Shown: positions 1-64,000 of the stretch, piece after piece
Layout of the letters: each line of letters begins with the position of its first letter
How positions within the stretch are numbered: the stretch's first letter is position 1
Source: Vermamoeba vermiformis
Taxonomy: Eukaryota
DNA: 64,000 bases
Direction of reading: 5' to 3'
Assembly (NCBI GenBank): GCA_045837725.1
Contig: JBEWZL010000235.1
Coordinates: 62,001 to 126,000 of the forward strand
Translations under genes and position numbers: made by a program
Notes under the pieces: generated by a model
Database searches by the model: none
What the model was told of the DNA's origin: nothing
What the model saw: only the letters and a program-made list of their open reading frames with translations

Positions 1-983
1 AGTAGTCGGAGACCTGGACTTATTATCACTTTTCGGCCAATGATTGCTCGATCCAATTATAGGCTTGACAAATAAAACTGTTTTCGAGAGCAGTGGTTGT
101 AGTTTGCTCCGTACAGCAAACAGATCAACGCACCAGATCGAATAGAATGCCCACTAGGGTCTAATTGTCCGAAAAATGATTGGATTATCTAAAACCTGCC
201 ACCAATAGTTAACTTTGCACGACCATATTCTCGTTTCGGCCACGGGAATCTTGCTAAATGAAGGCAGATCATCTTTGGGCAGTGGTAACTACTGTAAAAT
301 TAGCGGTCGTTCGGGCAATAAGTACATGAGTTTTCCTGCTCGGGGATTTGTCGACAGTCCGCAAAGTGTCGGGCATTACGTGGCGCAAGGGTAAGAAACA
401 CGGACATTTCGGTCAAAAAATCTGAATCAATACTCCCAATTGTCCGAACTACGTGGCACCGTAGAACGCTCGCCTCGGCCTATTCGTCTTTTTCCCCGTT
501 TCACTCAAAAATTTCTGACGGCACTGCCATAGATTGGCATGCTACATTAATGAACCATATCCGAGCAGATCCGCTCAATTCAAAATATAACCTGCTGCCT
601 GCATTACGACATCCGCAAGAAACTAACAAACGACAAGAATAAGTAGTTCGTAATTATCCTCGTCCCTCAGCTAATCCACAAAATGGTTTGAAACTGTAAT
701 TAATTAGGCTGAAGTTTAATCCATCAATAATATCTTTTCGGTAAATACACAAAGAGAGATCCACTACCACGGGCAATAGCATCAGTTTGGCCTAAAAATA
801 ATCAATTTGACACGCAAAAATATTGCAACATTTGGAAAAAACATTAAAAGTCTGTGTTTTATGTGGAACAATCCTCCGTGAACACGACTATAAAAGAAAA
901 TTGGAGGATTGAACATTTTATTGTTGACGATCGACCACAAGAGGGAACACTAAACCCAGATCAGCTGCACATCTGAATTTAAA

Positions 984-1292
984 ATGTTCGGTATTAAGAA
1001 AGCTAGCGTCCAAGACATGCATAACAAGCATGAACACGTTATTGAAAAAATCCAGTCCCTCCGCCAAGTTATATCCGCTCATAAAATGGGTTCAGATAAC
1101 GCAGAACTCTCTCAGATGAAATTAGAAAACGAAAAGTTGAAAGAGATCAACTCCAAAATTAGCGCCCGCTTGGAGCTTCTCGAGAAAGAAGCCTCGAAGG
1201 GCCTTTTTGCAAAAGATATCCCCGTTTCGGCCAAACGTTCAAGCGCCGAAATCACTAGCACCGATGAGCTGAATCCTCAAACGCTCCTGTGA
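984..1292 (+). CDS. Coiled-coil ORF of unknown function, possibly the first exon of a degenerate longer gene
   Basis: 102-aa ORF with AAAATG start and heptad-like composition; a GTAAGC donor follows shortly after the stop in another frame. Confidence 0.3.
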   Translation: MFGIKKASVQDMHNKHEHVIEKIQSLRQVISAHKMGSDNAELSQMKLENEKLKEINSKISARLELLEKEASKGLFAKDIPVSAKRSSAEITSTDELNPQTLL

Positions 1293-3207
1293 CTAGCCGG
1301 CCGTGGCTGCTCGCAAAGTTAATAAGGTAAGCATACCGCGACCTCATAATAATAATTATTCGACCGTTTCAGATAATTATTCCAATTTTGCCTTGGGATC
1401 CTGCCAAATCTACTTTTTTACCTAATTAGTACCACGTTTTGGATTGTAAACTAATTCTGGCGTTTCTCTAGAGGTTTCATTTTGCTAGTAGAAACTTGAT
1501 TGACTTGCATTCCAACCGTCGCGGTGTGATTTTGCCGGATCCAAGTTATCAACACAGATGCTGTCTTCAAACGGAAACAATATTGCTTTCACCCCGATGT
1601 CTCACTCTATTGTATTATAACCCGAATGTATAATTATACTACAACTGCGAATTCATGTATATAAACCGAAGCGAAGATGTATTTTTAGTCACTAAATCTG
1701 TGTCCGTACCTGTGCGCACGCGAGATGGACCTAGATCATAATCTAGCCCTCGTACTACCATTGTATATCATTACTAAGCTATTTGTCGAGAGTTTGACGT
1801 GCTTGGGCGGTTTAATTAATCATCCCGGATCACAACTTGCGCGTGCCACACTCAAATTTCTGACTAAAACGCGAAATCGCATCGATGGTAAAAGCAACAA
1901 TTCCTTTGCATATTGGAAGTACTGTTAATGCCACAAACATCCCCAACAGCGATTTTGATAGAGGTAATTTTCAGTTACAAAAAGTCGATCCCAATAACGC
2001 TATTCCGTTGGACAGCAAATTACAATATATGATTATGTTCGATCAAACATTTACTAAATACAACGTTGAATAGCAACGTAAGGTCGTGGCTCGTTAGTGT
2101 TAAGTAATTCGATAGCGGGAGGTTTACCAACACAAACGTTGTTTCCATCGACGTGGCGGACCATCTTTAGTAATTGTTAACCGACCATCGGAGCGATGAC
2201 GTGTCTAGTTCTCCACCTGAGCGAGTGTGATTTGATTCGGTTTTGCCTAGCGATTTGCAAGACAAGATCCACAACCTGTGTGCCTTGATTTAATTTCCGA
2301 TTGATTAGCATCTAACCGCTTCTAATTGAGCACGTGATATCTTTACCGAATGGAGTACCATTTTAAATTCTATTTGATGGACGAAGCTGGATTTACTCAT
2401 ACAACCCGCGAAGCCCTTCTCCTCCTGCGTCTGTCATTAGCCGTAAGAGCCATTGGGAGCGCAATCGTTGTAAGATACTGCCTATTATTAGGACTAGGGA
2501 GCATAAAGACAGCTCTCCGCGAGTAGTCGCTGACTTGCAAAGGAAATTAGTTCTCGGGCAAGTTTTGTATCGCGACCCAAAGCACTAACACAACAAACAC
2601 AAGATATTAATTGCCTAAGCATGTGTGTCTTAATATTTCGTGAGGAGAGGAATTTAAAAATTATCAGTACGAGAGAGCGGTACCTTGAAAAATAATGAAT
2701 CCGGATTAAAGCGCGTAAGTCCGACAATTTTCTAGAAAAAATCTGTACTTGACTAAAATAATATTATAGCACGTTTTTAATGTTAAATCTTTGTGCTAAA
2801 GAAAGCTATATTTTAATATAAAATAATTATAATAAACAAATAATTCGCCTTTTGCGTAATGTTAATTGGAGTCGAGGAGATTAATTTACAATTAATAATA
2901 GTAATAATTATTAAATTGAGTCCTAACTTCAACCTAATGCGTGCTCGATGTGGCGCGGTGTATCTATATCCTCTTATAAATATTCATTCAAACACGCGCT
3001 TTGCATTCCAATACCTTCAAGGTGTTCCAATATATTTCTAGCTTAAAGTTCAGATTTTATCAAATGCAACGCGAGCTGTCAAAAACGTCATAAAAAGTCC
3101 ACTTTTTGTTTACCGGCCGACAGTGTTGGAACATTATTTATTCACACAGCTATTTGCGACAACACGACATCTTATTTTCAAATTGAAATAAGACGCAAAT
3201 AGATTTA

Positions 3208-6200
3208 ATGGTCAAATCTGGTTGGACGAGCTTTGTCGTCTTCGTTGCGTTTGCGTTGGTTGGTCTGACCACGGCAGCTTCATTAGGTAAGTCCATTATA
3301 TATTAATTGTATTTAATTTATACATAAGGAATCAAATTATTAACTGTTATTGGAATTTTGGATGTGGTTTAGAAATTCGTTTCAGTCAGCATTCAATCAA
3401 TTTGTTCAATTATGCTGAATTAATTTTAAATGAACGAATAATACTTTCAATGACGCTATATGATGATAATCTATTCATAATCCGTTGGATAAATTGAAAT
3501 GATGTTCGTATGTGGGCCGACAAATTTCTATCTTTAGAGAGCTCGTCAAATTAGAGCTATTATGCTATAATTGGCTTATTTGGCCTATATAAAGCGTATT
3601 TAGACGATTTTTGATCAAATTGCAAAGCCAGTACGCGTTCATTTGGTTAAAAATGTCTCGCGAATTTTCAGCAAATATAAAATCACTCTCACGCAATTTA
3701 GAACTCGCTTAGTAACATGTTATTATGCACTATACTAACGGCGTATTATTAAGACGCACATGCTGTAGACCAACTCCTCAATGCCAATGTTTTGCCGGTC
3801 GATCCAATTTCAGCGCCGTCGAATTTTTCTTTGAAATTAGCAGTGCATGATCCAGAGTTCTTTGAGTCTGAATATGACAACCAACCTGCTTTAGAGCTCA
3901 ATTACGATGTTATGACTGTGCCTAATCTCATTTCATTGGATCATTTAAGCTCCATCCGCTCTGTTCGTTGCGAACCAAGCGCGTTAGAGGTTCGTATTGT
4001 ATATCGAAACATTAGATGTGCATATACTAAGCGACAGTATTATCCCGCTTGAGATATTACGCTTTGTGGATGATTCTGCAGACTTTCTAACTTTTTGGAA
4101 TTGCAGATCGAGCTCTACGATTCAGAACAGGCTATTGACTGGCAAGATAAGCTTGTAGTTGGTGGTCTTAAATGGGAGTGCATTATTAACCCCGAAGAAG
4201 ACACTTTTCAAGCTTTTTACCGTCTTGTACACGAAGTGATCCGCATTGATGCAAAAAGAGTCAGACTCGTGACTGAAGAGAAGTAAGTGGATATTCTGAT
4301 ATACCAATATGATATTAATTAAATGACTACAGAGACTTTACCGATTGCTTCGTTGAAGCCGACATCCGTTTCTTAATGGCGCCAACGAAGGAGTCCAACG
4401 AAACCGAAGCAGCTGATACCCTCGACAAGCGTGGTGTGCAAGCTGTGCGACGTCAAGTTAGCTGGAACGTCAATTACCCTAACACTAGAGCTCATACTTT
4501 GCTCCGTAGTGGTAAGTCACTTTTTTTGACTAAGATCCGACAAACAGTCTTTAGTATCTGCTCTTTCATCTCGTTAACGCACTAATATGGATTATTTCTT
4601 TGAGCCCACGGTCTCGATTATTAATAGAATTTAATTTTCAGGTTCAAACTTTGCCGTTACATGCAGATCTTGCTTCTTCTCTTCAAATGTTGGTGTTGAA
4701 TTTGACTTAGGTGTTCGTAGACCTAGTCTTAGACGTCCTATTCCTGGTGTTAGCCGCTTCATGGTCCGCGCCTTTGGTAACGCCAGATTGAACGTAGGCA
4801 CATCCGCTACGCAATAATTCATTAAAAGGCAATAGAATCTGATCTCGAATCGCAGATTGCTTTAGAAGCCTCCGCACGTGTTCGCGCATCGTCCTCGCGC
4901 ACCGCTACCTTAGTCCCTACCGTTCGTTTGCCGACTATCTCGTTCTCCATCGGTCCCGTGCCCATCACAATTTGTAACTATTTTTAGACATGTCATAAGG
5001 GACAATTGCTAATAACTCGATTTAGCTCCTCGTGCCTCGATGTCTGCTACTGGTTCAGTGAACTTCCAAGCCCGAGCTTCGGCTACTATTCGTGCTGTTG
5101 GTACCACAAGTATCAACTTTGGAGTGCGCTACACGGACTCTTCTCGAAGGCACGTGATTGCACCTCTGAAAAATCATTGCAACAATGTTTTAATTGCTGT
5201 ATTTGTGCAGATTCGAGACTTTCCGCACGTTCAACAGACCTTCGTTCTCGATCACTGGCCCGACTGTTACGGCCACTGCTACGGGCAATGCACGTGTTTG
5301 GATCGCACCACAATTGACCCTTTTGTTGTGGAACTCCGTGCCATTCGTTGTTGAGACTAGACCTTACATTGGCATCGGGTACGTGTTACTTTTAAGCAAC
5401 ACAATTGCAATGCTAACGTGGCTTTTAGTGCTCAAGCTGGCAGTGCTAGCAGATGCTCGGGCAGACGTGTGTCATACAATTCGTTCTACGGAGTCGATGC
5501 TACCGTTCGCTTGGACCCTATTCGTGTCTTGCGCAGAACTTTCAACTTTGGCGGTCGTTTGCCTTGGAGTTGGCGCGGCACTTTGATTGGTCAACGCGAC
5601 TTGACTTGTGCTCGTTGCCGCGGATGTCTTGGTCGTAAGAAGCGTGATTTACAATCGGCTTATGATTTGCTCGATGTACGTTGACAACATTCGAGAGAAT
5701 CTTCCAAATGAGATTTTTGACACTTTGACAGGTGACAGCTGACACCTCCGCCATGTGGATGACTACTGATTGGTCAACTTGTTCGTCGACTTGCGGCTCT
5801 GGAACTGAAATCCGTGATGTCTATTGTGCAAATGAAGACGGTGCTCAACTTCCAGACAGGTATGCTAGGCGACCTCTTTCCAAATATGGAATATACTAAC
5901 GCACATCATCAGTGCTTGCAACTCCGCTACTCGTCCGCTTGGTGCTCGTGTGTGCACTTCATATGAAGATTGTGACCAGCACACTGTTTGTGGCGCTTTG
6001 AGTGACTGTGACAAGTGCGCGGCTCAGGCTCCTTCGTGCTTCTGGTGTGCTTCGACTAACAAGTGCGCCTATGCTAACGAGATTGAATCGTGTGCTCGGC
6101 CGGTGGAAGATACGTGCGCTGAACTCGAGCCCACGATCAAATTGCAATCACCTCGTGACGCTCAATCGTAAGTCACTTCATCAAATGGTTATGGTGGACA

Positions 6201-7908
6201 GCTAGTTAACTAATCTGGTTTAGATTCAACCCTAATGCCAACAATGATCCAGTCGTGGTGAACATTCGTTGGACTGGTGGCCCGGCACTTGAACACGAAG
6301 GTGAAGTGCAACTTTTGTTCGCGTTTGTTCCGAACACTACCGCCTGGTACACTGGTGCTGGCTTGCCTTCTGATCCTGTGCCCAACACTGGTTCGTTTGA
6401 CTGGAAAGTTCCACGTGGCTTCAAAGTCCAAGGCGTTCGCATTGGCGTGTTCTCGCTCGACTTTGACGACAATTTTGCCGCTGCTACTATCTCCGTGAAC
6501 GGTGGACAACCTACGGCTGAGAAGGGCATCACACCTATTTACTCTACTTGGGGCGAATGTTCCATGGAGTGCGGCTATGGTACGTCAAAAGCCCTTTAAA
6601 AGTAACGCTTGTCTAACATTGTGTAGGCTTCATGACTCGCGAAAAGAGATGCTTCGACTATCAAATGAACGACGTCACTGCTGCCTCTATCTGCAATGAT
6701 GCTCTGTTCTTGGAGTAAGTTTGATTACCTCTCTCGTAGTAACATATGGATCTAACTTATGCGTCCAGGCCTACCATTATTGGCTGCAATGACTTCCCTT
6801 GCGAAGACTTCCCACTTCAAATCAGCTCTCCAGCTTTCGCCGATCGCGTTACCACTGGTGAGGCAGTTAAGCTCGAGTGGTCTGGCGGTGCTGTCGACTC
6901 TGGTGTCGTGCTCGAATATCGTCACGCTATTCATCCTAACAGCACTATCCATGAAGTTCGCGAGGAAGAAATCTTTGAAGAAGACACTCTTACTTGGTAC
7001 GCGCGCCATATTAATATTGACTAGAATGATAGCTGACAATTCTTAGGTCCGAGTGGATCCCGCTCTTGCCTCCATTCTTCCAAGGCGACAAGTCAATGGG
7101 TAAGTCTATTGAAGCGCTCATAATTGTTAAGGTCCGTATATTAACAGATCTTCTTCAGTTCCCAACAGTGGCGAATACGATTGGTTCGTGCCTGAAGATC
7201 TCAGAGGCAACTGGGTGTACTACCAGATCCGCGTCACTTCTGACCGCAACACAAGCAACTCTCACGTCTCACCTACATTTATCGTCTCTCGCGCCGTCAG
7301 CCTCCGTGTAGAACTGACACAAGATCACATCGCGTCCCCTCAGATCGCTGTCACTTTGAACGGCATGTTGGGATCCAGCGAGCCTTTTGTCATCGACACA
7401 GCTGAGCTCAACAAGAAACGATTCGTTGATCTCATTGACTACGAGGATGTTGGTGATATTTTGTCAGTCTCTTTGGACCTCTTTGAGGAGTCAGATCGTG
7501 GTGACAGGTTGGATTCAGCTTTGCGCATCGTTCAAGTCAACGCTTTGGAACAAGATGTAACTGTCGCTTTTAAGAGTTCTATTGCCCATCAAGAACGATT
7601 CAATTGCGAGACTTTTGATGGTGACTGCGCTAGTTGCACCTCTTTGGATGGTATGTCACGGAAGATCGAGATCCCAACTGTTAGATCCGCTGCTTAACTT
7701 AGTTTTTATAGCGTCTTGCGGTTGGTGCCCAAGCACATCGAGCTGCATGGTGAAAAACAACATTACTGGCCCTATTCAATGCCCTTCAGCTCTCATTATG
7801 ACCGAAGATTTCTGCGCGTCAGGTGTTGCCGAAACTTCATTCGCTGTTCGTGGAGCCGTTTTGTCTCTCGTTGGCTTGACACTCGCAGCTATTGTTGCTT
7901 TGTTCTAA
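3208..7908 (+). CDS. Multi-exon secreted/GPI- or membrane-anchored protein with TSP1 and PSI-like Cys repeats and a PLAT-like segment
   Basis: Signal peptide MVKSGWTSFVVFVAFALVGLTTA; TSP1 motifs WSTCSSTCGSG and WGECSMECGYG; PSI-like CDKCAAQAPSCFWCASTNKC and CGWCPSTSSC; hydrophobic C-terminus; about 17 introns. Confidence 0.75.
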
Positions 7909-8279
7909 GTTGTACTTTGTCTTATTTCAAAATAATGTAGCATTTAAATTTAGCCCAATCAATAGCAGTTAAGTGCATCCACGGCAGTACTTGTTTAATC
8001 GAATTCGAAGCCAAATATTTCTAGGGACAGTAGATTCACTTGCTAAATGTGTTTAGTTTGACCATATTATAACGGTTATTTTTGACAGCTTGTCACGTAG
8101 GTAAAAAACCAAACGAAAATATGTTGATGAAATAAAATCGAACGTCAACGTTTGCTTAAATATTAATTTTTACAAAGATGGAGATCAAAGGTAACGGCAA
8201 AGAAGAAGCTCGCGTTCTACTTAAAGAGAAGTTGCGCGTTTACGATGCCAAAACAGAGAAGTGGACGAGTGGTACCCTT

Positions 8280-10798
8280 TGTAACCGCCACTTATAACTT
8301 TATGCCTAACCAGGCATAAGTGGCGGATGTTGGTCGCCGCTTTTGGTAAACTTTCGCGCGCAATCTAAAATTAATTCAAATGATTAAAGTGCATAAATAT
8401 TTTTATTATCAGTAACATAACATTCTATAATAATATACTCTGTATAACATAAAATTTAATAAAAACAAATCTGTTTGATCTTCAGTTATTTAAACCGATC
8501 TCTTTCCACAAACGCGATTGTGAGCCCTTACTTGTTTGGGCAATGCGTTGGCGCTTTCGAGGTTGATAAACTTGATAATCTAGCAAATAATTAATAATTT
8601 TAAATCCAAATCTAGTTAATTTAATTTTTACCTGGTTCATTATTTTGACGCTTAGGTGCCTTGTTCGTATCTGTAGCCACACTTACTTCTTCTATTTCTT
8701 CTGCCTCCTTTTCTGCTGCTGTTGGATACGGTGCTGTTATTTCAAGCCATTGATCTTCGCTGGGCAAGACGTCTGCCTCCACCAAGTCATCATAAAGAGC
8801 ACAAAGCTCATCGGGAGCAACGCGCACATTCGTGTTGTTGTTACTATCGTGTTCGGGTTGGAAAGATTCTGTGTGAAAATTTGTCAGAAAAGCGCAGGAC
8901 ACAAAAAATCGGTTATTACTTTCTGCTTCCGCTTCTTCTTCCATTTGCTTTTCGCCGGCACCATCTTCGCCAGTCGTCTCCAGTATATTTTGTTGAACAG
9001 GGACTATAATCAATTTATTAGTGACGTGTGGATTGGATGTTAGAATATACCTTGGTCAACGGCATTGTTATTATTGCTTCGCTCTGCAATTAAATAATAG
9101 TTGGTTATAATAAATTGGTGAATAATTAATTGGACTTACCCCGATAAATTTTGAGTTCACCAGCGCTCCAAGTCTTTCGGTTTTTAGCATTGCTTGGCTC
9201 GTTCTCAAGCCACTCCAAACCATACCGGCCATTTTTGTGCTCTGCCGTAATTCGTGCAATGCTGTTGTAGAGAAAGTCACCATTTTTTCGAAGCTCTTCT
9301 GGCCAGCGATACAGAACTTTTTGACCAACTTTGAACACACGCAACTTGGAATGATGTTTAGCGTTGTGCACCTTGTCTTGTTTCTCTGCTGCTTTGACCA
9401 AGTTATCGTGAGCGATCGCAAAAAGGGAGACCATTTCTTTGTGTTGGATTTGTTTCAGTTCGGGAAGCGAGATGTCTTTAGTGGGGGTTTTGATGATTGG
9501 TCGATGTAATTGCATTGGTGAGAAGCCAGTGCTGCTATGCTTGTTATTGTTATAGAGATCAACTACTTCGTCAAAGCAAGCCTCGAGGTCATCCGCAGAT
9601 ACACCATCTTTTCCTCCAAACCGAGACTCCAGTAATTTATAAAGCATTGCCTTTAACGTTCGATTAACGCGTTCAACTTGTCCTAATAAATAATTAGAAT
9701 TTATTAAAATTAAGAATAGTAAAATAAATAATATTACCTTGGCTCTGTGGATGGTAGGGCCGACCATGGATTAATTCAATGCTAAATTCCTCGCAAAATT
9801 GTTTCAGAATATCTGCGATAAATTCTCCTCCGTTATCGCTGTGGATCTTTCGTGGCTTTCTTCCTTCTTTCTTGACCAACGCCATGAGAAATGACAATAC
9901 ACCAACAGCATGCTTTGTTGGCAAAAATTTGAACCACACGAATTTTGTGAAGCAATCGATGACAATAAGGAAGTAGCCAGGGACTCCTGGGATCTGAGTT
10001 AAATCAATCTGCCATCGGGCAAACGGCTCCCTATAATGCTATTAGCAAGAACAAGGATAAAATCAATACATACTCCTCAATAATGTGCTCGAGGGGCGGT
10101 TTTGTTTCGTCTACTCGAGTTCTCTGGCAAATTGGGCAGGAACGGATGTAGTTTTCAACATCTTGCTTCATGCCAAACCAATGCTGGTTAAGTTTGATGA
10201 AAGCAAGTGTTGGATCGCGACCAGGGTGTCCTCGCTCATCGTGCGCGTCATAAAACAATTGGTTTAGGTCTGATCGTCTGTTGTTGTGTCAGTGCGAAAA
10301 AATAAAACAAAATGAATAAAAGTGTTACCGAGGCACAGCAAGCCATTTCCGTTCGTGCACAACCTCAACACTATAGTGGACATTAAGCTTTGGGACATCA
10401 GGAACCTCTTCTGTTAACCACTTCGTGACCTTCTTTTTGGATTTGACAGCCTGACACAGTTGACCATTCACGATCTCAAAATTATTACCAGCTTGTCGTT
10501 GGTAGCACTGCTTCATGTTGTAATTAAGATCGAGGCCAGCAAACGCATCGGGATCTTCGCGTTTCAATTTAACGAGCAGATCGTACTTCCAATCTTCCAT
10601 TCTGAGTAAGAATAATTAATGATAGCGTTTAATTTGCTTAAATGTATTTTTTAAAAATATAACGGCTATATTTTTCTGCTAATATTCACAAAATTCTTAC
10701 CCATTTTCAAATCAGATGGCGCGAAAGTATTGGCAAAAAAAGCGACCAATTCCCGCCAGTTTTGCCTGTCTGTTATAAAATTATAAGTGGCGGGAACA
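8280..10798 (-). mobile_element. Ginger2/TDD-like DNA transposon (retroviral-type integrase with TIRs)
   Basis: TGT...ACA termini; imperfect TIRs tgtaaccgccacttataactttat vs rc tgttcccgccacttataattttat; 5-bp TSD CCCTT at 8275-8279 and 10799-10803; no RT, gag or LTRs. Confidence 0.9.
8482..10600 (-). CDS. Intron-containing DDE integrase/transposase (H2C2 zinc finger + rve core + acidic tail)
   Basis: AHDERGHPGRD...CPICQR; QIDL; HSDNGGEF; PYHPQSQG|QVERVNRTLK; YNNNKHSSTGFSP; exons joined by GT-AG introns. Confidence 0.88.
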
Positions 10799-13271
10799 CC
10801 CTTTGGGCTAAATCTGACGGTACTGTGAAGTGTGAGGTAAGTATTATTGGTTTATTCAATATTAAAAAGCTGAATTTCAACACCAATTTTAAATCCAAAA
10901 AAAATTCTTTAATTCAAATAATTCGCTGTTTAGGGAAAAGAAATCATCGTTGGCCCTTTTGTAACTACGACTCGTCCGAAATTTGGCAACTTTGATTTTG
11001 TTTTCGTGATTAACACCGAGATCGAGACGAAAACTAAAACTGGACCTCGATTTGCTTGTCAAACACTAGCAGTAAGTTTGATTTTTATTTTTTTTATCTT
11101 TTTTGACTAAGTCCGAATTCGATAGAGTTGCGAACGTTGGATTTCGCTCCTGAACCTGCTTGCGTTACAAAAGAAGATGAAGCTAAAGCATCTGCACCCG
11201 CTCACTGAAGTGGACGCAAAAAAGGGACTAAAAGTTAATTGTAATATTTGCAAAGGATTAGCTACTCAACGTAAGTTCGGAGCGGCCCATCCACTTTTTT
11301 GCGTGCTAATCGATCACCTTCAGATTTTGCATGCGAGTTTTGCAATTACTATGAGTGTAGAGAATGTAACAAACAATTGAAAGAAAAATTGGAAGATTTT
11401 GTAACGAGTATTCACCATCCACATCCACTCATGCGACTCAACTCTGCTCGAGGCATGTGGATCAGCTCTGAATACAAAGGAACATATCAAGTAAGTCCAT
11501 TAATAGTCACAAAATCTCGTTTTATCTCGTTGAGTTTTGAGATCCGATCAAAGTTCGAGTACTGACATTTGAGACCAGTGTGACCGATGTGATGCAGTCT
11601 CAAACACGACAGTCTACCACTGTGTCGAGTGCGGCGACTACGATCTGTGTCCAAAGTGCACGTACGAACTGCCACAAGGACAGATGTCTGGACGCACGGA
11701 AACTATCGAGGCTCGAACACCAGCTGAACTTTGTTTGAACGAACAGTTCTTGGCACCAGTGCTCAAGACTGAGGGCAACAAGTACTCGCTAGTCAATGCA
11801 CATGATCACAAGTGTCCTGAGAAGATGAGCATGATCACGACCAAGTGTTTCAACCTCAACGAGATTGACAGTGAAGTGCATCCAAGTGCGTACATGGAAG
11901 TGACTTTCACGGAAATTGACAAGAAAGGCATTGTTGGTGTGGGCATTGGCAATCAGATCTTTGGTCAAAACAACTTCTTGGGTCATCAGCAGAACAGTTT
12001 TGGAGTGTTCAACAATGGCACGGTAAGCTGTCGCATTTTGAACTCCTATTGCTCAGCGCATTCATTTTGACAATGTTATCATCGTCCACAGATCTGCATG
12101 AACAATACGAGCAATCAACAGTCATTCCCAAGCATTGCATTCGTTGCAGGTGACACGATTGGCATTGGAGTGATGAAAGACTCGTTCAATCAGCGCACTG
12201 TGTTCTTCACCAAAAATGGCAAGAAGATCGGAATCTTCGAGTGGCGTGTGCACACAGGCATGGATTGCTTCCCAGGAGTGTCGTTCTCAAAGGACTCTGG
12301 TGTGGCGTTTTCAGTGAACATGAGTGGTCCGTTCAAGTGCGATCTGAAGCAAGTTGCAGAGCCACGCACTGACAAAGACATGCTATCTACAATGCCTGTC
12401 GAGATCATCGAGATGATTGGCGCCATGACCGTCACTTCAGATAGACGCGCGTTACAACTTCGCGAGGTATGTCAAAGTCACGAGGAAATTTCAATTGTGG
12501 AATCATACTTAAAACTTACATTTGCAGATAAACAAAGTATTCGCCGCTGTAATGCAAGGCAATGCGGTGTGGCGCTCTTTGTTCTTGCAGAAATGGTCCA
12601 ATCAGAACAAGAACTTGAAGGTCAAGTCGTGGCAACAGCTCTATCGCAAGAGAAATACGGCGATGAAGACAGCCATCGACGCTCATCCTATTGGTACGTT
12701 CAATGGCTCTGTTGGATCGGCGTGAAATTTCTAATAATTTTTATTGCAGAGAACTGTGACATGGAGTTCGAGTGTCCCATACTTTGGGAACGATTGGAAG
12801 GCAAAGGCGTGCAAAAACAAGGCGAGCGATATTGCGATAAATGCAAAAAGACCGTTTACGAAGGTAATTTGATACATAAAATAAGTCAATACCCAAAAAT
12901 TAACGTTATTTTTCAGTGCAAGATGAAGCCACAATGAATTTGTACACCGAGATGGGCCGTTGTGTTTCACTTTTTGAGCCACGTGGAATTGATATTAACA
13001 TTGAACGAGATGATTATAGATTCGAAAAGCGAGGCAAAAGAGCTCCGCCCAAGAGAAGCGGTTTTGTTGATAATAATCCGTTCAATTAACAGTGTAAAGT
13101 CGATGTAAAAGTATTGTTTGTTCTTACGGAGTTTTTAATGCATTGTGAAGATTACTGCCGCCGCGATCATTTCAATTCTTTTTAGAGAAGGATTTTTTAG
13201 AAACTGCCTGAAATTTCAAAACACATGACAGCGAGGTAAAAACTGGGCAACTTCAACAACAAGAAGAACAA

Positions 13272-13869
13272 ATGGCCGCAGAATACAGAGCAGCACTATC
13301 TCTCCTCGTAAAATCGAGATTTCCAGGCAACGAGACCAAAGCTGAAGCTGCGCTCAAGCAATGGACCCTCGAAGTGATGTATCAAGAGAGCGGATTTGAA
13401 AATATTCCTCAAAAGGGCGGTGGTCCTGGCCGCGGTTATTTCCAATATGAATTAGCTGAAAAGGGTAGCGGCGCTAATAAGGTAATAAATTAGACCCTCT
13501 AAGAATTGAAAATATTATTTCGAATTCTTTTTTTTTTAATTCTTTGATCTGGATCAGGTCGCTATCAACAGAGCCATTACTTGGCTGGATAAAAACGACC
13601 CTAAGAAAGCACCTAAGTGGCTGAAGGACCTTAAAGACAAAGACGTTGATTTCACGACTTTGACTCTCGATCAACAAGCCTTGATCTTCCTCTTGGACAA
13701 GAACGCAGATCCAGGCACTGCTTTTAAGAATTTAGTCGAAAGTCATGGCACGGATAATTGGAAGAAATTCTCCGAAGAAAATTGGCGCAAGGGACATTAT
13801 AAAGGCTCCGCGGCTCACACTTGGCGTGGATCTGATTACGCCAGAGCCAAGAACATCCCTAGCTTATAA
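13272..13869 (+). CDS. Lysozyme/lytic-transglycosylase-like protein (2 exons)
   Basis: YQES putative catalytic Glu followed by GGGPGRGYFQYE; single intron about 13482-13557 joins the two ORFs in frame. Confidence 0.6.
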
Positions 13870-15650
13870 CTATCTAAACTATAATATTGACTTTCACTTG
13901 TTTTAGCATCGCATTGTAAAATTTGGATCTGCTCCATCCATAAAAAAGAATTTTTCTTTTTAAATTCTAGAACGTACCGTTAAAATAGGCTTTATTATGC
14001 AGTTTTGAATCGCTTGGGTGGATTAATAGTACCATACTCATCTGTGCCGTAGTTCTCAACTTCTTCGATGGATCTCTTGGATGTCATACCAAGAAGAGAG
14101 CTATGGTTGACTATTATTTGACCACTGAGTCCATTACCATTACGACTGCTATTCGAAAATGAACTTATCATTGCGCCCTAGTGCCTTGTGTTACAACACA
14201 TATGAATAATGATTATTGACGTACCGGTGCCGTGAGACTATGTTCAATGAGGACAGGTGTGGCCTTGAATTCTTTTTGTCGCTGCTGTTCAATGAACGGC
14301 TGAAGAGTCTCGAGTGTGTCACGTGACATTTCGGGCGCGTCACTTTTGATCGTTTTCAACGTCTCTTCAACACCGTTCAAGGCACGACCAACGATATCAA
14401 GTTTTTTACGAATCATAGGCCTTAATAGGATTAAATTACTATTATTTCGCGCGTTGAATTGTAGCGTACCACATGACATCATCGACCGTGCCAGGTGCCA
14501 CCAAGTAATAAATATTGACGTCACGTTGTTGGCCTATTCTGTGGACCCGGTCTTCAGCTTGAATGAGCATCTAAAGCGATAGTTAGATATGCTGTATCGA
14601 GTACTAGCCGTGACTTACACCGGGGGTCCAATAGAGCTCTGCAAACACAACGACATTTGATTTTGTCAGCGTGATACCAGCCCCTGCAGCAGTGATACTA
14701 AGCACCGCTACACGCACTTGAGGATTGTTTTGAAACATTTTCACGCGATTGTGTCGTTGATCGAGTGTTGTATTGCCGTCAATACGAATGAATTGGACTC
14801 CCTAAAAACGTCAGATCCGGATCCAAATGAAAAATTGTTCGTACCTTGGCTTGAAGCGCTTGAGAAATAGCGTCCAAGAGCTGCAAATGATGTGCAAAGA
14901 CGAGAAATTTGTCTTGAACTTCAAGTAATTTCGTGACATAGTTGACCACACCAGGGATTTTTACGAGTGAAGTGGCCCTGTAGTTCTCCATCAAATTGTC
15001 TTTGTTCTTGAACACTTTTGAACTCATCCACGCTAACACAGCCTCTTCGGCCGCAGTCAAACCTTCTTCGTCCTCGATCTGGATCTCGTCTTCTGCATTC
15101 TCGTTCATTTTCACAGAATTCATTTGTCCGCTGGGCAGTTGTACGGAGATATTAACTTTGTGTCTGTGCTTCGCTGGCAGTTCATTCAACACATCTCGCT
15201 TCAATCGCCGAATCATTAGTGACCTTGACAACAGCAAATGAAGTTCGCGCAAGTGACACGAGCCTTTGAAATTTTCATCAAAATAGCCCTAGTGAAAAAA
15301 GAATTAATATTTTTAGTTATTATTGAGGATTATTAGAGCGTACTTGACTATCGACGCAATAACGCAGTCCAAACACTAGAATTTTTTGGCCGGTAAATCT
15401 CAAGTGTGACAAATCATCACATGTCCCGTAGTATCTACATGTGACAATTTTGTCACCCCGCGACAACGTGACCCGCTGATGTCTGGTTGAGCTAGTACGT
15501 TGGCCAAGCAGCCGCTACGGTACATGAGCATTAATTTTAATAAACAAGAGTTTGTTTAATATGTTTTATTATCCCAATTACAAATTGGATAGCATGTCAA
15601 ATTGAGAGTCCGTATTGCCGACGCATGATGATTTACACCGTCAAGCATGT

Positions 15651-16751
15651 CTACTCATTTGATTCCGCTTCCTCATTAGAAGAGTTTGCCTATGCAAATG
15701 GTTATTAAAATAAGTTACTGAGGATGTACGTTCTTACCAGAGAATCTTCGGCTTGGATAAGTCTTCTTTTTTTTGTTGGCGGTTCATGTTCCTGTTTGAA
15801 TACATGAGTTATTGTAGTAGTAGATTGAAAAAACCTACCCCGTGTTGCTCTTCATCTTCGTTGGAGGCATTGTCTAATTTGTCTTTAATTGTTTTGCGAA
15901 CCTGCCCATCCAATTACAAACTATTGACGACATAAGGTTACAACTTACAATCATGGCAGCAAGCTCTTTGTCTGACTCGGAAGGGTTCTTTTTGATCCAT
16001 TTTCCAATTTCCACTATTCTATCTACATGGAATTCTAAGTCTTCAGGGTCAACTTGCGAGTTGTCTTTGAAGTAGTCTTGTACGGCAGGAATGATCCGGC
16101 GAACAAAGGATCTATACAAGGTACAGCGAACATATTCTTTAGCCTAAATAGAGGCGTCACTATTTTGCTAACGTGAATGAATTAGTACTCACTTTAGCAA
16201 GAGCGACTTTGAAAAATTGTTCGTTGTCTGGGCTTTTAGAGTCTAGCGCTAATTCAACTTCTATAATTTCCTTAATTTGAGGAGATTTGAGTTGCTTATT
16301 GGTCTTCCAATGTCGTTGAAGAGCATTTTTGATTCGTTTCTAAATTTAGCTGTTAGACGGCAAAAGGATTTAGCCATACTAACCCAGTCATCTTCGCTAA
16401 CAACGGAGTTTGCTAGCACCTTGGACACTGCAGACTTTAGTTGAGAGTATTGCTCTACTTGCAACGTGCTGTGCTTTTTCAGTTCTTTAATATCAGATTG
16501 AAGCGCGCGAACAATTTTGGTAATTGGCTCCAACATAGTAGTAATTGTTTTGAGAGTAACCTGCCAGTTAATAGTTACCAATTGTTTGCACTAAACTTCA
16601 AAAGGGATACCTGATTACTGCTAGCCAAGTTATCTTCCTTGTCATCCGCGAAAAGGACTTCATCAAATGAAGCCAATTTACTCCAATTTGTGTTGGTATT
16701 GGAAATTGATGAAATTTTGTTTGTGTTTAAACTGCTACTGTTGCGTTTCAT
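15651..16751 (-). CDS. CACTA-borne multi-exon orphan protein with a coiled-coil (about 300 aa)
   Basis: ORFs 16575-16811, 16261-16581 and 15874-16119 are linked by plausible GT-AG introns; no recognisable motif. Confidence 0.5.
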
Positions 16752-16813
16752 TGAATGATAGGATGTAACTGGACAAAAACAGTCGTTCATTAAGTTGTAG
16801 AATTTTATCAATT

Positions 16814-19800
16814 TTATTTACGAAGAACAGTTAAGTCATGGGTGGAGTGAGCATTGATTCCGTCACAATGTATGCAAAATATCACTTCGCAAACATTACA
16901 TTGAAGAGCATAGTGAGAGTACATTCTTTCACAAGCAGGGTTTGCGCAAATACCGCTGCTTGGCAGGGCTTTGGTAATCTTGATGTTTGGTCTATTAGTA
17001 TTGCGCGTTGTAATGTCTCGCATCGTCTCAGTTAAACAATACGCAATGCAGTAGTTGACTTCGTCATTGCGGTTATCCCTGTACTGCTGGATCCTGTAAC
17101 GATGGGTGAAGAAAATGTCTTCAAATGAATACACGGCACTATAAATAATGTATTAATCGTAGGTGTTGCTCAAAAATAATACTTACTTCTTTTTGGTAAG
17201 CCAGAAATTGGCGTACTGAAAAAGGTATGACATGTTGATTACGTCCCAACATAAGAATAGCAGCTTTGATTTCGGGCCGGCAAATATCACAAAAGAATGT
17301 TCGGTAGTGCTTAGAAATATCTCTCCTGGCGCAAAGTGCGTATTCTTAAAACCCAGTCGTCGGACTGCATCGAGAGTTTTGTCTGCATTTTCATAAGCAC
17401 GAAGAGTATTTTCAGGTAAAAGACATACCATTTAGCTTATCGAACTGTTGTTGGTCATTAAAGTATGCAATAGTTGCACCTGCAGAGTCGCTAATATTTA
17501 GAACAAGTCGTGGATGAAAGGCTGCAGACTGTACCGTAGTCAGTAAAACTTTGATAGCATATTTAGCACGTACCTTCTCGAATAAGTGGTACTCATTAGG
17601 TTTTATCGATAGGCGATTAAACAGAAAAGGCATCGCTGTAGGAGTAGTTTGAAGAAAATTCTGTTGCGAACGCAACTCCGCAGGCAAAAATATATTGAAG
17701 GCATCTAGTGGTAGAGACAAAATTTTTGCAGTAGAACAAGGTTGCATCTCAGTTTTGAACATGCATGGCAGCAGTGCATTTCGGAATCTACTTATGTTAA
17801 TTGCCGTTCATAATTTCAAGTTCGAAAGCTTACTTTTGCACCGCACTCTGAATAGCGGTAAAATGCTGCCCAGGAGTAAGCACGCATGGCTCACCAAAAG
17901 ATAATTCGTTGAACAGGTCTTCGGTATAATGTTGCGGTTTAGCCATCAAATCCCGTTCCGTCTCTGAACGTTGGACATCAATTGGCAGTTTTGGCTGATT
18001 GGAAGTATAAACATAATGGTGTTTCCAATAACGGTAGCAGAATCCATCAATTGCATTGCAGGAAGCGTTGGGCAGATTGATGGAGACCTTGCGCAGGGCC
18101 ATTTCAACTGCTAACTGCGTGTACTCGCCGGAGGCGACGTGAATCACGCGTTTGATGTTTAACTTCTTCAGTAAATACGCAATGAATTGCGCAATATCAT
18201 GGTACAAAGTTTTTTCCGTCTGTATATTTAATATCAATTTTGCGTGTAAATGTTGATAAGTAACTTACCGTGGCTTCAAAGAAATTAAGTCCTGCAATCA
18301 AACTTTGATCCAGATTAAATGAGTAAATTGTGCTGCGTTGTCCATTGACTGTAAATTGTTCGGTGGCAAAAGAGCCCGAAATAAGACGTGGGGCATCGTA
18401 CAAAACTTTGAGATAATTAGTAAAGTACCATATTTAATTGCACGATTACCTAATAATGGAATATCTCCGTTCAATTTACTGGTTATGTCGGGCATTGAAA
18501 TATGCGGATTTTTAAGCAGGTCAACAAAGACCAGGAATGTGCCGGATTGCAGGGTGTTGGAGAAGTTGTTCGCGTTGACTGAAAAGTTCCAAAACGACAC
18601 ATAATTGTCAAAGATAGGCATTAGGCAATCCTGGTACGCGTTGATGTCCATTCCATTGGCGGTTAACTTCTTGGAGTAACGCATCCAAGACCTTTCGATT
18701 GCATTTTGCGGCACAAACATCAACTTCTCATCGAGTTGTGATGGTTCTAATTGCATTTTTCCAGAATCTTGAGACTGGGGACTGCCTTGCTGCAGAGTGT
18801 CATCTGGGACGCACTTCGTCAGATGCGACGACAATGAATTATCTCCACCTGCTGGGGAGATTTCATTTGTATCTGGAGCACAAGCCTGTTCTGAATCTCC
18901 AGAGGACAGTTGCTGGGCTTTCTTATTCACTAGGACTAATGAGCGCGATGTTGCCGTTTTTTTGTTTGAATCCCTGGCCGACTTCTCCGCATACTCCGTT
19001 CGTCGCTTCTTTGCCGGTGGCTTTTCATCATCATCCTCAACCTCGATATAGTTGGCAAACTGCGAATCCTTTGTAACTCCAAAATTGACATCATTGGAAA
19101 GAGTGGCCGGCGTTGCAACATCGTACGATCTTTTTTGTAGTTGCACTTTCAGGTTCCTAATTGGCATTAATAATGCAAGCTGGTACCCGATGTGCACGTA
19201 CCTTATATCACTTCTCAGGGCATCTGCAATGAACTCTGCTTTGCCCGATATCTGATCTGCCGGTTTTCCCTCGGTCAAGTTTTGCATTAGTCGAAGGCGG
19301 TTAGCGACATAAGCTTCTGCCTGCTTGGCTTTGTCATCGGTGAGCTTGGTAAAGTGCTCGCAGCAGAATCTTGGACTGAATAGCACGTGCACGTGCGGGG
19401 ATATTAAACGCTCGAGGTGTTTCAGATCGCGCTTGGTGTTGTCCGTGAAATGCGCCAGCCATAAGGTAACTAACTTTCTGTAATGCTCTGTCGTGCACAT
19501 TAGATAAGTGGTAGCATTGTTAAATGATTTACCTAGGCAAATTACAGGCCCGTGCTGCGACATAAGTTTGTTATGAGCGCTCGCAGTAGTCTTTGCATTA
19601 TGAACGTCGGCACTCCTAAAGTACGCTGTAAGACACCATACAAGCACGAGTATATTACTTACGGTGGCAAGAACTCGCAGCAGAACTCTGCCAGACCGGT
19701 AAATGAGAACGACTCGGTATGGTCATTCGCCAAAGCACAAGCAGCTGCAGCCTGCAAGTTGTTAATAGCAATTTAAAACAATTTATATTTACCTGTCGGA

Positions 19801-20304
19801 GTAATTGTTTCGCCTTGTCGTATGGATCTTCGGTCGTAACGATAATAGCGGTCCAACTCTGGATGCCGAGTAATTTAGCTGCCGCATGCCTCTTGTAACC
19901 GTCAACAATATAATATTTTGCTGCTTTTTCCAAACGGTGTTGTTGCAGCAATGCCCCTTTCTGCTCGTCCGTAGGTCTACCATACAATTTATAAAATTGA
20001 TTAAAAAAACAATTATTTACGTACTCCCATAATAGCAAAACCGAATGTGGAAGAATACCCTTTTTCAGAGAGTCGACTAATTTGTTAACACTTTCATCCC
20101 CTAATTGTTTGACCTGAAACAGAGGATCGTCGCCGACGTCGCGTAACATTACCGTGCATTGAACAGTATTCATTCGCATTTGTCTATAAAAAAATTGTAA
20201 AAAAATTACCGCATATATATGTATAAACAAACGCTAGCAACTTACCGAAAATATTCGGGGATTGCTTCGTTGGCAACTTTGTTGTCCTTCTTTTTTTTGC
20301 TCAT
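16814..20304 (-). CDS. CACTA-borne protein: ParB/Srx-like N-terminal domain, degenerate JmjC-like region, C-terminal Cys/His Zn finger
   Basis: QVKQLGDESVNKLVDSLKKG and YYIVDGYKRHAAAKLLG (ParB-like); LPAELRSQQNFL...PRLVLNISDSAGATIAYFND...HFAPGEIFL...LFLCWDV (JmjC-like spacing); CANPAC..CNVC..FCIHC..H..H. Confidence 0.55.
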
Positions 20305-20528
20305 TGTAAACTTTGATGTTGTATTGTTGATTATTGATGTATATCTTAATTAATGAAGACAAGCAAAGCCGAGAAGTGTCGGTAGAAAATTGGATGAAAT
20401 TTCCAGTTAAGTCTTCTTCGGCGAAGACGACTTAACTGGACCCGTACCCAAATTTTTTTTAAGTTGAAAACTTACATTAAACCACTTGTTATTGTTGTTA
20501 TATTATAAGAGAATACTACAAAATACAG

Positions 20529-21930
20529 ATGGAAACAAAAAATATGTTTGCACGGATTATTGAAGCGCAATACGTAAAAGGTGAGTTCGTATCTACTTTT
20601 TATTTATCTTTCTTATATTATGTTGACATATGTAAATATTTTAATGCGTAGTAATTTGTAAAAATAATTTAATTGCGCTTCGTTATTTATTTTTTGTTCG
20701 ATCAGCAACGCAGAACGGTGCTAATGAAACGGAGATGTCCCGTTTATTCATGCAAGCAGCGAAGAATATACAAAGCACTGATACTAATAGTACACGGTTT
20801 ACAAGTATGCAATTATATTAATTGGATCCTCGAATCTAATTTATATTCCTCAGGAAACGATGTAATTCGTATTAAAAATTTCGAGTGGCGTGCGGACCAA
20901 TTTTTACGCTTGAAGGAGAATTTCTGGCTCGACGATATAATAGTGAATACAATAGCCAAGTACGTAGCACTCCATTTTTCATTTTATTACGGCTCCCGCG
21001 AGCTCAGTTCGACACGGATCGATTTTCACGGAGGGCTTTGCAGGTTCCTTTACTTTAATTGTACTAATCAGCCACCTAAGGTTATTTGTCGATAACACGG
21101 ACGGCCAAGATCTGGCAATTGACTCCATTTTCACCGAGCAACAGCAATCGCGGAAGGAGATTGATATTAGCAAGTATCGCTTCGTTTACGTGCCATTGTT
21201 TGACCGAGCAAAACGACATTTCCAGTTGGTTATTATCGACGTAAAGAAAAGCAGCGCAGTGTTTCTGGATCCGAACCCTATTATTAAAGGTAAGCCGAAT
21301 CAACGCAATAGTAGCCGATGCTGATAAACTTCAGGAACGAGAACGAGCACTGCGGCGATAAAGAAATCAATTGGTACATACCTCCCCGAGCTAAAACGGC
21401 TAAAAAAGTTTTCCGTTATCCCTCCGGGTGCAATGCAGCAAAACGCAATTGACTGCGGGTTGTTAGTCCTCTCATATATAAGTGAGCATTCGACCAGCTC
21501 AGCTCCAACATATTCTGAGCAACTCTCACGGCAACAGTTGATTGATTTGATCTTTAAATACCTCGACTCCGTAAGCGCACAACCATTTTCGTTATATCAA
21601 GTTAATTTATTGTGATTTACATCAGGATCAACGACACAAAATTACACGCATGTTTGAACAATATAGCGCATCGAATAGTAAATTAATATTAGGAGTTAGC
21701 AGCGAGCAGGAGATTCACGCACTACAATTAACCGAGGGTATGTTTGACTTCGTAAATAATTATGTATATTTATAATTAATTTGTAGATTTCTTGCAATCT
21801 TACATAAACAAATTAGCGCAAATTGCACCACTCCAAATTCCCGACGACGTCTCTTCGGACCTTGTCAAGACAGTTGCCTATTATCATACGAAATACTTGT
21901 ATAATTATGCTTACCCTTTCATTTAATAAA
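20529..21930 (+). CDS. Ulp1/SENP (C48) cysteine protease, possibly fused to the downstream AlkB-SRA region
   Basis: Spliced protein contains LRLKENFWLDDIIVN, VPLFDRAKRHFQLVIID, FLDP and QQNAIDCGLLVL, giving the His/Asp/Gln/Cys catalytic set. Confidence 0.8.
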
Positions 21931-23067
21931 GTGGACGCCGAGCAATTCATCCAAAGGCCTTTACTTCCACATGCGCAATTAATTTACAACGCCGCTACAA
22001 CGCTGGAGTCGTTACTTTGGAATTCATTGCTGCAGCCATCGATAGATTGGTGGCTGCCATTTAATAACTTCACAAGTGGAGGCAATGCGATGCCAAAAAT
22101 ATACTGTGCGTTTTCAAAAGACATCTCTATTCGACATTATGTGCCGCACAGCGGTGGATCAAGACCCCTGCTCGCGTACCGTGCGCAATCCGTTGATCAG
22201 TTTCCTCTTGCTGAGACCTTCAATGCAATTTTACAGCGCTATCAATTCACGAAATGGAATTACATTACAGTGGTTATGTACTGCGGCAAAAGGTCGGGTA
22301 TCAGCGCTCACCGGGACCAATTCCAAATTGACGGTTTTGACCAAGCAGAAGAACAGATCGCTTCATTCGTTTTTGGTGACGAACGGTAATTACCATAATC
22401 CAACGCATCTTTTTAACCGTCCAATGTCAGGTATCTGGATCTCATCATTGACGAGCAGCAAGTCTCCATCGCAAATCCTTCGGGTTGCTTGTACCTCATG
22501 GATGGGATTCAAAAGTATTGCAAGCACAAGAAAGATGGAGGTACGGGAGTAAGCATCAGCGTTATTTTCAGACACTTGCTCCCGTATGATGGTGATTCCG
22601 AGGAGGCTGATAGGCTTAATTTGCAAGTTCATCTACCGTGGAGTCAGCTTTCTTCTGCGGCAACTCTTTGGAAGCCAGATCCAAAACTTGAAAACGACGT
22701 AGCCATGAAGACTTTTTGGTTTACAAAAATGCACTTCAACTTCAGTCAACGTCATGCATGCTATCATCAAGCCATATCTAGCAAAGGCAACATTATTCAG
22801 TCGGTGCTAGTTACAAACTGCGGTAACGAAGTAGCACCCGATGCAAGTACCATTATGTTTCAGGTTCCACTGAACTATTCGCGGTTGGCAGCTCTGAAAC
22901 TTACCAAAAAGCTGCAGCGGTCCTTCCGCGTCTACTGCAAGACGGTTTTTTTCCCAGGGCTGCCAAGTAATCTGTATTTGTTCTGCGGAACGTATTTAAT
23001 TACTTCCGCTTATAGAAAAGACGACCACAATCTGTTTTATAAATTTCAACGCATTAATGAGCACTAA
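21931..23067 (+). CDS. AlkB-like 2OG-Fe(II) dioxygenase followed by an SRA/YDG-like domain
   Basis: NYITVVMYCGKRSGISAHRD (HxD), IASFVFGDER, GCLYLMDGIQKYCKH (distal His), SVIFR; then RHACYHQAISSKGNIIQSVLV...AALKLTKKLQRSFRVY...YLFCGTYLI...FYKFQRI (SRA-like pattern). Confidence 0.7.
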
Positions 23068-24848
23068 CTGGTGGTGCCATATTTGTAATAAAGAACTTAA
23101 AAGTGACCAAAACAGACACTTTAGCACAAAAAAGCACCGTCTTAAAGCAGAACAGTTTAATGCCAATCAAACGAAGCCCGACAATGCAGTCGATGATACC
23201 GCAGGTATTTTTTAACGATACATGTCATTTAATATTAATAATTAATTTATTATTTAATTAGATCCCGTTCCCGACCAAACCAAACAGCAACAGACTACCA
23301 CGGAAGAGGGTATGCATATAGATGCTGCCCCTTCTTGTACTATGGCAGCCAATCCTCCACCAAACACTCCCTTGCCAACAAATCCTCCGTCCGTCGAACC
23401 AACCGTCGAACCAACCGTAGAGATACTGCTGCATCTCTTTTGCATGCAGAAGAGCATATCGTTAAAGAATGAAAAGACGTTGTTCAACATCCTGTCGACG
23501 CCAATTTTCCAACGAGGCTTCTTAATTCAATCGTTTGATGCCTTTAGAAAACAATTAGATATCAGTTTACGTGATATTGAGCCAACTATAATCCACTGTA
23601 GCACAAAGCATCCTGGTCAAAAGAATTACAAGCCCCTAGACCCAAACAAGTTAGGCCCAACTTGCGCTATTCCGGTGTACAACCTCCGTCAGCACTTGGA
23701 AAGTTTTCTCAAAGACGAACAACTCAGCAGAAGTGTCATTACAAAGCACAACTGCGATGGAAATACATACTCCGACTTCACTTCCGGCACCTACTTCCGA
23801 GATTTGTGCTTATCGCTACCGGAAGACGTAGTTCCCCTTTGTTGTAAGTAATTTCTCGCTTCATTTCTACAACTTATCTAAACTCTCTTTAGTGGAACTA
23901 TATTGGGATGATACTGGTATATCCAGCAAGAAAAAATGCGGTCCACTCTGGATTGGTATCTCTAACACGAAACCTTCGATAAAGCGCATGCCCCGTTCTC
24001 GAATGCTGACCTCTGTTTTACTGGGCAATGCCGATCCAAGTAGCGTTTTTAGCGAAATCGTCAGTCAACTACAGCATATTAAGCTCTACCCATTTTATTT
24101 TGGTTGTGACCAGGTTAACAAATTGTGCCACGTAACATTATCAATGGTACTAGGTGATGCTCCCGCTAGTAATGGTGCCATAGGTACGTATTATTTTTCT
24201 GCCTACCTGTTATTCAACGCCAACAGGATTGCGAGGACCAACATGTTCATCCCCATGCAGACTTTGTACCGTGTCAAGAAAAGACTTGAAATCAATTCCA
24301 GAGATTGATTTGGATAATTCCTCTATCGATGAACTACCCTGGGCCATTCGAAACCCCGCGGAGTACTTTAACTTGGTAAATGACGTGCAAAACAATTATA
24401 AGCGAGGCGAAATGGAGTTCCAAGAAAACCGTCTCAAAGAGTTAGGAGTTGGCTATTATGCGGTATGTACAAATACTCAACTGTATGCATTTATAACACT
24501 ATACAGAGTCCTCTTTGGCGAATCCCAGGCGTCAATCTTTTCGCTCAATCTCCATACTGTTTATTGCACAACGAATTCCTAGGTAAGATTACCGAATAGT
24601 ACATGCATTTCCTAACGATTGTCCAAGGATTGATCCCGTTTCATATTGATTGTACCCTCGGAGAGTTGTCAGCTGAAGCAATTGATTTGATTGGCCGACG
24701 AATAATGTCTTTCCCAACCATACCTAACTTGCCGTCACTTAACGTGGGACGAACTTTTAACAAGGTGAAAAATATCCCGCTATCAAACTGTAGACTTTAC
24801 ACTTTTAATATAAACTTTACACTTTTAGTCTAAACTTTCTGTTAATAA

Positions 24849-27593
24849 TCAGTGGGTGCCTTCCTTTGCTCGGTATTGTTTTGCAACTTCATAAACAATC
24901 TTTCTAATATACCCTTTGGTATATTTCTCTTCAAATACATCATGTGCCAAGAAGTACAGGAGATTGAAGGATATGCCTTGTTTTTCAGCTTTGACCCTAT
25001 TCAAGCCTGCAATGCACTTTTGAATGTCTTCTTGTGAAACCTTTGGATAATTTGCTTTTCGTGTTGTAAAGTGAAGGAACTTCAAATCTTCCATTGTACT
25101 GAAGGACAATAGTTGTGCAAAGGTTTCTCCAGCATTAAGAGAGTATGGCGTAGTCAGCTTTAAAGATAGCTGCACCATTTCATGTAGTTTAGTTGCCAAT
25201 GGATTATCATTCAGCTTATTTTCCTTGCTGGGAAAATGCAGTGTTAGTAGTGAGTGTAAAGTTGACAGTACGCACCTGTAATTGAACAGAAATTGCAAAT
25301 GTGTAATAATAGCATTTAGTAGCTCGAATGAACAGGAACCACTGTAGAAAGGTGAAGATTTTTTCAGGTACTTATGCCATGCCTCATTTGCATTAGTTCC
25401 CCGTTTAAACTCTTTTAAAGACGCTGAGTTCAAAACTGCTTTTGAGTATCCAGCTTTGTCACTCAAAAAATTGTTTACAGCACCTTCCACTTTGGTGGTA
25501 ATAATTGAAGGGAAGCTTGCTGGCTTTGGAGAGCCACTGAACGAGTAATGTTAGTGTAAAGTGTAAAGTTTGCACTTTAAATTTTACCCTGTTATTGTTT
25601 CGGCCAAATTTTCGATAAACAGCTGCATATCTTTGTCGTTATCTCGGTTTGCTGCCCTATACGTATCCAGCCATAAATGTAACTCGTTATGTAGGAACTC
25701 TGCCGTTGGGGATTGCTTGTTGGCAAGTTGAGCAAATATGGCACTCAAATCCTTTTTACAACTGTAGTAATCTGGTAAAAGAAGTCAAAATGAGACTAAC
25801 AATTTGTTATGTTACCTGGGTGATTGTGTGCTAACACAGTATCTATTCTATGGATCACATGCCACACATCCTGGCAGGTTTTTGGTGGATTGTTTGCATT
25901 TGGAAATGAATTCCAAAAAGCTTTTTCAATCACACTCTTATCTATGTGCATAAATTTAATAGTTAGTAGCTGGCTTTAGTAAATTGTTAGGTACCTTTGC
26001 GGCTATCATCAGTAAAAATGTGAGTTGTCACAGGAGCAGGTAGAAGGTCAAAAATTGCTTTCAACTCAGAGAACATGTAACTTCGTTCATCTGATGGTAC
26101 TAATTTAGTACGTAGCACTTGGCCATGTTCATTTAAGATGGACAGCAAAGAAGCCTTGACTTGTACCTGCAATGGTAAACTGTAAACTTTACAGTAAGAA
26201 AAATTTATTGTCCCTTACCCTTTTGCCATCAGACACAGCAGACAAAGCAGAGGCTATTTTATATGTGTGGTCTATCCGCAGAACAGCTCCAGTAGATTTT
26301 ACCAAATGTGATGTGTAGTTGTTGAAAAACTGTTGTTGCATGCGAAACTTATACAGATACAGGGCTTCCAATGTTGAAGAAGATATTACATAACTATCTT
26401 CAACAGATTGTAGAACTTTAGGAATATCATCCTCAACGAATACATGTGTGAACAGTGCCTGAACAACCTCATTATAAAAAAGAATGTAAAGTGTATAGTT
26501 TACACTTACCATTCTAAGTTTATGCGTTAAGTTTGCAACCCAACCAGTAAATATTGCTCGGGATAGAGCTGAAAAGTTGAAACAATGGTCTGGGATTGTA
26601 TTGAATATGTACTCAAGGAAGTGGGTTGTCACCACAGTTCTATCAAACACTACAATTTGAGGGGTAACTTCATAGTCCTGCAGTTCCAACTGTAGTAAAG
26701 AGAATCTACAATCATGTATCTGGCAATAATAGCGGTGATATTGAAGGAGGAATGGTGTTGAAACATCATAGCAGCGGTGTCGTAAATTATGGCCGTTCAA
26801 TGAAATTTTGCACTTCTCATCCTACAATAAGTTAGTCAAAATGACAATAAAAAATGATACACGGTACCTGTTGGTGCTTGTTGCAGTACTGAGGAATGTA
26901 CGAAAGCATATTCACTTTTTGCTTAGCTTGCCAAAGTTGAAGGTGTTCTACTGGCATTACTGATTCAATTGATGAAGCAAGATCATCCTCTCGTTGAGTA
27001 TTAAAGACCGGTGGCTCATGGTCATCAATTAACAGCTGAGAAAGGCTTGAAATAAGAGGCTCCATGGGGTCAGTATCTGCAGAATTGGATTAGTGTAAAG
27101 TGTAAAGTGTAAAGTATAAAGTGTGCCACACGGTAAACTTTCCAATGGGCGAGACCAATTCCCGCGCTTTTTAACCGTTACCTTTTGCTTTTTCTTCTTT
27201 CATTAGTTGTGCCTTCGATGTCTTTGAGCTCTCTGGTTTACTTATTGGGGCAATACGAGCCTTTGTTTGTTTTTGTGTGTGTGGTAACCGTTCTTTGTCC
27301 GTTTTCAAAGTTGTGGCTGTTTTAATTTTGAGCACATCTGTTAAAAAATTAGAAAAGTGTGGGAAAATATATTAAAATAATTGACCTGCACTATGCATCA
27401 TAGCTTGTTGATGCTGCTTCATCTCCTTTTTAGATCTCTTCGTTATGCCACAGATGGCGTTTTTTTTGTAATTGAAAAGCTGGCAAGTGTAATAAACCTT
27501 GTGGTTACCAGCCTTTCCAAAAGTAATTTTTTGGTGACAGGTGTAATCTTTACTGTCACTATCAAGTTGCACCAGTGTAAACTTGTTCGACAT
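24849..27593 (-). CDS. Mutator-like DDE transposase with N-terminal Cys/His finger (multi-exon)
   Basis: LRIDHTYKIA, SLLSILNEHGQV, HIFTDD, RGTNANEAWHKYLK; N-terminal YTCQ..AICG..HQQAMMH. Confidence 0.75.
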
Positions 27594-27636
27594 CTTGGTC
27601 GCCAAAAAATAAATAACTGCAACGAGTAACGCAACG

Positions 27637-30600
27637 ATGTCACAGTATAATACAAGATCTAGGGGACGTGCCCTAGAAGCAGATAATAATAATAACAACT
27701 CAAAAAAAAGACGTCGCAGCTCAGATTCGAATTCGGCAGAGCACTCAGGTGAAGAAAATGTTACCAAAAAACGTAAAACAGGTAAATATATATGCAAAAT
27801 ATTTTTTTAAACGTCACTGTATATTTTTTATAATTTTCTGTGTCGGATTCCACATTTGCTAATCCGCGCCAGATGGCAACAACAACGGAGCTGAACGTGA
27901 TGCTAATAGCATCAATAAAGAGGACGATCAACGTGACCACGCACCCGGCAAGTCCCGCTCCGAGAAGCAAACAGGTAAGTCTTGTCCGAATTTTTCAAAA
28001 TTCCGCATTTGCTAATCTCGCACCAGATCGCAACAACAAAGCTGAAGAAACCGATGCTGATAGCATCAATAATAAGGACGACCAACGTCCTCACGCGCCC
28101 AGCAAGTCTCGCTCCGAGCAGCGAACAGGTAAGTCTCATCTCGAATGTAAAGAAATTCCAATTTCGCTAATCTCGCACCAGATCGAAACAACAACAGTGC
28201 GGAAGCAGAAGCTAATACTGTTGATAAGGAGAATGACCAGCGTCCTCACGTGCCCAGCAAGTCCCGCTCTGAACAGCTAACAGGTAAGTCTCATCTCGAA
28301 TTAAAGAAATTCCAGTTTCGCTAATCTCGCAACAGATCGAAACAACAAAGCGGAAGAAACCGATGCTGATAGCATCAATAACAAGGACGACCAGCGTCCT
28401 CACGCGCCCAGCAAGTCCCGCTCCGAGCAGCGAACAGGTAAGTCTCATCTCGAATCTAAAGAAATTCCACTTTCGCTAATCCCGCACCAGATCGCAACAA
28501 CAACAGTGCGGAAGCAGATGCTAATAGCGCTGATGTCGAGAATGACCAGCGTCCTCACGCGCCCAGCAAGTCTCACTCCGAGCAGCAAACAGGTAAGTCT
28601 CATCTCGAATCTCCAAATCTAATTTTTTGCTAATCTCGTGTCAGCTAACAACAATAACGGAGCTGAAACTGATGGCAATAGCGCCGATGAGGAGGACGAT
28701 CAGCGTCCTCACGCGCCTGGCAAGTCCCGCTCCGAGCAGCGAACAGGTAAGTCTCATCTCGAATCTAAAGAAATTCCACTTTCGCTAATCTAGCACCAGA
28801 TCGCGACAACAAAGGTGCTGAAACTGATGGTGATAGCGCCGATGAGGAGGACGACCAGCGTCCTCACGTGCCTAGCAATTCCCACCCCAAGCAGCAAAAG
28901 GGTAAGTCTCATCTCAATCTGAAGCGAATTCGCATTCACTAATCCCGCACCAGATCGTAACACCAAAGCTGCTGAAACTGATGGAAATAATGCCGATGAT
29001 GAGGATGATCAACGCGCTCATGCACCTGGCAAGTCCCGCTCTGAGAAGAGTACGGGTAAGTCTCATCTCGAATCTCAACAAATTCCACTTTCGCTAATCC
29101 TGCACCAGATCGCGACAACAAAGGTGCTGCCAAGAAAACAAATAGTCGTAGCAAACGCACAAATGATCGCTCAAACATTTCCGACAAATCCGATGAAGAA
29201 AAAGAGCAAGGTAAGTTACATTTAAAAAAATCTTTGGTGATCTAACTCTGAATTTGCTCTGCAGGTGACTTAAGTGATGCAAATAGCAGCGAGGAGCGCA
29301 GCAATCATACTACCAGCAAGAATAGCAAGCCTCGCAGGGAGACAACAGCAAAGCAGCAGCAGGAAAAGAAAACTAAGCAAACATCCTTGCCCGAAGGTAC
29401 GTACAGCTGTAGACTTTACACTGTAAACTTTACACTGTAAACTTTACACTAACCGCGTTCGTTGGCAGGCTTACGTGACGCCTCAGCCCAACCATATGCT
29501 ACTGCAGATGTTTTAGCAACTGTCCACAAATCGTCTCTTGTTGCTGTTCTGGGGCAGGGTGAAGAGACATGGTATGCTATTGTGAAGGCACCACCAAAAA
29601 AGAAGACCTCTTCTGCACATCTGACTGTTGATTGGTTGGAAGTTGCACGAACAGCTAGCAATGGTGCTCTAATCCTTCAGAATTCCGATGAAAGTCCCTC
29701 AATCATTGAGCTCGGAGCAGTGTTGGATGTCGTGCGTCACACACCCTTAGTGGGTGGAACTTCAATGGTGGACAAGGCAGAACAAAAGAGGCTTGCTGGA
29801 ATTCGTAAGTCAAACAAAATATCATTATTTGCTCTAATTGTGGCAAAGGGGAGAGAATAGTGACCCAAAGTGCAAAAAAGAAGAGCAAAAAGGGAGCGAA
29901 ATCGTAAGTGAAACTGTAAACTTTACACTTTACACTTTACACTTTACACTTACTTATTTTCCAGGGTACCTATAGATGTTGAGGAGGAGATAGAAGAAGG
30001 CAAACCTGAACAAGCCCGTACTCCTGTATCTAAGCATAAAAAGGCACCTTTGTAAGCATATTAATTACACATATATGCACTGTTACTAATTGCACTAGGC
30101 CTGCACCAGCCAAACAACAAAAGCCTGTAGACAGTTACGATGCTGGGGAGGTTGGTGAATCTGGTGAAGAAGAAAATAACCTTGAAGAAACACCAACCGC
30201 CATTTCAGAATTTTCGCATGAATGTGGAGTCACAGTGTCTTCAGTCTATGAAAAAACTGATGCATGTAAGTGCCCCATTACTTGTTTTATTTAATCTAAT
30301 CTCTGTTCAAGGGGAACTCAGGCTTGGCAAGTTCATACTTTGGTTAACAAAAAGAGGAGTGATGCAAAAATCGTTTTTGCTGGGCCCTACTGGGCAAGCC
30401 AGGGGGGCTACCTCCTCTTCCCTGCACCAGTATTTATACTACCGTACGTGCCACTGAAATATGTAAACTGTAAACTTTACACTAACAATTTTACAGTAAC
30501 CCACGCTTTTCTGAATGTCAAGCTACCTACTGCCCAAAAAAAGCGTTCTGTGTTGCTTGGTGCTGGATTACCTGAAGGTGCACATCACAACTACACTTTG

Positions 30601-30771
30601 CTGCAGTACTCTTTCATTACAAAAGAGGTCGAGAATGAGACTCTTGCGTTCAAGACTTTGGCTACAGCTCATAATTGGATGCTTGAAAAGTCACTTGCTT
30701 TGTTTGAGTTCTCAGTGGGCGCAAAGAACAACACAATTTACATTTGTATTCCTCCATTGAGGCCATTTTAA
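27637..30771 (+). CDS. Accessory gene of the nested element with a 34-aa repeat region encoded by tandem exons
   Basis: ATG at 27637, divergent from the transposase ATG; NLS-like KKRRR and KKRK; consistent phase-1 splicing through the repeats; stop lies just inside the right TIR. Confidence 0.65.
27873..29210 (+). repeat. Tandem array of nine ~154-bp units, each a 102-nt exon plus a ~52-nt intron
   Basis: Each unit reads ctaat...cag|ATCGCAACAAC...GAACAG|gtaagtctcatctcgaat; exon starts at about 27873, 28027, 28182, 28336, 28491, 28646, 28800, 28954, 29109. Confidence 0.9.
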
Positions 30772-32224
30772 GTTTGTAACGTTAGAAGTAAAGTTTATTT
30801 TAAAAGTGTAAAGTTTACACTTTAATAGTGGGATATTTTTCACCTCGTTAAAAGTTCGTCCCCTTAACGCTGATATTGTCGAGAGAAAGGGATGGGAAGG
30901 CAAGGCGTACTTGGCATTTTACAAGATGGCACTATTTGTTTTTCGAGGATTGCTATCGCACGATGCAATGCTGTGCTGGTACTTGTGTTGCCCGTTTCTT
31001 ATCTGTTCTAATTACTAGCTTAGGAGAGCGCACTGCAGATTCATTAGGTACCTGTTAAAGCCATCAATAACAGTCAACAAATTAGAAAATTTAATGGCGA
31101 CGTACTGGCAATGGAAGAAATTGTTTATTAAACTATACGGAGATCCGAATGCCGACAATAACAGAGCCAGTAAGAAAGCAATGACCTTTATGAATTTGCA
31201 TGTAGGCGAACATTGGTCTCATTATATCAAACTCTACGGAATGCCCGCGGAATATTCCACGCAGCATTGGGAATCGCTTCATCAGCAAGTAAAGCACAAA
31301 AAAGAAAATCAAATCACAAGTCGCCTTATCTTGATATATCCAAGCAAATTATCGAACAACAAATGCTGCTTTATAAGTATGGAGAGATTGAGGTAAGCAA
31401 ATATATCATTTAGTTATAAAACTAATAATTTGAAGTCCTACATGCCCAACGATCATAAAGTGGAGCGGGTTGTGGTCGGAAAATGTACGTTGATGAACAG
31501 AACAAAACGAAAGTTAAATCCCGAGGTTGAAGCCATTATCATAGAATCATTACTACAATTGAATGTTCCAACCCAGTACACTCAGTACAGATCTCTAATT
31601 TTTGACGACCGCAAAATTGCACTGGGCGACGACTTCAGCTACAAGAAAGGAAACGACAAAGCCTTCGCAAGGATTATAGCAATTATCAACTCTACAGTTT
31701 TGGTTGGATTTGTAGGCCAGAAATGGAGCTCTACAGAGCCAAACATCGACGTGAACGAGACTGAATTCTACAGCTTGGCTGGACTTGAAGAAGAATTTTT
31801 TTTCATCGATGTCAATCTAACAAGAAAAGAGCAGATACTTCAAGTTCAGGAATCCTTCTATCTAGTTAACTTCTACTATTAAACCACCAGTAAAACATTT
31901 TTTAAAAAACATTTATTTTGCTTTTTACGAGCTTTTTCATTTCGTCGAGTTATTCATCTCCTACTTTGGGTAAACCTACCTCACCTACTCTGCATCTGTC
32001 CACCAGGGATATGTTGTCCCACGTAGTTGTAAATCTCTACGGGATCCCACCTCGGGATCCCGCACGTGCTAATGGATCACCCCCGAGATACGCGTTGGAA
32101 CTTTTTCTAGTGAAATGCATTGAACGAGGGAAATAAGCGTGGATTGATTGCATTGATTTGCGTGAACAGTTCAGCTGGTCGACTCAGCACTATGAAACTA
32201 GTTAGCTACGTATTATATTCATAT

Positions 32225-33591
32225 TGTAATGAAAATAGGTGACACTTGTCACGTGATTGTCAGTATTTAGTTACGTTACAAGTCGTCATTATTTGGTGAC
32301 CTTCCTATAATAAATATACACGCTATTTTCCTTACATTTGGTAGCGAAGCAGGCCCTCTCACTGGGTGGGAGGTGAGATCGAGTCGGATTGAGTGGATCG
32401 CGCGTTTGGAACGCGGATGGAGAAGTCAAGGTTGGTTTTGCCGTCGCTAGAGGAAGTGCGAGCGGCACGACGAGAATTGAAGAAGGAGATTGAGGTATTC
32501 TCTGGCTGGGCTCAGGGAAGTTTGCCGAAGAGTTTGCGAGTGTCGAATCTGAAGTTGGAAGCGGAGAAAATAAAGGAGAAGCTTGCCATAATTCAGAAGA
32601 GCATTAAAACGAGTAAGGAAAATTATAAGAAGAGAATTAAGAAGTATAGAAAAGAGATTCTTGGTGGATGCGAACTTTGGGATCTTGGAAAATTTGTTAA
32701 GAAGTTAGAGAAGACAGAGAGGAAGGTTACCCGCCTATGCGAAGAGGAGACGAAGCTAGGCAAGTTGGGAAGGAGATTCGAGAAGATTCTGGAGCGATTG
32801 GATCGCGCGAATGACGTCATCACTTTTTTATGGTCGGAGAAGTTCATGCTTATCGTTGCGAGTGCTTTAGAAAAAGAGTTTAGTAAGGTAGAAGCCCCTT
32901 TAGAGAAGAGAGAACGCGAGTCAAGTACACTAGAAGAAGTCAAGTCCAATCGAGTTGCGGATGCGCTACAGAACGCGGAGAAAATGAACGGCGAAGAAGA
33001 GCGAAGCAAAGAGAATAATATAATGAGAAAAGATACGTTTATTAGAGAGCCTTTAGTCGATAGTATTGACACGTCAGCAGATGTGACGGAGATTTTGTGG
33101 ACTGAATCTGAGATAACACGTCATCAAGAGATTAGTAGTGCGACCGAGCCGCAGGACTTGAAGTCAGAGACTGCCCCGACACAGAGGAAACAGGACCCGG
33201 GCCTACGGGGGCGGGAGAAATATTTTTAAATATAGAAAAGAGTGCGCGGAGAGATTAGATCCGAGCGAAGATTGGCCCAACGCTTTGAAGAGAAGAGCGG
33301 AGAGAGAAATAGATGATAGAGACAACGTTATTAACTGTAGAGGAGCGAGAGAGGAACGAGAGACGGAGATATGGAAATTTCATGTAAAGTTGAATGGCGA
33401 TAGAAATTACGTACCACTGCAGCCCTTCGATCCTGGTGGAGCTATGTTCAAGCCTTGGTTTACTCTGGGGAGAGGGAAATGTAATGAAAATAGGTGACAC
33501 TTGTCACGTGATTGTCAGTATTTAGTTACGTTACAAGTCGTCATTATTTGGTGACCTTCCTATAATAAATATACACGCTATTTTCCTTACA
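32225..33591 (+). mobile_element. Short non-autonomous LTR retroelement (TRIM-like) in a helicase intron
   Basis: Identical 112-bp TG...CA LTRs (32225-32336, 33480-33591); PBS TGGTAGCGAAGC right after the 5' LTR; PPT GGGGAGAGGGAAA before the 3' LTR; TSD ATAT. Confidence 0.93.
32393..33229 (+). CDS. Coiled-coil ORF inside the LTR element (gag-like or accessory)
   Basis: Intronless 278-codon ORF (first ATG near 32417), K/E/R-rich and purine-biased, between the PBS and PPT. Confidence 0.55.
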   Translation: MDRAFGTRMEKSRLVLPSLEEVRAARRELKKEIEVFSGWAQGSLPKSLRVSNLKLEAEKIKEKLAIIQKSIKTSKENYKKRIKKYRKEILGGCELWDLGKFVKKLEKTERKVTRLCEEETKLGKLGRRFEKILERLDRANDVITFLWSEKFMLIVASALEKEFSKVEAPLEKRERESSTLEEVKSNRVADALQNAEKMNGEEERSKENNIMRKDTFIREPLVDSIDTSADVTEILWTESEITRHQEISSATEPQDLKSETAPTQRKQDPGLRGREKYF

Positions 33592-36215
33592 ATATCAATT
33601 ACGTACCTGCTGTTCCCGTTAACAAAATGGCACGTGACGCATTCTGGATTTGAAAGTTAAATCAAGAACAGAAAACAAATGACACGTGTCACGTACCTTG
33701 ATTAAGGGCACGATGGTTTGAGTTCGCTTAGCCTTGTTGTTCTTCAGCATATGACTTTCATCGACTATAATGACTCTAAATGACTGCAACTGCGCAGTCA
33801 TTCGGATGCACAAGTCGTACGAAATAATCACGACTTTGTGATTGGCTGTTGATTCGCGACCGTTCTTAATTACTGTTATTTGTTCTCTTTGGATGAACGG
33901 AATGTTTCTTCCAATTTCCTAGCACCGTCGTTAGTTGAATTTTTTTTTTGACACATTGACACTCGTTAGTTGTTGGTGCTTCGTACCTCAGCCCAATTGT
34001 TGCACGCCGATGCAGGGCAGATAATCAACAAGGGCCACTCGGTGCAATAATAACACGCGATTGCCGTTGCTAAAGCGAAGTTATGTAAGTGCGGACAGGT
34101 GACCAAAAGAGCGAGGTGCACACGTACCTTGGATGGTTTTGCCGAGACCCATCTCATCGCCAATTAAGACCTTCCCACCCTTTTTCACAGCATACAACAC
34201 ACCTTGTCGTTGATACTGATACAGTGACTCCCACAGCTCTTCAGGCAATCGTTGCTTAACGTCGTCAAGTGTCCATTGCTCGCTGGCACTCGTGTCCGCA
34301 TTATTGATAAACAAGTGCACGATGTTGGCTGGTAACTCTTGGACTTTGACATACTCCAACTGCTTGAGGCCGCTGACTATGGTATGATATTGACTAGTGC
34401 CAATATAGTACTCGAAATCGGCTGCAAAGAGCGAGAGTTAGACATGAAATTGGATCTCGTGCAGAACTTACATTTAACTTGCGCTTGGTTTTGCTGCAAA
34501 ATATTCTTAATCTTATCGATAATATTCATTTGCAGACTATTGTTCAGATCTACGTCGTGCAGTATCATATTTATGGTGTCTGGTTCCACTAGCTCGAATG
34601 AAATTCGCGTGACTTGCGCGACTTGAGGGGCAATGTAATTATCATTAGACCGACTTGCAAATGGATTGTAATATGCAGTAGAATTTTGGTCGTAATTTGG
34701 AACTTCGCTGGGTTGATCTGGTGGCAGATTCGTGGAATTTGGATCTTGTTGCAAATAAGTCTCGTTTGATGTCTGACATGCTTCATAATTATACTGAATA
34801 TTATTTTGATCGTTATATGAATTATATTGTGGTTCTGCAGGTGTCACAACCGATCTACCAAAATAACTTCCTGTCTCCTCTTGCGGTTGCTCCACCACTG
34901 GCGCCGCAGCAACATTATTTCCACTAAAAATTAATTATTTTAATTTTTCTTAATTTTGAAACGCTGTAGACGACAGATCTTCATTATTACTCACCCTGCC
35001 AAATGCCAAGTGGAAGAATCAAAAGGATTGTACGCCATTAACAATGTTGTAGTTGAATATATTTAGTAGTAAATTAGTTACTCGTGGTCCATCGGTCGCG
35101 AAGTTCAAACTCAAAAACGAACGAAGGAAAAAAGTGGCAATTGGCTCCCAGGGAGAGAACAGATACACGAACCTAATAATGGAACTATAGCAAGTCATTC
35201 TTGTGTATTGGCGGTCATATCAAAAGGCCGAAAAAATTGAGAATGAAGTTTCAAATTCCGTTTCGCACGTTGTACCGAACAATTTAATTTTCCCTATACA
35301 AACACCACGCACCTGCAACAATGAGCTTTAGATCATTTGGCTCCTCGGCCTGGAAAGCAGTTATCTCCACTACTAATACGAGAACCGCTAACATTGACGA
35401 TCCGTTCAGCGCTGCCGTGATTTCAGGCAACGACTTCCAGCCGTACAGCGCTACCACTACTCCTTCTGGCACTGACTACCTCTTTGGCGCCTTCTTGAAT
35501 GGAACTGGGGATAACAATCCATAAACAACCGATACATCAGTTTGCTAATCGTTCTTGTGCTGATAAACTCTATTTAATTGGCACAAGAGCGGTAATTGTA
35601 TTGGCATTGTAGTTCAGTAAATTAATTTAATTTAAAAAGCGAAGTTTAACCGAAGCACATCGGATAATCCAAATGCAGAACAATAATCTAATTGTTAGCA
35701 GTTACACTACTGGAACATCGATAACAGTTTCTCGTTGGCCAACTCTCGAACCTTCAAACTACACTAATCATCTTTTAGCAGTATCTCCTACAGTGCGACC
35801 AACACTACGCAAAGGACTGGATTTGGTACTGTGTCTTCTTGAATTCAATGCGGCCAGTGGTGAATTGCTCCTAACAGAATATTGAATGTTATCTTATTAT
35901 GACGTGGTGCAATTTGTGGACTGTGCGGTTACGTCACCAACAAAATCTTCGTAACAAAACTCGGTCGCCCTATAAATTCATTACAAATTTCTAATCGCAC
36001 TATAACACCACAATAAGGTTAGTAATATTATATATTGGCTTCACAGTAGGCTATGATTGTTTGATGAAGAGGTGTTTTACTTAAATTCATGAAATAAATT
36101 GCAACTCGTTAGATTCATTAAAATTTGATTTTAAATATTTTTAATAATTAATATGCCACCAATAAGCATCAAATATTACGTTAATGGCGATTTTTAATTC
36201 GGAAAATTTTTAGGG

Positions 36216-38686
36216 ATGGACAAATTATCCGCTGAAGTTCAAAAACTCGCTTCTCAATGGCTTAAATGGGACCCTAACCCTGACACTAAGAAGGAGATCC
36301 AAGATTTAGTCGATAAAAGCGATGAGGCTGAACTCAGGAAGAGATTAGTGAACCGCATCTCGTTTGGTACTGCAGGTAATTCCATTTCCTTTTCGTACAT
36401 AATGTCACGTATATTATATATAATTCTAATATAATTAGGTTTGAGAGAGGCCATGAAAGCTGGATTTGCTTACATGAATGATTTAACTGTCATTCAAGCC
36501 TCGCAAGGATTTTCTACTTATTTGGAAAAGACCGTGCCCGGATCAAAAGATCAAGGTACACTATACATAAGTTAAATCAACTCTTGGACTAATAATTGAA
36601 TTGAATAGGTGTTGTGATCGGCTACGACGGTCGTCATAATTCTCAACGCTATGCTCACCACAGCGCCAATGTATTTTTATCTAAGGGATTTAAAGTCTTC
36701 CTATTCAATCGTATGTGCGCTACTCCTCACGTCGTAAGTACAAAATTTTTAAAATTATTTTTTATCGTTCATGAAATTTACTAATTTCTCTTGCAAATAC
36801 TTTAGTCCTTTGGTGTAGTCGATAGAAAAGCTGCAGCTGGTATTATGGTCACTGCTTCGCACAACCCTAAGAACGATAACGGTTACAAAGTCTATTGGAG
36901 CAACAGCTGTCAAGTACGTAAAAACTAAAAAAAAATTCATAGCGGATCTGCTTCGACCTTACGATTAGAAATTTATTTACGTGCGCTTTAACCTTTAGAA
37001 ACAACAGAGGATTTATTTGTATTTTTTTTGTTGAAAGTTCAATCCCGCTACTTTTATTGCACTAGCTTCGTTTTGTAATTGCCAATTAATTATTAATAAT
37101 TAACTTAATTTTTAGATTGTTGAGCCCCATGACAAGGGAATTTCCGAGTGTATTATGGCTAATTTAGAGCCGTGGCAAGTGGAAGCAGATCTGTACAAGA
37201 AGAGTTCTCTGTGCCACGACGACACGGAAGAGATTTTCAAGCATTATTTCGAGAAGATTCAAGAGTGGTGCTTCCATAAAGCGGAGAATAAGGCCAGCAA
37301 GATGCCTATTGTTTACACGCCCATGCACGGTGTTGGTCTCGAATACGCCACTCGTGCGTTTGAAGCGTACGGCTTGCCTGCCTTTGTGCCCGTCAAAGAA
37401 CAAATGCACCCGGACCCTGACTTCCCGACCGTTCCTTTCCCCAACCCTGAAGAGGGCAAAGGCGCATTGGTAAGTTGAATCAATTTTTTTACCGTTGATA
37501 TTTTTTTGCTGTGAAAAAATTCTCGTGAAATTTCGTAGTAACTTTGGATCGTAGAAATTGTCGATGGCCACAGCGGACAGCGTCGGTGCCAATGTTATCA
37601 TCGCAAATGACCCTGATGCCGATCGATTGGCTGCAGCTGAAAGATTGCCCTCGGGAGAATGGAAGATTTTCAACGGCAACGAGCTCGGCATTATTTTGGC
37701 TGATTGGGCTTACACGCAATACAAGGCCAAGCACCCTAATGTCGACAATAGTGCGTACTATCATATATTCGATTGAAACGATTCTGATTTAACTTTTAAA
37801 AGGCTCCCTCGTTGTGTTGAACACCACTGTCTCGTCAAAGATGTTGTGGGCCATGGCTAAGGCTGAAGGACTCTACTACGAGGTATAATATTAATAGACG
37901 CCGTGTGTTCATAGAACAATGTTGACTTGCCTAATTAGGAAACGTTGACTGGTTTCAAATGGCTCGGCAACAAGGCCCAAGACCTCGCCAAGACCGGCAA
38001 GAAATTTTTGTTCGCTTTTGAAGAGGCTATTGGTTATATGATTGGCGATATGTCCCTCGATAAGGACGGCATCAGAGCCGCTGCTGCATTCGCGGAAATG
38101 TCCGTACATTATTACTCGCACAACAACACCTTGGCCAACAGATTGAAGCAATTGCAAGAGAAGTACGGCTATTTTGCCAGCAACAACAGATATTACTTCA
38201 ATTACGATCCCTCCAAGTTGGGACCCATTTTCGATTACATGCGAAACGGCGGCAAATACTTCGAGTCTGCTGGTCGATTCAAGATCAAGGTACGTGATTG
38301 ACATCTTGACACTTGACACGTGTCATTTTAACGTGTTTTCTCTGCAGCACATTCGCGATTTGACTACACCTGGCTACGACACTCAACAGCCGGACAAGAA
38401 GCCTATTTTGCCTGTCAGCCGCGGCAGTCAAATGATCACTTTCTTCTTCGAGAACGGCGCTATTTTGACACTCAGAGGCGCGTAGAATATAACCGCTCAG
38501 CACTAAATTCGTTGCTAACTTCTTTGTTTAGGCAGTGGCACTGAACCAAAGATCAAGTACTACAGTGAATTGCAAGGTACTGACGTTGAAGCAACGAACA
38601 AAGAACTCGCTGAGCTCGTGCAAGCTGTCATTCACGACTTTTTGCGACCTGAAGCTAACGGACTCGTCAAGCCTAGCGATAACTAA
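36216..38686 (+). CDS. PGM2: Phosphoglucomutase-2/phosphopentomutase
   Basis: [68 protein letters not shown]. Confidence 0.93.
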
Positions 38687-38769
38687 ACTAAATTTATTTA
38701 ATGCATATGATTACTGTTGATAAAATTACATAAATCACTACAATACAAATCAAAGTACAATTGAAATGA

Positions 38770-41139
38770 TTAATTGAACGGATTCGCGACGACAAACGCC
38801 TTCGGAGCTGCTCGTTTTCCCTTCATAGGACGGAGTTTTTCAGCTTTAAGGTCATCGACTTCGTAGAGTGACACACAACGCCCCATCTCCGTGTACCGAT
38901 TCATGGTCTCGACATCGCGAACTGTAGAGTGATGGTGAGTACACGTCATGTTATATCACACTTATTGATAATTACCTGCATAAACTGTCTTATGGCACTT
39001 GTCACAGAATCTTTCGTTTGGATTGGTCACGCCTTTGGCCTCCAATTTTTCCCAGAGCACAGGACACTCGAATTCAAAGTCACAGTTCTCTGCAATAACA
39101 ATTTTTTTAGGACGTGTCTTAGTCAATCACATTGAATAATTAACGTACCAATGGGATGAGGTTCAACAACTGATCTCAACGCCGAATTTCTCTTGCGATA
39201 GAGTTGTTGCCATGACTTGACCTTCAAATTCTTGTTCTGATTGGGCCATTTCTGCAAGAACAAAGAGCGCCACACTCTGTTGCTGAGCATTGTCTTGGCA
39301 AACAACTTGCTCGTCTGTCAAGTAACCCCAAGTTAATCGTGAGTCTACAACTTTTTAACTTTGCATACCTCGCGCAGCTGCAAAACACGGTCAGCAGAAG
39401 AAGCACAATAAGCGCCAATAATCTCGTTAATCTCCGTAGGCATTGTAGACAGCATGTCTTTGTCAGTGCGTGGCTCTGCAACTTGCTTCAGATCACACTT
39501 GAACGGACCACTCATGTTCACTGAAAACACCACACCAGAGGACTTTGAGAACGACACTCCTGGGAAGCAATCCATGCCTGTGTGCAATCGCCACTCAAAG
39601 ATGCCGATCTTGTTTCCATTTTTGGTGAAGAACACAGTGCGCTGATTGAACGAGTCTTTCATCACTCCAATGCCAATGGTGTCACCTGCAACGAATGCAA
39701 TGCTCGGGAATGACTGTTGATTGCTCGTATTGTTCATGCAGATCTGTGAACGATGATGGCATTGGTCAAAATGAATGCACTGAGCAATAGCAGTTCAAAA
39801 TGCGACAACTTACCGTGCCATTGTTGAACACTCCAAAACTGTTCTGCTGATGACCCAAGAAGTTGTTTTGACCAAAGATCTGATTGCCAATGCCCACGCC
39901 AACAATGCCTTTCTTGTCAATTTCGGTGAAAGTCACTTCCATGTACGCACTTGGATGCACTTCACTGTCAATCTCGTTGAGGTTGAAACACTTGGTCGTG
40001 ATCATGCTCATCTTCTCAGGACACTTGTGATCATGTGCATTGACTAGCGAGTACTTGTTGCCCTCAGTCTTGAGCACTGGTGCCAAGAACTGTTCGTTCA
40101 AACGAAGTTCAGCTGGTGTTCGAGCCCCGATAGTTTCCATGTGTCCAGACATCTGTCCTTGTGGCAGTTCGTACGTGCACTTCGGACACAGATCGTAGTC
40201 GCCGCACTCGACACAGTGGTAGACTGTCGTGTTTGAGACTGCATCACATCGGTCACACTGGTGTGCAAATGTTAGTACCCGAACGTTGATCGGATCTCAA
40301 AATTCAACGAGATACAACGAGCTGTTGCGACTTTTAATGGACTTACTTGATATGTTCCTTTGTATTCAGAGCTGATCCACATGCCTCGAGCAGAGTTGAG
40401 TCGCATGAGTGGATGTGGATGGTGAATACTCGTTACAAACTCGGCCAAATTTTCTTTCATCTTCTTATTGCACTCGGGACATTCTTTGTAGGAGCAGAAT
40501 TCACACACAAAGACTTACCAAGAATAAAGATTAGAAATCAATTCAAAAGCCGGTGCATCCGCCTTAAACTTACACTTGGCGTCGTAGCCAGGTTGTTTGC
40601 ATATATTGCAAGGAGATTCGTCACCATTAAGAAGCAACTCCGTGAGCGGATGTTGATGTTTGAGCTTTAGTTTCTTTTGTACGGCGATCAGATTCAACAC
40701 CGAAATCCAGCGTTCGCAATTCTATCGACAAATAATCAGCAAACATCTTGATTATGCGCACCTACCTTTAGTTCTTTGCAAGCGAATCGAGGACCAGTTT
40801 GAGTTTTGTACTCGCGGACCGTGTTTATAACGAAAACGAAATCGAAGTTTCCGTATTGAGGGCGTGTGGTAGTAGTGAAGTGATCGATTTCAATATTTTT
40901 TTCTGAGCTATCATTTTTCTGATATTTCAGGAGTAAATAAAGTTTCGAATTTAATTTTTCACGGATGTAACGGTCAAAATTTTAGTTTTAACCGAAGAAC
41001 TGCTTTCAATACGTACATCTAAAATTTTGCACTGGACGGTCCCATCTGATTTTGCGCAGAGCGAGCCATCCTTCCACATCTCGGTCTTTTTTTCGTAAAC
41101 TCTTAACGACTCTTCGAACAATATTCTTGGTTCCTCCAT
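38770..41139 (-). CDS. Zn-finger-SPRY-F-box protein (intact paralog of the gene at 8178-13089)
   Basis: Near-identical central exons to 11400-12400; same domain order and intron positions. Confidence 0.8.
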
Positions 41140-41336
41140 CTTTTCGTTGCCTTCGACGGTGATATGTTAATTAAAATAACTTGTGCGATTTGGGCCTTTT
41201 GTACCTTTGCTCAAATTTAAATTTCGTTGTTAAACACAACGAAATTTAAATCGTTGCCGTTCTGCTTTTTACCTACGATCCGTGCCAGTTAACACATTAA
41301 CAGCATTGTATATTATTCTCGAAGGCTTTTGCAATT

Positions 41337-42968
41337 ATGGCGAATGCTTCAGTGATAGAATTAGCAAAAGGTAAGTCTTGATCGACTTTTGGAATCTTCC
41401 TTAGCTCGTTCACTCGCCATACAAGTGTTTTTATATTACCCTTTGCTATTTATTCAGCTCAGTGTAAAAGCTCAGCTAATTATTTACTTAGGAAACCCGA
41501 TCACTTCAAAGTTGCCCGTGGATATTTTTAAAAAAGCTACGGATCATTGGGCATCAAAATCGACTGCTGTAAATAATCTCCAATATGCTGATGAAGACGG
41601 TAAAAATAATTAAATTCATTTTCGGCTTATTTGAGTAATAAATTTTTGATCTGCAGGACCGCTTGAATTTCGACAACATCTAAGCAATTTTTTGAATGCT
41701 AATTATGCTAAACAAACTCACGTGATGCCGCTTAAAGTCTACGCCGAAGAGCTATGCGTTGTGGCTGGTGCAGCTCACGTAAGATCTGATTGAATAAGGA
41801 ATAGTATTACGAAATTTACTTACAATTCCTCCAAGGGCTTGGATATGGTATGCAAGCATTTTTCATCACCAGGAGATTATGCCATTGTCGAAGATCCAAC
41901 ATATTTTCTCGCTTTAGGTGAACTAATCTTCTTTGTTGCTTCGGATCAAGATCTGACGTTATTTTCCAGATAGTATTAAGGGAGATTACCGTCTAAATGT
42001 TGCTCAAATGCCCATCGATGATGAGGGGCTAATAATTGATAATAATCTGACTAGCTGGTGCATTCAACACAAGCCCAAGTTTATTTACACGGTACCAACG
42101 CACCACAATCCTACGGGCATTACAATGAGCCACGAACGACGTAAAAAACTAGTCGAATTCGCAGAAAAGCACAATATATTGGTAAGATCTGCCTAATACT
42201 TTCGCGTACAATGCTTACTGGATCCGGATCAGATAGTCGCAGATGAAGTCCATCAGTTGCTGTCTTATAATGGATTTGTGCCTCCTCCATCACTCGTAGC
42301 ATATGACAATAAGGTACTGTAATATATTCATTGCTTTTCTAATTAAAACAGAACGTTATAAGTATCGGTTCGTTCAGCAAGATCTTGAGTCCAGGTCTGC
42401 GACTCGGCTGGATCCACACTAAGAATAAGGAACATATTATGAAGTTCTTTAATGGAGGATTATTTCAAAGCGGAGGTGGCCTAAATTACGTGCCTGGTAT
42501 AGTAACAAGGTAGGCACTGCTACGTTAAGCAAAGTTTAGTATTCGTCAATGATATTGACGCCAGCATAGTATGATAGAAACAGGAACACTACAAGACAAT
42601 CTAGAAAAATCAATAGCCTTTAATGAATATAATCTCAATGTACTAGCCGAGGCGTTACAAAAAGAGATCCCTGAATTAGAATTTACAAAGCCAGCAGGTA
42701 CTTAGCTTATTAATCTTATATACCTTATTAACTTTTGATAGGGGGATATTTTATATGGGCTAAACTACCAGCACACGTCGACGTATTGAAATTTCATGAA
42801 TTAAGCAAAGAGTTTGGAGTGTCGGTCCAGAAAGGCGATAAAGGGCAGATAGTTCATACCAAAGCAAACTATATACGGCTATGTTTCACTATTCAGGAAC
42901 CATCGACTCTCGTTGAAGCCGTTAATAGACTCAGAAAGTTGATGGATGTGCTACTGCCAAAAAATTAA
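41337..42968 (+). CDS. PLP-dependent class I/II aminotransferase (ARO8/MocR/2-aminoadipate transaminase-like)
   Basis: VEDPTYF, YTVPTHHNPTG, ADEVHQLL, GSFSKILSPGLRLGW, GGYFIW, IRLCF. Confidence 0.85.
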
Positions 42969-42971
42969 ATT

Positions 42972-44429
42972 TTATTTTTCTTGCTTTGGCTCGTTTTCAT
43001 CATTTTCCTCATTATCGATATCCTCGTCTTCTTTTTCCTTATCAGCTGCAATGCGTGCCTTTGAAATCGCTCGGAATTTTTCTCGCCTTTCAGCGGAGGC
43101 TCGTTGTCGTTCTTCTCTCGGTGGTAAATTTACAATAACTTCATTGCCTAGCTTACGATACTGAACTAAAAATGTCGTATGTGATACTGATCTGAATTTT
43201 GGATGAAATGACGGCAAGCTGACTTTCCAATCTCTATTCATTACTTCCGTCATTCGCTCTAAATAGAGCGGCAATTTCTTTTCTTCTCTTAATTCCTCCA
43301 TCATTACTACTTGCGTCTATTAATAGACTTTTAGCATCGATGTTACTTTAGCACGAGTAGTGTGAGTGGCAGTCTACTTACAACATTAGGTACGACACAG
43401 ACTATTGATGAGCCTGTCTTCAACAGCGAAGCTGCCTTTTCAAGAGCAAGCCTAAATCATACTAGTAAGTAACGATCACATTATATATAACGTCATTGAG
43501 ACTCACCAAGGCGACATCATGTCGAGAACACACGCGTCAAAAGGCTCTGAGATCTCGCAGTTATTTACATCCCCGACATAAAACCTGGATTAATTAGCAC
43601 AGTAATATGATACGATATATTACGCACTTAATATTATGTTCAGGATCCCAATTGTCAGCATTTTCTTTTGCCTTTTTACTAAACTCCTCGCGCACTTCAA
43701 AGCTATGGATTTCACCACGAGGAGCAACAGCGCGTGATAAAAATAGTGATAACATTCCTGAGCCTGAACCTGCTTCAAGAACTGCAAGCAAAATGCGTTA
43801 GTTCGAAATCAAGAAATGAACTCACGTTTCGTTACCTCTGTCTCCATTTTTCAGATCGAGCATTAACGCAATCGTGCCCATGTCTTTTGGATATGAAGGC
43901 GTGGCAACTCTATCTTTAGTAACAATATAATCCTCATATTCTAACCTTTTCACTAAATGTTTTTTTCCATCAACGTTCACAATGCCGCCATAGCCAGCCT
44001 AAGCTTAATTAGCTACCAATAATATTTTTATAAAGGTATTTACCTCGACTATATCTTTGTGATAAATTGGCACTGAGCCTGTTGGAACAGATTGGCGCTC
44101 TCGCAACTTGACAACCCATTCACGAGGCTTGTATAATGCCATTAGCATCACCTTATCTCCATATTTTGGTTTGACAAAGGATTTATCGTCTGGTCTCGTC
44201 AGTGTTGCAGAAATAACTGGTGGATCCCGATCGGTAACGTCATCAGCTTCTTCTTTGACCGAACAATATTTCTAAACACTTTGCATATTATTACATATTT
44301 ATCCAATTTTTTTAAAATTTTCCAGTCGCATACCCGCTGGCTGATCTCGAACACAGGCGATCTACCTGCTTTCTTCGGAACACACTTGCGAGTGCTTAAA
44401 CGCACGAACAAGCTTCGCCACTGGTGCAT
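42972..44429 (-). CDS. tRNA m1A58 methyltransferase catalytic subunit (TRM61/TRMT61B-like, basic N-terminal presequence)
   Basis: VLEAGSGSGMLSLFLSRAV, HSFEVREEF, VLDMMSPW, VSHTTFL. Confidence 0.85.
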
Positions 44430-44537
44430 TTGTGATAATATTATTCAAATGAAGAAAAACGCCGCAAACGCAAAACAAAACAGCAACTTTCGGAGTGGTG
44501 TCGCGCAGAAAATCGGCACTTTGAGTGGTGTGTGTTT

Positions 44538-44568
44538 GCACTCATGGTCTAGGGGCATGATGTGCGCC
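44538..44568 (+). repeat. Duplicated 5' half of the adjacent tRNA-Gly
   Basis: gcactcatggtctaggggcatgatgt is identical to tRNA positions 1-26, 69 bp upstream of the full gene. Confidence 0.85.
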
Positions 44569-44606
44569 ATGACATGCTGTCTTTCAGTCTGAGCAAAATC
44601 AACAAG

Positions 44607-44677
44607 GCACTCATGGTCTAGGGGCATGATGTCCGCCTGCCACGCGGGCGACCCGGGTTCGATTCCCGGTGAGTGCA
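44607..44677 (+). tRNA. tRNA-Gly(GCC)
   Basis: Acceptor stem GCACTCA/TGAGTGC; anticodon stem-loop CCGC-CTGCCAC-GCGG; T-arm CCGGGTTCGATTCCCGG; oligo-T terminator follows. Confidence 0.95.
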
Positions 44678-45005
44678 TTCTTTTTTTGCTTTTTGCTCGT
44701 TCTCCCTGTTGTGCTGGGCCTGCTAAACCAGGCTTCGATCAACGCTTTCTTCCTCTTTGCTGCTCGTTGCCAAGACCAGAGTTGGTGCTTCCCATTCGCA
44801 AAACCTTGTACGTTTTTTGTTCACAAAACTGACTTCTTGCTGACCAGCACCACAAACAAGGCTCGAATATTACTATGGACGGTTTGGTAGTCAATCATTG
44901 CTCGGAGCGCGCGTTCTTCAACAGAGTTATTCTTGGTGGTAAGACGGATCTACATCGGAATACTTTACCTCGTGATGGGTGGACGAGTTGATACACATAA
45001 TAATT

Positions 45006-46146
45006 ATGGATCAGAAAAATGCTAAAACTAGTATAATTCATCTGTCCCAAGCGATTTTATTGGAGCGAAAGAATATTTTTGAACTTTTCCCGATTTATTT
45101 ATTAACTACGTAATTAGATTTTCAGCTTATAGACGCACAATCGCCGGTAGATTATTCTAATCAACACATTATTGGTGCTCAAAATATTAACCTGAGCAGC
45201 GATGCCCTGGAAAAGGATTTTGCAGCACTCCTGCGCAGCTGCTATGCTGAACGAAAGGTATGTTGATCATAATATGGCAAACAGTTACTTACGAAGTCTA
45301 ATTAACGAACCGCAGGATCAAATTCTGATTTACACGAAGAAATTTGATGACAGCAAAGAGGACGTCCAGAAGCTGATTGATGTTATAGCGAAGACCAAAA
45401 CTAGAATCGTGTCAATATTACAAGACGATTTTGAACAATTTGCGAAGCATTATCCGTTCTTGGTAACAGAATCGAAGAAACCATCCCCAAAGTACGAATT
45501 CAGTTGGTACTTTACTCTAGCTTAGTCTGCTAACAATATCTTTAAGGGAAGACGAAGATAGTATGATTAGCGACGACGAAGACAACTTTGAGTCCTCTGA
45601 ACACATTTACCCGTGTCACGTGCACGATCACATCTTCTTGGGCAGTGAATTCATCGCGAGTCAGTTACCCGTCTTGCAGCACTTGAAAATAACGTACGAT
45701 AACTTCCCAATACTCAAATATGGACGGTGTACTAAGTTTGGCTTCTTAGGCATATCTTAAACGTGACACACGAGTGCAAGAACTACTTTGAAGAATCAAC
45801 TGAATACAAAGTTACATATCACCGATTCAAGATTCACGACAAAGAGAGCGAGGACTTATTGAGTGGCTTGAAGGAATGTCTGAATTTCATCGGTAAGTTT
45901 CGCTAGTGCCTCGTGTCAAGTTTGACATTTGACGTAGATGCCGCTGTTAGCAACAATGGCAGAGTCTTGGTACACTGTGCACAGGGAAGATCGAGGTCGC
46001 CGTCGATAGTAATTGCCTATCTCATGCATACACACCATATGTCGTACAAAGAGGCATATGACTTGGTTAGAGAATCACGTGACTACTTGCACATAAACGA
46101 CGGGTTTGTAAGGCAATTGAACGAACTTGAATCGGAACTTAAATAA
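45006..46146 (+). CDS. Dual-specificity (MKP-like) phosphatase with a rhodanese-like N-terminus
   Basis: IFLGS, ILNVT, VLVHCAQGRSRSPSIVIAYLM, INDGFVRQL; N-terminal HIIGAQNI. Confidence 0.88.
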
Positions 46147-46364
46147 TTTGACGACCTTGTATATGAACGATTTACTAATGTACATATAAAACATTGTAAC
46201 AATTTCCATTCTTGTCGATCCGTTTGAAATTTCTTGGAGGTATTTTTATTTCGCAGTCCACATTTCCTTTGCGAGTATTGTGATCTTGAATTTGTAAACA
46301 CTACCACATAAGCATGTTCAGATCAGTAGTATCCCTCACCTTTAAGCCAAAGTTTGCTCGATCC

Positions 46365-48197
<1,833 letters not shown>

Positions 48198-48278
48198 GAA
48201 TATAAATCACTACTATCAATTTTTATTACAATCTGTGCGGCACTGAACCTTTTGACGTTCAAAGATGTCAAATTTTTT

Positions 48279-50346
48279 TTACCGTTGTCGCTGGTTGATT
48301 CTAAATTTGAATCGAATGAAGAAAATTGCGAACACAATCCATGCACCAAGAATAACTGCCAGCAACACCGCTCCGACTGCCCACGCCCATGGTTCAATTG
48401 TAAGTGTTTGTTGGTCGCTTGGTTCAAGTGGATCTGGTACTGGTACCTCCGGTGCAAAAGTGATAGGTATTGTTGGATCACCGAAATAATCAACAGATTG
48501 CATTGGCTCTGGAGTGTATGGAGGCACCAATAAGTGATAAGGAATTTCCAATACAGTGGCGTATGTGGCTGAGTCCGTTTTCAAAGGCCAAGTGAAGTAT
48601 CGACCTGACGGATCTACTTGTGGTCTGATGCGTATTGCTGGGTTATCATAGGTACTTAAGGTTGTTGGTGATAGAGCTAGTACACCCGATGGTGATGAGG
48701 TTAATCTAAAAGCAAAGCGAGCATTTAACAAAAGCGCAGCATATCAGTGCGTTGTGACATAATTCTACGTACTTAAAGCACATGATTTCGTTTCTACGAG
48801 AGTATTCAAGAGCCTTGTAAATATCCGTCTCATTGACATTATAGCCACCACCGCAAGCCCACTGTTGCTCCAAAGGCACACCGTCTTTCGCATTGCGCCA
48901 CGTGAGTTCAGTTGGACCACTTACTGTGCAAGCATAAGCATTAAACCATTGGGTTAAATTTGATGATTGACTTACAGGGATCGTTATTTGCAAAGACCAG
49001 ATTTCGTGTGTTGGTGTCTGAAAATGTAAAAGCGTAAACCAAGTAGCCTCCCAATGCGACGATCGATTCGCTGGCTGTTGCTTTGTCCAATCCTGCATAA
49101 TTACTAAAAATGGAAAGATCTATTAGTTTCGACCCACACGTATTATTAAGTAGGGCGTTTCATGCTTACTATTCTGCAATAATAATAGACCGATAACCAA
49201 CATCCCATGTGCCATCAATAAATTCGTAGCCTTTGCTCTCAACGATTTGTTCGGTCAGATCTGCCAACTTGACAATCCTTAATGTTCCATTCTTTGGGGC
49301 AGTTGAAGTATTCAAATATTTTTCTTGCACCACGAGATACTCTAAATATCAAACATTACAACCCAACGAATAGCGCAACAACACGGCATCGTACCTCCAG
49401 ATAGATCCAACTTGCAATTGATCATGTAATCTGCAGTACGGTTGATCAACATATTTCGGGTCGGTGTGGTGACGTAGCAGCCAATCGCTGTGTAGTTCAT
49501 CAGTTCGGTGAGCATAATCGAATGCACTTTGTCGTCGGCAGAAGAGCAAGCTTTAGATCCCTTAACATAGTAGTTTGACCCGTCACCTTTGGGGATAACG
49601 CGGTAGGGTTCGATTGAGTGTGCTTTCTCCGTAATTCCGACATTTGTTTGCATTGTCCACTAGTGATTACAAGTTAGCAGGATTTCCTCATCAAATAGAG
49701 CTAGAATGCTTCACGTACAACCCCACTCTAATTTGCGCAGGAGTCAAAAATTGACTTACCAGAACTCCATCAAAGTCCATCATATAAAGTCTGTAGGGAT
49801 CAGTGGAACTGAAGTAGTATTCAATTGGATTCCGCCGAAGAGGAAATACTTGACCACGATCCACAGTTTCGCCACTAGTCTTGTTAAAAGAATACAATTG
49901 GAGCTCCTGCTTCCACTTAAAATCGCCAACATATATGCGAATCAGATTCATGACAAGAAGTGTATCCAAGCCGTACGCCGCATTGATTACACTGGTTGCA
50001 AAAGGAAAGCTGCATTTGTCCGCCTTTAACATTTCGGAGTTCGGGGCTGAAGTAAAGGAAATAATTGTTAATATGCTGCATTGGTCCATTATTATAGTTG
50101 CCCTTGTAAAAGGACCGAAATAATTTAAAATTGAGACTCACTGCAGCCAGCATTTATTTGATAAATTGTTGTGCCATATGGTGAAAATAGTGTAATTGGC
50201 TGTCCGATAGCGGCTGGAACTGAAATTGATGTGTTTTCTTCTCGAATGGCCGGATCGAACGACAAATCTATGAAGCCACCTGCAGGTTGAGCCGAATAGC
50301 CGCCAATGACTGAAAGTGTAAACAATATTATAACAAGTCTGGCCAT
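48279..50346 (-). CDS. Type I membrane protein of unknown function
   Basis: Signal peptide MARLVIILFTLSVIGGYSA; TM helix WAWAVGAVLLAVILGAWIVFAIFFI; multi-exon. Confidence 0.65.
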
Positions 50347-50443
50347 TCTATTCCTCTTAGTGGTAAAAAAAAGATTTTGTACGCGTACAACAAAAATTTT
50401 ACGCACTTTTACACCTGAGCAGTTTTATAAATCGGCTCGCATT

Positions 50444-52264
50444 ATGTACAACACGAGAGGCTTATTAATACTCATAATATTCATATTAGCATATTCTGAC
50501 GGGCAACAATCACAATGCGACAGTGGTTATTGCAATTACGACCAAAAAATTTTCTGCGATCTCGGAATATGCTGCGATAATCGATGCACCGACCCTAGAT
50601 CTCCGCTGCTCAAAACACAAGATAAAGGAGAAAACTGTTCAAGCTGTCAAGCATGCAAAGGCAACCTTTGCTGCGATAAGGGTGTTTGTGCAGACGCCTG
50701 CGCAACCGATCGAGGCGAATATAAGTGCGGATGTAATACAGATGACGACTGTAACTTGCAATGGATTTCTGGATCGACCTACGTTTGCGTCCAAAATCAA
50801 GTAAGAAGAATTTTTTTGAGATACAAAAAACATTTTAACGTTTATAAATATTAGTGTCTTCAAAAAGCTCGGCATATGGATACTTGCGTAGATGACTCGC
50901 AATGCAGTGATGGTTTTAAGTTTGGAAGGTTAAAATGTTTGGATGATCCAGTAACGAACAAAAAAAGGTGTATGGTAGGTGCAAAACTGGACGAACCGTG
51001 CGAAAATTACGGAAATCGCCAAGAGTAAGTCGTATTGTTAATGCTGGTGGTGAAGGACCTCACAAATTATTTTAAGTGTTTGCGATCCTACGCCAGAAAA
51101 CGAATGGTCTTATTGTTTTAATGGAACTTGCACTGCATTACCTAAAGAGGGTGAGCCTTGCAGCGTATCATACATCAAAAACTATCCTTGTGCTCATCCT
51201 TGGTTGACTTGCATTCGAGGTAAATTTTTATCTGAAACTGGATGCGTTCTTTTGTCAACCAATGCTTACGTACATAATTAGGCGTATGTCAAGAACACTT
51301 CAGTGCACCTTTAGATGCAGATTGCAATGGCCCTACACAATGCGAACTACCGTTAGTTTGCAATAGCACGAACAAAAGCACATGTGAGTACAGTACTTCG
51401 AACCAGAAAAAATCAAAATTAAACCTGAAATTTATAAAGTCGTGGAATGGCAACATGGAAATGGGACTTGTTCTTTACCTTCATTTGACACTCCGTGTAA
51501 GCAAACAAGTGGCAATTGTGAGCGCGAGATCCAAAAGTGCGGTTGCAAAGAGTGAGTTTGTGTGTGAAACGCTTAAATTCCTAATATGGCTAACACGATC
51601 ATCCACTCAGCGAAATCCCTGTTTGCCTCCAGAAGCCGGTGACCAATCAGTGCAATTCTGCGTACAAAGCGCTTCGGCTTTGTGCCAGTCAGACGCAATG
51701 CATGCCACCATTCTACAGCGCTTTCGGCTGGCTGGAACGACGTGGTGCTGACTCTTGTTTGCAAGAGTTCTGCAAGCAACAGCTCATCGAGTTCTATTGT
51801 TGCTACTCCTGCGACAGTTTGGTGTGTAAGTTCATTTTGGTCGGAATATTATTTGCAACCAATGAACTGATCGAGTTCCAAATTTAGTGAAAGGATTGAA
51901 ATGCTACGAAAATCCTCGCACTTTTGACGAGCCAAACTGTTGTGCCGGAGATGTCGCTTGTTACGCCTCAATAGCTGCAAATACTGAGCAACAACGTCTG
52001 TACTGTCAAAATGCATCGGAAGTGGTCGTAATTATTCCACCATTGGCTCCAATTGGCGGTGACACTGGCAACAGTGGTGTCGATTACAATGCATTGATTA
52101 CGACGATTGGTTTGATAATTGGCCTGGCGATTGGTGGTGCATTCTTTGGAATCTATTATTGGCGCAAGAAAGCTGAGTATGAACAGATCAGATCTTGGCA
52201 AGATGACAGTGCGAATCCGGCTGCAACTCAGATGCAACCCGTAGGAGTTTCTATAGGAAATTAA
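50444..52264 (+). CDS. Cysteine-rich type I membrane protein
   Basis: Signal peptide MYNTRGLLILIIFILAYSDG; repeated Cys motifs; TM helix LITTIGLIIGLAIGGAFFGIYYW followed by RKK. Confidence 0.75.
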
Positions 52265-52285
52265 ATTTTAATATTTCTTGGTCTA

Positions 52286-52654
52286 TGTACGTACTTTCAG
52301 CGGCACGCAATTGATTCTCCAATTCACGGGCACGAGTCTCGAGGCTGCGAGATTGATTTTGAGCTTGTTGTAGTTGAGTTTCAAGCTGTTTGATTTGAGC
52401 GGCATTGGTTGTTAGCGGTGATGGCTTGAGTTTGGGCAGTGCTCAAGCTCGCCAATTTGTTGTGATTGTTATGACGCTGTTAATTAGTGTAAATAATTAT
52501 TTTTTTTGGTGTCGGTTGGGGAGTTTGCCGCAGTGCCTCAACAACAGACTGCACTCGCGCTGTCGTTGAAAAGATCGACTCGTTGTGGAAATAAGAATAT
52601 AAATCACCTACCATCAATTTTTATTACAATCTGTGCGACATTGACGTTCAAAGA
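52286..52654. repeat. Composite duplicated fragments: a copy of 54255-54432 and a copy of 48133-48265
   Basis: 52286-52461 matches the coiled-coil exon of the WH2 gene; 52530-52654 matches the LYS12 3' end and UTR. Confidence 0.85.
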
Positions 52655-52656
52655 GG

Positions 52657-55488
52657 CTATTTCTTGACACTTTTGAGCTTCTTTAACTGGGCCATAGCTT
52701 GACTGGCAATGGAATCATTGGCTGAGGGCGTTCCTAATGACATTATTCATGTTAGTGCCTGTCATTCAAAGGCCTTAAAAGTCTTACTTGGTGAAGCACT
52801 ACCCGATGGACCACTGCCACTGGGAGCCGCGCCACCGCCGCCACTGTTCGATACAACAGGCTTGCTCTTATCAACAGTCTGTGCCTTCTTCAACTTGTTC
52901 TTGTTGAAGCCTGAAATGCCTGCTAACAGCCCTGATCGATCACCGCCACCAGAGGGCATGGGTGCACTCTGAGAGCACTATTAGAGTCGCATATTGGCAG
53001 AGAGTTGAGTTACTTTGACATACCTCCGAGACTGACACGCTTGGTGGTGGGGGAGGAGCAGGGGCGGACGGTGGTGGGGGAGGTGGAGGAGCACCGATTG
53101 AGGGGTTAGGTGAGGCTGAAAATTACGTTAGCTTAGGGTGCCAATAGAAGTGTGACAAGTATCATACGAGGAGGAGGAGCGGAGACAGTGACAGTGGGTG
53201 AAATGACTTGGCTGACTGGACGTGGTGAGGGTGGACTCGCTGCAACTTGTTGTGCGGCTTTAGCGGCTCTGTCCTCGGCCTAGGACACAATTTTGTTAGT
53301 ACACTCTCTGCATTGTACTCCTCATTGAATACTTACAGCCCTCGCTCTGTCTTCAGCATTACGAGCTCGATCTTCGGCCTACACAACAAGAAAATTAGTA
53401 TGTAACTGGTGCTAGTAATTAAGTACGTACAGTGCGAGTGTTGTTCTCGGCTTGGCGCAATGAGTTCTCCAAGGTCTGCACTCGACTCTCCAAGTTTGAA
53501 ATGTTTTCCTTGAGCTTGCGTTCGTTGTCTTCATAGGCCTTGACATTGACTTGAGGTTGCACGGGCTGAACTGGAGCTGGTGTCGCTGCTGCTTTTTTCA
53601 ACTTTTCTTCGGCATCGCGAGCTCTATTTTCAGCCTAGCAAACCCAAATAATTAAAGTTTGCGGGACTAATTGGCACACTTACATTTCGCAACTTCTCTT
53701 CCAGTTGAGTTAATTGTTGCTCGTATTGTTTGAGACTCTCGGTAGCTTGCGTTGTGCTTTGTTTTTGCAGCTGTTGCACTTGTTCGAGAGTTTTTTGTGT
53801 TTGTGCAAGTTTATCTTCCGCTTGTCTGATCGGGCAGAAAATGTTAGCGCAAATATTTGACACGTGCCGCAAGAATGAATACCTCGCTCTGCTCTCAGCT
53901 TGCACGACTTGGTTCTGCAATTGTTGCTGTTGTTGTGACACGGTGCCAGTGCTTTGTTGGACACGCAGCTCAGCAGCGCGGAGATTGTCTTCGAGCTCAC
54001 GGATCTTGGTCTCGCGTTGTGACACGACGGTCTCGTTGGTTTTGAGCTGTTGTTGCAGTGTTTGAACTTGACTTAATTGCTGTTGCAGCTTTGCTTCAGT
54101 GTCGCGCAACTTCACTTCCAAATCACGTGCTCGTTGTTCGAACTGCGTCGACTGCGAGTTCTGCTGCTGCGATGATTGGCTTAGTTTGGTCTCGGACTCA
54201 CGTGCCTTGGCTAAATTAGCCAGTTAGAATAATAGTCAATCAACAAAAATCTATTGTACGTACTTTCAGCGGCACGCAATTGATTCTCCAATTCACGGGC
54301 ACGAGTCTCAAGGCTGCGAGATTGATTTTGAGCTTGTTGTAGCTGAGTTTCAAGCTGTTTGATTTGAGCAGCATTGTTGTTGTTAGCAGTGCTGGTTTGA
54401 GGTTGTGCAGTGCTCAAGCTCGCCAATTTGTTCTCAGCCAATCGCCACTTTTCCTCGTATTGTTTAGCCAGTGCCTCCGCTTCAATGGACCTCTTCTCGA
54501 GGGCACTCAATTGTGCAGTCGTGTTCAAATTCTGCGAGAACTTGCCTTGAAATTCACGCAACTTCTCTTCAGCTGTCCGAGCACGTGCTTCATGTTCTTT
54601 GGCCGTGGTTTCTAATTGACGCAACACGTTCAGTTGTTTGGACTCAATCTCGCGCAATCTACCCTCAGTCACACGTTGCTTATCCTCGGCCTCTCTATCA
54701 ATGAATCGGTGTTAGTACTGCCCCGTTACGTATTCACGTGTCAAAGTGTCACTTTTTTTGACACGTACCTCGCTTTCTGTTCAGCAACTCGGACCTTGTC
54801 TTCCATTTGTTTGATTTGTGCTGAGTGCACGTTATTGCTGTTTGAAGCAGGGGTTGAGCTATTAACGCTCGTTGTTCTATTTAAGCCAGGGCTCGTAACA
54901 CTATTCGTTCTAACGAAACCTGTGGCTGGTTTAGCGGATGGAGCGGGTGTTGTATTTTGCTGAGCGAATCCGTACTGCTTTTCAGCTGCTTTAATCTTTG
55001 CTGCAGTTTCATCCAAATCCGCTTGAATTTTTTCAAATTGAAGATCCAGATCATTTTTCACCTATCAAAGAGTATTAAAAAGAGGTCGAAGTTTTGACTG
55101 CTATTTTGGAATTTATTGTATAATCATGAACTAGATACGTGACGTGTATTCATGATCAATCATATAAAGTTACTCACTGGTGGAGCGCCTGCAGTCCTGT
55201 CTGCGCAAGAGAAATTTCAGTAAGGATATTTGATCTGAAAATCTTTTTCGAGTATCTACCAAATAAAATTTTCTACATGCCTCAAAATTGGTCATGTTAT
55301 TGGATATTCGAATTTCTATGATCAGCTTTTTTATAATTAATTTTTGATTTTAATTGACATTTTTTTGGCAGATCCTCGACTATTTCGCGGTAGTAAGACT
55401 TACTGGCTTTGCCCTCCTGCACCAGCTTATCGATGTCGATTCCCAATCCCTGTTTATGGATCGATCGTAAAAATTCTGCCTCATCCAT
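52657..55488 (-). CDS. Long coiled-coil, proline-rich, WH2-domain actin-regulatory protein
   Basis: DRSGLLAGISGFNKNKLKKAQTVDKSKP (WH2); poly-Pro exon at 53040-53110; Q/E/K coiled-coil exons; 5' end uncertain. Confidence 0.75.
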
Positions 55489-55915
55489 CTCGTCTGGTGT
55501 GTTGTCAAAAAAGATAAAAGGATTGTTTCAGCTCTTTGCTGCTCAAAGACACCAACCCGCATCATTCTGGTTCTCATTAATCTAAGAGTGTAAAGGAGGT
55601 GCTGTATAAACTGATGGCGTTTCGCACTGGCAGTTTTACCTGCGAACTACGGAGATCGCAAAAAAGAACCAAAATAAATGGCCGTTAGAGAGTGTTATTA
55701 TTACCTGCAGATCAGTCAATACTGTTCCCACTTCTCGAGTGGCGCTCCGAAGTGCTACGTCAGTGACCTCAATGTTATGTTTATTCGCCGGCGAATTTAT
55801 TTCATTTTTCTTTCATCGCATCAAAGAGTAACACGCAGAAGTGAATATTATTACTGTTGGTAGGGTAAGTCTTACTCTTCCGTGGATCCACAGTCTAACG
55901 GCTAACGGTCAGATC

Positions 55916-57195
55916 ATGAAGCCGAGGTCCACCTCCCCGACACCCTCGAGAAGTGTAGTTGTTACATTTAAAAATAATACCGACAACGAGTTAATTAGAG
56001 AAGTTAAAAAATGCATGCAAGGCTCGTGGAAGAACGATCCGCCACCAAAGATTGCACCCAAATCCGAGTTTCTCTTTCGTAGTGAAGCAAAAGCCGGAAT
56101 ATCTGGCACAGAAGCTAAAGTAACACACTATTAAAGGAACAAAGAATACAATCACGCTAGAATGGGCCAATCCGTTCGTCGGCAATCCCAAGTTTGTTTA
56201 TACAGCTCCGAGTACATTATCAATCGATTTACAAAAACGAGAAGGCAATAATTTTACTGTGGATTTTACTATTAACCCAGCTGGACAGTCATCAGTTAAA
56301 GGTATATTTAATTTTTATAATTTAATTCACTTCTCGTCAGAAATTGCCGGTAATATTTTAAAATCCTATTTTAATCATTGCATCACAATAGTTTCTGTAA
56401 TAGTAGGAGTTTTTTTGCTCATTTAAAATTGTGAATGGAAATTGCAATTTTATCTCGCATTAAATTTTATTAATTTCCGATTTATAATCATTGGACTGAA
56501 TACTAACAGTACTCACTATTATTACTTGCACTCAATAACACAAGAAACACTTAATTTTGTGGGATCTAAATATAGCCACTGACATGCTTTAAATTTAGAA
56601 CCGACAACTCAGGCAGACTTAGAAGCAGCAATTCAACACTGTAACTCGCAACTACAATCAGTATCGAAAATCAAAGAAGGTCTTGTCATCATGATGCGCA
56701 GCTATGAGAAAGCAAACGATGAAAAGAGTGCCAAGATCCTCGCACCTCAGATCGCAGAGAAAGATCTGGTACGATGCAACCGACCTTTATTTTGCAAAAT
56801 CCGATGCTTACATTCGTTTATAGGAAATAAATACATTAACTGAAAAGAAAACACGATGGGAGAAGAAATTGAAAGAAGTTACAGATCGGATTCAATTCCG
56901 CCGAACAATCAAGCCTGACACTTTGCCCAGCTTAAGAAACTCACTAATAGGCTCACTAATGGCTCGAGCGGACTTTGACTACGCGAAAGAAGAGGAAGGT
57001 GAGCTCTCAATCAAGCGTGGCGATATCATTGTGTTGCTGGACAATCGGGATGAGCAATGGTGGTACGGCGAATCTAACGGCCAAGTCGGATATTTTCCAG
57101 CTAGCTACGTCACCATATTGAATACTGTTCAAGCTACACAAGACGATGAAGTTGCTCGAAGAAACAGTCTTATAGTATCAAAAGAATCAAAGTGA
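55916..57195 (+). CDS. Aegerolysin/Cry34-like domain + coiled-coil (HR1-like) + SH3 protein, frameshift near 56130
   Basis: VVVTFKNNT..GSWKNDPPPKIAP..GTEAKV and (shifted frame) ITLEWANPFVGNPKF; SH3 ARADFDYAKEEEGELSIKRGDII..WWYGE..GYFPASYV. Confidence 0.6.
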
Positions 57196-57511
57196 GCCTT
57201 CATTCTCGGGTTCTCTTGTAGTTCAAGTTGTAAATTATATGCGTTAGAGTATTATATCATTTATCTCCATATTTTGCGGCAAATAAACTCCTTGTAACAT
57301 TAAGTAATATTTAACTTGGCACTTGGTCCTACCGTAGCTGCAAACGACTGGCCTACTAGGCAAATAGTACTATAATACTCGTAGCATACATACGACAAAG
57401 GCGAACTTACGGCCTCGGTCACTGGCGGGAGCACAAAATGTTTTTGTATGTGCATCCATTTATTCGAGCAAGGCCAAACGCTGTACAATAGAATCATAGT
57501 AATCAAATAAC

Positions 57512-59046
57512 ATGGCCGATAAAAATACACAACCATCAAAGCCTAAACTACCGCTAACAGGTGGACTGCCGTCCGCCGTCGGTAAAGCAAATCTGAATCT
57601 AGGCAAAGGTGCACCGCCTGCCAACCCAGCACAAAGATTACAAGGATTTCGTAAAGTGCCCGATTTTGCATTAGGAGGTCAAGCCAAAGTGGCCAAGGTA
57701 CGATCCGTAAACGAATAATTTTGAGAAAAATCCTATAATTATGTATTTAATTAGAAACGTGTTATAATCAACTCCAATATTATATTTATACTATTTTAAA
57801 ATATCTCCCGTTTTTTATTAATTTATTGTAAACTGTCGGATGCGTTGCACGTTTGTAACTCTTATTTTACCTCCAGCAACCAGTTTTTGTGCCCAACTTG
57901 CCCTCTTTATCTGCAAACAAACGCCCAGTGTAAGTATCTGATCATTATTCGACTCAAAATCACTCGCTAACTAAGAATTAGATCCAATGCCCCGCCACCC
58001 ACAGAGAAGCAATTGAACCCTTATTCGTCACAAGTATCACACTTAGTCAAACCTGCCAAGCCAAAAACACCTTTACCACGAAAACGTATGTAGAACCTTA
58101 TCGTAACGAGCCTCGTATATTAATTTCTTCGTGTGCAAATGAAGCGTTTACTCCCAAGCCGAATTTGCCCGGTGATCGCCCAGCACAACAAACCAGTGCA
58201 GCTATGGAAATTGACCACGACATGGGTGTGACACATCAGCCAGTTGACCAAGATATTAAAAAGAAGAAGAAGAAATACACCAACGAAGACATTGCACCCA
58301 CAGCCCAACAAATGGGCATTGATCCCATGGACCCGACACAGCCCCTCACACTGCCCTTCATTGACCCGCAGAAGTGGACTAATGTCTTGAAAGAAGAGCC
58401 AGCACGAGGACCAGCAATGCACATTGACAAATCAGAACTCGACCCAGAACTTGCAGCACTTATTAACAACAACTCACAGCCCAAAGCTGAACAAGCACAT
58501 CAACAGGACATGAAGAGGCGGTTAGAAGACGCGTCGTTGTTCGAGTTGGAGTCAGGTGCAGGAGCCGATCAGTTGTTCTTCATTCAACTGCCCTCACACT
58601 TGCCACGCTCACAACCTCCCGCCTCATCGACTGCAAATAATAACAACAATGCAACGAATGGCAACGTGACTACCGGCACAGAGGCCAGTGAGACACCAAG
58701 CGAAGTGTCATTATTGCCCCGTGACGAGTCGTTCATGGACGAATTCGCCATTGATTTCACACCAACACTGCCCAGCACTCCGCAAGGCCGACTAGGATCC
58801 CTCGTTGTTTACAAATCAGGACGCGTTAAGCTGCGCATTGGTGACGTGTTGTACGATGTCACACCGGGTATGCCACTCAACTTCTTGCAAGAAGTCGCAG
58901 TCGTAGAGCCAGACGAACAGAAGTTTTACTCCCTCGGCGAGATCAATCAACGTATGGTAGTCTCAGCGAACATTGACTCGCTGTTGAGTGCACAAGAACA
59001 GAAACGATCGCAGAAGAATATTAGGACCAGCTCTGCTAGTCAATAG
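57512..59046 (+). CDS. POLR3D: RNA polymerase III subunit RPC4 (RPC53/POLR3D)
   Basis: LFFIQLP...GRLGSLVVYKSGRVKLRIGDVLYDVTPG..FLQEV C-terminal RPC4 domain. Confidence 0.85.
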
Positions 59047-59252
59047 AATACTCCTCTCTTGTATTAAAAAATTTTTTAAAACAATCGTGTTCTCTTCATA
59101 TTTACGATTGCTCTATCAGTAGCACAGTAACGTATGTTGGATTTTGATTTTATTGCCTTGACTTGAACCAAGTAAATATCGTAACTAAATACATGCTTAT
59201 AAATTGTCCTTTGGCCACAGAATAGTACAAAAATTTGCCATAGAATATTATT

Positions 59253-60340
59253 TTAAACAGCAGGAGCACCTTCCAAAGTATCCTCACGATCGAGCCTAAA
59301 AAAATTATTGTATTAATATTTGCATCTTATTTCGATATTAAAACATGCTTAAAATACTAAATAATAATATTGTGCATTATCCTCTATTAAACTTACTTCA
59401 AGGTGTACAGTTCTTCGTCGATCTTTCGCATCATGGCGGGGTTGGACATAACAGCATTGCTAACGTATTCAGTCTTAAGTCTATCACGCTCGCTCTAAAA
59501 TTAATCGAAAAAATTATTAGAGGGTGCCAGTTAAAATACAAAACCAGGCAAATCTAGATTGCAGCATAATTCAACAGAAAAAATTCAAGGTATAATAATT
59601 ACAATTGGACTTTGCATTATCGTCATAGCCTACAGTTAATATTAAATTAAATTTTTAACTGCTACTTACGGTCAATTTAGCAAGATCGGCTTCAGCTTCA
59701 GCAAGAACACCGCGCATAGTGTCTTCAATGCGGTTAGCTTCCTCGAACTAATATAATCACATTAATATATATTGCATCTCAGATTATACACTTGGCACAG
59801 ACACGCGCGAAATAAACTCACGACAAGCGCATTCGAAATAATATTTTGAGCTACTTACGAACTTCTCCATTTTGTTCTCCAAAGAGTTGAACATAGGGGT
59901 AGCATCAACCTTGAGGGTAGTATCAGCAGAGGCAACAAGACCCTTGTAAACACCTTCCAAAGTGTTGACAAACTCGAGGGTAGAAGGATCGTTAATTCGT
60001 TCTCTGACAAGATCAAAAGCAGGTTCAGCTTCTGACTCGCTAACTTCAAATTCTGGCTTCATTTTTTGCAATTCGTTAACACGAGCGTTCAATCTAGAAA
60101 CGCTTTCAATGAATGCCTTGCTACCAGAGTTGGCTATAATTAAATAATCCATTAATAATCATCCTATAAATTGTAATAATTGTTGGTGATATTATTTGAA
60201 TTATTTGTGGGGCTGTAATAATTATTTTAACACCAATATTTTTTCCATATCCGATTCGTACCCTGAAGGCTTTGGAAAGTGGCAGCCTTTTCAGGAGAGA
60301 TAGTCTTCAAAAATTCTCTAAAGGTCAAACGAGCAGCCAT
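59253..60340 (-). CDS. Small helical protein, possibly mitochondrial ATP synthase subunit d
   Basis: Multi-exon, about 190 aa, all-helical, codon usage typical of highly expressed genes; overall layout resembles subunit d. Confidence 0.45.
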
Positions 60341-60521
60341 GTTGTATTTAGTGCTGGTAACAAAAATAATGAGCCACAATAAATATCATTTTTGGTCGTC
60401 AAATTTTTGGTCCGATCTAATTTTTGACGGGCAAAACGACACAGTCAAAGTCCGGGCTTTCTGCAACAAGCATGGTGTAGTTCGGTTGAATTGTACATGG
60501 TGATTCGTTTATTTACAAGTT

Positions 60522-63017
60522 TTACGACAGGTTGTTAAACCTAGCCAACATCCGCTTCCGCGTGGCTTGCTGGTACGTGTCAGTCGGCAAGATAGTGAGG
60601 TCCTCGCTAACAGGGATTTCAGTTTCGCTACCTAAACCGGTCCTTTCTGTGTGCATTGTCACTTGCACAGGGTTCTCCATGCCGCTCTCTTTGGCACCGA
60701 GTCCACCGCCCTTCCAGCCCATCTTGCGCATCATACGAGCAGCAGGGCTGTCGTCATCGAGCGCGGGTGTTGCGGGTGTGGCCGAGACAGGCGCACCTCC
60801 GAAGCCTAGCCCGGCTGTTGGCGGCCCTGAGGTGAGAGGATTGAGCTCGGTCTTCTGTTTCTTGTTCTTCTTGCTGTTGTTCCAGTTCTTCTTCCGTTTC
60901 TTCGCATTCTTCATGTTCTGCAGCTGTTGCTTGTACAGTTTGCGTGCCAGTCTATCTTGTTGCTTCTGTCGGCGTTGCTCCTCTCTGGCTTCAAGATTTT
61001 TCTGCGAAGGGTTAGATCGGTTTATCGTAACGAGGGGAAACCTACCTTGTGCAGATCCGATTGTGTAAGATGCTTCTGGAGTTTGGCCTCAGTCTGTAGC
61101 TCGCGCTGGCAGAGCATGCATATGGTTCCTACGGTTATGGGACCCTCCTCTTCTTCAGGTTCGTCTGAAACGTCGTCTAGATCTTGCTCACCAGCAGGAT
61201 CGCTGTTACTGTTCTGATCGCTGTTGCTCTTCTCTTCATTCTGGGCCTCCTCCTCTTCGAACGCTGCACGAAGTTCTTGCTTTCTTTGGTTCCATTTATC
61301 AATGTCGTTCGGATTTGACTTCGAAAAAGAGATCGACACCAAAGCGGGTTTAGCAGCACTAGGAGTACTTGCAGGCTTCTCTTCAGGAGGTTTTTCGATA
61401 ACAGGTGGTGCAGAGATGACTGGCTGCGAACTGATAACTTTCACAGGCTGAGCGCTGACGACTGTTTTGGCTACTGATGCAGCTTTGGGTGCGGGATTAG
61501 CGACCACTTGTTGCTCTTTGTGAGGTGCGAATGTGTTTGAAGTGGTGTCGTAAGTGTAGTACTCGATCTTGTCGTTCTCCAAACGCCTGAAGTAAAGGCC
61601 TGACATGGCTTCATAACAATAGCCAGACTGTGCATCAATGTAACAGCCCTTAGAATCGTCCCAAACAAAGTTCATGCCTGGAGGCCATTGTTGCGGTTGT
61701 GACGTGCTCTTAGTATCGCTACTGCCCACTTGCTCGAGGAAGGACGAGAATTCATCGTCCAGATCCGCTCCAGTGTTTGATTGAGAGGGTTGAGCAGCAG
61801 GTGCAGGTGTGGCCTCCGTTGCGGGTTGCTGAGCTGTGTATTGCTGGTAGTAGGCCGCGTATTGTGCGGGATCCATGCCATATGCAGCAGCATACTGAGC
61901 AGGGTCATAGCCAGCAGCGTAAGCGGCGTTCGGATCTTGCCAATAATTATTTTGAGCTTGGTTAGGGTCCCAGAACTGCTGGCCATTGATTTGAGGTAAC
62001 GCGGTTGCATCAGCGGGCTTGTCGAGCTTGCATTGGTAGCATTGAATACGACGGGAGAAGTTATGACCACCGCATTTTGGACAGATCCAGTCAGTACGAG
62101 GCGGATGGGGTGTAGATTCCGGACGAGGATTGCTGAAGGCAAACTCGAGGTCACCACGAATAGTGCGACCCTGTGAAATCACGTCAATGCGACCGTTAAG
62201 CGTATTCAAAACTTGTTGTGCTAGCTCAACGCTTTGGAACGTAATGAAAGCAAAGCCGCGAGATTCACCCGTTGTCTTGTTTTTGATAACCCGAACAGAC
62301 TCTACAGGGCAATAAACCTTAAATGTATCGGCTATCTAAAATAAAAACGAATTAATTACTTGCAGACCAGCAAATTCTTCCAAGCCAAAGCAAATAAATA
62401 AATTATTTCATTAGCAACATTTCAATTTTAAAAATTCGTGCTAACGATTAAAATATACTCCACGATATGTATTATTGAATGCTTGTACTTACAATGTCCT
62501 CAGTAACATAAGCATCCAAACCACGCAAGATCAAAACTTTTGAAGGTTCTGCAGCTTTGTAGTCACGGTCATCATGGCGCTGATCATCGTCTCTATCATA
62601 GTAGGAACGATTATCCCTTCTATCATGTCTAGAATGGTTGTCGTATTCTCTGTGGCGAGTGTCGTCTCGAGCACGAGATCTGTCTTGATCTCGGTCTCTA
62701 GAGTTCCAATCGCGCTCACGACTACGCCTTCGTTCATTATTTCTCTGGAGGGGATGAAAATATGAATATAGAACGATTGGGGACCGCTATTTCTGAAAAA
62801 TTCAGGAGGGTTCCGTTAGATGGACCCTTGCTGCCTCCTCTGAATTTTTGTATTTTCACCAAATATAGGGAGTTACTTGACGTACTGTATAGTCCTCGTT
62901 TCTATGTCGTTGTGAATTATGTGACGAGGAGTATCTGTCTCTTGAACGAGATCTTGACCGCGAGCGGGATCGTCGTCTACGGTCATAGTCTCGGCTATGC
63001 CTATCGTTGGTACTCAT
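60522..63017 (-). CDS. RBM5/RBM10-like splicing factor (RS region, RRM, RanBP2 ZnF, OCRE, C2H2, G-patch)
   Basis: SRGFAFITF RNP1; DWICPKCGGHNFSRRIQCYQC; OCRE-like YIDAQSGYCYE; CMLCQR..HLTQSDLH; ARMMRKMGWKGGGLG. Confidence 0.88.
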
Positions 63018-63188
63018 TATTGAAAGTGTTGTGGTGTGGTGCAACCATTGGAGCGTGCTAACAGCACAGAAACAAACCACACACAAGTCACAGTGACTGA
63101 AATTTTGCCGACCAATCATTTGCAAGCTAAAATTAACTCTCTCGGTTTTGGCGAACGGAATTGATTCAATTATTATTTCAACCCAAAA

Positions 63189-64000
63189 ATGTCAGACAAG
63201 CCGGCCTCTACTGCACTTCAATTCGAGAAGCACGTAAAGTACTTGCTTTACAATTACAAAATACTGCCTGAACCGTACGCCAGTCAAGACAGTTCAAGGC
63301 TAACACTCGTGTACTTTATCGTATCAACATTTGAAATCCTCGATAAACTCGATCTCATCGGAAATAAGCAAGAAGTAATCGATTGGATTTATGGCTTGCA
63401 AGTCCTTCCTGACAAGGATGAACCAGGTAACGGCCAAAAAAATCTTTAATAATTTTAATCTCAATTATTCTTGTCGTATTAATTTATTAAAATCGATTGG
63501 AAAGTTGAATTTCTAACTTGAATATTTTAATCATAGAGAAAAACTATCAAAATTGCGGATTCAGAGGAAGTCCGTTCTTAGGCTTGCCATTTGACTGTTC
63601 AGGCGTAAGTTCGATAATAAAATTCGTGTTTAATATATACTAACGATCAGGTGCTATCAGAAACCGTGCAGTTGTCATATTCACGATCAAGGCCATCTCG
63701 CCATGACTTACGTCGCTTTATTGCTGTTATTGATTTTGGGTGACGACCTCAGTAGAGTTAACAAGAAGGGAATTATCGAAAGCATGAAGCGACTGCAACA
63801 GCCTGATGGAAGGTACTTAAAGCCATATCCTAAATCAACCAACCTGCTCTGCCGCTAATATTACAGTACTAACTTTATTTTAGCTTCGCAGCAGCACCTG
63901 GTGGCAATGAAAGTGATGCGCGCTTCTTGTACTGCGCATGCGTTATTGCACACGTTCTCAATGACTGGAGCGGCATTGACAGAGAGAAGGCCGTGCAGTA
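63189..64000 (+). CDS. PGGT1B: Geranylgeranyltransferase type I beta subunit (truncated by the window end)
   Basis: KHVKY..LPEPY..DSSRLTLVYF, IDWIYGLQ, CGFRGS, GHLAMTY, LGDDLSRV, QQPDGSF, ESDARFLYCAC. Confidence 0.9.

Follow-up and report, generated by a model that had tools for sequence, protein, structure and literature searches.

A spliced gene with a ParB/Srx-like N-terminus and a zinc finger in a putative EnSpm/Plavaka-type transposon of Vermamoeba vermiformis

What kind of protein is encoded by an amoebal gene that begins like a bacterial partition protein and lies next to a transposase gene? The question arises from the window, the stretch of 64,000 nucleotides of Vermamoeba vermiformis DNA analysed here (contig JBEWZL010000235.1, positions 62,001 to 126,000). 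A sequence-only reading of it had proposed a transposon-borne, spliced protein of about 950 amino acids that unites a ParB-like module, a tentative, catalytically dead JmjC domain, possible methyltransferase motifs and a Cys-rich finger, and that might serve as a chromatin reader or decoy. The motif strings quoted for this protein are indeed present in the minus-strand translations where they had been placed (Table 1), and the stop codon and the ATG of the gene, named gene X in the following, lie exactly at the limits proposed for it. Spliced gene X is a single stop-free coding sequence of 3111 nt that encodes 1036 amino acids, more than the earlier guess. All eight introns are canonical (GT..AG) with a length of 41-62 nt, and the window contains one copy of the gene. 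Two other models were dropped, model A due to a weak GTCTGG donor and model B due to a second AG acceptor that gives an implausible exon 3 peptide.

Table 1. Position of gene X, its parts and its neighbours in the window
Feature	Position	Strand	Basis or remark
Gene X	16814..20304	minus	9 exons, spliced model C, product 1036 aa; stop codon 16814, ATG 20304
Gene X exons 1-5, high to low	20304-20246, 20183-19793, 19751-19663, 19615-18450, 18405-18269	minus	
Gene X exons 6-9	18219-17834, 17790-17429, 17382-17187, 17138-16814 (with stop)	minus	
IVDGYKRHAAAKLLG	ORF 19655-20233	minus	translation of gene X N-terminal part
QTEK / IAYLL / RVIHVASGE	ORF 17830-18264	minus	translation
PRLVLN and AYFND	ORF 17412-17807	minus	translation
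PGE and LCWDV	ORF 17183-17431	minus	translation
Cys-rich tail	ORF 16814-17152	minus	translation
ParB/Srx-like N-terminal module	19663..20183	minus	exons 2-3
Core profile match of ParB-like module, KYYIVDGYKRHAAAKLLGIQSWTAIIV	about 19820-19930	minus	profile searches
Helical domain after ParB-like module, about aa 180-350	19100..19615	minus	conservation and AlphaFold
Low-complexity linker: acidic run, then PPAKKRR	18715..19100	minus	sequence and AlphaFold
Conserved core, about aa 470-930 (~450 aa)	17187..18741	minus	end of exon 4 to exon 8
C-terminal zinc finger, Cys6His3	16838..16948	minus	C-x4-C-x5-H-x4-C-x2-C-x4-C-x2-C-x5/6-H-x2/3-H
Small downstream gene(s) Y	15946..16724	minus	tblastn of L002 ORFs 8251-9058 on 16724-15946; syntenic
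Ulp1-like (C48) cysteine peptidase gene	20727..21742, approximate	plus	divergent from gene X
AlkB-like 2OG/Fe(II) dioxygenase gene	21817..23067, start approximate	plus	2 exons, intron 22386-22430
EnSpm/Plavaka-type (CMCT) DDE transposase gene, putative	23258..31924	plus	split at 24745/30863
Nested DNA transposon, 6.1 kb	24746..30862		interrupts transposase gene; outside gene X

Gene X is intact and spliced, and it is more than a chance series of reading frames, since it has intron positions in common with one homolog and is under purifying selection in comparison with another. The first of these, L002, is a metagenome contig with a homolog of about 32% amino acid identity, where five introns (4-8) and the intron 3 acceptor coincide in position and phase with those of the window gene. 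In comparison with the closer homolog L001, pN is 0.166 versus a pS of 0.762 over 433 aligned codons, the synonymous sites being saturated (pS 0.76). The family is rare, as a search with exon 4 gave eight matches among 1.84 billion representatives, and these eight relatives are exon fragments from environmental contigs only. No homologue was found when exon 4 was searched among the longer proteins of a protein database, and there was no match in the first metagenome scan (query A2) or in the viral-contig scan (query A6). In three RNA runs labelled as the same species, 0, 0 and 2 reads, respectively, fell on positions 14000-26000. Since a housekeeping-type SNF2 gene in the same 12 kb is also nearly readless, these runs are uninformative on the expression of gene X.

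Five genes are found in the same order in the window and in L002, namely the transposase, the AlkB-like, the Ulp1-like and the small downstream gene together with gene X between the latter two, at approximately 32-50% amino acid identity. This synteny with a CMCT-type transposase, kept in a diverged copy, supports the claim that gene X is transposon-borne. The Ulp1-like gene matches Peptidase_C48 on successive profile segments (E 0.007 in the window; E 0.04 and 0.03 in L002) and is syntenic in L002 as well. The AlkB-like protein, which is 43-51% identical to its L002 copy, contains the motifs H-R-D, then FVFG, a later His and ...VIFR, and its alignment with nine bacterial AlkB proteins was the best of all hhalign comparisons (P 1.7e-4, 83 columns including the HxD); Pfam and PDB sequence searches with it gave no match. 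The transposase ORF carries YWDDTG, LGD[AS]PA, C-R-L-C and H-V-G-E-H. These short motifs fit the layout D, D, C(2)C, H(3-4)H, E that has been published for CMCT transposases (PMC12730594), and on them we putatively assign the gene to EnSpm/Plavaka. It has no Pfam match, and the L002 transposase ORF found no homolog among the longer proteins of the database.

The nested transposon that splits this gene has 75-bp terminal inverted repeats that are 92% alike and is flanked by the direct repeat CTTAACG as a target duplication. For the outer element, a comparison of positions 15200-16100 with 31800-32700 gave no terminal inverted repeats, the longest match being 11 bp, and Tandem Repeats Finder revealed no tandem inverted-repeat array beside gene X, either in the window (13000-34000) or in L002. 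The L002 copy of gene X contains an in-frame TAG, and each of the two divergent genes has lost its 5' end to a deletion. With the split transposase in one and the TAG and the deletion in the other, the window and L002 copies have the appearance of mobile DNA in decay.

The ParB/Srx-like module of bacteria binds DNA and a nucleotide. At the N-terminus of gene X such a module is supported by concordant matches from three HMM libraries, from the ESM Atlas and from hhalign, every profile match lying under its curated cut-off, and the earlier proposal is upheld at this level. On exon 2, Pfam ParB_N (PF02195) reaches E 0.008 (16.6 bits versus a cut-off of 26.3), NCBIfam TIGR00180 (parB_part) E 2e-4 (21.1 bits versus 58.45), the NCBIfam models SerK and Noc E 0.007 and E 0.09, respectively, and five ParB-like PHROG families E 0.009-0.2. 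The box-II-like stretch V-D-G-Y-K-R-H-A-A-A-K-L-L-G was aligned by hhalign to S-G-E-R-R-x-x-A-S-K-L-A-G, and the box II motif (DGxxR / GERRxRA) is in register with the family profiles above chance. Gene X has this stretch in common with the bacterial and phage members of the superfamily (ParB/Spo0J, Noc, phage ParB-like nucleases, SerK). In contrast to these, its scores remain under the cut-offs, and the canonical CTP-binding GERR reads G-Y-K-R, so that Tyr and Lys replace the Glu and the first Arg and nothing but the Gly and the second Arg is retained. Furthermore, gene X is eukaryotic, contains introns and is fused to unrelated domains, and neither a partner ATPase nor parS-like repeats were seen.

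The ParB likeness could also be a short chance motif, and gene X would then be a lineage-specific zinc-finger protein, maybe of a host gene beside a transposase. This would be in agreement with the sub-threshold scores and with a strongest ParB alignment that spans 31 columns only. Moreover, exon 2 gave chance-level rows in the PDB sequence search, no match in tblastn against phages or in the MAG containing L001, and no close homologue among database proteins of near length. L002, the one further copy with a visible 5' end, lacks the ParB part, so that the head is known from the window alone. However, the top matches in the three independent libraries are ParB/Srx-fold families and converge on the same approximately 35 residues (exon 2 amino acids 85-121), and PHROG 1033 reaches further, over residues 19-117. 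The closest Atlas clusters are phage proteins of 128-129 amino acids, and the score of the top cluster (0.97, 180 shared features) is attained by about 1/100 shuffled proteins, whereas the hhalign score of exon 2 against 22 bacterial ParBs (29.1, P 0.0014) was reached by 0/150 shuffles (14.1+/-2.5). The gap in L002 has cost the divergent Ulp1-like gene its 5' end as well and therefore resembles a deletion that hit a dead copy, and the five-gene order is retained although synonymous sites are saturated. We thus regard a chance motif as very unlikely.

A ParB/Srx-like head being the better account of the N-terminus, the rest of the protein has to be explained as well. The helical domain is kept in P0005, P0006 and L002, and its AlphaFold model is all-helical with a pLDDT of only 40-74. 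The linker is probably disordered, as it is modelled without secondary structure at a pLDDT of 30-40 and is poorly kept in homologs; its basic patch PPAKKRR resembles a nuclear-localisation signal and might act as one. At the C-terminus, all nine Cys/His residues of the zinc finger, which would hold two zinc ions, are identical in the window and in L002, the two full-length copies, as expected from the Cys-rich finger described earlier, and IBR, B-box and C1_4 profiles match the finger weakly in both.

The conserved core between linker and finger belongs to no family that was found with Pfam, PHROGs, NCBIfam, PDB profiles or the Atlas. It holds the invariant R-V-x-H-x-A-S-G-E and the stretch PG[ED]I...WDV, as seen in three-way alignments, the end of exon 4 having been aligned over eight sequences. 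Database, family and structure searches were made exon by exon. PDB sequence and profile searches (queries A4, A5, A6, A7, A8) returned chance-level rows only, and hhalign of the core against all five reference families gave P of at least 0.02. A DUF7834 match on exon 5 (E 0.013) was taken as chance, because the flanking exons miss the adjoining profile positions. Two stretches were modelled with AlphaFold, both at low confidence: for A9 the mean pLDDT is 47.6 with residues 300-340 alone confident, and for A3, the L002 stretch matching exons 6-7 with exon 8 excluded, it is 36.4.

Two enzymatic origins have been considered for this core. Beta-class DNA methylases have (D/N/S)PP(Y/F/W) as motif IV and FxGxG as motif I, with roughly 170 or more residues between the motifs. 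Motifs X-I of a DNA amino-methyltransferase had been suspected in the middle of gene X, which would make it a decayed ParB-methyltransferase of the beta class (N6A/N4C) with degenerate motifs IV and I. The best local match of PF01555 does fall on the suspected stretch (hhalign of exon 6, query 30-49 on template 259-278 of 320), the end of exon 4 could form a hydrophobic strand followed by a conserved [NS]-P-x-[ILV], and published ParB-methylase accessory proteins are of similar size (1104 aa) and lie opposite a transposase. Yet hhalign with 17 bacterial PF01555 proteins scores this stretch no better than chance (P 0.48-0.64), PF01555 matches no exon at E < 1, and the Atlas places exon 6 in no methylase cluster (best score 0.89, no family). 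The candidates for the two motifs do not fit either, since N-P-H-I has an aliphatic residue instead of the motif IV aromatic and A-S-G-E-Y lacks the motif I glycines. They are about 90 residues apart, and AlphaFold predicts helices instead of strands at the end of exon 4, with confidence for residues 300-340 only. A methylase origin is therefore highly improbable.

The second origin is the proposed pseudo-JmjC domain. In KDM5/KDM6 JmjC demethylases a beta-rich segment is followed by a helical segment and a Cys/His finger at the C-terminus, and this order resembles that of gene X. Unlike KDM5/KDM6, gene X has neither a conserved HxD/E...H nor a profile signal to the JmjC-like Cupin_8. No JmjC- or cupin-type domain was detected in any exon by Pfam at E < 1, the PDB-profile search of the core gave no match despite the many JmjC structures in the PDB, and hhalign of the C-terminal core gave P 0.38 for Cupin_8, 0.27 for PhyH and 0.52 for AlkB. 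Relatives with an intact HxD/E...H do not occur among the three aligned copies of exons 7-8. The alignment contains no invariant His, the His of TTEH in the window is replaced in L002 (KSTS, with Ser at this position), and AYFND, VYIND and TFCNND stand at the aligned position, none of them with a His. A pseudo-JmjC assignment thus finds no signal to JmjC-like, PhyH or AlkB families and no His/Asp triad kept.

A broader form of this idea arises from PAG3 of the red alga Bostrychia moritziana, an accessory protein of 17-19 kb Plavaka elements in which a ParB-like domain is combined with a 2OG-oxygenase (10.1101/2025.02.11.637652). In that study, the oxygenase was detected by HHpred only (E 0.016) and has no Pfam match (10.1101/2025.02.11.637652). 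The core of gene X might accordingly be a highly divergent 2OG-oxygenase (DSBH/JmjC-like) without a metal site, and gene X a PAG3 homolog with lost catalysis. The pairing of the ParB-like domain with an oxygenase in PAG3 would favour this, and as the PAG3 oxygenase itself is seen by HHpred alone, a null from weaker tests is expected for such a domain. The hhalign set-up used barely links known DSBH families to one another (Cupin_8 versus PhyH P 0.085, Cupin_8 versus AlkB P 0.022), and a PGEIF...H...WDV stretch is common to the window and L001. On the other side stand the missing invariant His and the missing signal to any of the oxygenase families, including the AlkB-like protein of the element itself (P at least 0.2 (0.5)). 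Moreover, AYFND and PGE are separated by only about 28 residues, which is short for DSBH strands III-VI, and an intact-looking AlkB-like oxygenase is already present in the element as a separate gene. Hence, we consider a lost oxygenase unlikely.

As an accessory gene with a ParB-like head and a core of its own, gene X has its closest known relatives in kind in PAG3 and in the brown- and green-algal accessory proteins that combine ParB with a methylase, all compared by description. PAG3 is described as likewise belonging, as an accessory gene, to a giant EnSpm/Plavaka-type transposon; its N-terminal ParB-like domain is weakly detectable, Pfam recognises no domain in it, and it is associated with a 2OG-dependent oxygenase. 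In the same description the oxygenase of PAG3 is fused to the ParB-like domain, PAG3 adjoins tandem inverted-repeat arrays and its companions are PAG1 and PAG2 (methylase plus SET). In contrast, the AlkB-like oxygenase of the window is separate and on the opposite strand to gene X, gene X adjoins no such array, its companions are Ulp1-like and AlkB-like, and by description it differs from PAG3 in its approximately 450-aa core of no recognised family and its C6H3 zinc finger. Sola1-1_Ec32 of Ectocarpus encodes a ParB-like plus DNA-methylase protein of 1104 aa opposite the transposase (PMC12477816), and similar green-algal proteins are attributed there to Iyer, Abhiman, Aravind 2011 (as cited in PMC12477816). 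As described, this protein is like gene X in its size of about 1100 aa, its position opposite the transposase (the transposon measures about 20 kb) and its prokaryote-type ParB-like head, but it belongs to another superfamily (Sola1) and has a recognisable methylase, whereas gene X is without PF01555 signal. The theme of a ParB module with an oxygenase or methylase on a transposon, as suggested for gene X, therefore matches published algal transposon proteins so far as these descriptions go. VANC of VANDAL transposons, which is reported to bind its own element and to counter silencing (10.1101/2025.02.11.637652), could be compared with gene X as a functional analogy only.

Gene X is syntenic with the transposase, has a ParB-like motif and has conserved zinc ligands. 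We lean slightly to the view that it serves a large multi-gene EnSpm/Plavaka (CMCT) cut-and-paste transposon as an intact accessory gene and encodes a DNA- or chromatin-targeting factor. The gene X product would enter the nucleus, where its ParB-like head and zinc finger would sit on the DNA of the element. There it may act together with the neighbouring AlkB-like 2OG dioxygenase and Ulp1-like peptidase, and as an outcome the element could be kept free of host silencing or its transposition could be helped. Such a role, i.e., binding and (epigenetically) modifying the own element, has been proposed for PAG3 and for the Sola1-1_Ec32 and green-algal ParB-methylase proteins (10.1101/2025.02.11.637652; PMC12477816). 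The core contains invariant His, Asp, Arg, Ser, Glu and Lys residues, e.g., in R-V-x-H-x-A-S-G-E, and might be an undescribed enzymatic or chromatin-reading domain that a ParB-type nucleotide-switch clamp would load on the element's own DNA, with the AlkB-like and Ulp1-like proteins as partners. We hold this to be distinctly unlikely; if true, it would be a self-targeted anti-silencing machine of three proteins, together with an AlkB-like dioxygenase and a Ulp1-like deSUMOylase, built around a bacterial partition module.

To our knowledge, it was only in recent years that giant DNA transposons of eukaryotes were recognised as carriers of ParB-like accessory proteins, the examples coming from red, brown and green algae, and no such protein has yet been the subject of bench work. 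The locus carries this theme into another lineage of microbial eukaryotes with a different layout, in which the ParB-like head is joined to a conserved core and a zinc finger and the 2OG oxygenase is found in a neighbouring gene. As the ParB-like/oxygenase pair is fused in one lineage and adjacent in another, this provides comparative evidence that both work together. Furthermore, gene X is a compact and intact gene for asking whether ParB modules clamp DNA in eukaryotic nuclei.

Gene X, a ParB-like and zinc-finger gene, occurs once in the window, and the frames quoted for it in a sequence-only reading are indeed present on the minus strand. Its nine exons, spliced across eight GT..AG introns of 41-62 nt, encode a protein of 1036 aa. 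Two alternative joins at exon 3 were dropped, and the join with a GTAAGT donor and a TTTAG acceptor was kept because of these sites and because the ParB-like peptide continues across it. In three RNA runs filed under the species name of the DNA source, a 12-kb interval (window 14000-26000) received 0, 0 and 2 reads; since almost no reads fell even on the SNF2 helicase gene within this interval, the runs are no test of the gene model. Either another strain or organism was sequenced under that name, or these libraries contain little of the organism. An aquifer metagenome run contains short contigs identical to the window.

Features of the gene X locus and of its homologs on the environmental contigs L001 and L002 (window positions unless a contig is named)
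Feature	Position	Strand	Remark
Gene X	16814-20304	minus	ATG 20304-20302; TAA ending 16814
X homolog, L001	contig of 1779 bp		X residues 441-946; ~70% identity
X homolog, L002	contig of 9704 bp		X residues ~183-1036; 32% identity (252/781 aligned positions)
In-frame stop in X, L002	L002 7467-7469		TAG
Deletion site, L002	L002 5223-5324		
Ulp1-like (C48) peptidase gene	20727-21742; L002 4224-5222	plus; L002 minus	divergent from X
AlkB-like gene, two exons	21817-23067; L002 3068-4312	plus; L002 minus	H-R-D ... FVFG ... His ... VIFR
Nested DNA transposon, 6.1 kb	24746-30862		splits putative transposase gene
Tandem array in nested transposon	27847-29129		154-bp unit, 8.3 copies
ORFs of nested transposon	24849-25550; 26189-26821	minus	
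SNF2-family helicase gene	14604-15288	minus	directly left of element
Inverted gene pair	11573-12937; 39345-40296	plus; minus	near-identical

Relatives of gene X are few, as an exhaustive HMMER search with exon 4 against 1.84 billion representatives found only eight proteins, all of them exon-sized fragments on short environmental or MAG-contaminant contigs. Our comparisons drew on two homologous loci, L001 and L002. The L002 copy shares introns 4-8 and the intron 3 acceptor with the window copy at identical position and phase, and has two further introns. Between the window and L001, pN is 0.166 and pS 0.762 (433 aligned codons); with synonymous sites at saturation and the protein still 70% identical, gene X has therefore been shaped by purifying selection. 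At the end of contig L001 (1653-1779) the beginning of exon 9 is found in minus orientation, overlapping a piece of the zinc finger in plus orientation. L001 is a short metagenome contig that was placed in a bacterial MAG, and this overlap is likely to be an artefact of its assembly.

Within exon 2, residues 85-121 match Pfam ParB_N (E 0.008), five PHROG ParB-like families (E 0.009-0.2, one reaching residues 19-117), NCBIfam parB_part (E 2e-4) and the ParB/Srx-fold families SerK and Noc, all below the curated cut-offs. In the ESM Atlas, exon 2 is nearest to phage proteins of 128-129 aa (score 0.97, 180 shared features), and 12% of the top cluster's members carry a ParB_N annotation. Moreover, hhalign of the spliced N-terminus against 22 bacterial ParBs scored 29.1 (P 0.0014), the best of 18 comparisons in that run, a value reached by 0 of 150 shuffles (mean 14.1, sd 2.5), and paired V-D-G-Y-K-R-H-A-A-A-K-L-L-G of X with S-G-E-R-R-x-x-A-S-K-L-A-G. 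The agreement of these sub-threshold matches with the Atlas and hhalign results supports the proposed ParB-like N-terminus, which we take to be a real, though divergent, domain of ParB/Srx type whose CTP-binding box is incomplete. The module is observed in the window copy; the only other visible 5' end, that of L002, is deleted.

AlphaFold modelled exon 4 (10-row alignment, mean pLDDT 47.6) as a helical region, ~150 structureless residues and one confident helical hairpin at residues 300-340, and the linker contains PPAKKRR as well as an acidic run. The core, the conserved stretch between this probably disordered linker and the C-terminal zinc finger, contains many invariant polar residues and, searched exon by exon, matches no family in Pfam, PHROGs, NCBIfam or the ESM Atlas and no PDB profile. 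With hhalign, P was at least 0.02 against PF01555, Cupin_8, ParB, AlkB and PhyH, and for the AlkB-like protein of the same element it was at least 0.2; this negative result is not strong with respect to fold, because the reference alignments were bacterial and without secondary structure, and even known DSBH families barely link up in this test. The L002 stretch matching exons 6-7 reached a pLDDT of 36 in AlphaFold. A pseudo-JmjC domain had been proposed for this part of the protein, together with a methyltransferase-like stretch. Exons 7-8 contain no invariant His: L002 has Ser in place of the would-be distal-ligand His, and no copy has a His at the AYFND position. The methylase-like stretch does give the best local match to PF01555, but at chance level. 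Membership of either family is not supported; the observation itself is confirmed, and the interpretation is supported in part. The supported part includes the Cys-rich C-terminal finger, in which nine Cys/His residues are invariant and form a two-zinc pattern, with weak IBR and B-box matches in both the window and the L002 copy.

Mapping of the L002 ORFs onto the window revealed a common gene order (window 15946-31924, L002 9058-434), consisting of the small gene Y, X, the Ulp1-like gene, the AlkB-like gene and a long gene. The Ulp1-like gene has weak Pfam C48 matches that cover successive profile segments and both catalytic halves at both loci. The AlkB-like gene has no match in Pfam or PDB sequence searches; its hhalign match to bacterial AlkB (P 1.7e-4, 83 columns) was the best of all comparisons made and supports a divergent transposon-borne 2OG dioxygenase. 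The long gene contains the motifs YWDDTG, LGD[AS]PA, CRLC and HVGEH, compatible with the residue order D, D, C(2)C, H(3-4)H, E that Kojima gives for the EnSpm/Mirage/Chapaev/Transib/Plavaka clade (PMC12730594). Since no Pfam model or database search recognises it, its designation as a putative EnSpm/Plavaka-type transposase is motif-based. Ends of the outer element were sought around the window copy and none could be defined. The neighbouring SNF2-family gene (Helicase_C, E 4e-7) is probably host flank. Each gene of the inverted pair begins with a stretch resembling a ZZ-type zinc finger (CxxC...CxxC), followed by a body that is long and conserved; the pair is either a duplicated gene or another repeat.

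Both the window and the L002 copy look like decaying mobile DNA. The transposon nested in the former has 75-bp terminal inverted repeats that are 92% alike, is flanked by the direct repeat CTTAACG, and its two ORFs have no Pfam match. In L002, gene X carries one in-frame stop, and the deletion takes the 5' ends of X, including the ParB-like exons, and of the divergent Ulp1-like gene, leaving ~100 nt between them; L002 is probably a dead copy.

Comparable proteins of algae are described in two recent papers. Plavaka elements of 17-19 kb in Bostrychia carry PAG3, whose ParB-like N-terminal domain and putative 2OG oxygenase are visible by HHpred only; its gene is adjoined by inverted-repeat arrays, and the authors propose that PAG3 binds and modifies its own element (10.1101/2025.02.11.637652). 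Sola1-1_Ec32 of Ectocarpus encodes, opposite its transposase, a ParB-like and DNA-methylase protein of 1104 aa, and similar proteins are said to occur in green and red algae (PMC12477816). X resembles these proteins in its location, length, strand arrangement and head domain. However, it has no detectable oxygenase or methylase domain, the AlkB-like oxygenase being a separate neighbouring gene; its C-terminus is a zinc finger, and its gene is adjoined by no repeat array. In the open-access literature searched, no description of this architecture was found. On balance, we lean towards X being an accessory protein, with a ParB-like head and a zinc-finger tail, of a giant transposon of EnSpm/Plavaka type, in which it would probably target DNA or chromatin for the element and work together with the neighbouring dioxygenase and peptidase.

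Follow-up and report, generated by a model that had tools for sequence, protein, structure and literature searches.

Plant Mutator-like and CACTA elements encode Ulp1/C48 proteases, and the transposon-borne anti-silencing enzymes known to us are so far mainly such proteases of plant elements and the TET/JBP dioxygenases of fungal elements. One study (PMC12730594) reports TET/JBP dioxygenases, thought to let their carriers evade methylation-based silencing, as cargo of diverse fungal DNA transposons such as KDZ, EnSpm, Plavaka, hAT, IS3EU and Helitron; its main text contains none of the words AlkB, SRA, protease and peptidase. In full-text literature searches we found no covalent reader-eraser fusion of the AlkB/SRA kind. 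The gene described here lies at 20529..23067 on the forward strand of the window, by which we mean the whole 64,000-nt stretch of Vermamoeba vermiformis DNA that was analysed, and it is an accessory gene, intact and interrupted by introns, that a CACTA-type (EnSpm/Plavaka-like) transposon carries in a eukaryote. Like the transposons with TET/JBP genes, this cut-and-paste element of the CACTA/EnSpm-Plavaka type has a 2-oxoglutarate (2OG)-type nucleic-acid oxidase as cargo, presumed to counter methylation-based silencing; unlike theirs, the predicted oxidase is AlkB-like and shares one polypeptide with a reader of its own and a Ulp1 protease. The plant elements likewise have a C48 protease as cargo, but in the present gene it makes up the N-terminal part of a predicted protein with three domains.

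The transposon occupies 15374..32112, with CACTAG at 15374 and CTAGTG ending at 32112, and an AAA duplication is present on both flanks (15371-15373 and 32113-32115). These termini were located only through a search for CACTA/TAGTG; seed searches and Smith-Waterman comparison for terminal inverted repeats (TIRs) gave nothing above shuffles, and just 16 of the 30 terminal bases match. The element is placed within an intron of a host SNF2 gene. An inverted repeat at 11326-12869 and 38970-40511 was also considered for the transposon ends and was rejected, as it corresponds to a duplicated ZZ-SPRY host gene. A related element is present at 121-9584 of a metagenome contig, L001, where the TIRs match at 25 of 30 positions, the flanks share TA and the termini are homologous to those in the window. 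Over its full length L001 is collinear with window positions 15946-24743 plus 30863-31879, with 67-83% nucleotide identity in five blastn-alignable stretches across the element and 41-61% amino acid identity in the main tblastx segments of the fusion gene.

Downstream of the fusion gene, and overlapping its stop codon, a zinc-finger ORF (ATG at 23057) and the first part of the transposase gene extend over 23057..24743 on the forward strand. The ORF at 23060-23209 gave zinc-finger matches below the cut-off (zf-C2H2_jaz, E 0.0045, 17.6 versus 22.6 bits). The transposase motifs read ELYWDDTG (23895-23918), LGDAPASN (24150-24173) and SSPCRLC (24247-24267), all on the forward strand. Pfam hmmscan of the transposase pieces returned zero matches, and the ESM Atlas placed the orthologue from L001 with Transposase_21/tnp2 clusters (feature score 0.97, structure TM 0.72), the Plavaka and RAG1 RNase-H-like clusters ranking next. 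A nested transposon at 24744..30862 (75-nt TIRs at 24746-24820 and 30788-30862, TTAACG flanking on both sides) separates this part from the rest of the transposase gene, which continues at 30863..31879 on the forward strand and is matched by tblastx to L001 8186-9217. Since the transposase is broken by the nested insertion, this copy cannot move by itself. On the reverse strand, one or more conserved, divergently oriented genes that also belong to this element cover 15946..20233 (tblastx to L001 674-4247) and include a weak ParB_N-like piece at 19658-20233 (Pfam E 0.017, under the cut-off).

The gene model, built on ORF continuity and GT-AG sites, consists of nine exons with 663 codons and zero internal stops. 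All exons lie on the forward strand: exons 1-5 at 20529-20580, 20706-20804, 20854-20959, 21081-21289 and 21335-21570, and exons 6-9 at 21626-21737, 21787-21898, 21957-22385 and 22431-23067; an alternative in-frame acceptor would start exon 4 at 21072. The eight GT-AG introns are, in order, 125, 49, 121, 45, 55, 49, 58 and 45 nt long. Exons 1 and 2 were placed by ORF continuity and splice sites only, and exons 3-9 are matched by L001, which holds an open frame with GT-AG introns at places homologous to those of the window gene. Intron 5 (21571..21625, forward strand, GTAAGC..CAG, 55 nt) is the first of two +1 frame changes, and its counterpart in L001 is a 46-nt GT-AG intron with both splice sites at homologous codons. 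A 25-nt mini-intron at 21601-21625 was dropped in favour of the 55-nt one, which L001 has too. Intron 8 (22386-22430, forward strand) interrupts the AlkB-like domain. With the predicted introns removed, all frames bearing the C48 and AlkB-like motifs join into one ORF, and the Ulp1, AlkB-like and SRA-like parts thus form one predicted 663-residue protein encoded by an intact gene. When three RNA runs listed under this species were mapped to 17500-26500, each of the 30 bins had 0 reads, a result that has no bearing on expression or splicing.

By sequence the N-terminal part of the predicted protein is an Ulp1/SENP-type C48 cysteine protease with its His, Asp, Gln and Cys in place. The Peptidase_C48 domain (PF02902) covers 20877..21570 on the forward strand, in exons 3-5. 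When 21070-21612 was read through the in-frame 45-nt intron, with X at stops, PF02902 was matched over profile positions 66-194 of 217 with 28.2 bits (cut-off 20.7, E 2.1e-6); the single exon pieces scored just 16.6 and 12.4 bits. The complete set of catalytic motifs that the preliminary description had reported was found again on the forward strand, as HFQL at 21217-21228 (His), FLDPNP at 21262-21279 (Asp) and QQNAIDCG at 21436-21459 (Gln and Cys), and the Pfam comparison that it had proposed passed the gathering cut-off. In this protease family the His, Asp and Cys are catalytic and the Gln serves the oxyanion. These residues are kept in L001 as HFQL, FIDPNP and KQRNAYDCG. Among 724 candidates no long protein related to the C48 domain was found.

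The middle part (21961..22584, forward strand; residues 2-209 of the AF2 model) was predicted to fold as an AlkB-like double-stranded beta-helix (DSBH) dioxygenase domain, with a pLDDT of 75 for the model and below 50 for the HxD region and the distal-His loop. The top Foldseek match was human ALKBH2 (E 4.2e-6), and all DSBH rows among the matches listed were AlkB-family enzymes. VIA-align likewise placed AlkB, ALKBH2, ALKBH3 and FTO nearest to the predicted fold, with Z scores of 9.1 for ALKBH3, 8.9 for ALKBH2, 8.7 for FTO and 8.3 for AlkB; the first non-AlkB oxygenase reached 6.6. A TET/JBP identity of the oxidase was set aside, since NgTET1 scored 6.2 as against 8.3-9.1 for the AlkB enzymes. 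Pfam searches of the exon pieces and of the read-through proteins of the window and L001 gave nothing at E ≤ 1 for this part, PF13532 included. A family profile compared with PDB sequences retrieved chance-level rows only (E 0.32-1.2), and hhalign against one bacterial AlkB homologue gave a probability of 4.6% and an E of 0.0089, with the register as expected. The AlkB-like assignment is thus upheld by predicted fold and motif register, and the Pfam 2OG-FeII_Oxy_2 match that was to accompany it did not appear.

The motifs of this domain are SAHRD at 22303-22317 (HRD at 22309-22317), KHKK, which contains the distal His, within 22489-22533, and SISVIFR at 22552-22572, all on the forward strand. 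They were aligned by MAFFT with two bacterial AlkB homologues verified with PF13532 (136 and 123 bits). The columns invariant with these homologues were Y74, N101, Y108, H118, D120, I134, A135 and G140 over 6 rows, and M23, G25, Q27, H32, F46 and R47 over 8 rows. The HxD (AHRD) and distal His of the preliminary description were confirmed by this alignment, in which H118, D120 and H32 of the HxD...H triad, the predicted iron site, are all invariant. Two arginines bind 2OG in the AlkB subfamily, as one source states (PMC3175000), and another singles out the last-strand arginine, Arg210 of AlkB, as what distinguishes this family (PMC8508711). Because SISVIFR aligns with RxNLTFR of the two bacterial homologues, the first of these arginines in RxxxxxR is truly replaced by Ser, as had been proposed, and the last is kept: R47 of ..VIFR lines up with the final Arg of RxNLTFR, and all 8 rows have this residue. 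The window shares the Ser with every family row covering the site (SxSxIFR), and the Asn of RxNxTFR is also Ser in the family. Val takes the place of the Asn that the bacterial homologues have two residues ahead of the core Tyr. With Ser for the first Arg and Val for Asn, the domain may bind its cofactor differently or no longer bind it. Nearly all family rows have a Lys two residues past the distal His (HxK); the AlkB homologues lack it, and it may stand in for the missing Arg. In summary, the window protein resembles the bacterial AlkB homologues in HxD...H, the core Tyr, the LLxMxGxxQxxxxH stretch and the terminal ..FR, and it differs from the AlkB family in its Ser-x-Ser, the Val before the core Tyr, its own HxK, the missing Pfam 2OG-FeII_Oxy_2 match, its attachment to both a protease and an SRA-like domain, and the location of its gene in a transposon. 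Alignment and model support the assignment of the middle part as a divergent AlkB-type Fe(II)/2-oxoglutarate dioxygenase that retains HxD...H, the core Tyr and the final Arg.

Structure prediction likewise supports the assignment of the third part (22684..23064, forward strand, about 127 residues) as an SRA-like base-reading domain, a SAD/SRA fold of the PUA-like barrel type, with a pLDDT of about 83-97 in two models. VIA-align gave SUVH5 a Z of 14.5 (rmsd 2.2 Å over 118 residues), followed by KRYPTONITE (13.9), TagI (13.6) and UHRF1/NP95 (12.5), and all of the nine best rows were SRA domains. Foldseek gave 45 matches at E ≤ 0.001, with 3q0d_X at 2.8e-6, and all matches listed were SRA or SRA-like restriction-enzyme domains. 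The predicted fold is therefore shared both with the SRA domains of SUVH5, KRYPTONITE and UHRF1 (Z 12.5-14.5) and with the modification-dependent restriction enzymes TagI, MspJI, LpnPI and ScoMcrA (Z 8.3-13.6). The domain differs from known SRA domains in its 7-16% identity to them. Pfam searches of the exon pieces and read-through proteins gave nothing at E ≤ 1 for this part, SAD_SRA (PF02182) included, and PF02182, sought for a profile comparison, was not found in the 3 + 151 bacterial genomes searched. The conserved residues of the family are FN, RH, S and G-x-Y, which to our knowledge do not constitute a YDG-type signature. The partner also differs, being here a predicted oxidase in place of the methyltransferase, ubiquitin ligase or nuclease of SRA proteins. 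The idea that an SRA-like pattern follows in the same frame thus stood as a predicted SRA fold within the spliced ORF, the C-terminal region of about 130 residues being modelled as an SRA/PUA-like barrel; it was not accompanied by a match to Pfam SAD_SRA.

The family to which the fusion belongs is very rare. An exhaustive search with the C-terminal exon recovered 9 representatives (E ≤ 0.001) among 1.84 billion, all of them short ORF-type proteins of 141-238 aa that are unnamed or labelled 'hypothetical protein'. Pfam recognises neither the AlkB-like nor the SRA-like part, so such relatives have so far been left unannotated. The C-terminal domain was present in 9 of 9 relatives and the C-terminal half of the AlkB-like domain in all but the N-truncated P0002; with this one aside, the AlkB-SRA fusion is kept in sequence across the relatives found. 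No long relatives of the N-terminal half of the AlkB-like domain were detected among 801 candidates, and none of 9 stretches in a viral-contig protein scan held a relative. A scan of metagenome DNA yielded two loci, L001 and L002, from 165 candidate stretches, and because these are 99.98% identical they represent just one independent DNA relative.

The preliminary description had left open whether Ulp1 and AlkB form one polypeptide, as no GT donor of the right phase had been noticed near 21870-21931. This was an oversight. The predicted intron 7 (21899..21956, forward strand, GTATAA..AAG, 58 nt, phase 2), with its donor GT at 21899-21900 and its acceptor AG at 21955-21956, links the Ulp1-linker frame to the AlkB frame in exactly the phase needed, and L001 has a homologous GT at 5457 with an AG at 5496 or 5508 (40 or 52 nt), also in the right phase. 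The sequence thus favours one polypeptide joined by a missed canonical intron over a split into two genes, and this intron most simply closes the question. A 1-nt lesion at 21900-21935 was rejected because L001 has the same frame change at the same place. The donor (GTATAA) is weak, the acceptor is AAG, and the acceptors proposed for the window and L001 are two codons apart; the length of the donor-to-acceptor stretch is unchanged in 4 of 4 relatives. Within the intron lies a 17-mer, TTCATTTAATAAAGTGG (21918..21934, forward strand), which contains TAA TAA in the upstream frame plus AATAAA and recurs letter for letter at 5476-5492 of L001. No other exact match between L001 and window 15000-34000 is as long, and the collinear one that ranks next has 14 nt; the window contains the string a single time, and none of 100 shuffles contains it. 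Pattern scans for it returned 27 genome and 12 viral loci, which we regard as chance matches because none of the 39 encodes a relative by tblastn. It is odd that the most conserved nucleotide string of the element should lie inside a plain intron, and this sequence leaves room for regulated or recoded expression: retention of intron 7, with its double stop and AATAAA, may yield a second, Ulp1-only product. An alternative that we consider quite unlikely is +1 recoding in place of splicing. The Ulp1-linker frame would then be read to TTC ATT TAA TAA, where most ribosomes would stop and release an Ulp1-only protein and a minority would shift +1 on ATT-TAA-T into AAT AAA GTG to make the Ulp1-AlkB-SRA fusion, as with Ty Gag/Gag-Pol ratios; in a milder form, the 58 nt would be an intron that is often retained, giving the same two products. 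This would fit the identity of the 17-mer over the site between elements that are otherwise 67-83% alike in the few stretches alignable by blastn, the conservation of the upstream frame to ..FI-stop and of the +1 frame from ..NKV on in both the window and L001, and the retention of FNKV and of the spacing on either side in 4 of 4 relatives. The Arg immediately before the acceptor proposed in the window is also kept, through different codons (AGG versus CGT). Against recoding, both loci offer a GT-AG pair that has the right phase, spans an ordinary intron length and has its donor at a homologous codon, the gene's other +1 frame change (intron 5) is plainly a conserved canonical intron, and the comparison has a single independent DNA relative, L002 being a near-copy of L001. 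The stop-stimulated +1 sites known to us outside Euplotes use UGA and not UAA, and the Ile-tRNA on AUU re-pairs poorly with UUU.

The best explanation of the locus, to which we give a probability of roughly 0.55, is that of a three-domain CACTA cargo gene acting as an anti-silencing factor. The preliminary description had proposed a transposon-encoded demethylase aimed by its own methyl-reader and coupled to Ulp1, of which the architecture and the transposon setting are borne out by Pfam, predicted folds and termini, and the function is what we infer. The SRA-like domain would bind modified DNA, flip out the modified base and hold the AlkB-like domain at methylated transposon DNA, where it would oxidise the methyl group of N-methyl marks such as 6mA, or of 5mC; ALKBH2 and ALKBH3 reportedly oxidise 5mC in vitro. 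SUMO is linked to silencing, and the Ulp1 domain would strip it from chromatin-bound silencing factors. Such a mechanism would parallel that of the TET/JBP dioxygenases on other, fungal DNA transposons. A more specific version, which we find doubtful, is a non-TET, self-aiming methylation eraser that combines an SRA flipper, an AlkB oxidase with a rebuilt 2OG site, in which Ser-x-Ser and His-x-Lys would replace Arg-x-Asn, a SUMO protease that would strip silencing factors and a 17-nt switch (a retained intron or a +1 frameshift) that would govern how much protease-only product is made relative to the full-length one. Somewhat less probable still, the AlkB-SRA part would be a repair or protection device for 1mA and 3mC on transposon DNA or single-stranded intermediates, or would act on RNA, as thought for the AlkB domains of plant RNA viruses, with the SRA-like barrel as a mere nucleic-acid clamp. 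PUA-like barrels bind many modified nucleic acids, the nearest structures to the AlkB-like domain are the repair enzymes ALKBH2 and ALKBH3, and AlkB enzymes are best known for repair of N-methyl lesions (PMC8508711). However, the best C-terminal matches are readers of modified cytosine in dsDNA or modification-dependent restriction enzymes, with no RNA binders, and the tie to a base-flipping reader and the carriage by a transposon parallel the TET/JBP case.

It is also improbable that the dioxygenase is dead or the gene a silent relic, so that 2OG binding would be lost and the protein would act via Ulp1 and DNA binding only. The Ser residues at the first 2OG Arg and at the Asn of RxNxTFR, the Val at the Asn before the core Tyr, the disrupted transposase and the rarity of the family all point that way, but the HxD, distal His, core Tyr and last Arg are kept in every row that covers them, the near-invariant Lys after the distal His may replace the missing Arg, and the 663-codon frame is intact. 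Moreover, SxSxIFR is invariant in all family rows, which indicates constraint rather than decay. By far the least probable reading is that of a host gene merely beside the transposase and outside the mobile element. It would agree with the single copy in the 64-kb window; the gene, however, lies between CACTA termini with flanking duplications in a block that interrupts the SNF2 intron, and all the genes have the order and orientation seen in L001, where a complete element is present in a different organism or strain. The claim that the gene is transposon-encoded therefore held, through the CACTA termini, the AAA flanks, the adjoining, probably Tnp2/Plavaka-like transposase and the shared gene order.

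Of note at this locus is the combination of a protease, a putative nucleic-acid demethylase of a different class and a predicted modified-base reader in a single predicted protein. Since the AlkB-like iron site is kept and two 2OG contacts are replaced throughout the family, the domain offers a natural test case for co-substrate binding. The 17-mer would be of separate interest if it proved to be a recoding or processing switch. If the self-aiming eraser reading were true, AlkB would join TET/JBP as a transposon weapon against host methylation, possibly against 6mA in early-diverging fungi. Should the protein prove active, it would offer a compact means of self-targeted demethylation and would bring a new player into the transposon-host conflict.

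The window is eukaryotic DNA. The fusion gene (20529-23067, plus strand) lies in a region that stops chop into short frames, with breaks bounded by GT...AG 45-125 nt apart. Excision of eight predicted GT-AG introns (in order 125, 49, 121, 45, 55, 49, 58 and 45 nt) yielded a 663-codon frame with no internal stop, in which an Ulp1 (C48) protease part is followed by an AlkB-like and an SRA-like part. The preliminary description was right about this architecture, and the observation is real. Exons 1 and 2 are predicted from splice sites and frame continuity, and exon 4 has a second in-frame CAG acceptor nine bases upstream. No GT donor of the right phase had been noticed near 21870-21931, but a GT (GTATAA) is present at 21899 and, with the AG at 21955-56, bounds a right-phase intron of 58 nt, so that by its sequence the splice problem has a canonical solution. 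We compared the gene with that of a related complete element on a metagenome contig, L001, whose version is likewise open once GT-AG introns at the corresponding positions are removed. Both genes have a GT-AG intron at the first +1 frame change (window 21571-21625, 55 nt; L001 5145-5190, 46 nt), and at the second L001 has a GT at the homologous codon (5457) and an AG at 5496 or 5508. A 1-nt lesion at the junction, an option raised earlier, was ruled out because the only DNA-level relative shifts frame at the identical place. No reads of three RNA runs fell on window 17500-26500, which is not informative on splicing.

Inside the 58-nt intron (21899-21956) lies a 17-mer, TTCATTTAATAAAGTGG (21918-21934), that is identical in L001 (5476-5492); the two elements share no exact match longer than this, and the runner-up among collinear ones, in the transposase, has 14 nt. 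No other nucleotide stretch of the element is as well conserved, though this one sits within a proposed intron between protease-linker and oxidase. A string of this kind at the domain junction does not fit a plain intron, and two alternative readings were therefore retained. The segment may be a regulated retained intron or a site of early polyadenylation, yielding an Ulp1-only protein; less likely, a +1 ribosomal frameshift on ATT-TAA-T may join the Ulp1 and AlkB frames. Both readings draw on the identity between window and L001, on the spacings from donor to 17-mer and from 17-mer to a conserved RP, which are unchanged in four of four relatives, and on the contents of the 17-mer, namely TAA TAA in the upstream frame and AATAAA. 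As to whether Ulp1 and AlkB form one polypeptide, left undecided at first, the canonical right-phase intron would join the frames while the 17-mer speaks against a plain intron; one protein rather than two is the simplest reading.

The C48 motifs were all found where they had been described, as HFQL (21217-21228), FLDPNP (21262-21279) and QQNAIDCG (21436-21459), all on the plus strand, and L001 retains the His, Asp, Gln and Cys. Peptidase_C48 scored 16.6 and 12.4 bits on single exons, under the Pfam cut-off of 20.7, and 28.2 bits on 21070-21612 (E 2.1e-6, positions 66 to 194 of the 217 in the profile) when the in-frame 45-nt intron was translated through with X at its stops. The SRA-like part gave no match to Pfam SAD_SRA. 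Two structure models of it were concordant, with pLDDT of about 80-96 (last-exon residues 85-210) and about 83-97 (residues 243-369 of the longer model). Foldseek returned 45 matches at E <= 0.001 (best 3q0d_X, E 2.8e-6), and those listed were all SRA domains (SUVH5, KRYPTONITE, SUVH6/9, UHRF1/2) or SRA-like domains from modification-dependent restriction enzymes. The modelled fold came closest to SRA domains, as proposed for the C-terminal barrel, with VIA-align Z scores of 14.5 for SUVH5 (rmsd 2.2 Å, 118 aligned), 13.9 for KRYPTONITE, 13.6 for TagI, 13.1 for SUVH6, 12.5 for NP95 and 10.4 for ScoMcrA, at 7-16 % sequence identity to the structural matches. Conserved across the family in this part are FN, RH, a single Ser and G-x-Y.

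The AlkB-like part, with SAHRD at 22303-22317 and SISVIFR at 22552-22572 (both plus strand), matched no Pfam family, 2OG-FeII_Oxy_2 included, and a family profile search of PDB sequences found nothing. An AlphaFold model of 21958-23064 (intron read as X, 17 alignment rows) reached pLDDT 75.1 and pTM 0.67 and was weak around HRD, at the intron insert and in the loop with the distal His. Its best Foldseek match was human ALKBH2 (E 4.2e-6), and the DSBH rows among the matches listed were of the AlkB family only (ALKBH2, ALKBH3, ALKBH6, FTO, NMAD-1, AlkB). VIA-align against 48,161 chains gave ALKBH3 Z 9.1 (rmsd 4.0 Å, 156 aligned), ALKBH2 8.9, FTO 8.7, AlkB 8.3, ALKBH6 7.9 and ALKBH5 7.8, with the top oxygenase outside the family at 6.6 and NgTET1 at 6.2. 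The register was checked by MAFFT with two bacterial AlkB homologues scoring above the PF13532 cut-off (136 and 123 bits). The invariant columns were Y74, N101, Y108, H118, D120, I134, A135 and G140 in the N-half (6 rows) and M23, G25, Q27, H32, F46 and R47 in the C-half (8 rows), which bears out the retained HxD (H118, D120) and distal His (H32). AlkB enzymes bind 2OG by two arginines (PMC3175000), and the last Arg is described as the feature that sets them apart (PMC8508711). SxSxIFR of the family aligns with RxNLTFR of the bacterial homologues; the last Arg is kept, and the first 2OG-binding Arg, already reported missing, and the Asn are Ser in every family row. A Lys two residues past the distal His, near-invariant in the family and missing from the bacterial homologues, may stand in for the first Arg. 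Two residues ahead of the core Tyr, Val in the window replaces the homologues' Asn. Alignment by hhalign with one AlkB homologue reached a probability of just 4.6 % (E 0.0089), with the register as expected.

When 1.84 billion representatives were searched exhaustively (HMMER) with the last exon, nine proteins came up at E <= 0.001 (seven at <= 1e-10, five at <= 1e-30). All were 141-238 residues long, came from metagenome and run assemblies and were nameless or labelled 'hypothetical protein'; they have the appearance of ORFs called on eukaryotic DNA with its introns still in place. The oxidase N-terminal half recovered five further short pieces among 97 candidates. No long relative came up, either among 801 candidates for the N-half of the AlkB-like part or among 724 for the C48 domain. 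The 9704-nt contig L001 is, over nearly its full length, collinear with window 15946-24743 and 30863-31879, mostly at tblastx identities of 30 % to 85 %; a second contig, L002, is 99.98 % identical to L001 and therefore not independent.

The sequence places the gene in a transposon, as had been supposed, and this is of the CACTA type, with CACTAG at 15374, CTAGTG at 32112 and AAA on both flanks. The collinear complete element on L001 (121-9584) has termini that agree in 25/30 bases, and the termini of the two elements are homologous in 19/30. A zinc-finger/transposase ORF with a weak U1/JAZ-like C2H2 finger starts at ATG 23057 (plus strand), overlapping the fusion-gene stop at 23065-67; at both loci (window 23057-23067; L001 about 6625-6640) this ATG lies a few bases before the stop, in the +1 frame. 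Because the ATG precedes the stop there is no room for a promoter, which points to a single transcription unit that uses alternative splicing or reinitiation. The ORF continues as a protein in which WDDTG, GDxPA and CRLC stretches occur and which Pfam did not recognise; in the ESM Atlas its L001 orthologue fell among Transposase_21/tnp2 and Plavaka clusters (feature score 0.97, structure TM 0.72), followed by RAG1 RNase-H-like clusters. A nested 6.1-kb transposon (24744-30862; 75-nt inverted ends, TTAACG on both flanks) splits the transposase gene. It has numerous subterminal GTAAAGT/ACTTTAC repeats, four 309-nt tandem units (27864-29090) and minus-strand ORFs at 24849-25550 and 26189-26821. 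Divergently, on the minus strand, the carrier holds one or more large conserved genes (15946-20233; L001 674-4259) without a Pfam family, with a sub-threshold ParB_N-like piece (19658-20233) and ESM Atlas neighbours that are unnamed, mostly Mucoromycota proteins (score 0.92, low recognition).

The carrier occupies an intron of a host SNF2-type helicase gene (minus strand, 34437-33622 and 15288-13477; SNF2 Pfam pieces at 34437-33622 and 15288-14782). This intron is expanded to about 18.3 kb by the CACTA element and a small LTR-like element (32225-33591) with two perfect 112-nt direct repeats (32225-32336, 33480-33591), TG...CA ends, ATAT on both flanks and an inner 278-codon ORF (32393-33226) with no Pfam match. 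An inverted duplication of about 1.5 kb with a ZZ-finger plus SPRY gene (11326-12869 / 38970-40511, 77-98 % complementary) flanks the SNF2 and phosphoglucomutase genes and is a host-level segmental duplication, not transposon ends. Near-identical direct repeats (91-98 %; 48133-48210 / 52530-52607 and 52286-52461 / 54255-54432) surround minus-strand ORFs for tropomyosin-like coiled coils (53630-54711), which points to a local duplication. A weak Kre9_KNH match lies at 7131-7694 and, with the mostly Mucoromycota neighbours of the divergent ORF, gives a tentative hint that the DNA is fungal.

The fusion protein could serve the transposon as an anti-silencing factor: the SRA-like reader would direct the AlkB-like oxidase to transposon DNA that carries modifications, and the Ulp1 protease would strip SUMO from silencing factors. 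Reportedly, 5mC is oxidised in vitro by ALKBH2, ALKBH3 and AlkB. In full-text literature searches we found no AlkB-SRA or Ulp1-AlkB fusion described in a transposon. The nearest precedent for the proposed role is that of the TET/JBP dioxygenases, described as captured by many fungal DNA transposon lineages including EnSpm and Plavaka (PMC12730594); the main text of that paper does not contain the words AlkB, SRA, protease or peptidase, and its supplements may list other cargo genes. An anti-silencing function is plausible. With its unexplained, conserved 17-mer between domains, the fusion gene is a variant of an already known kind of transposon cargo.
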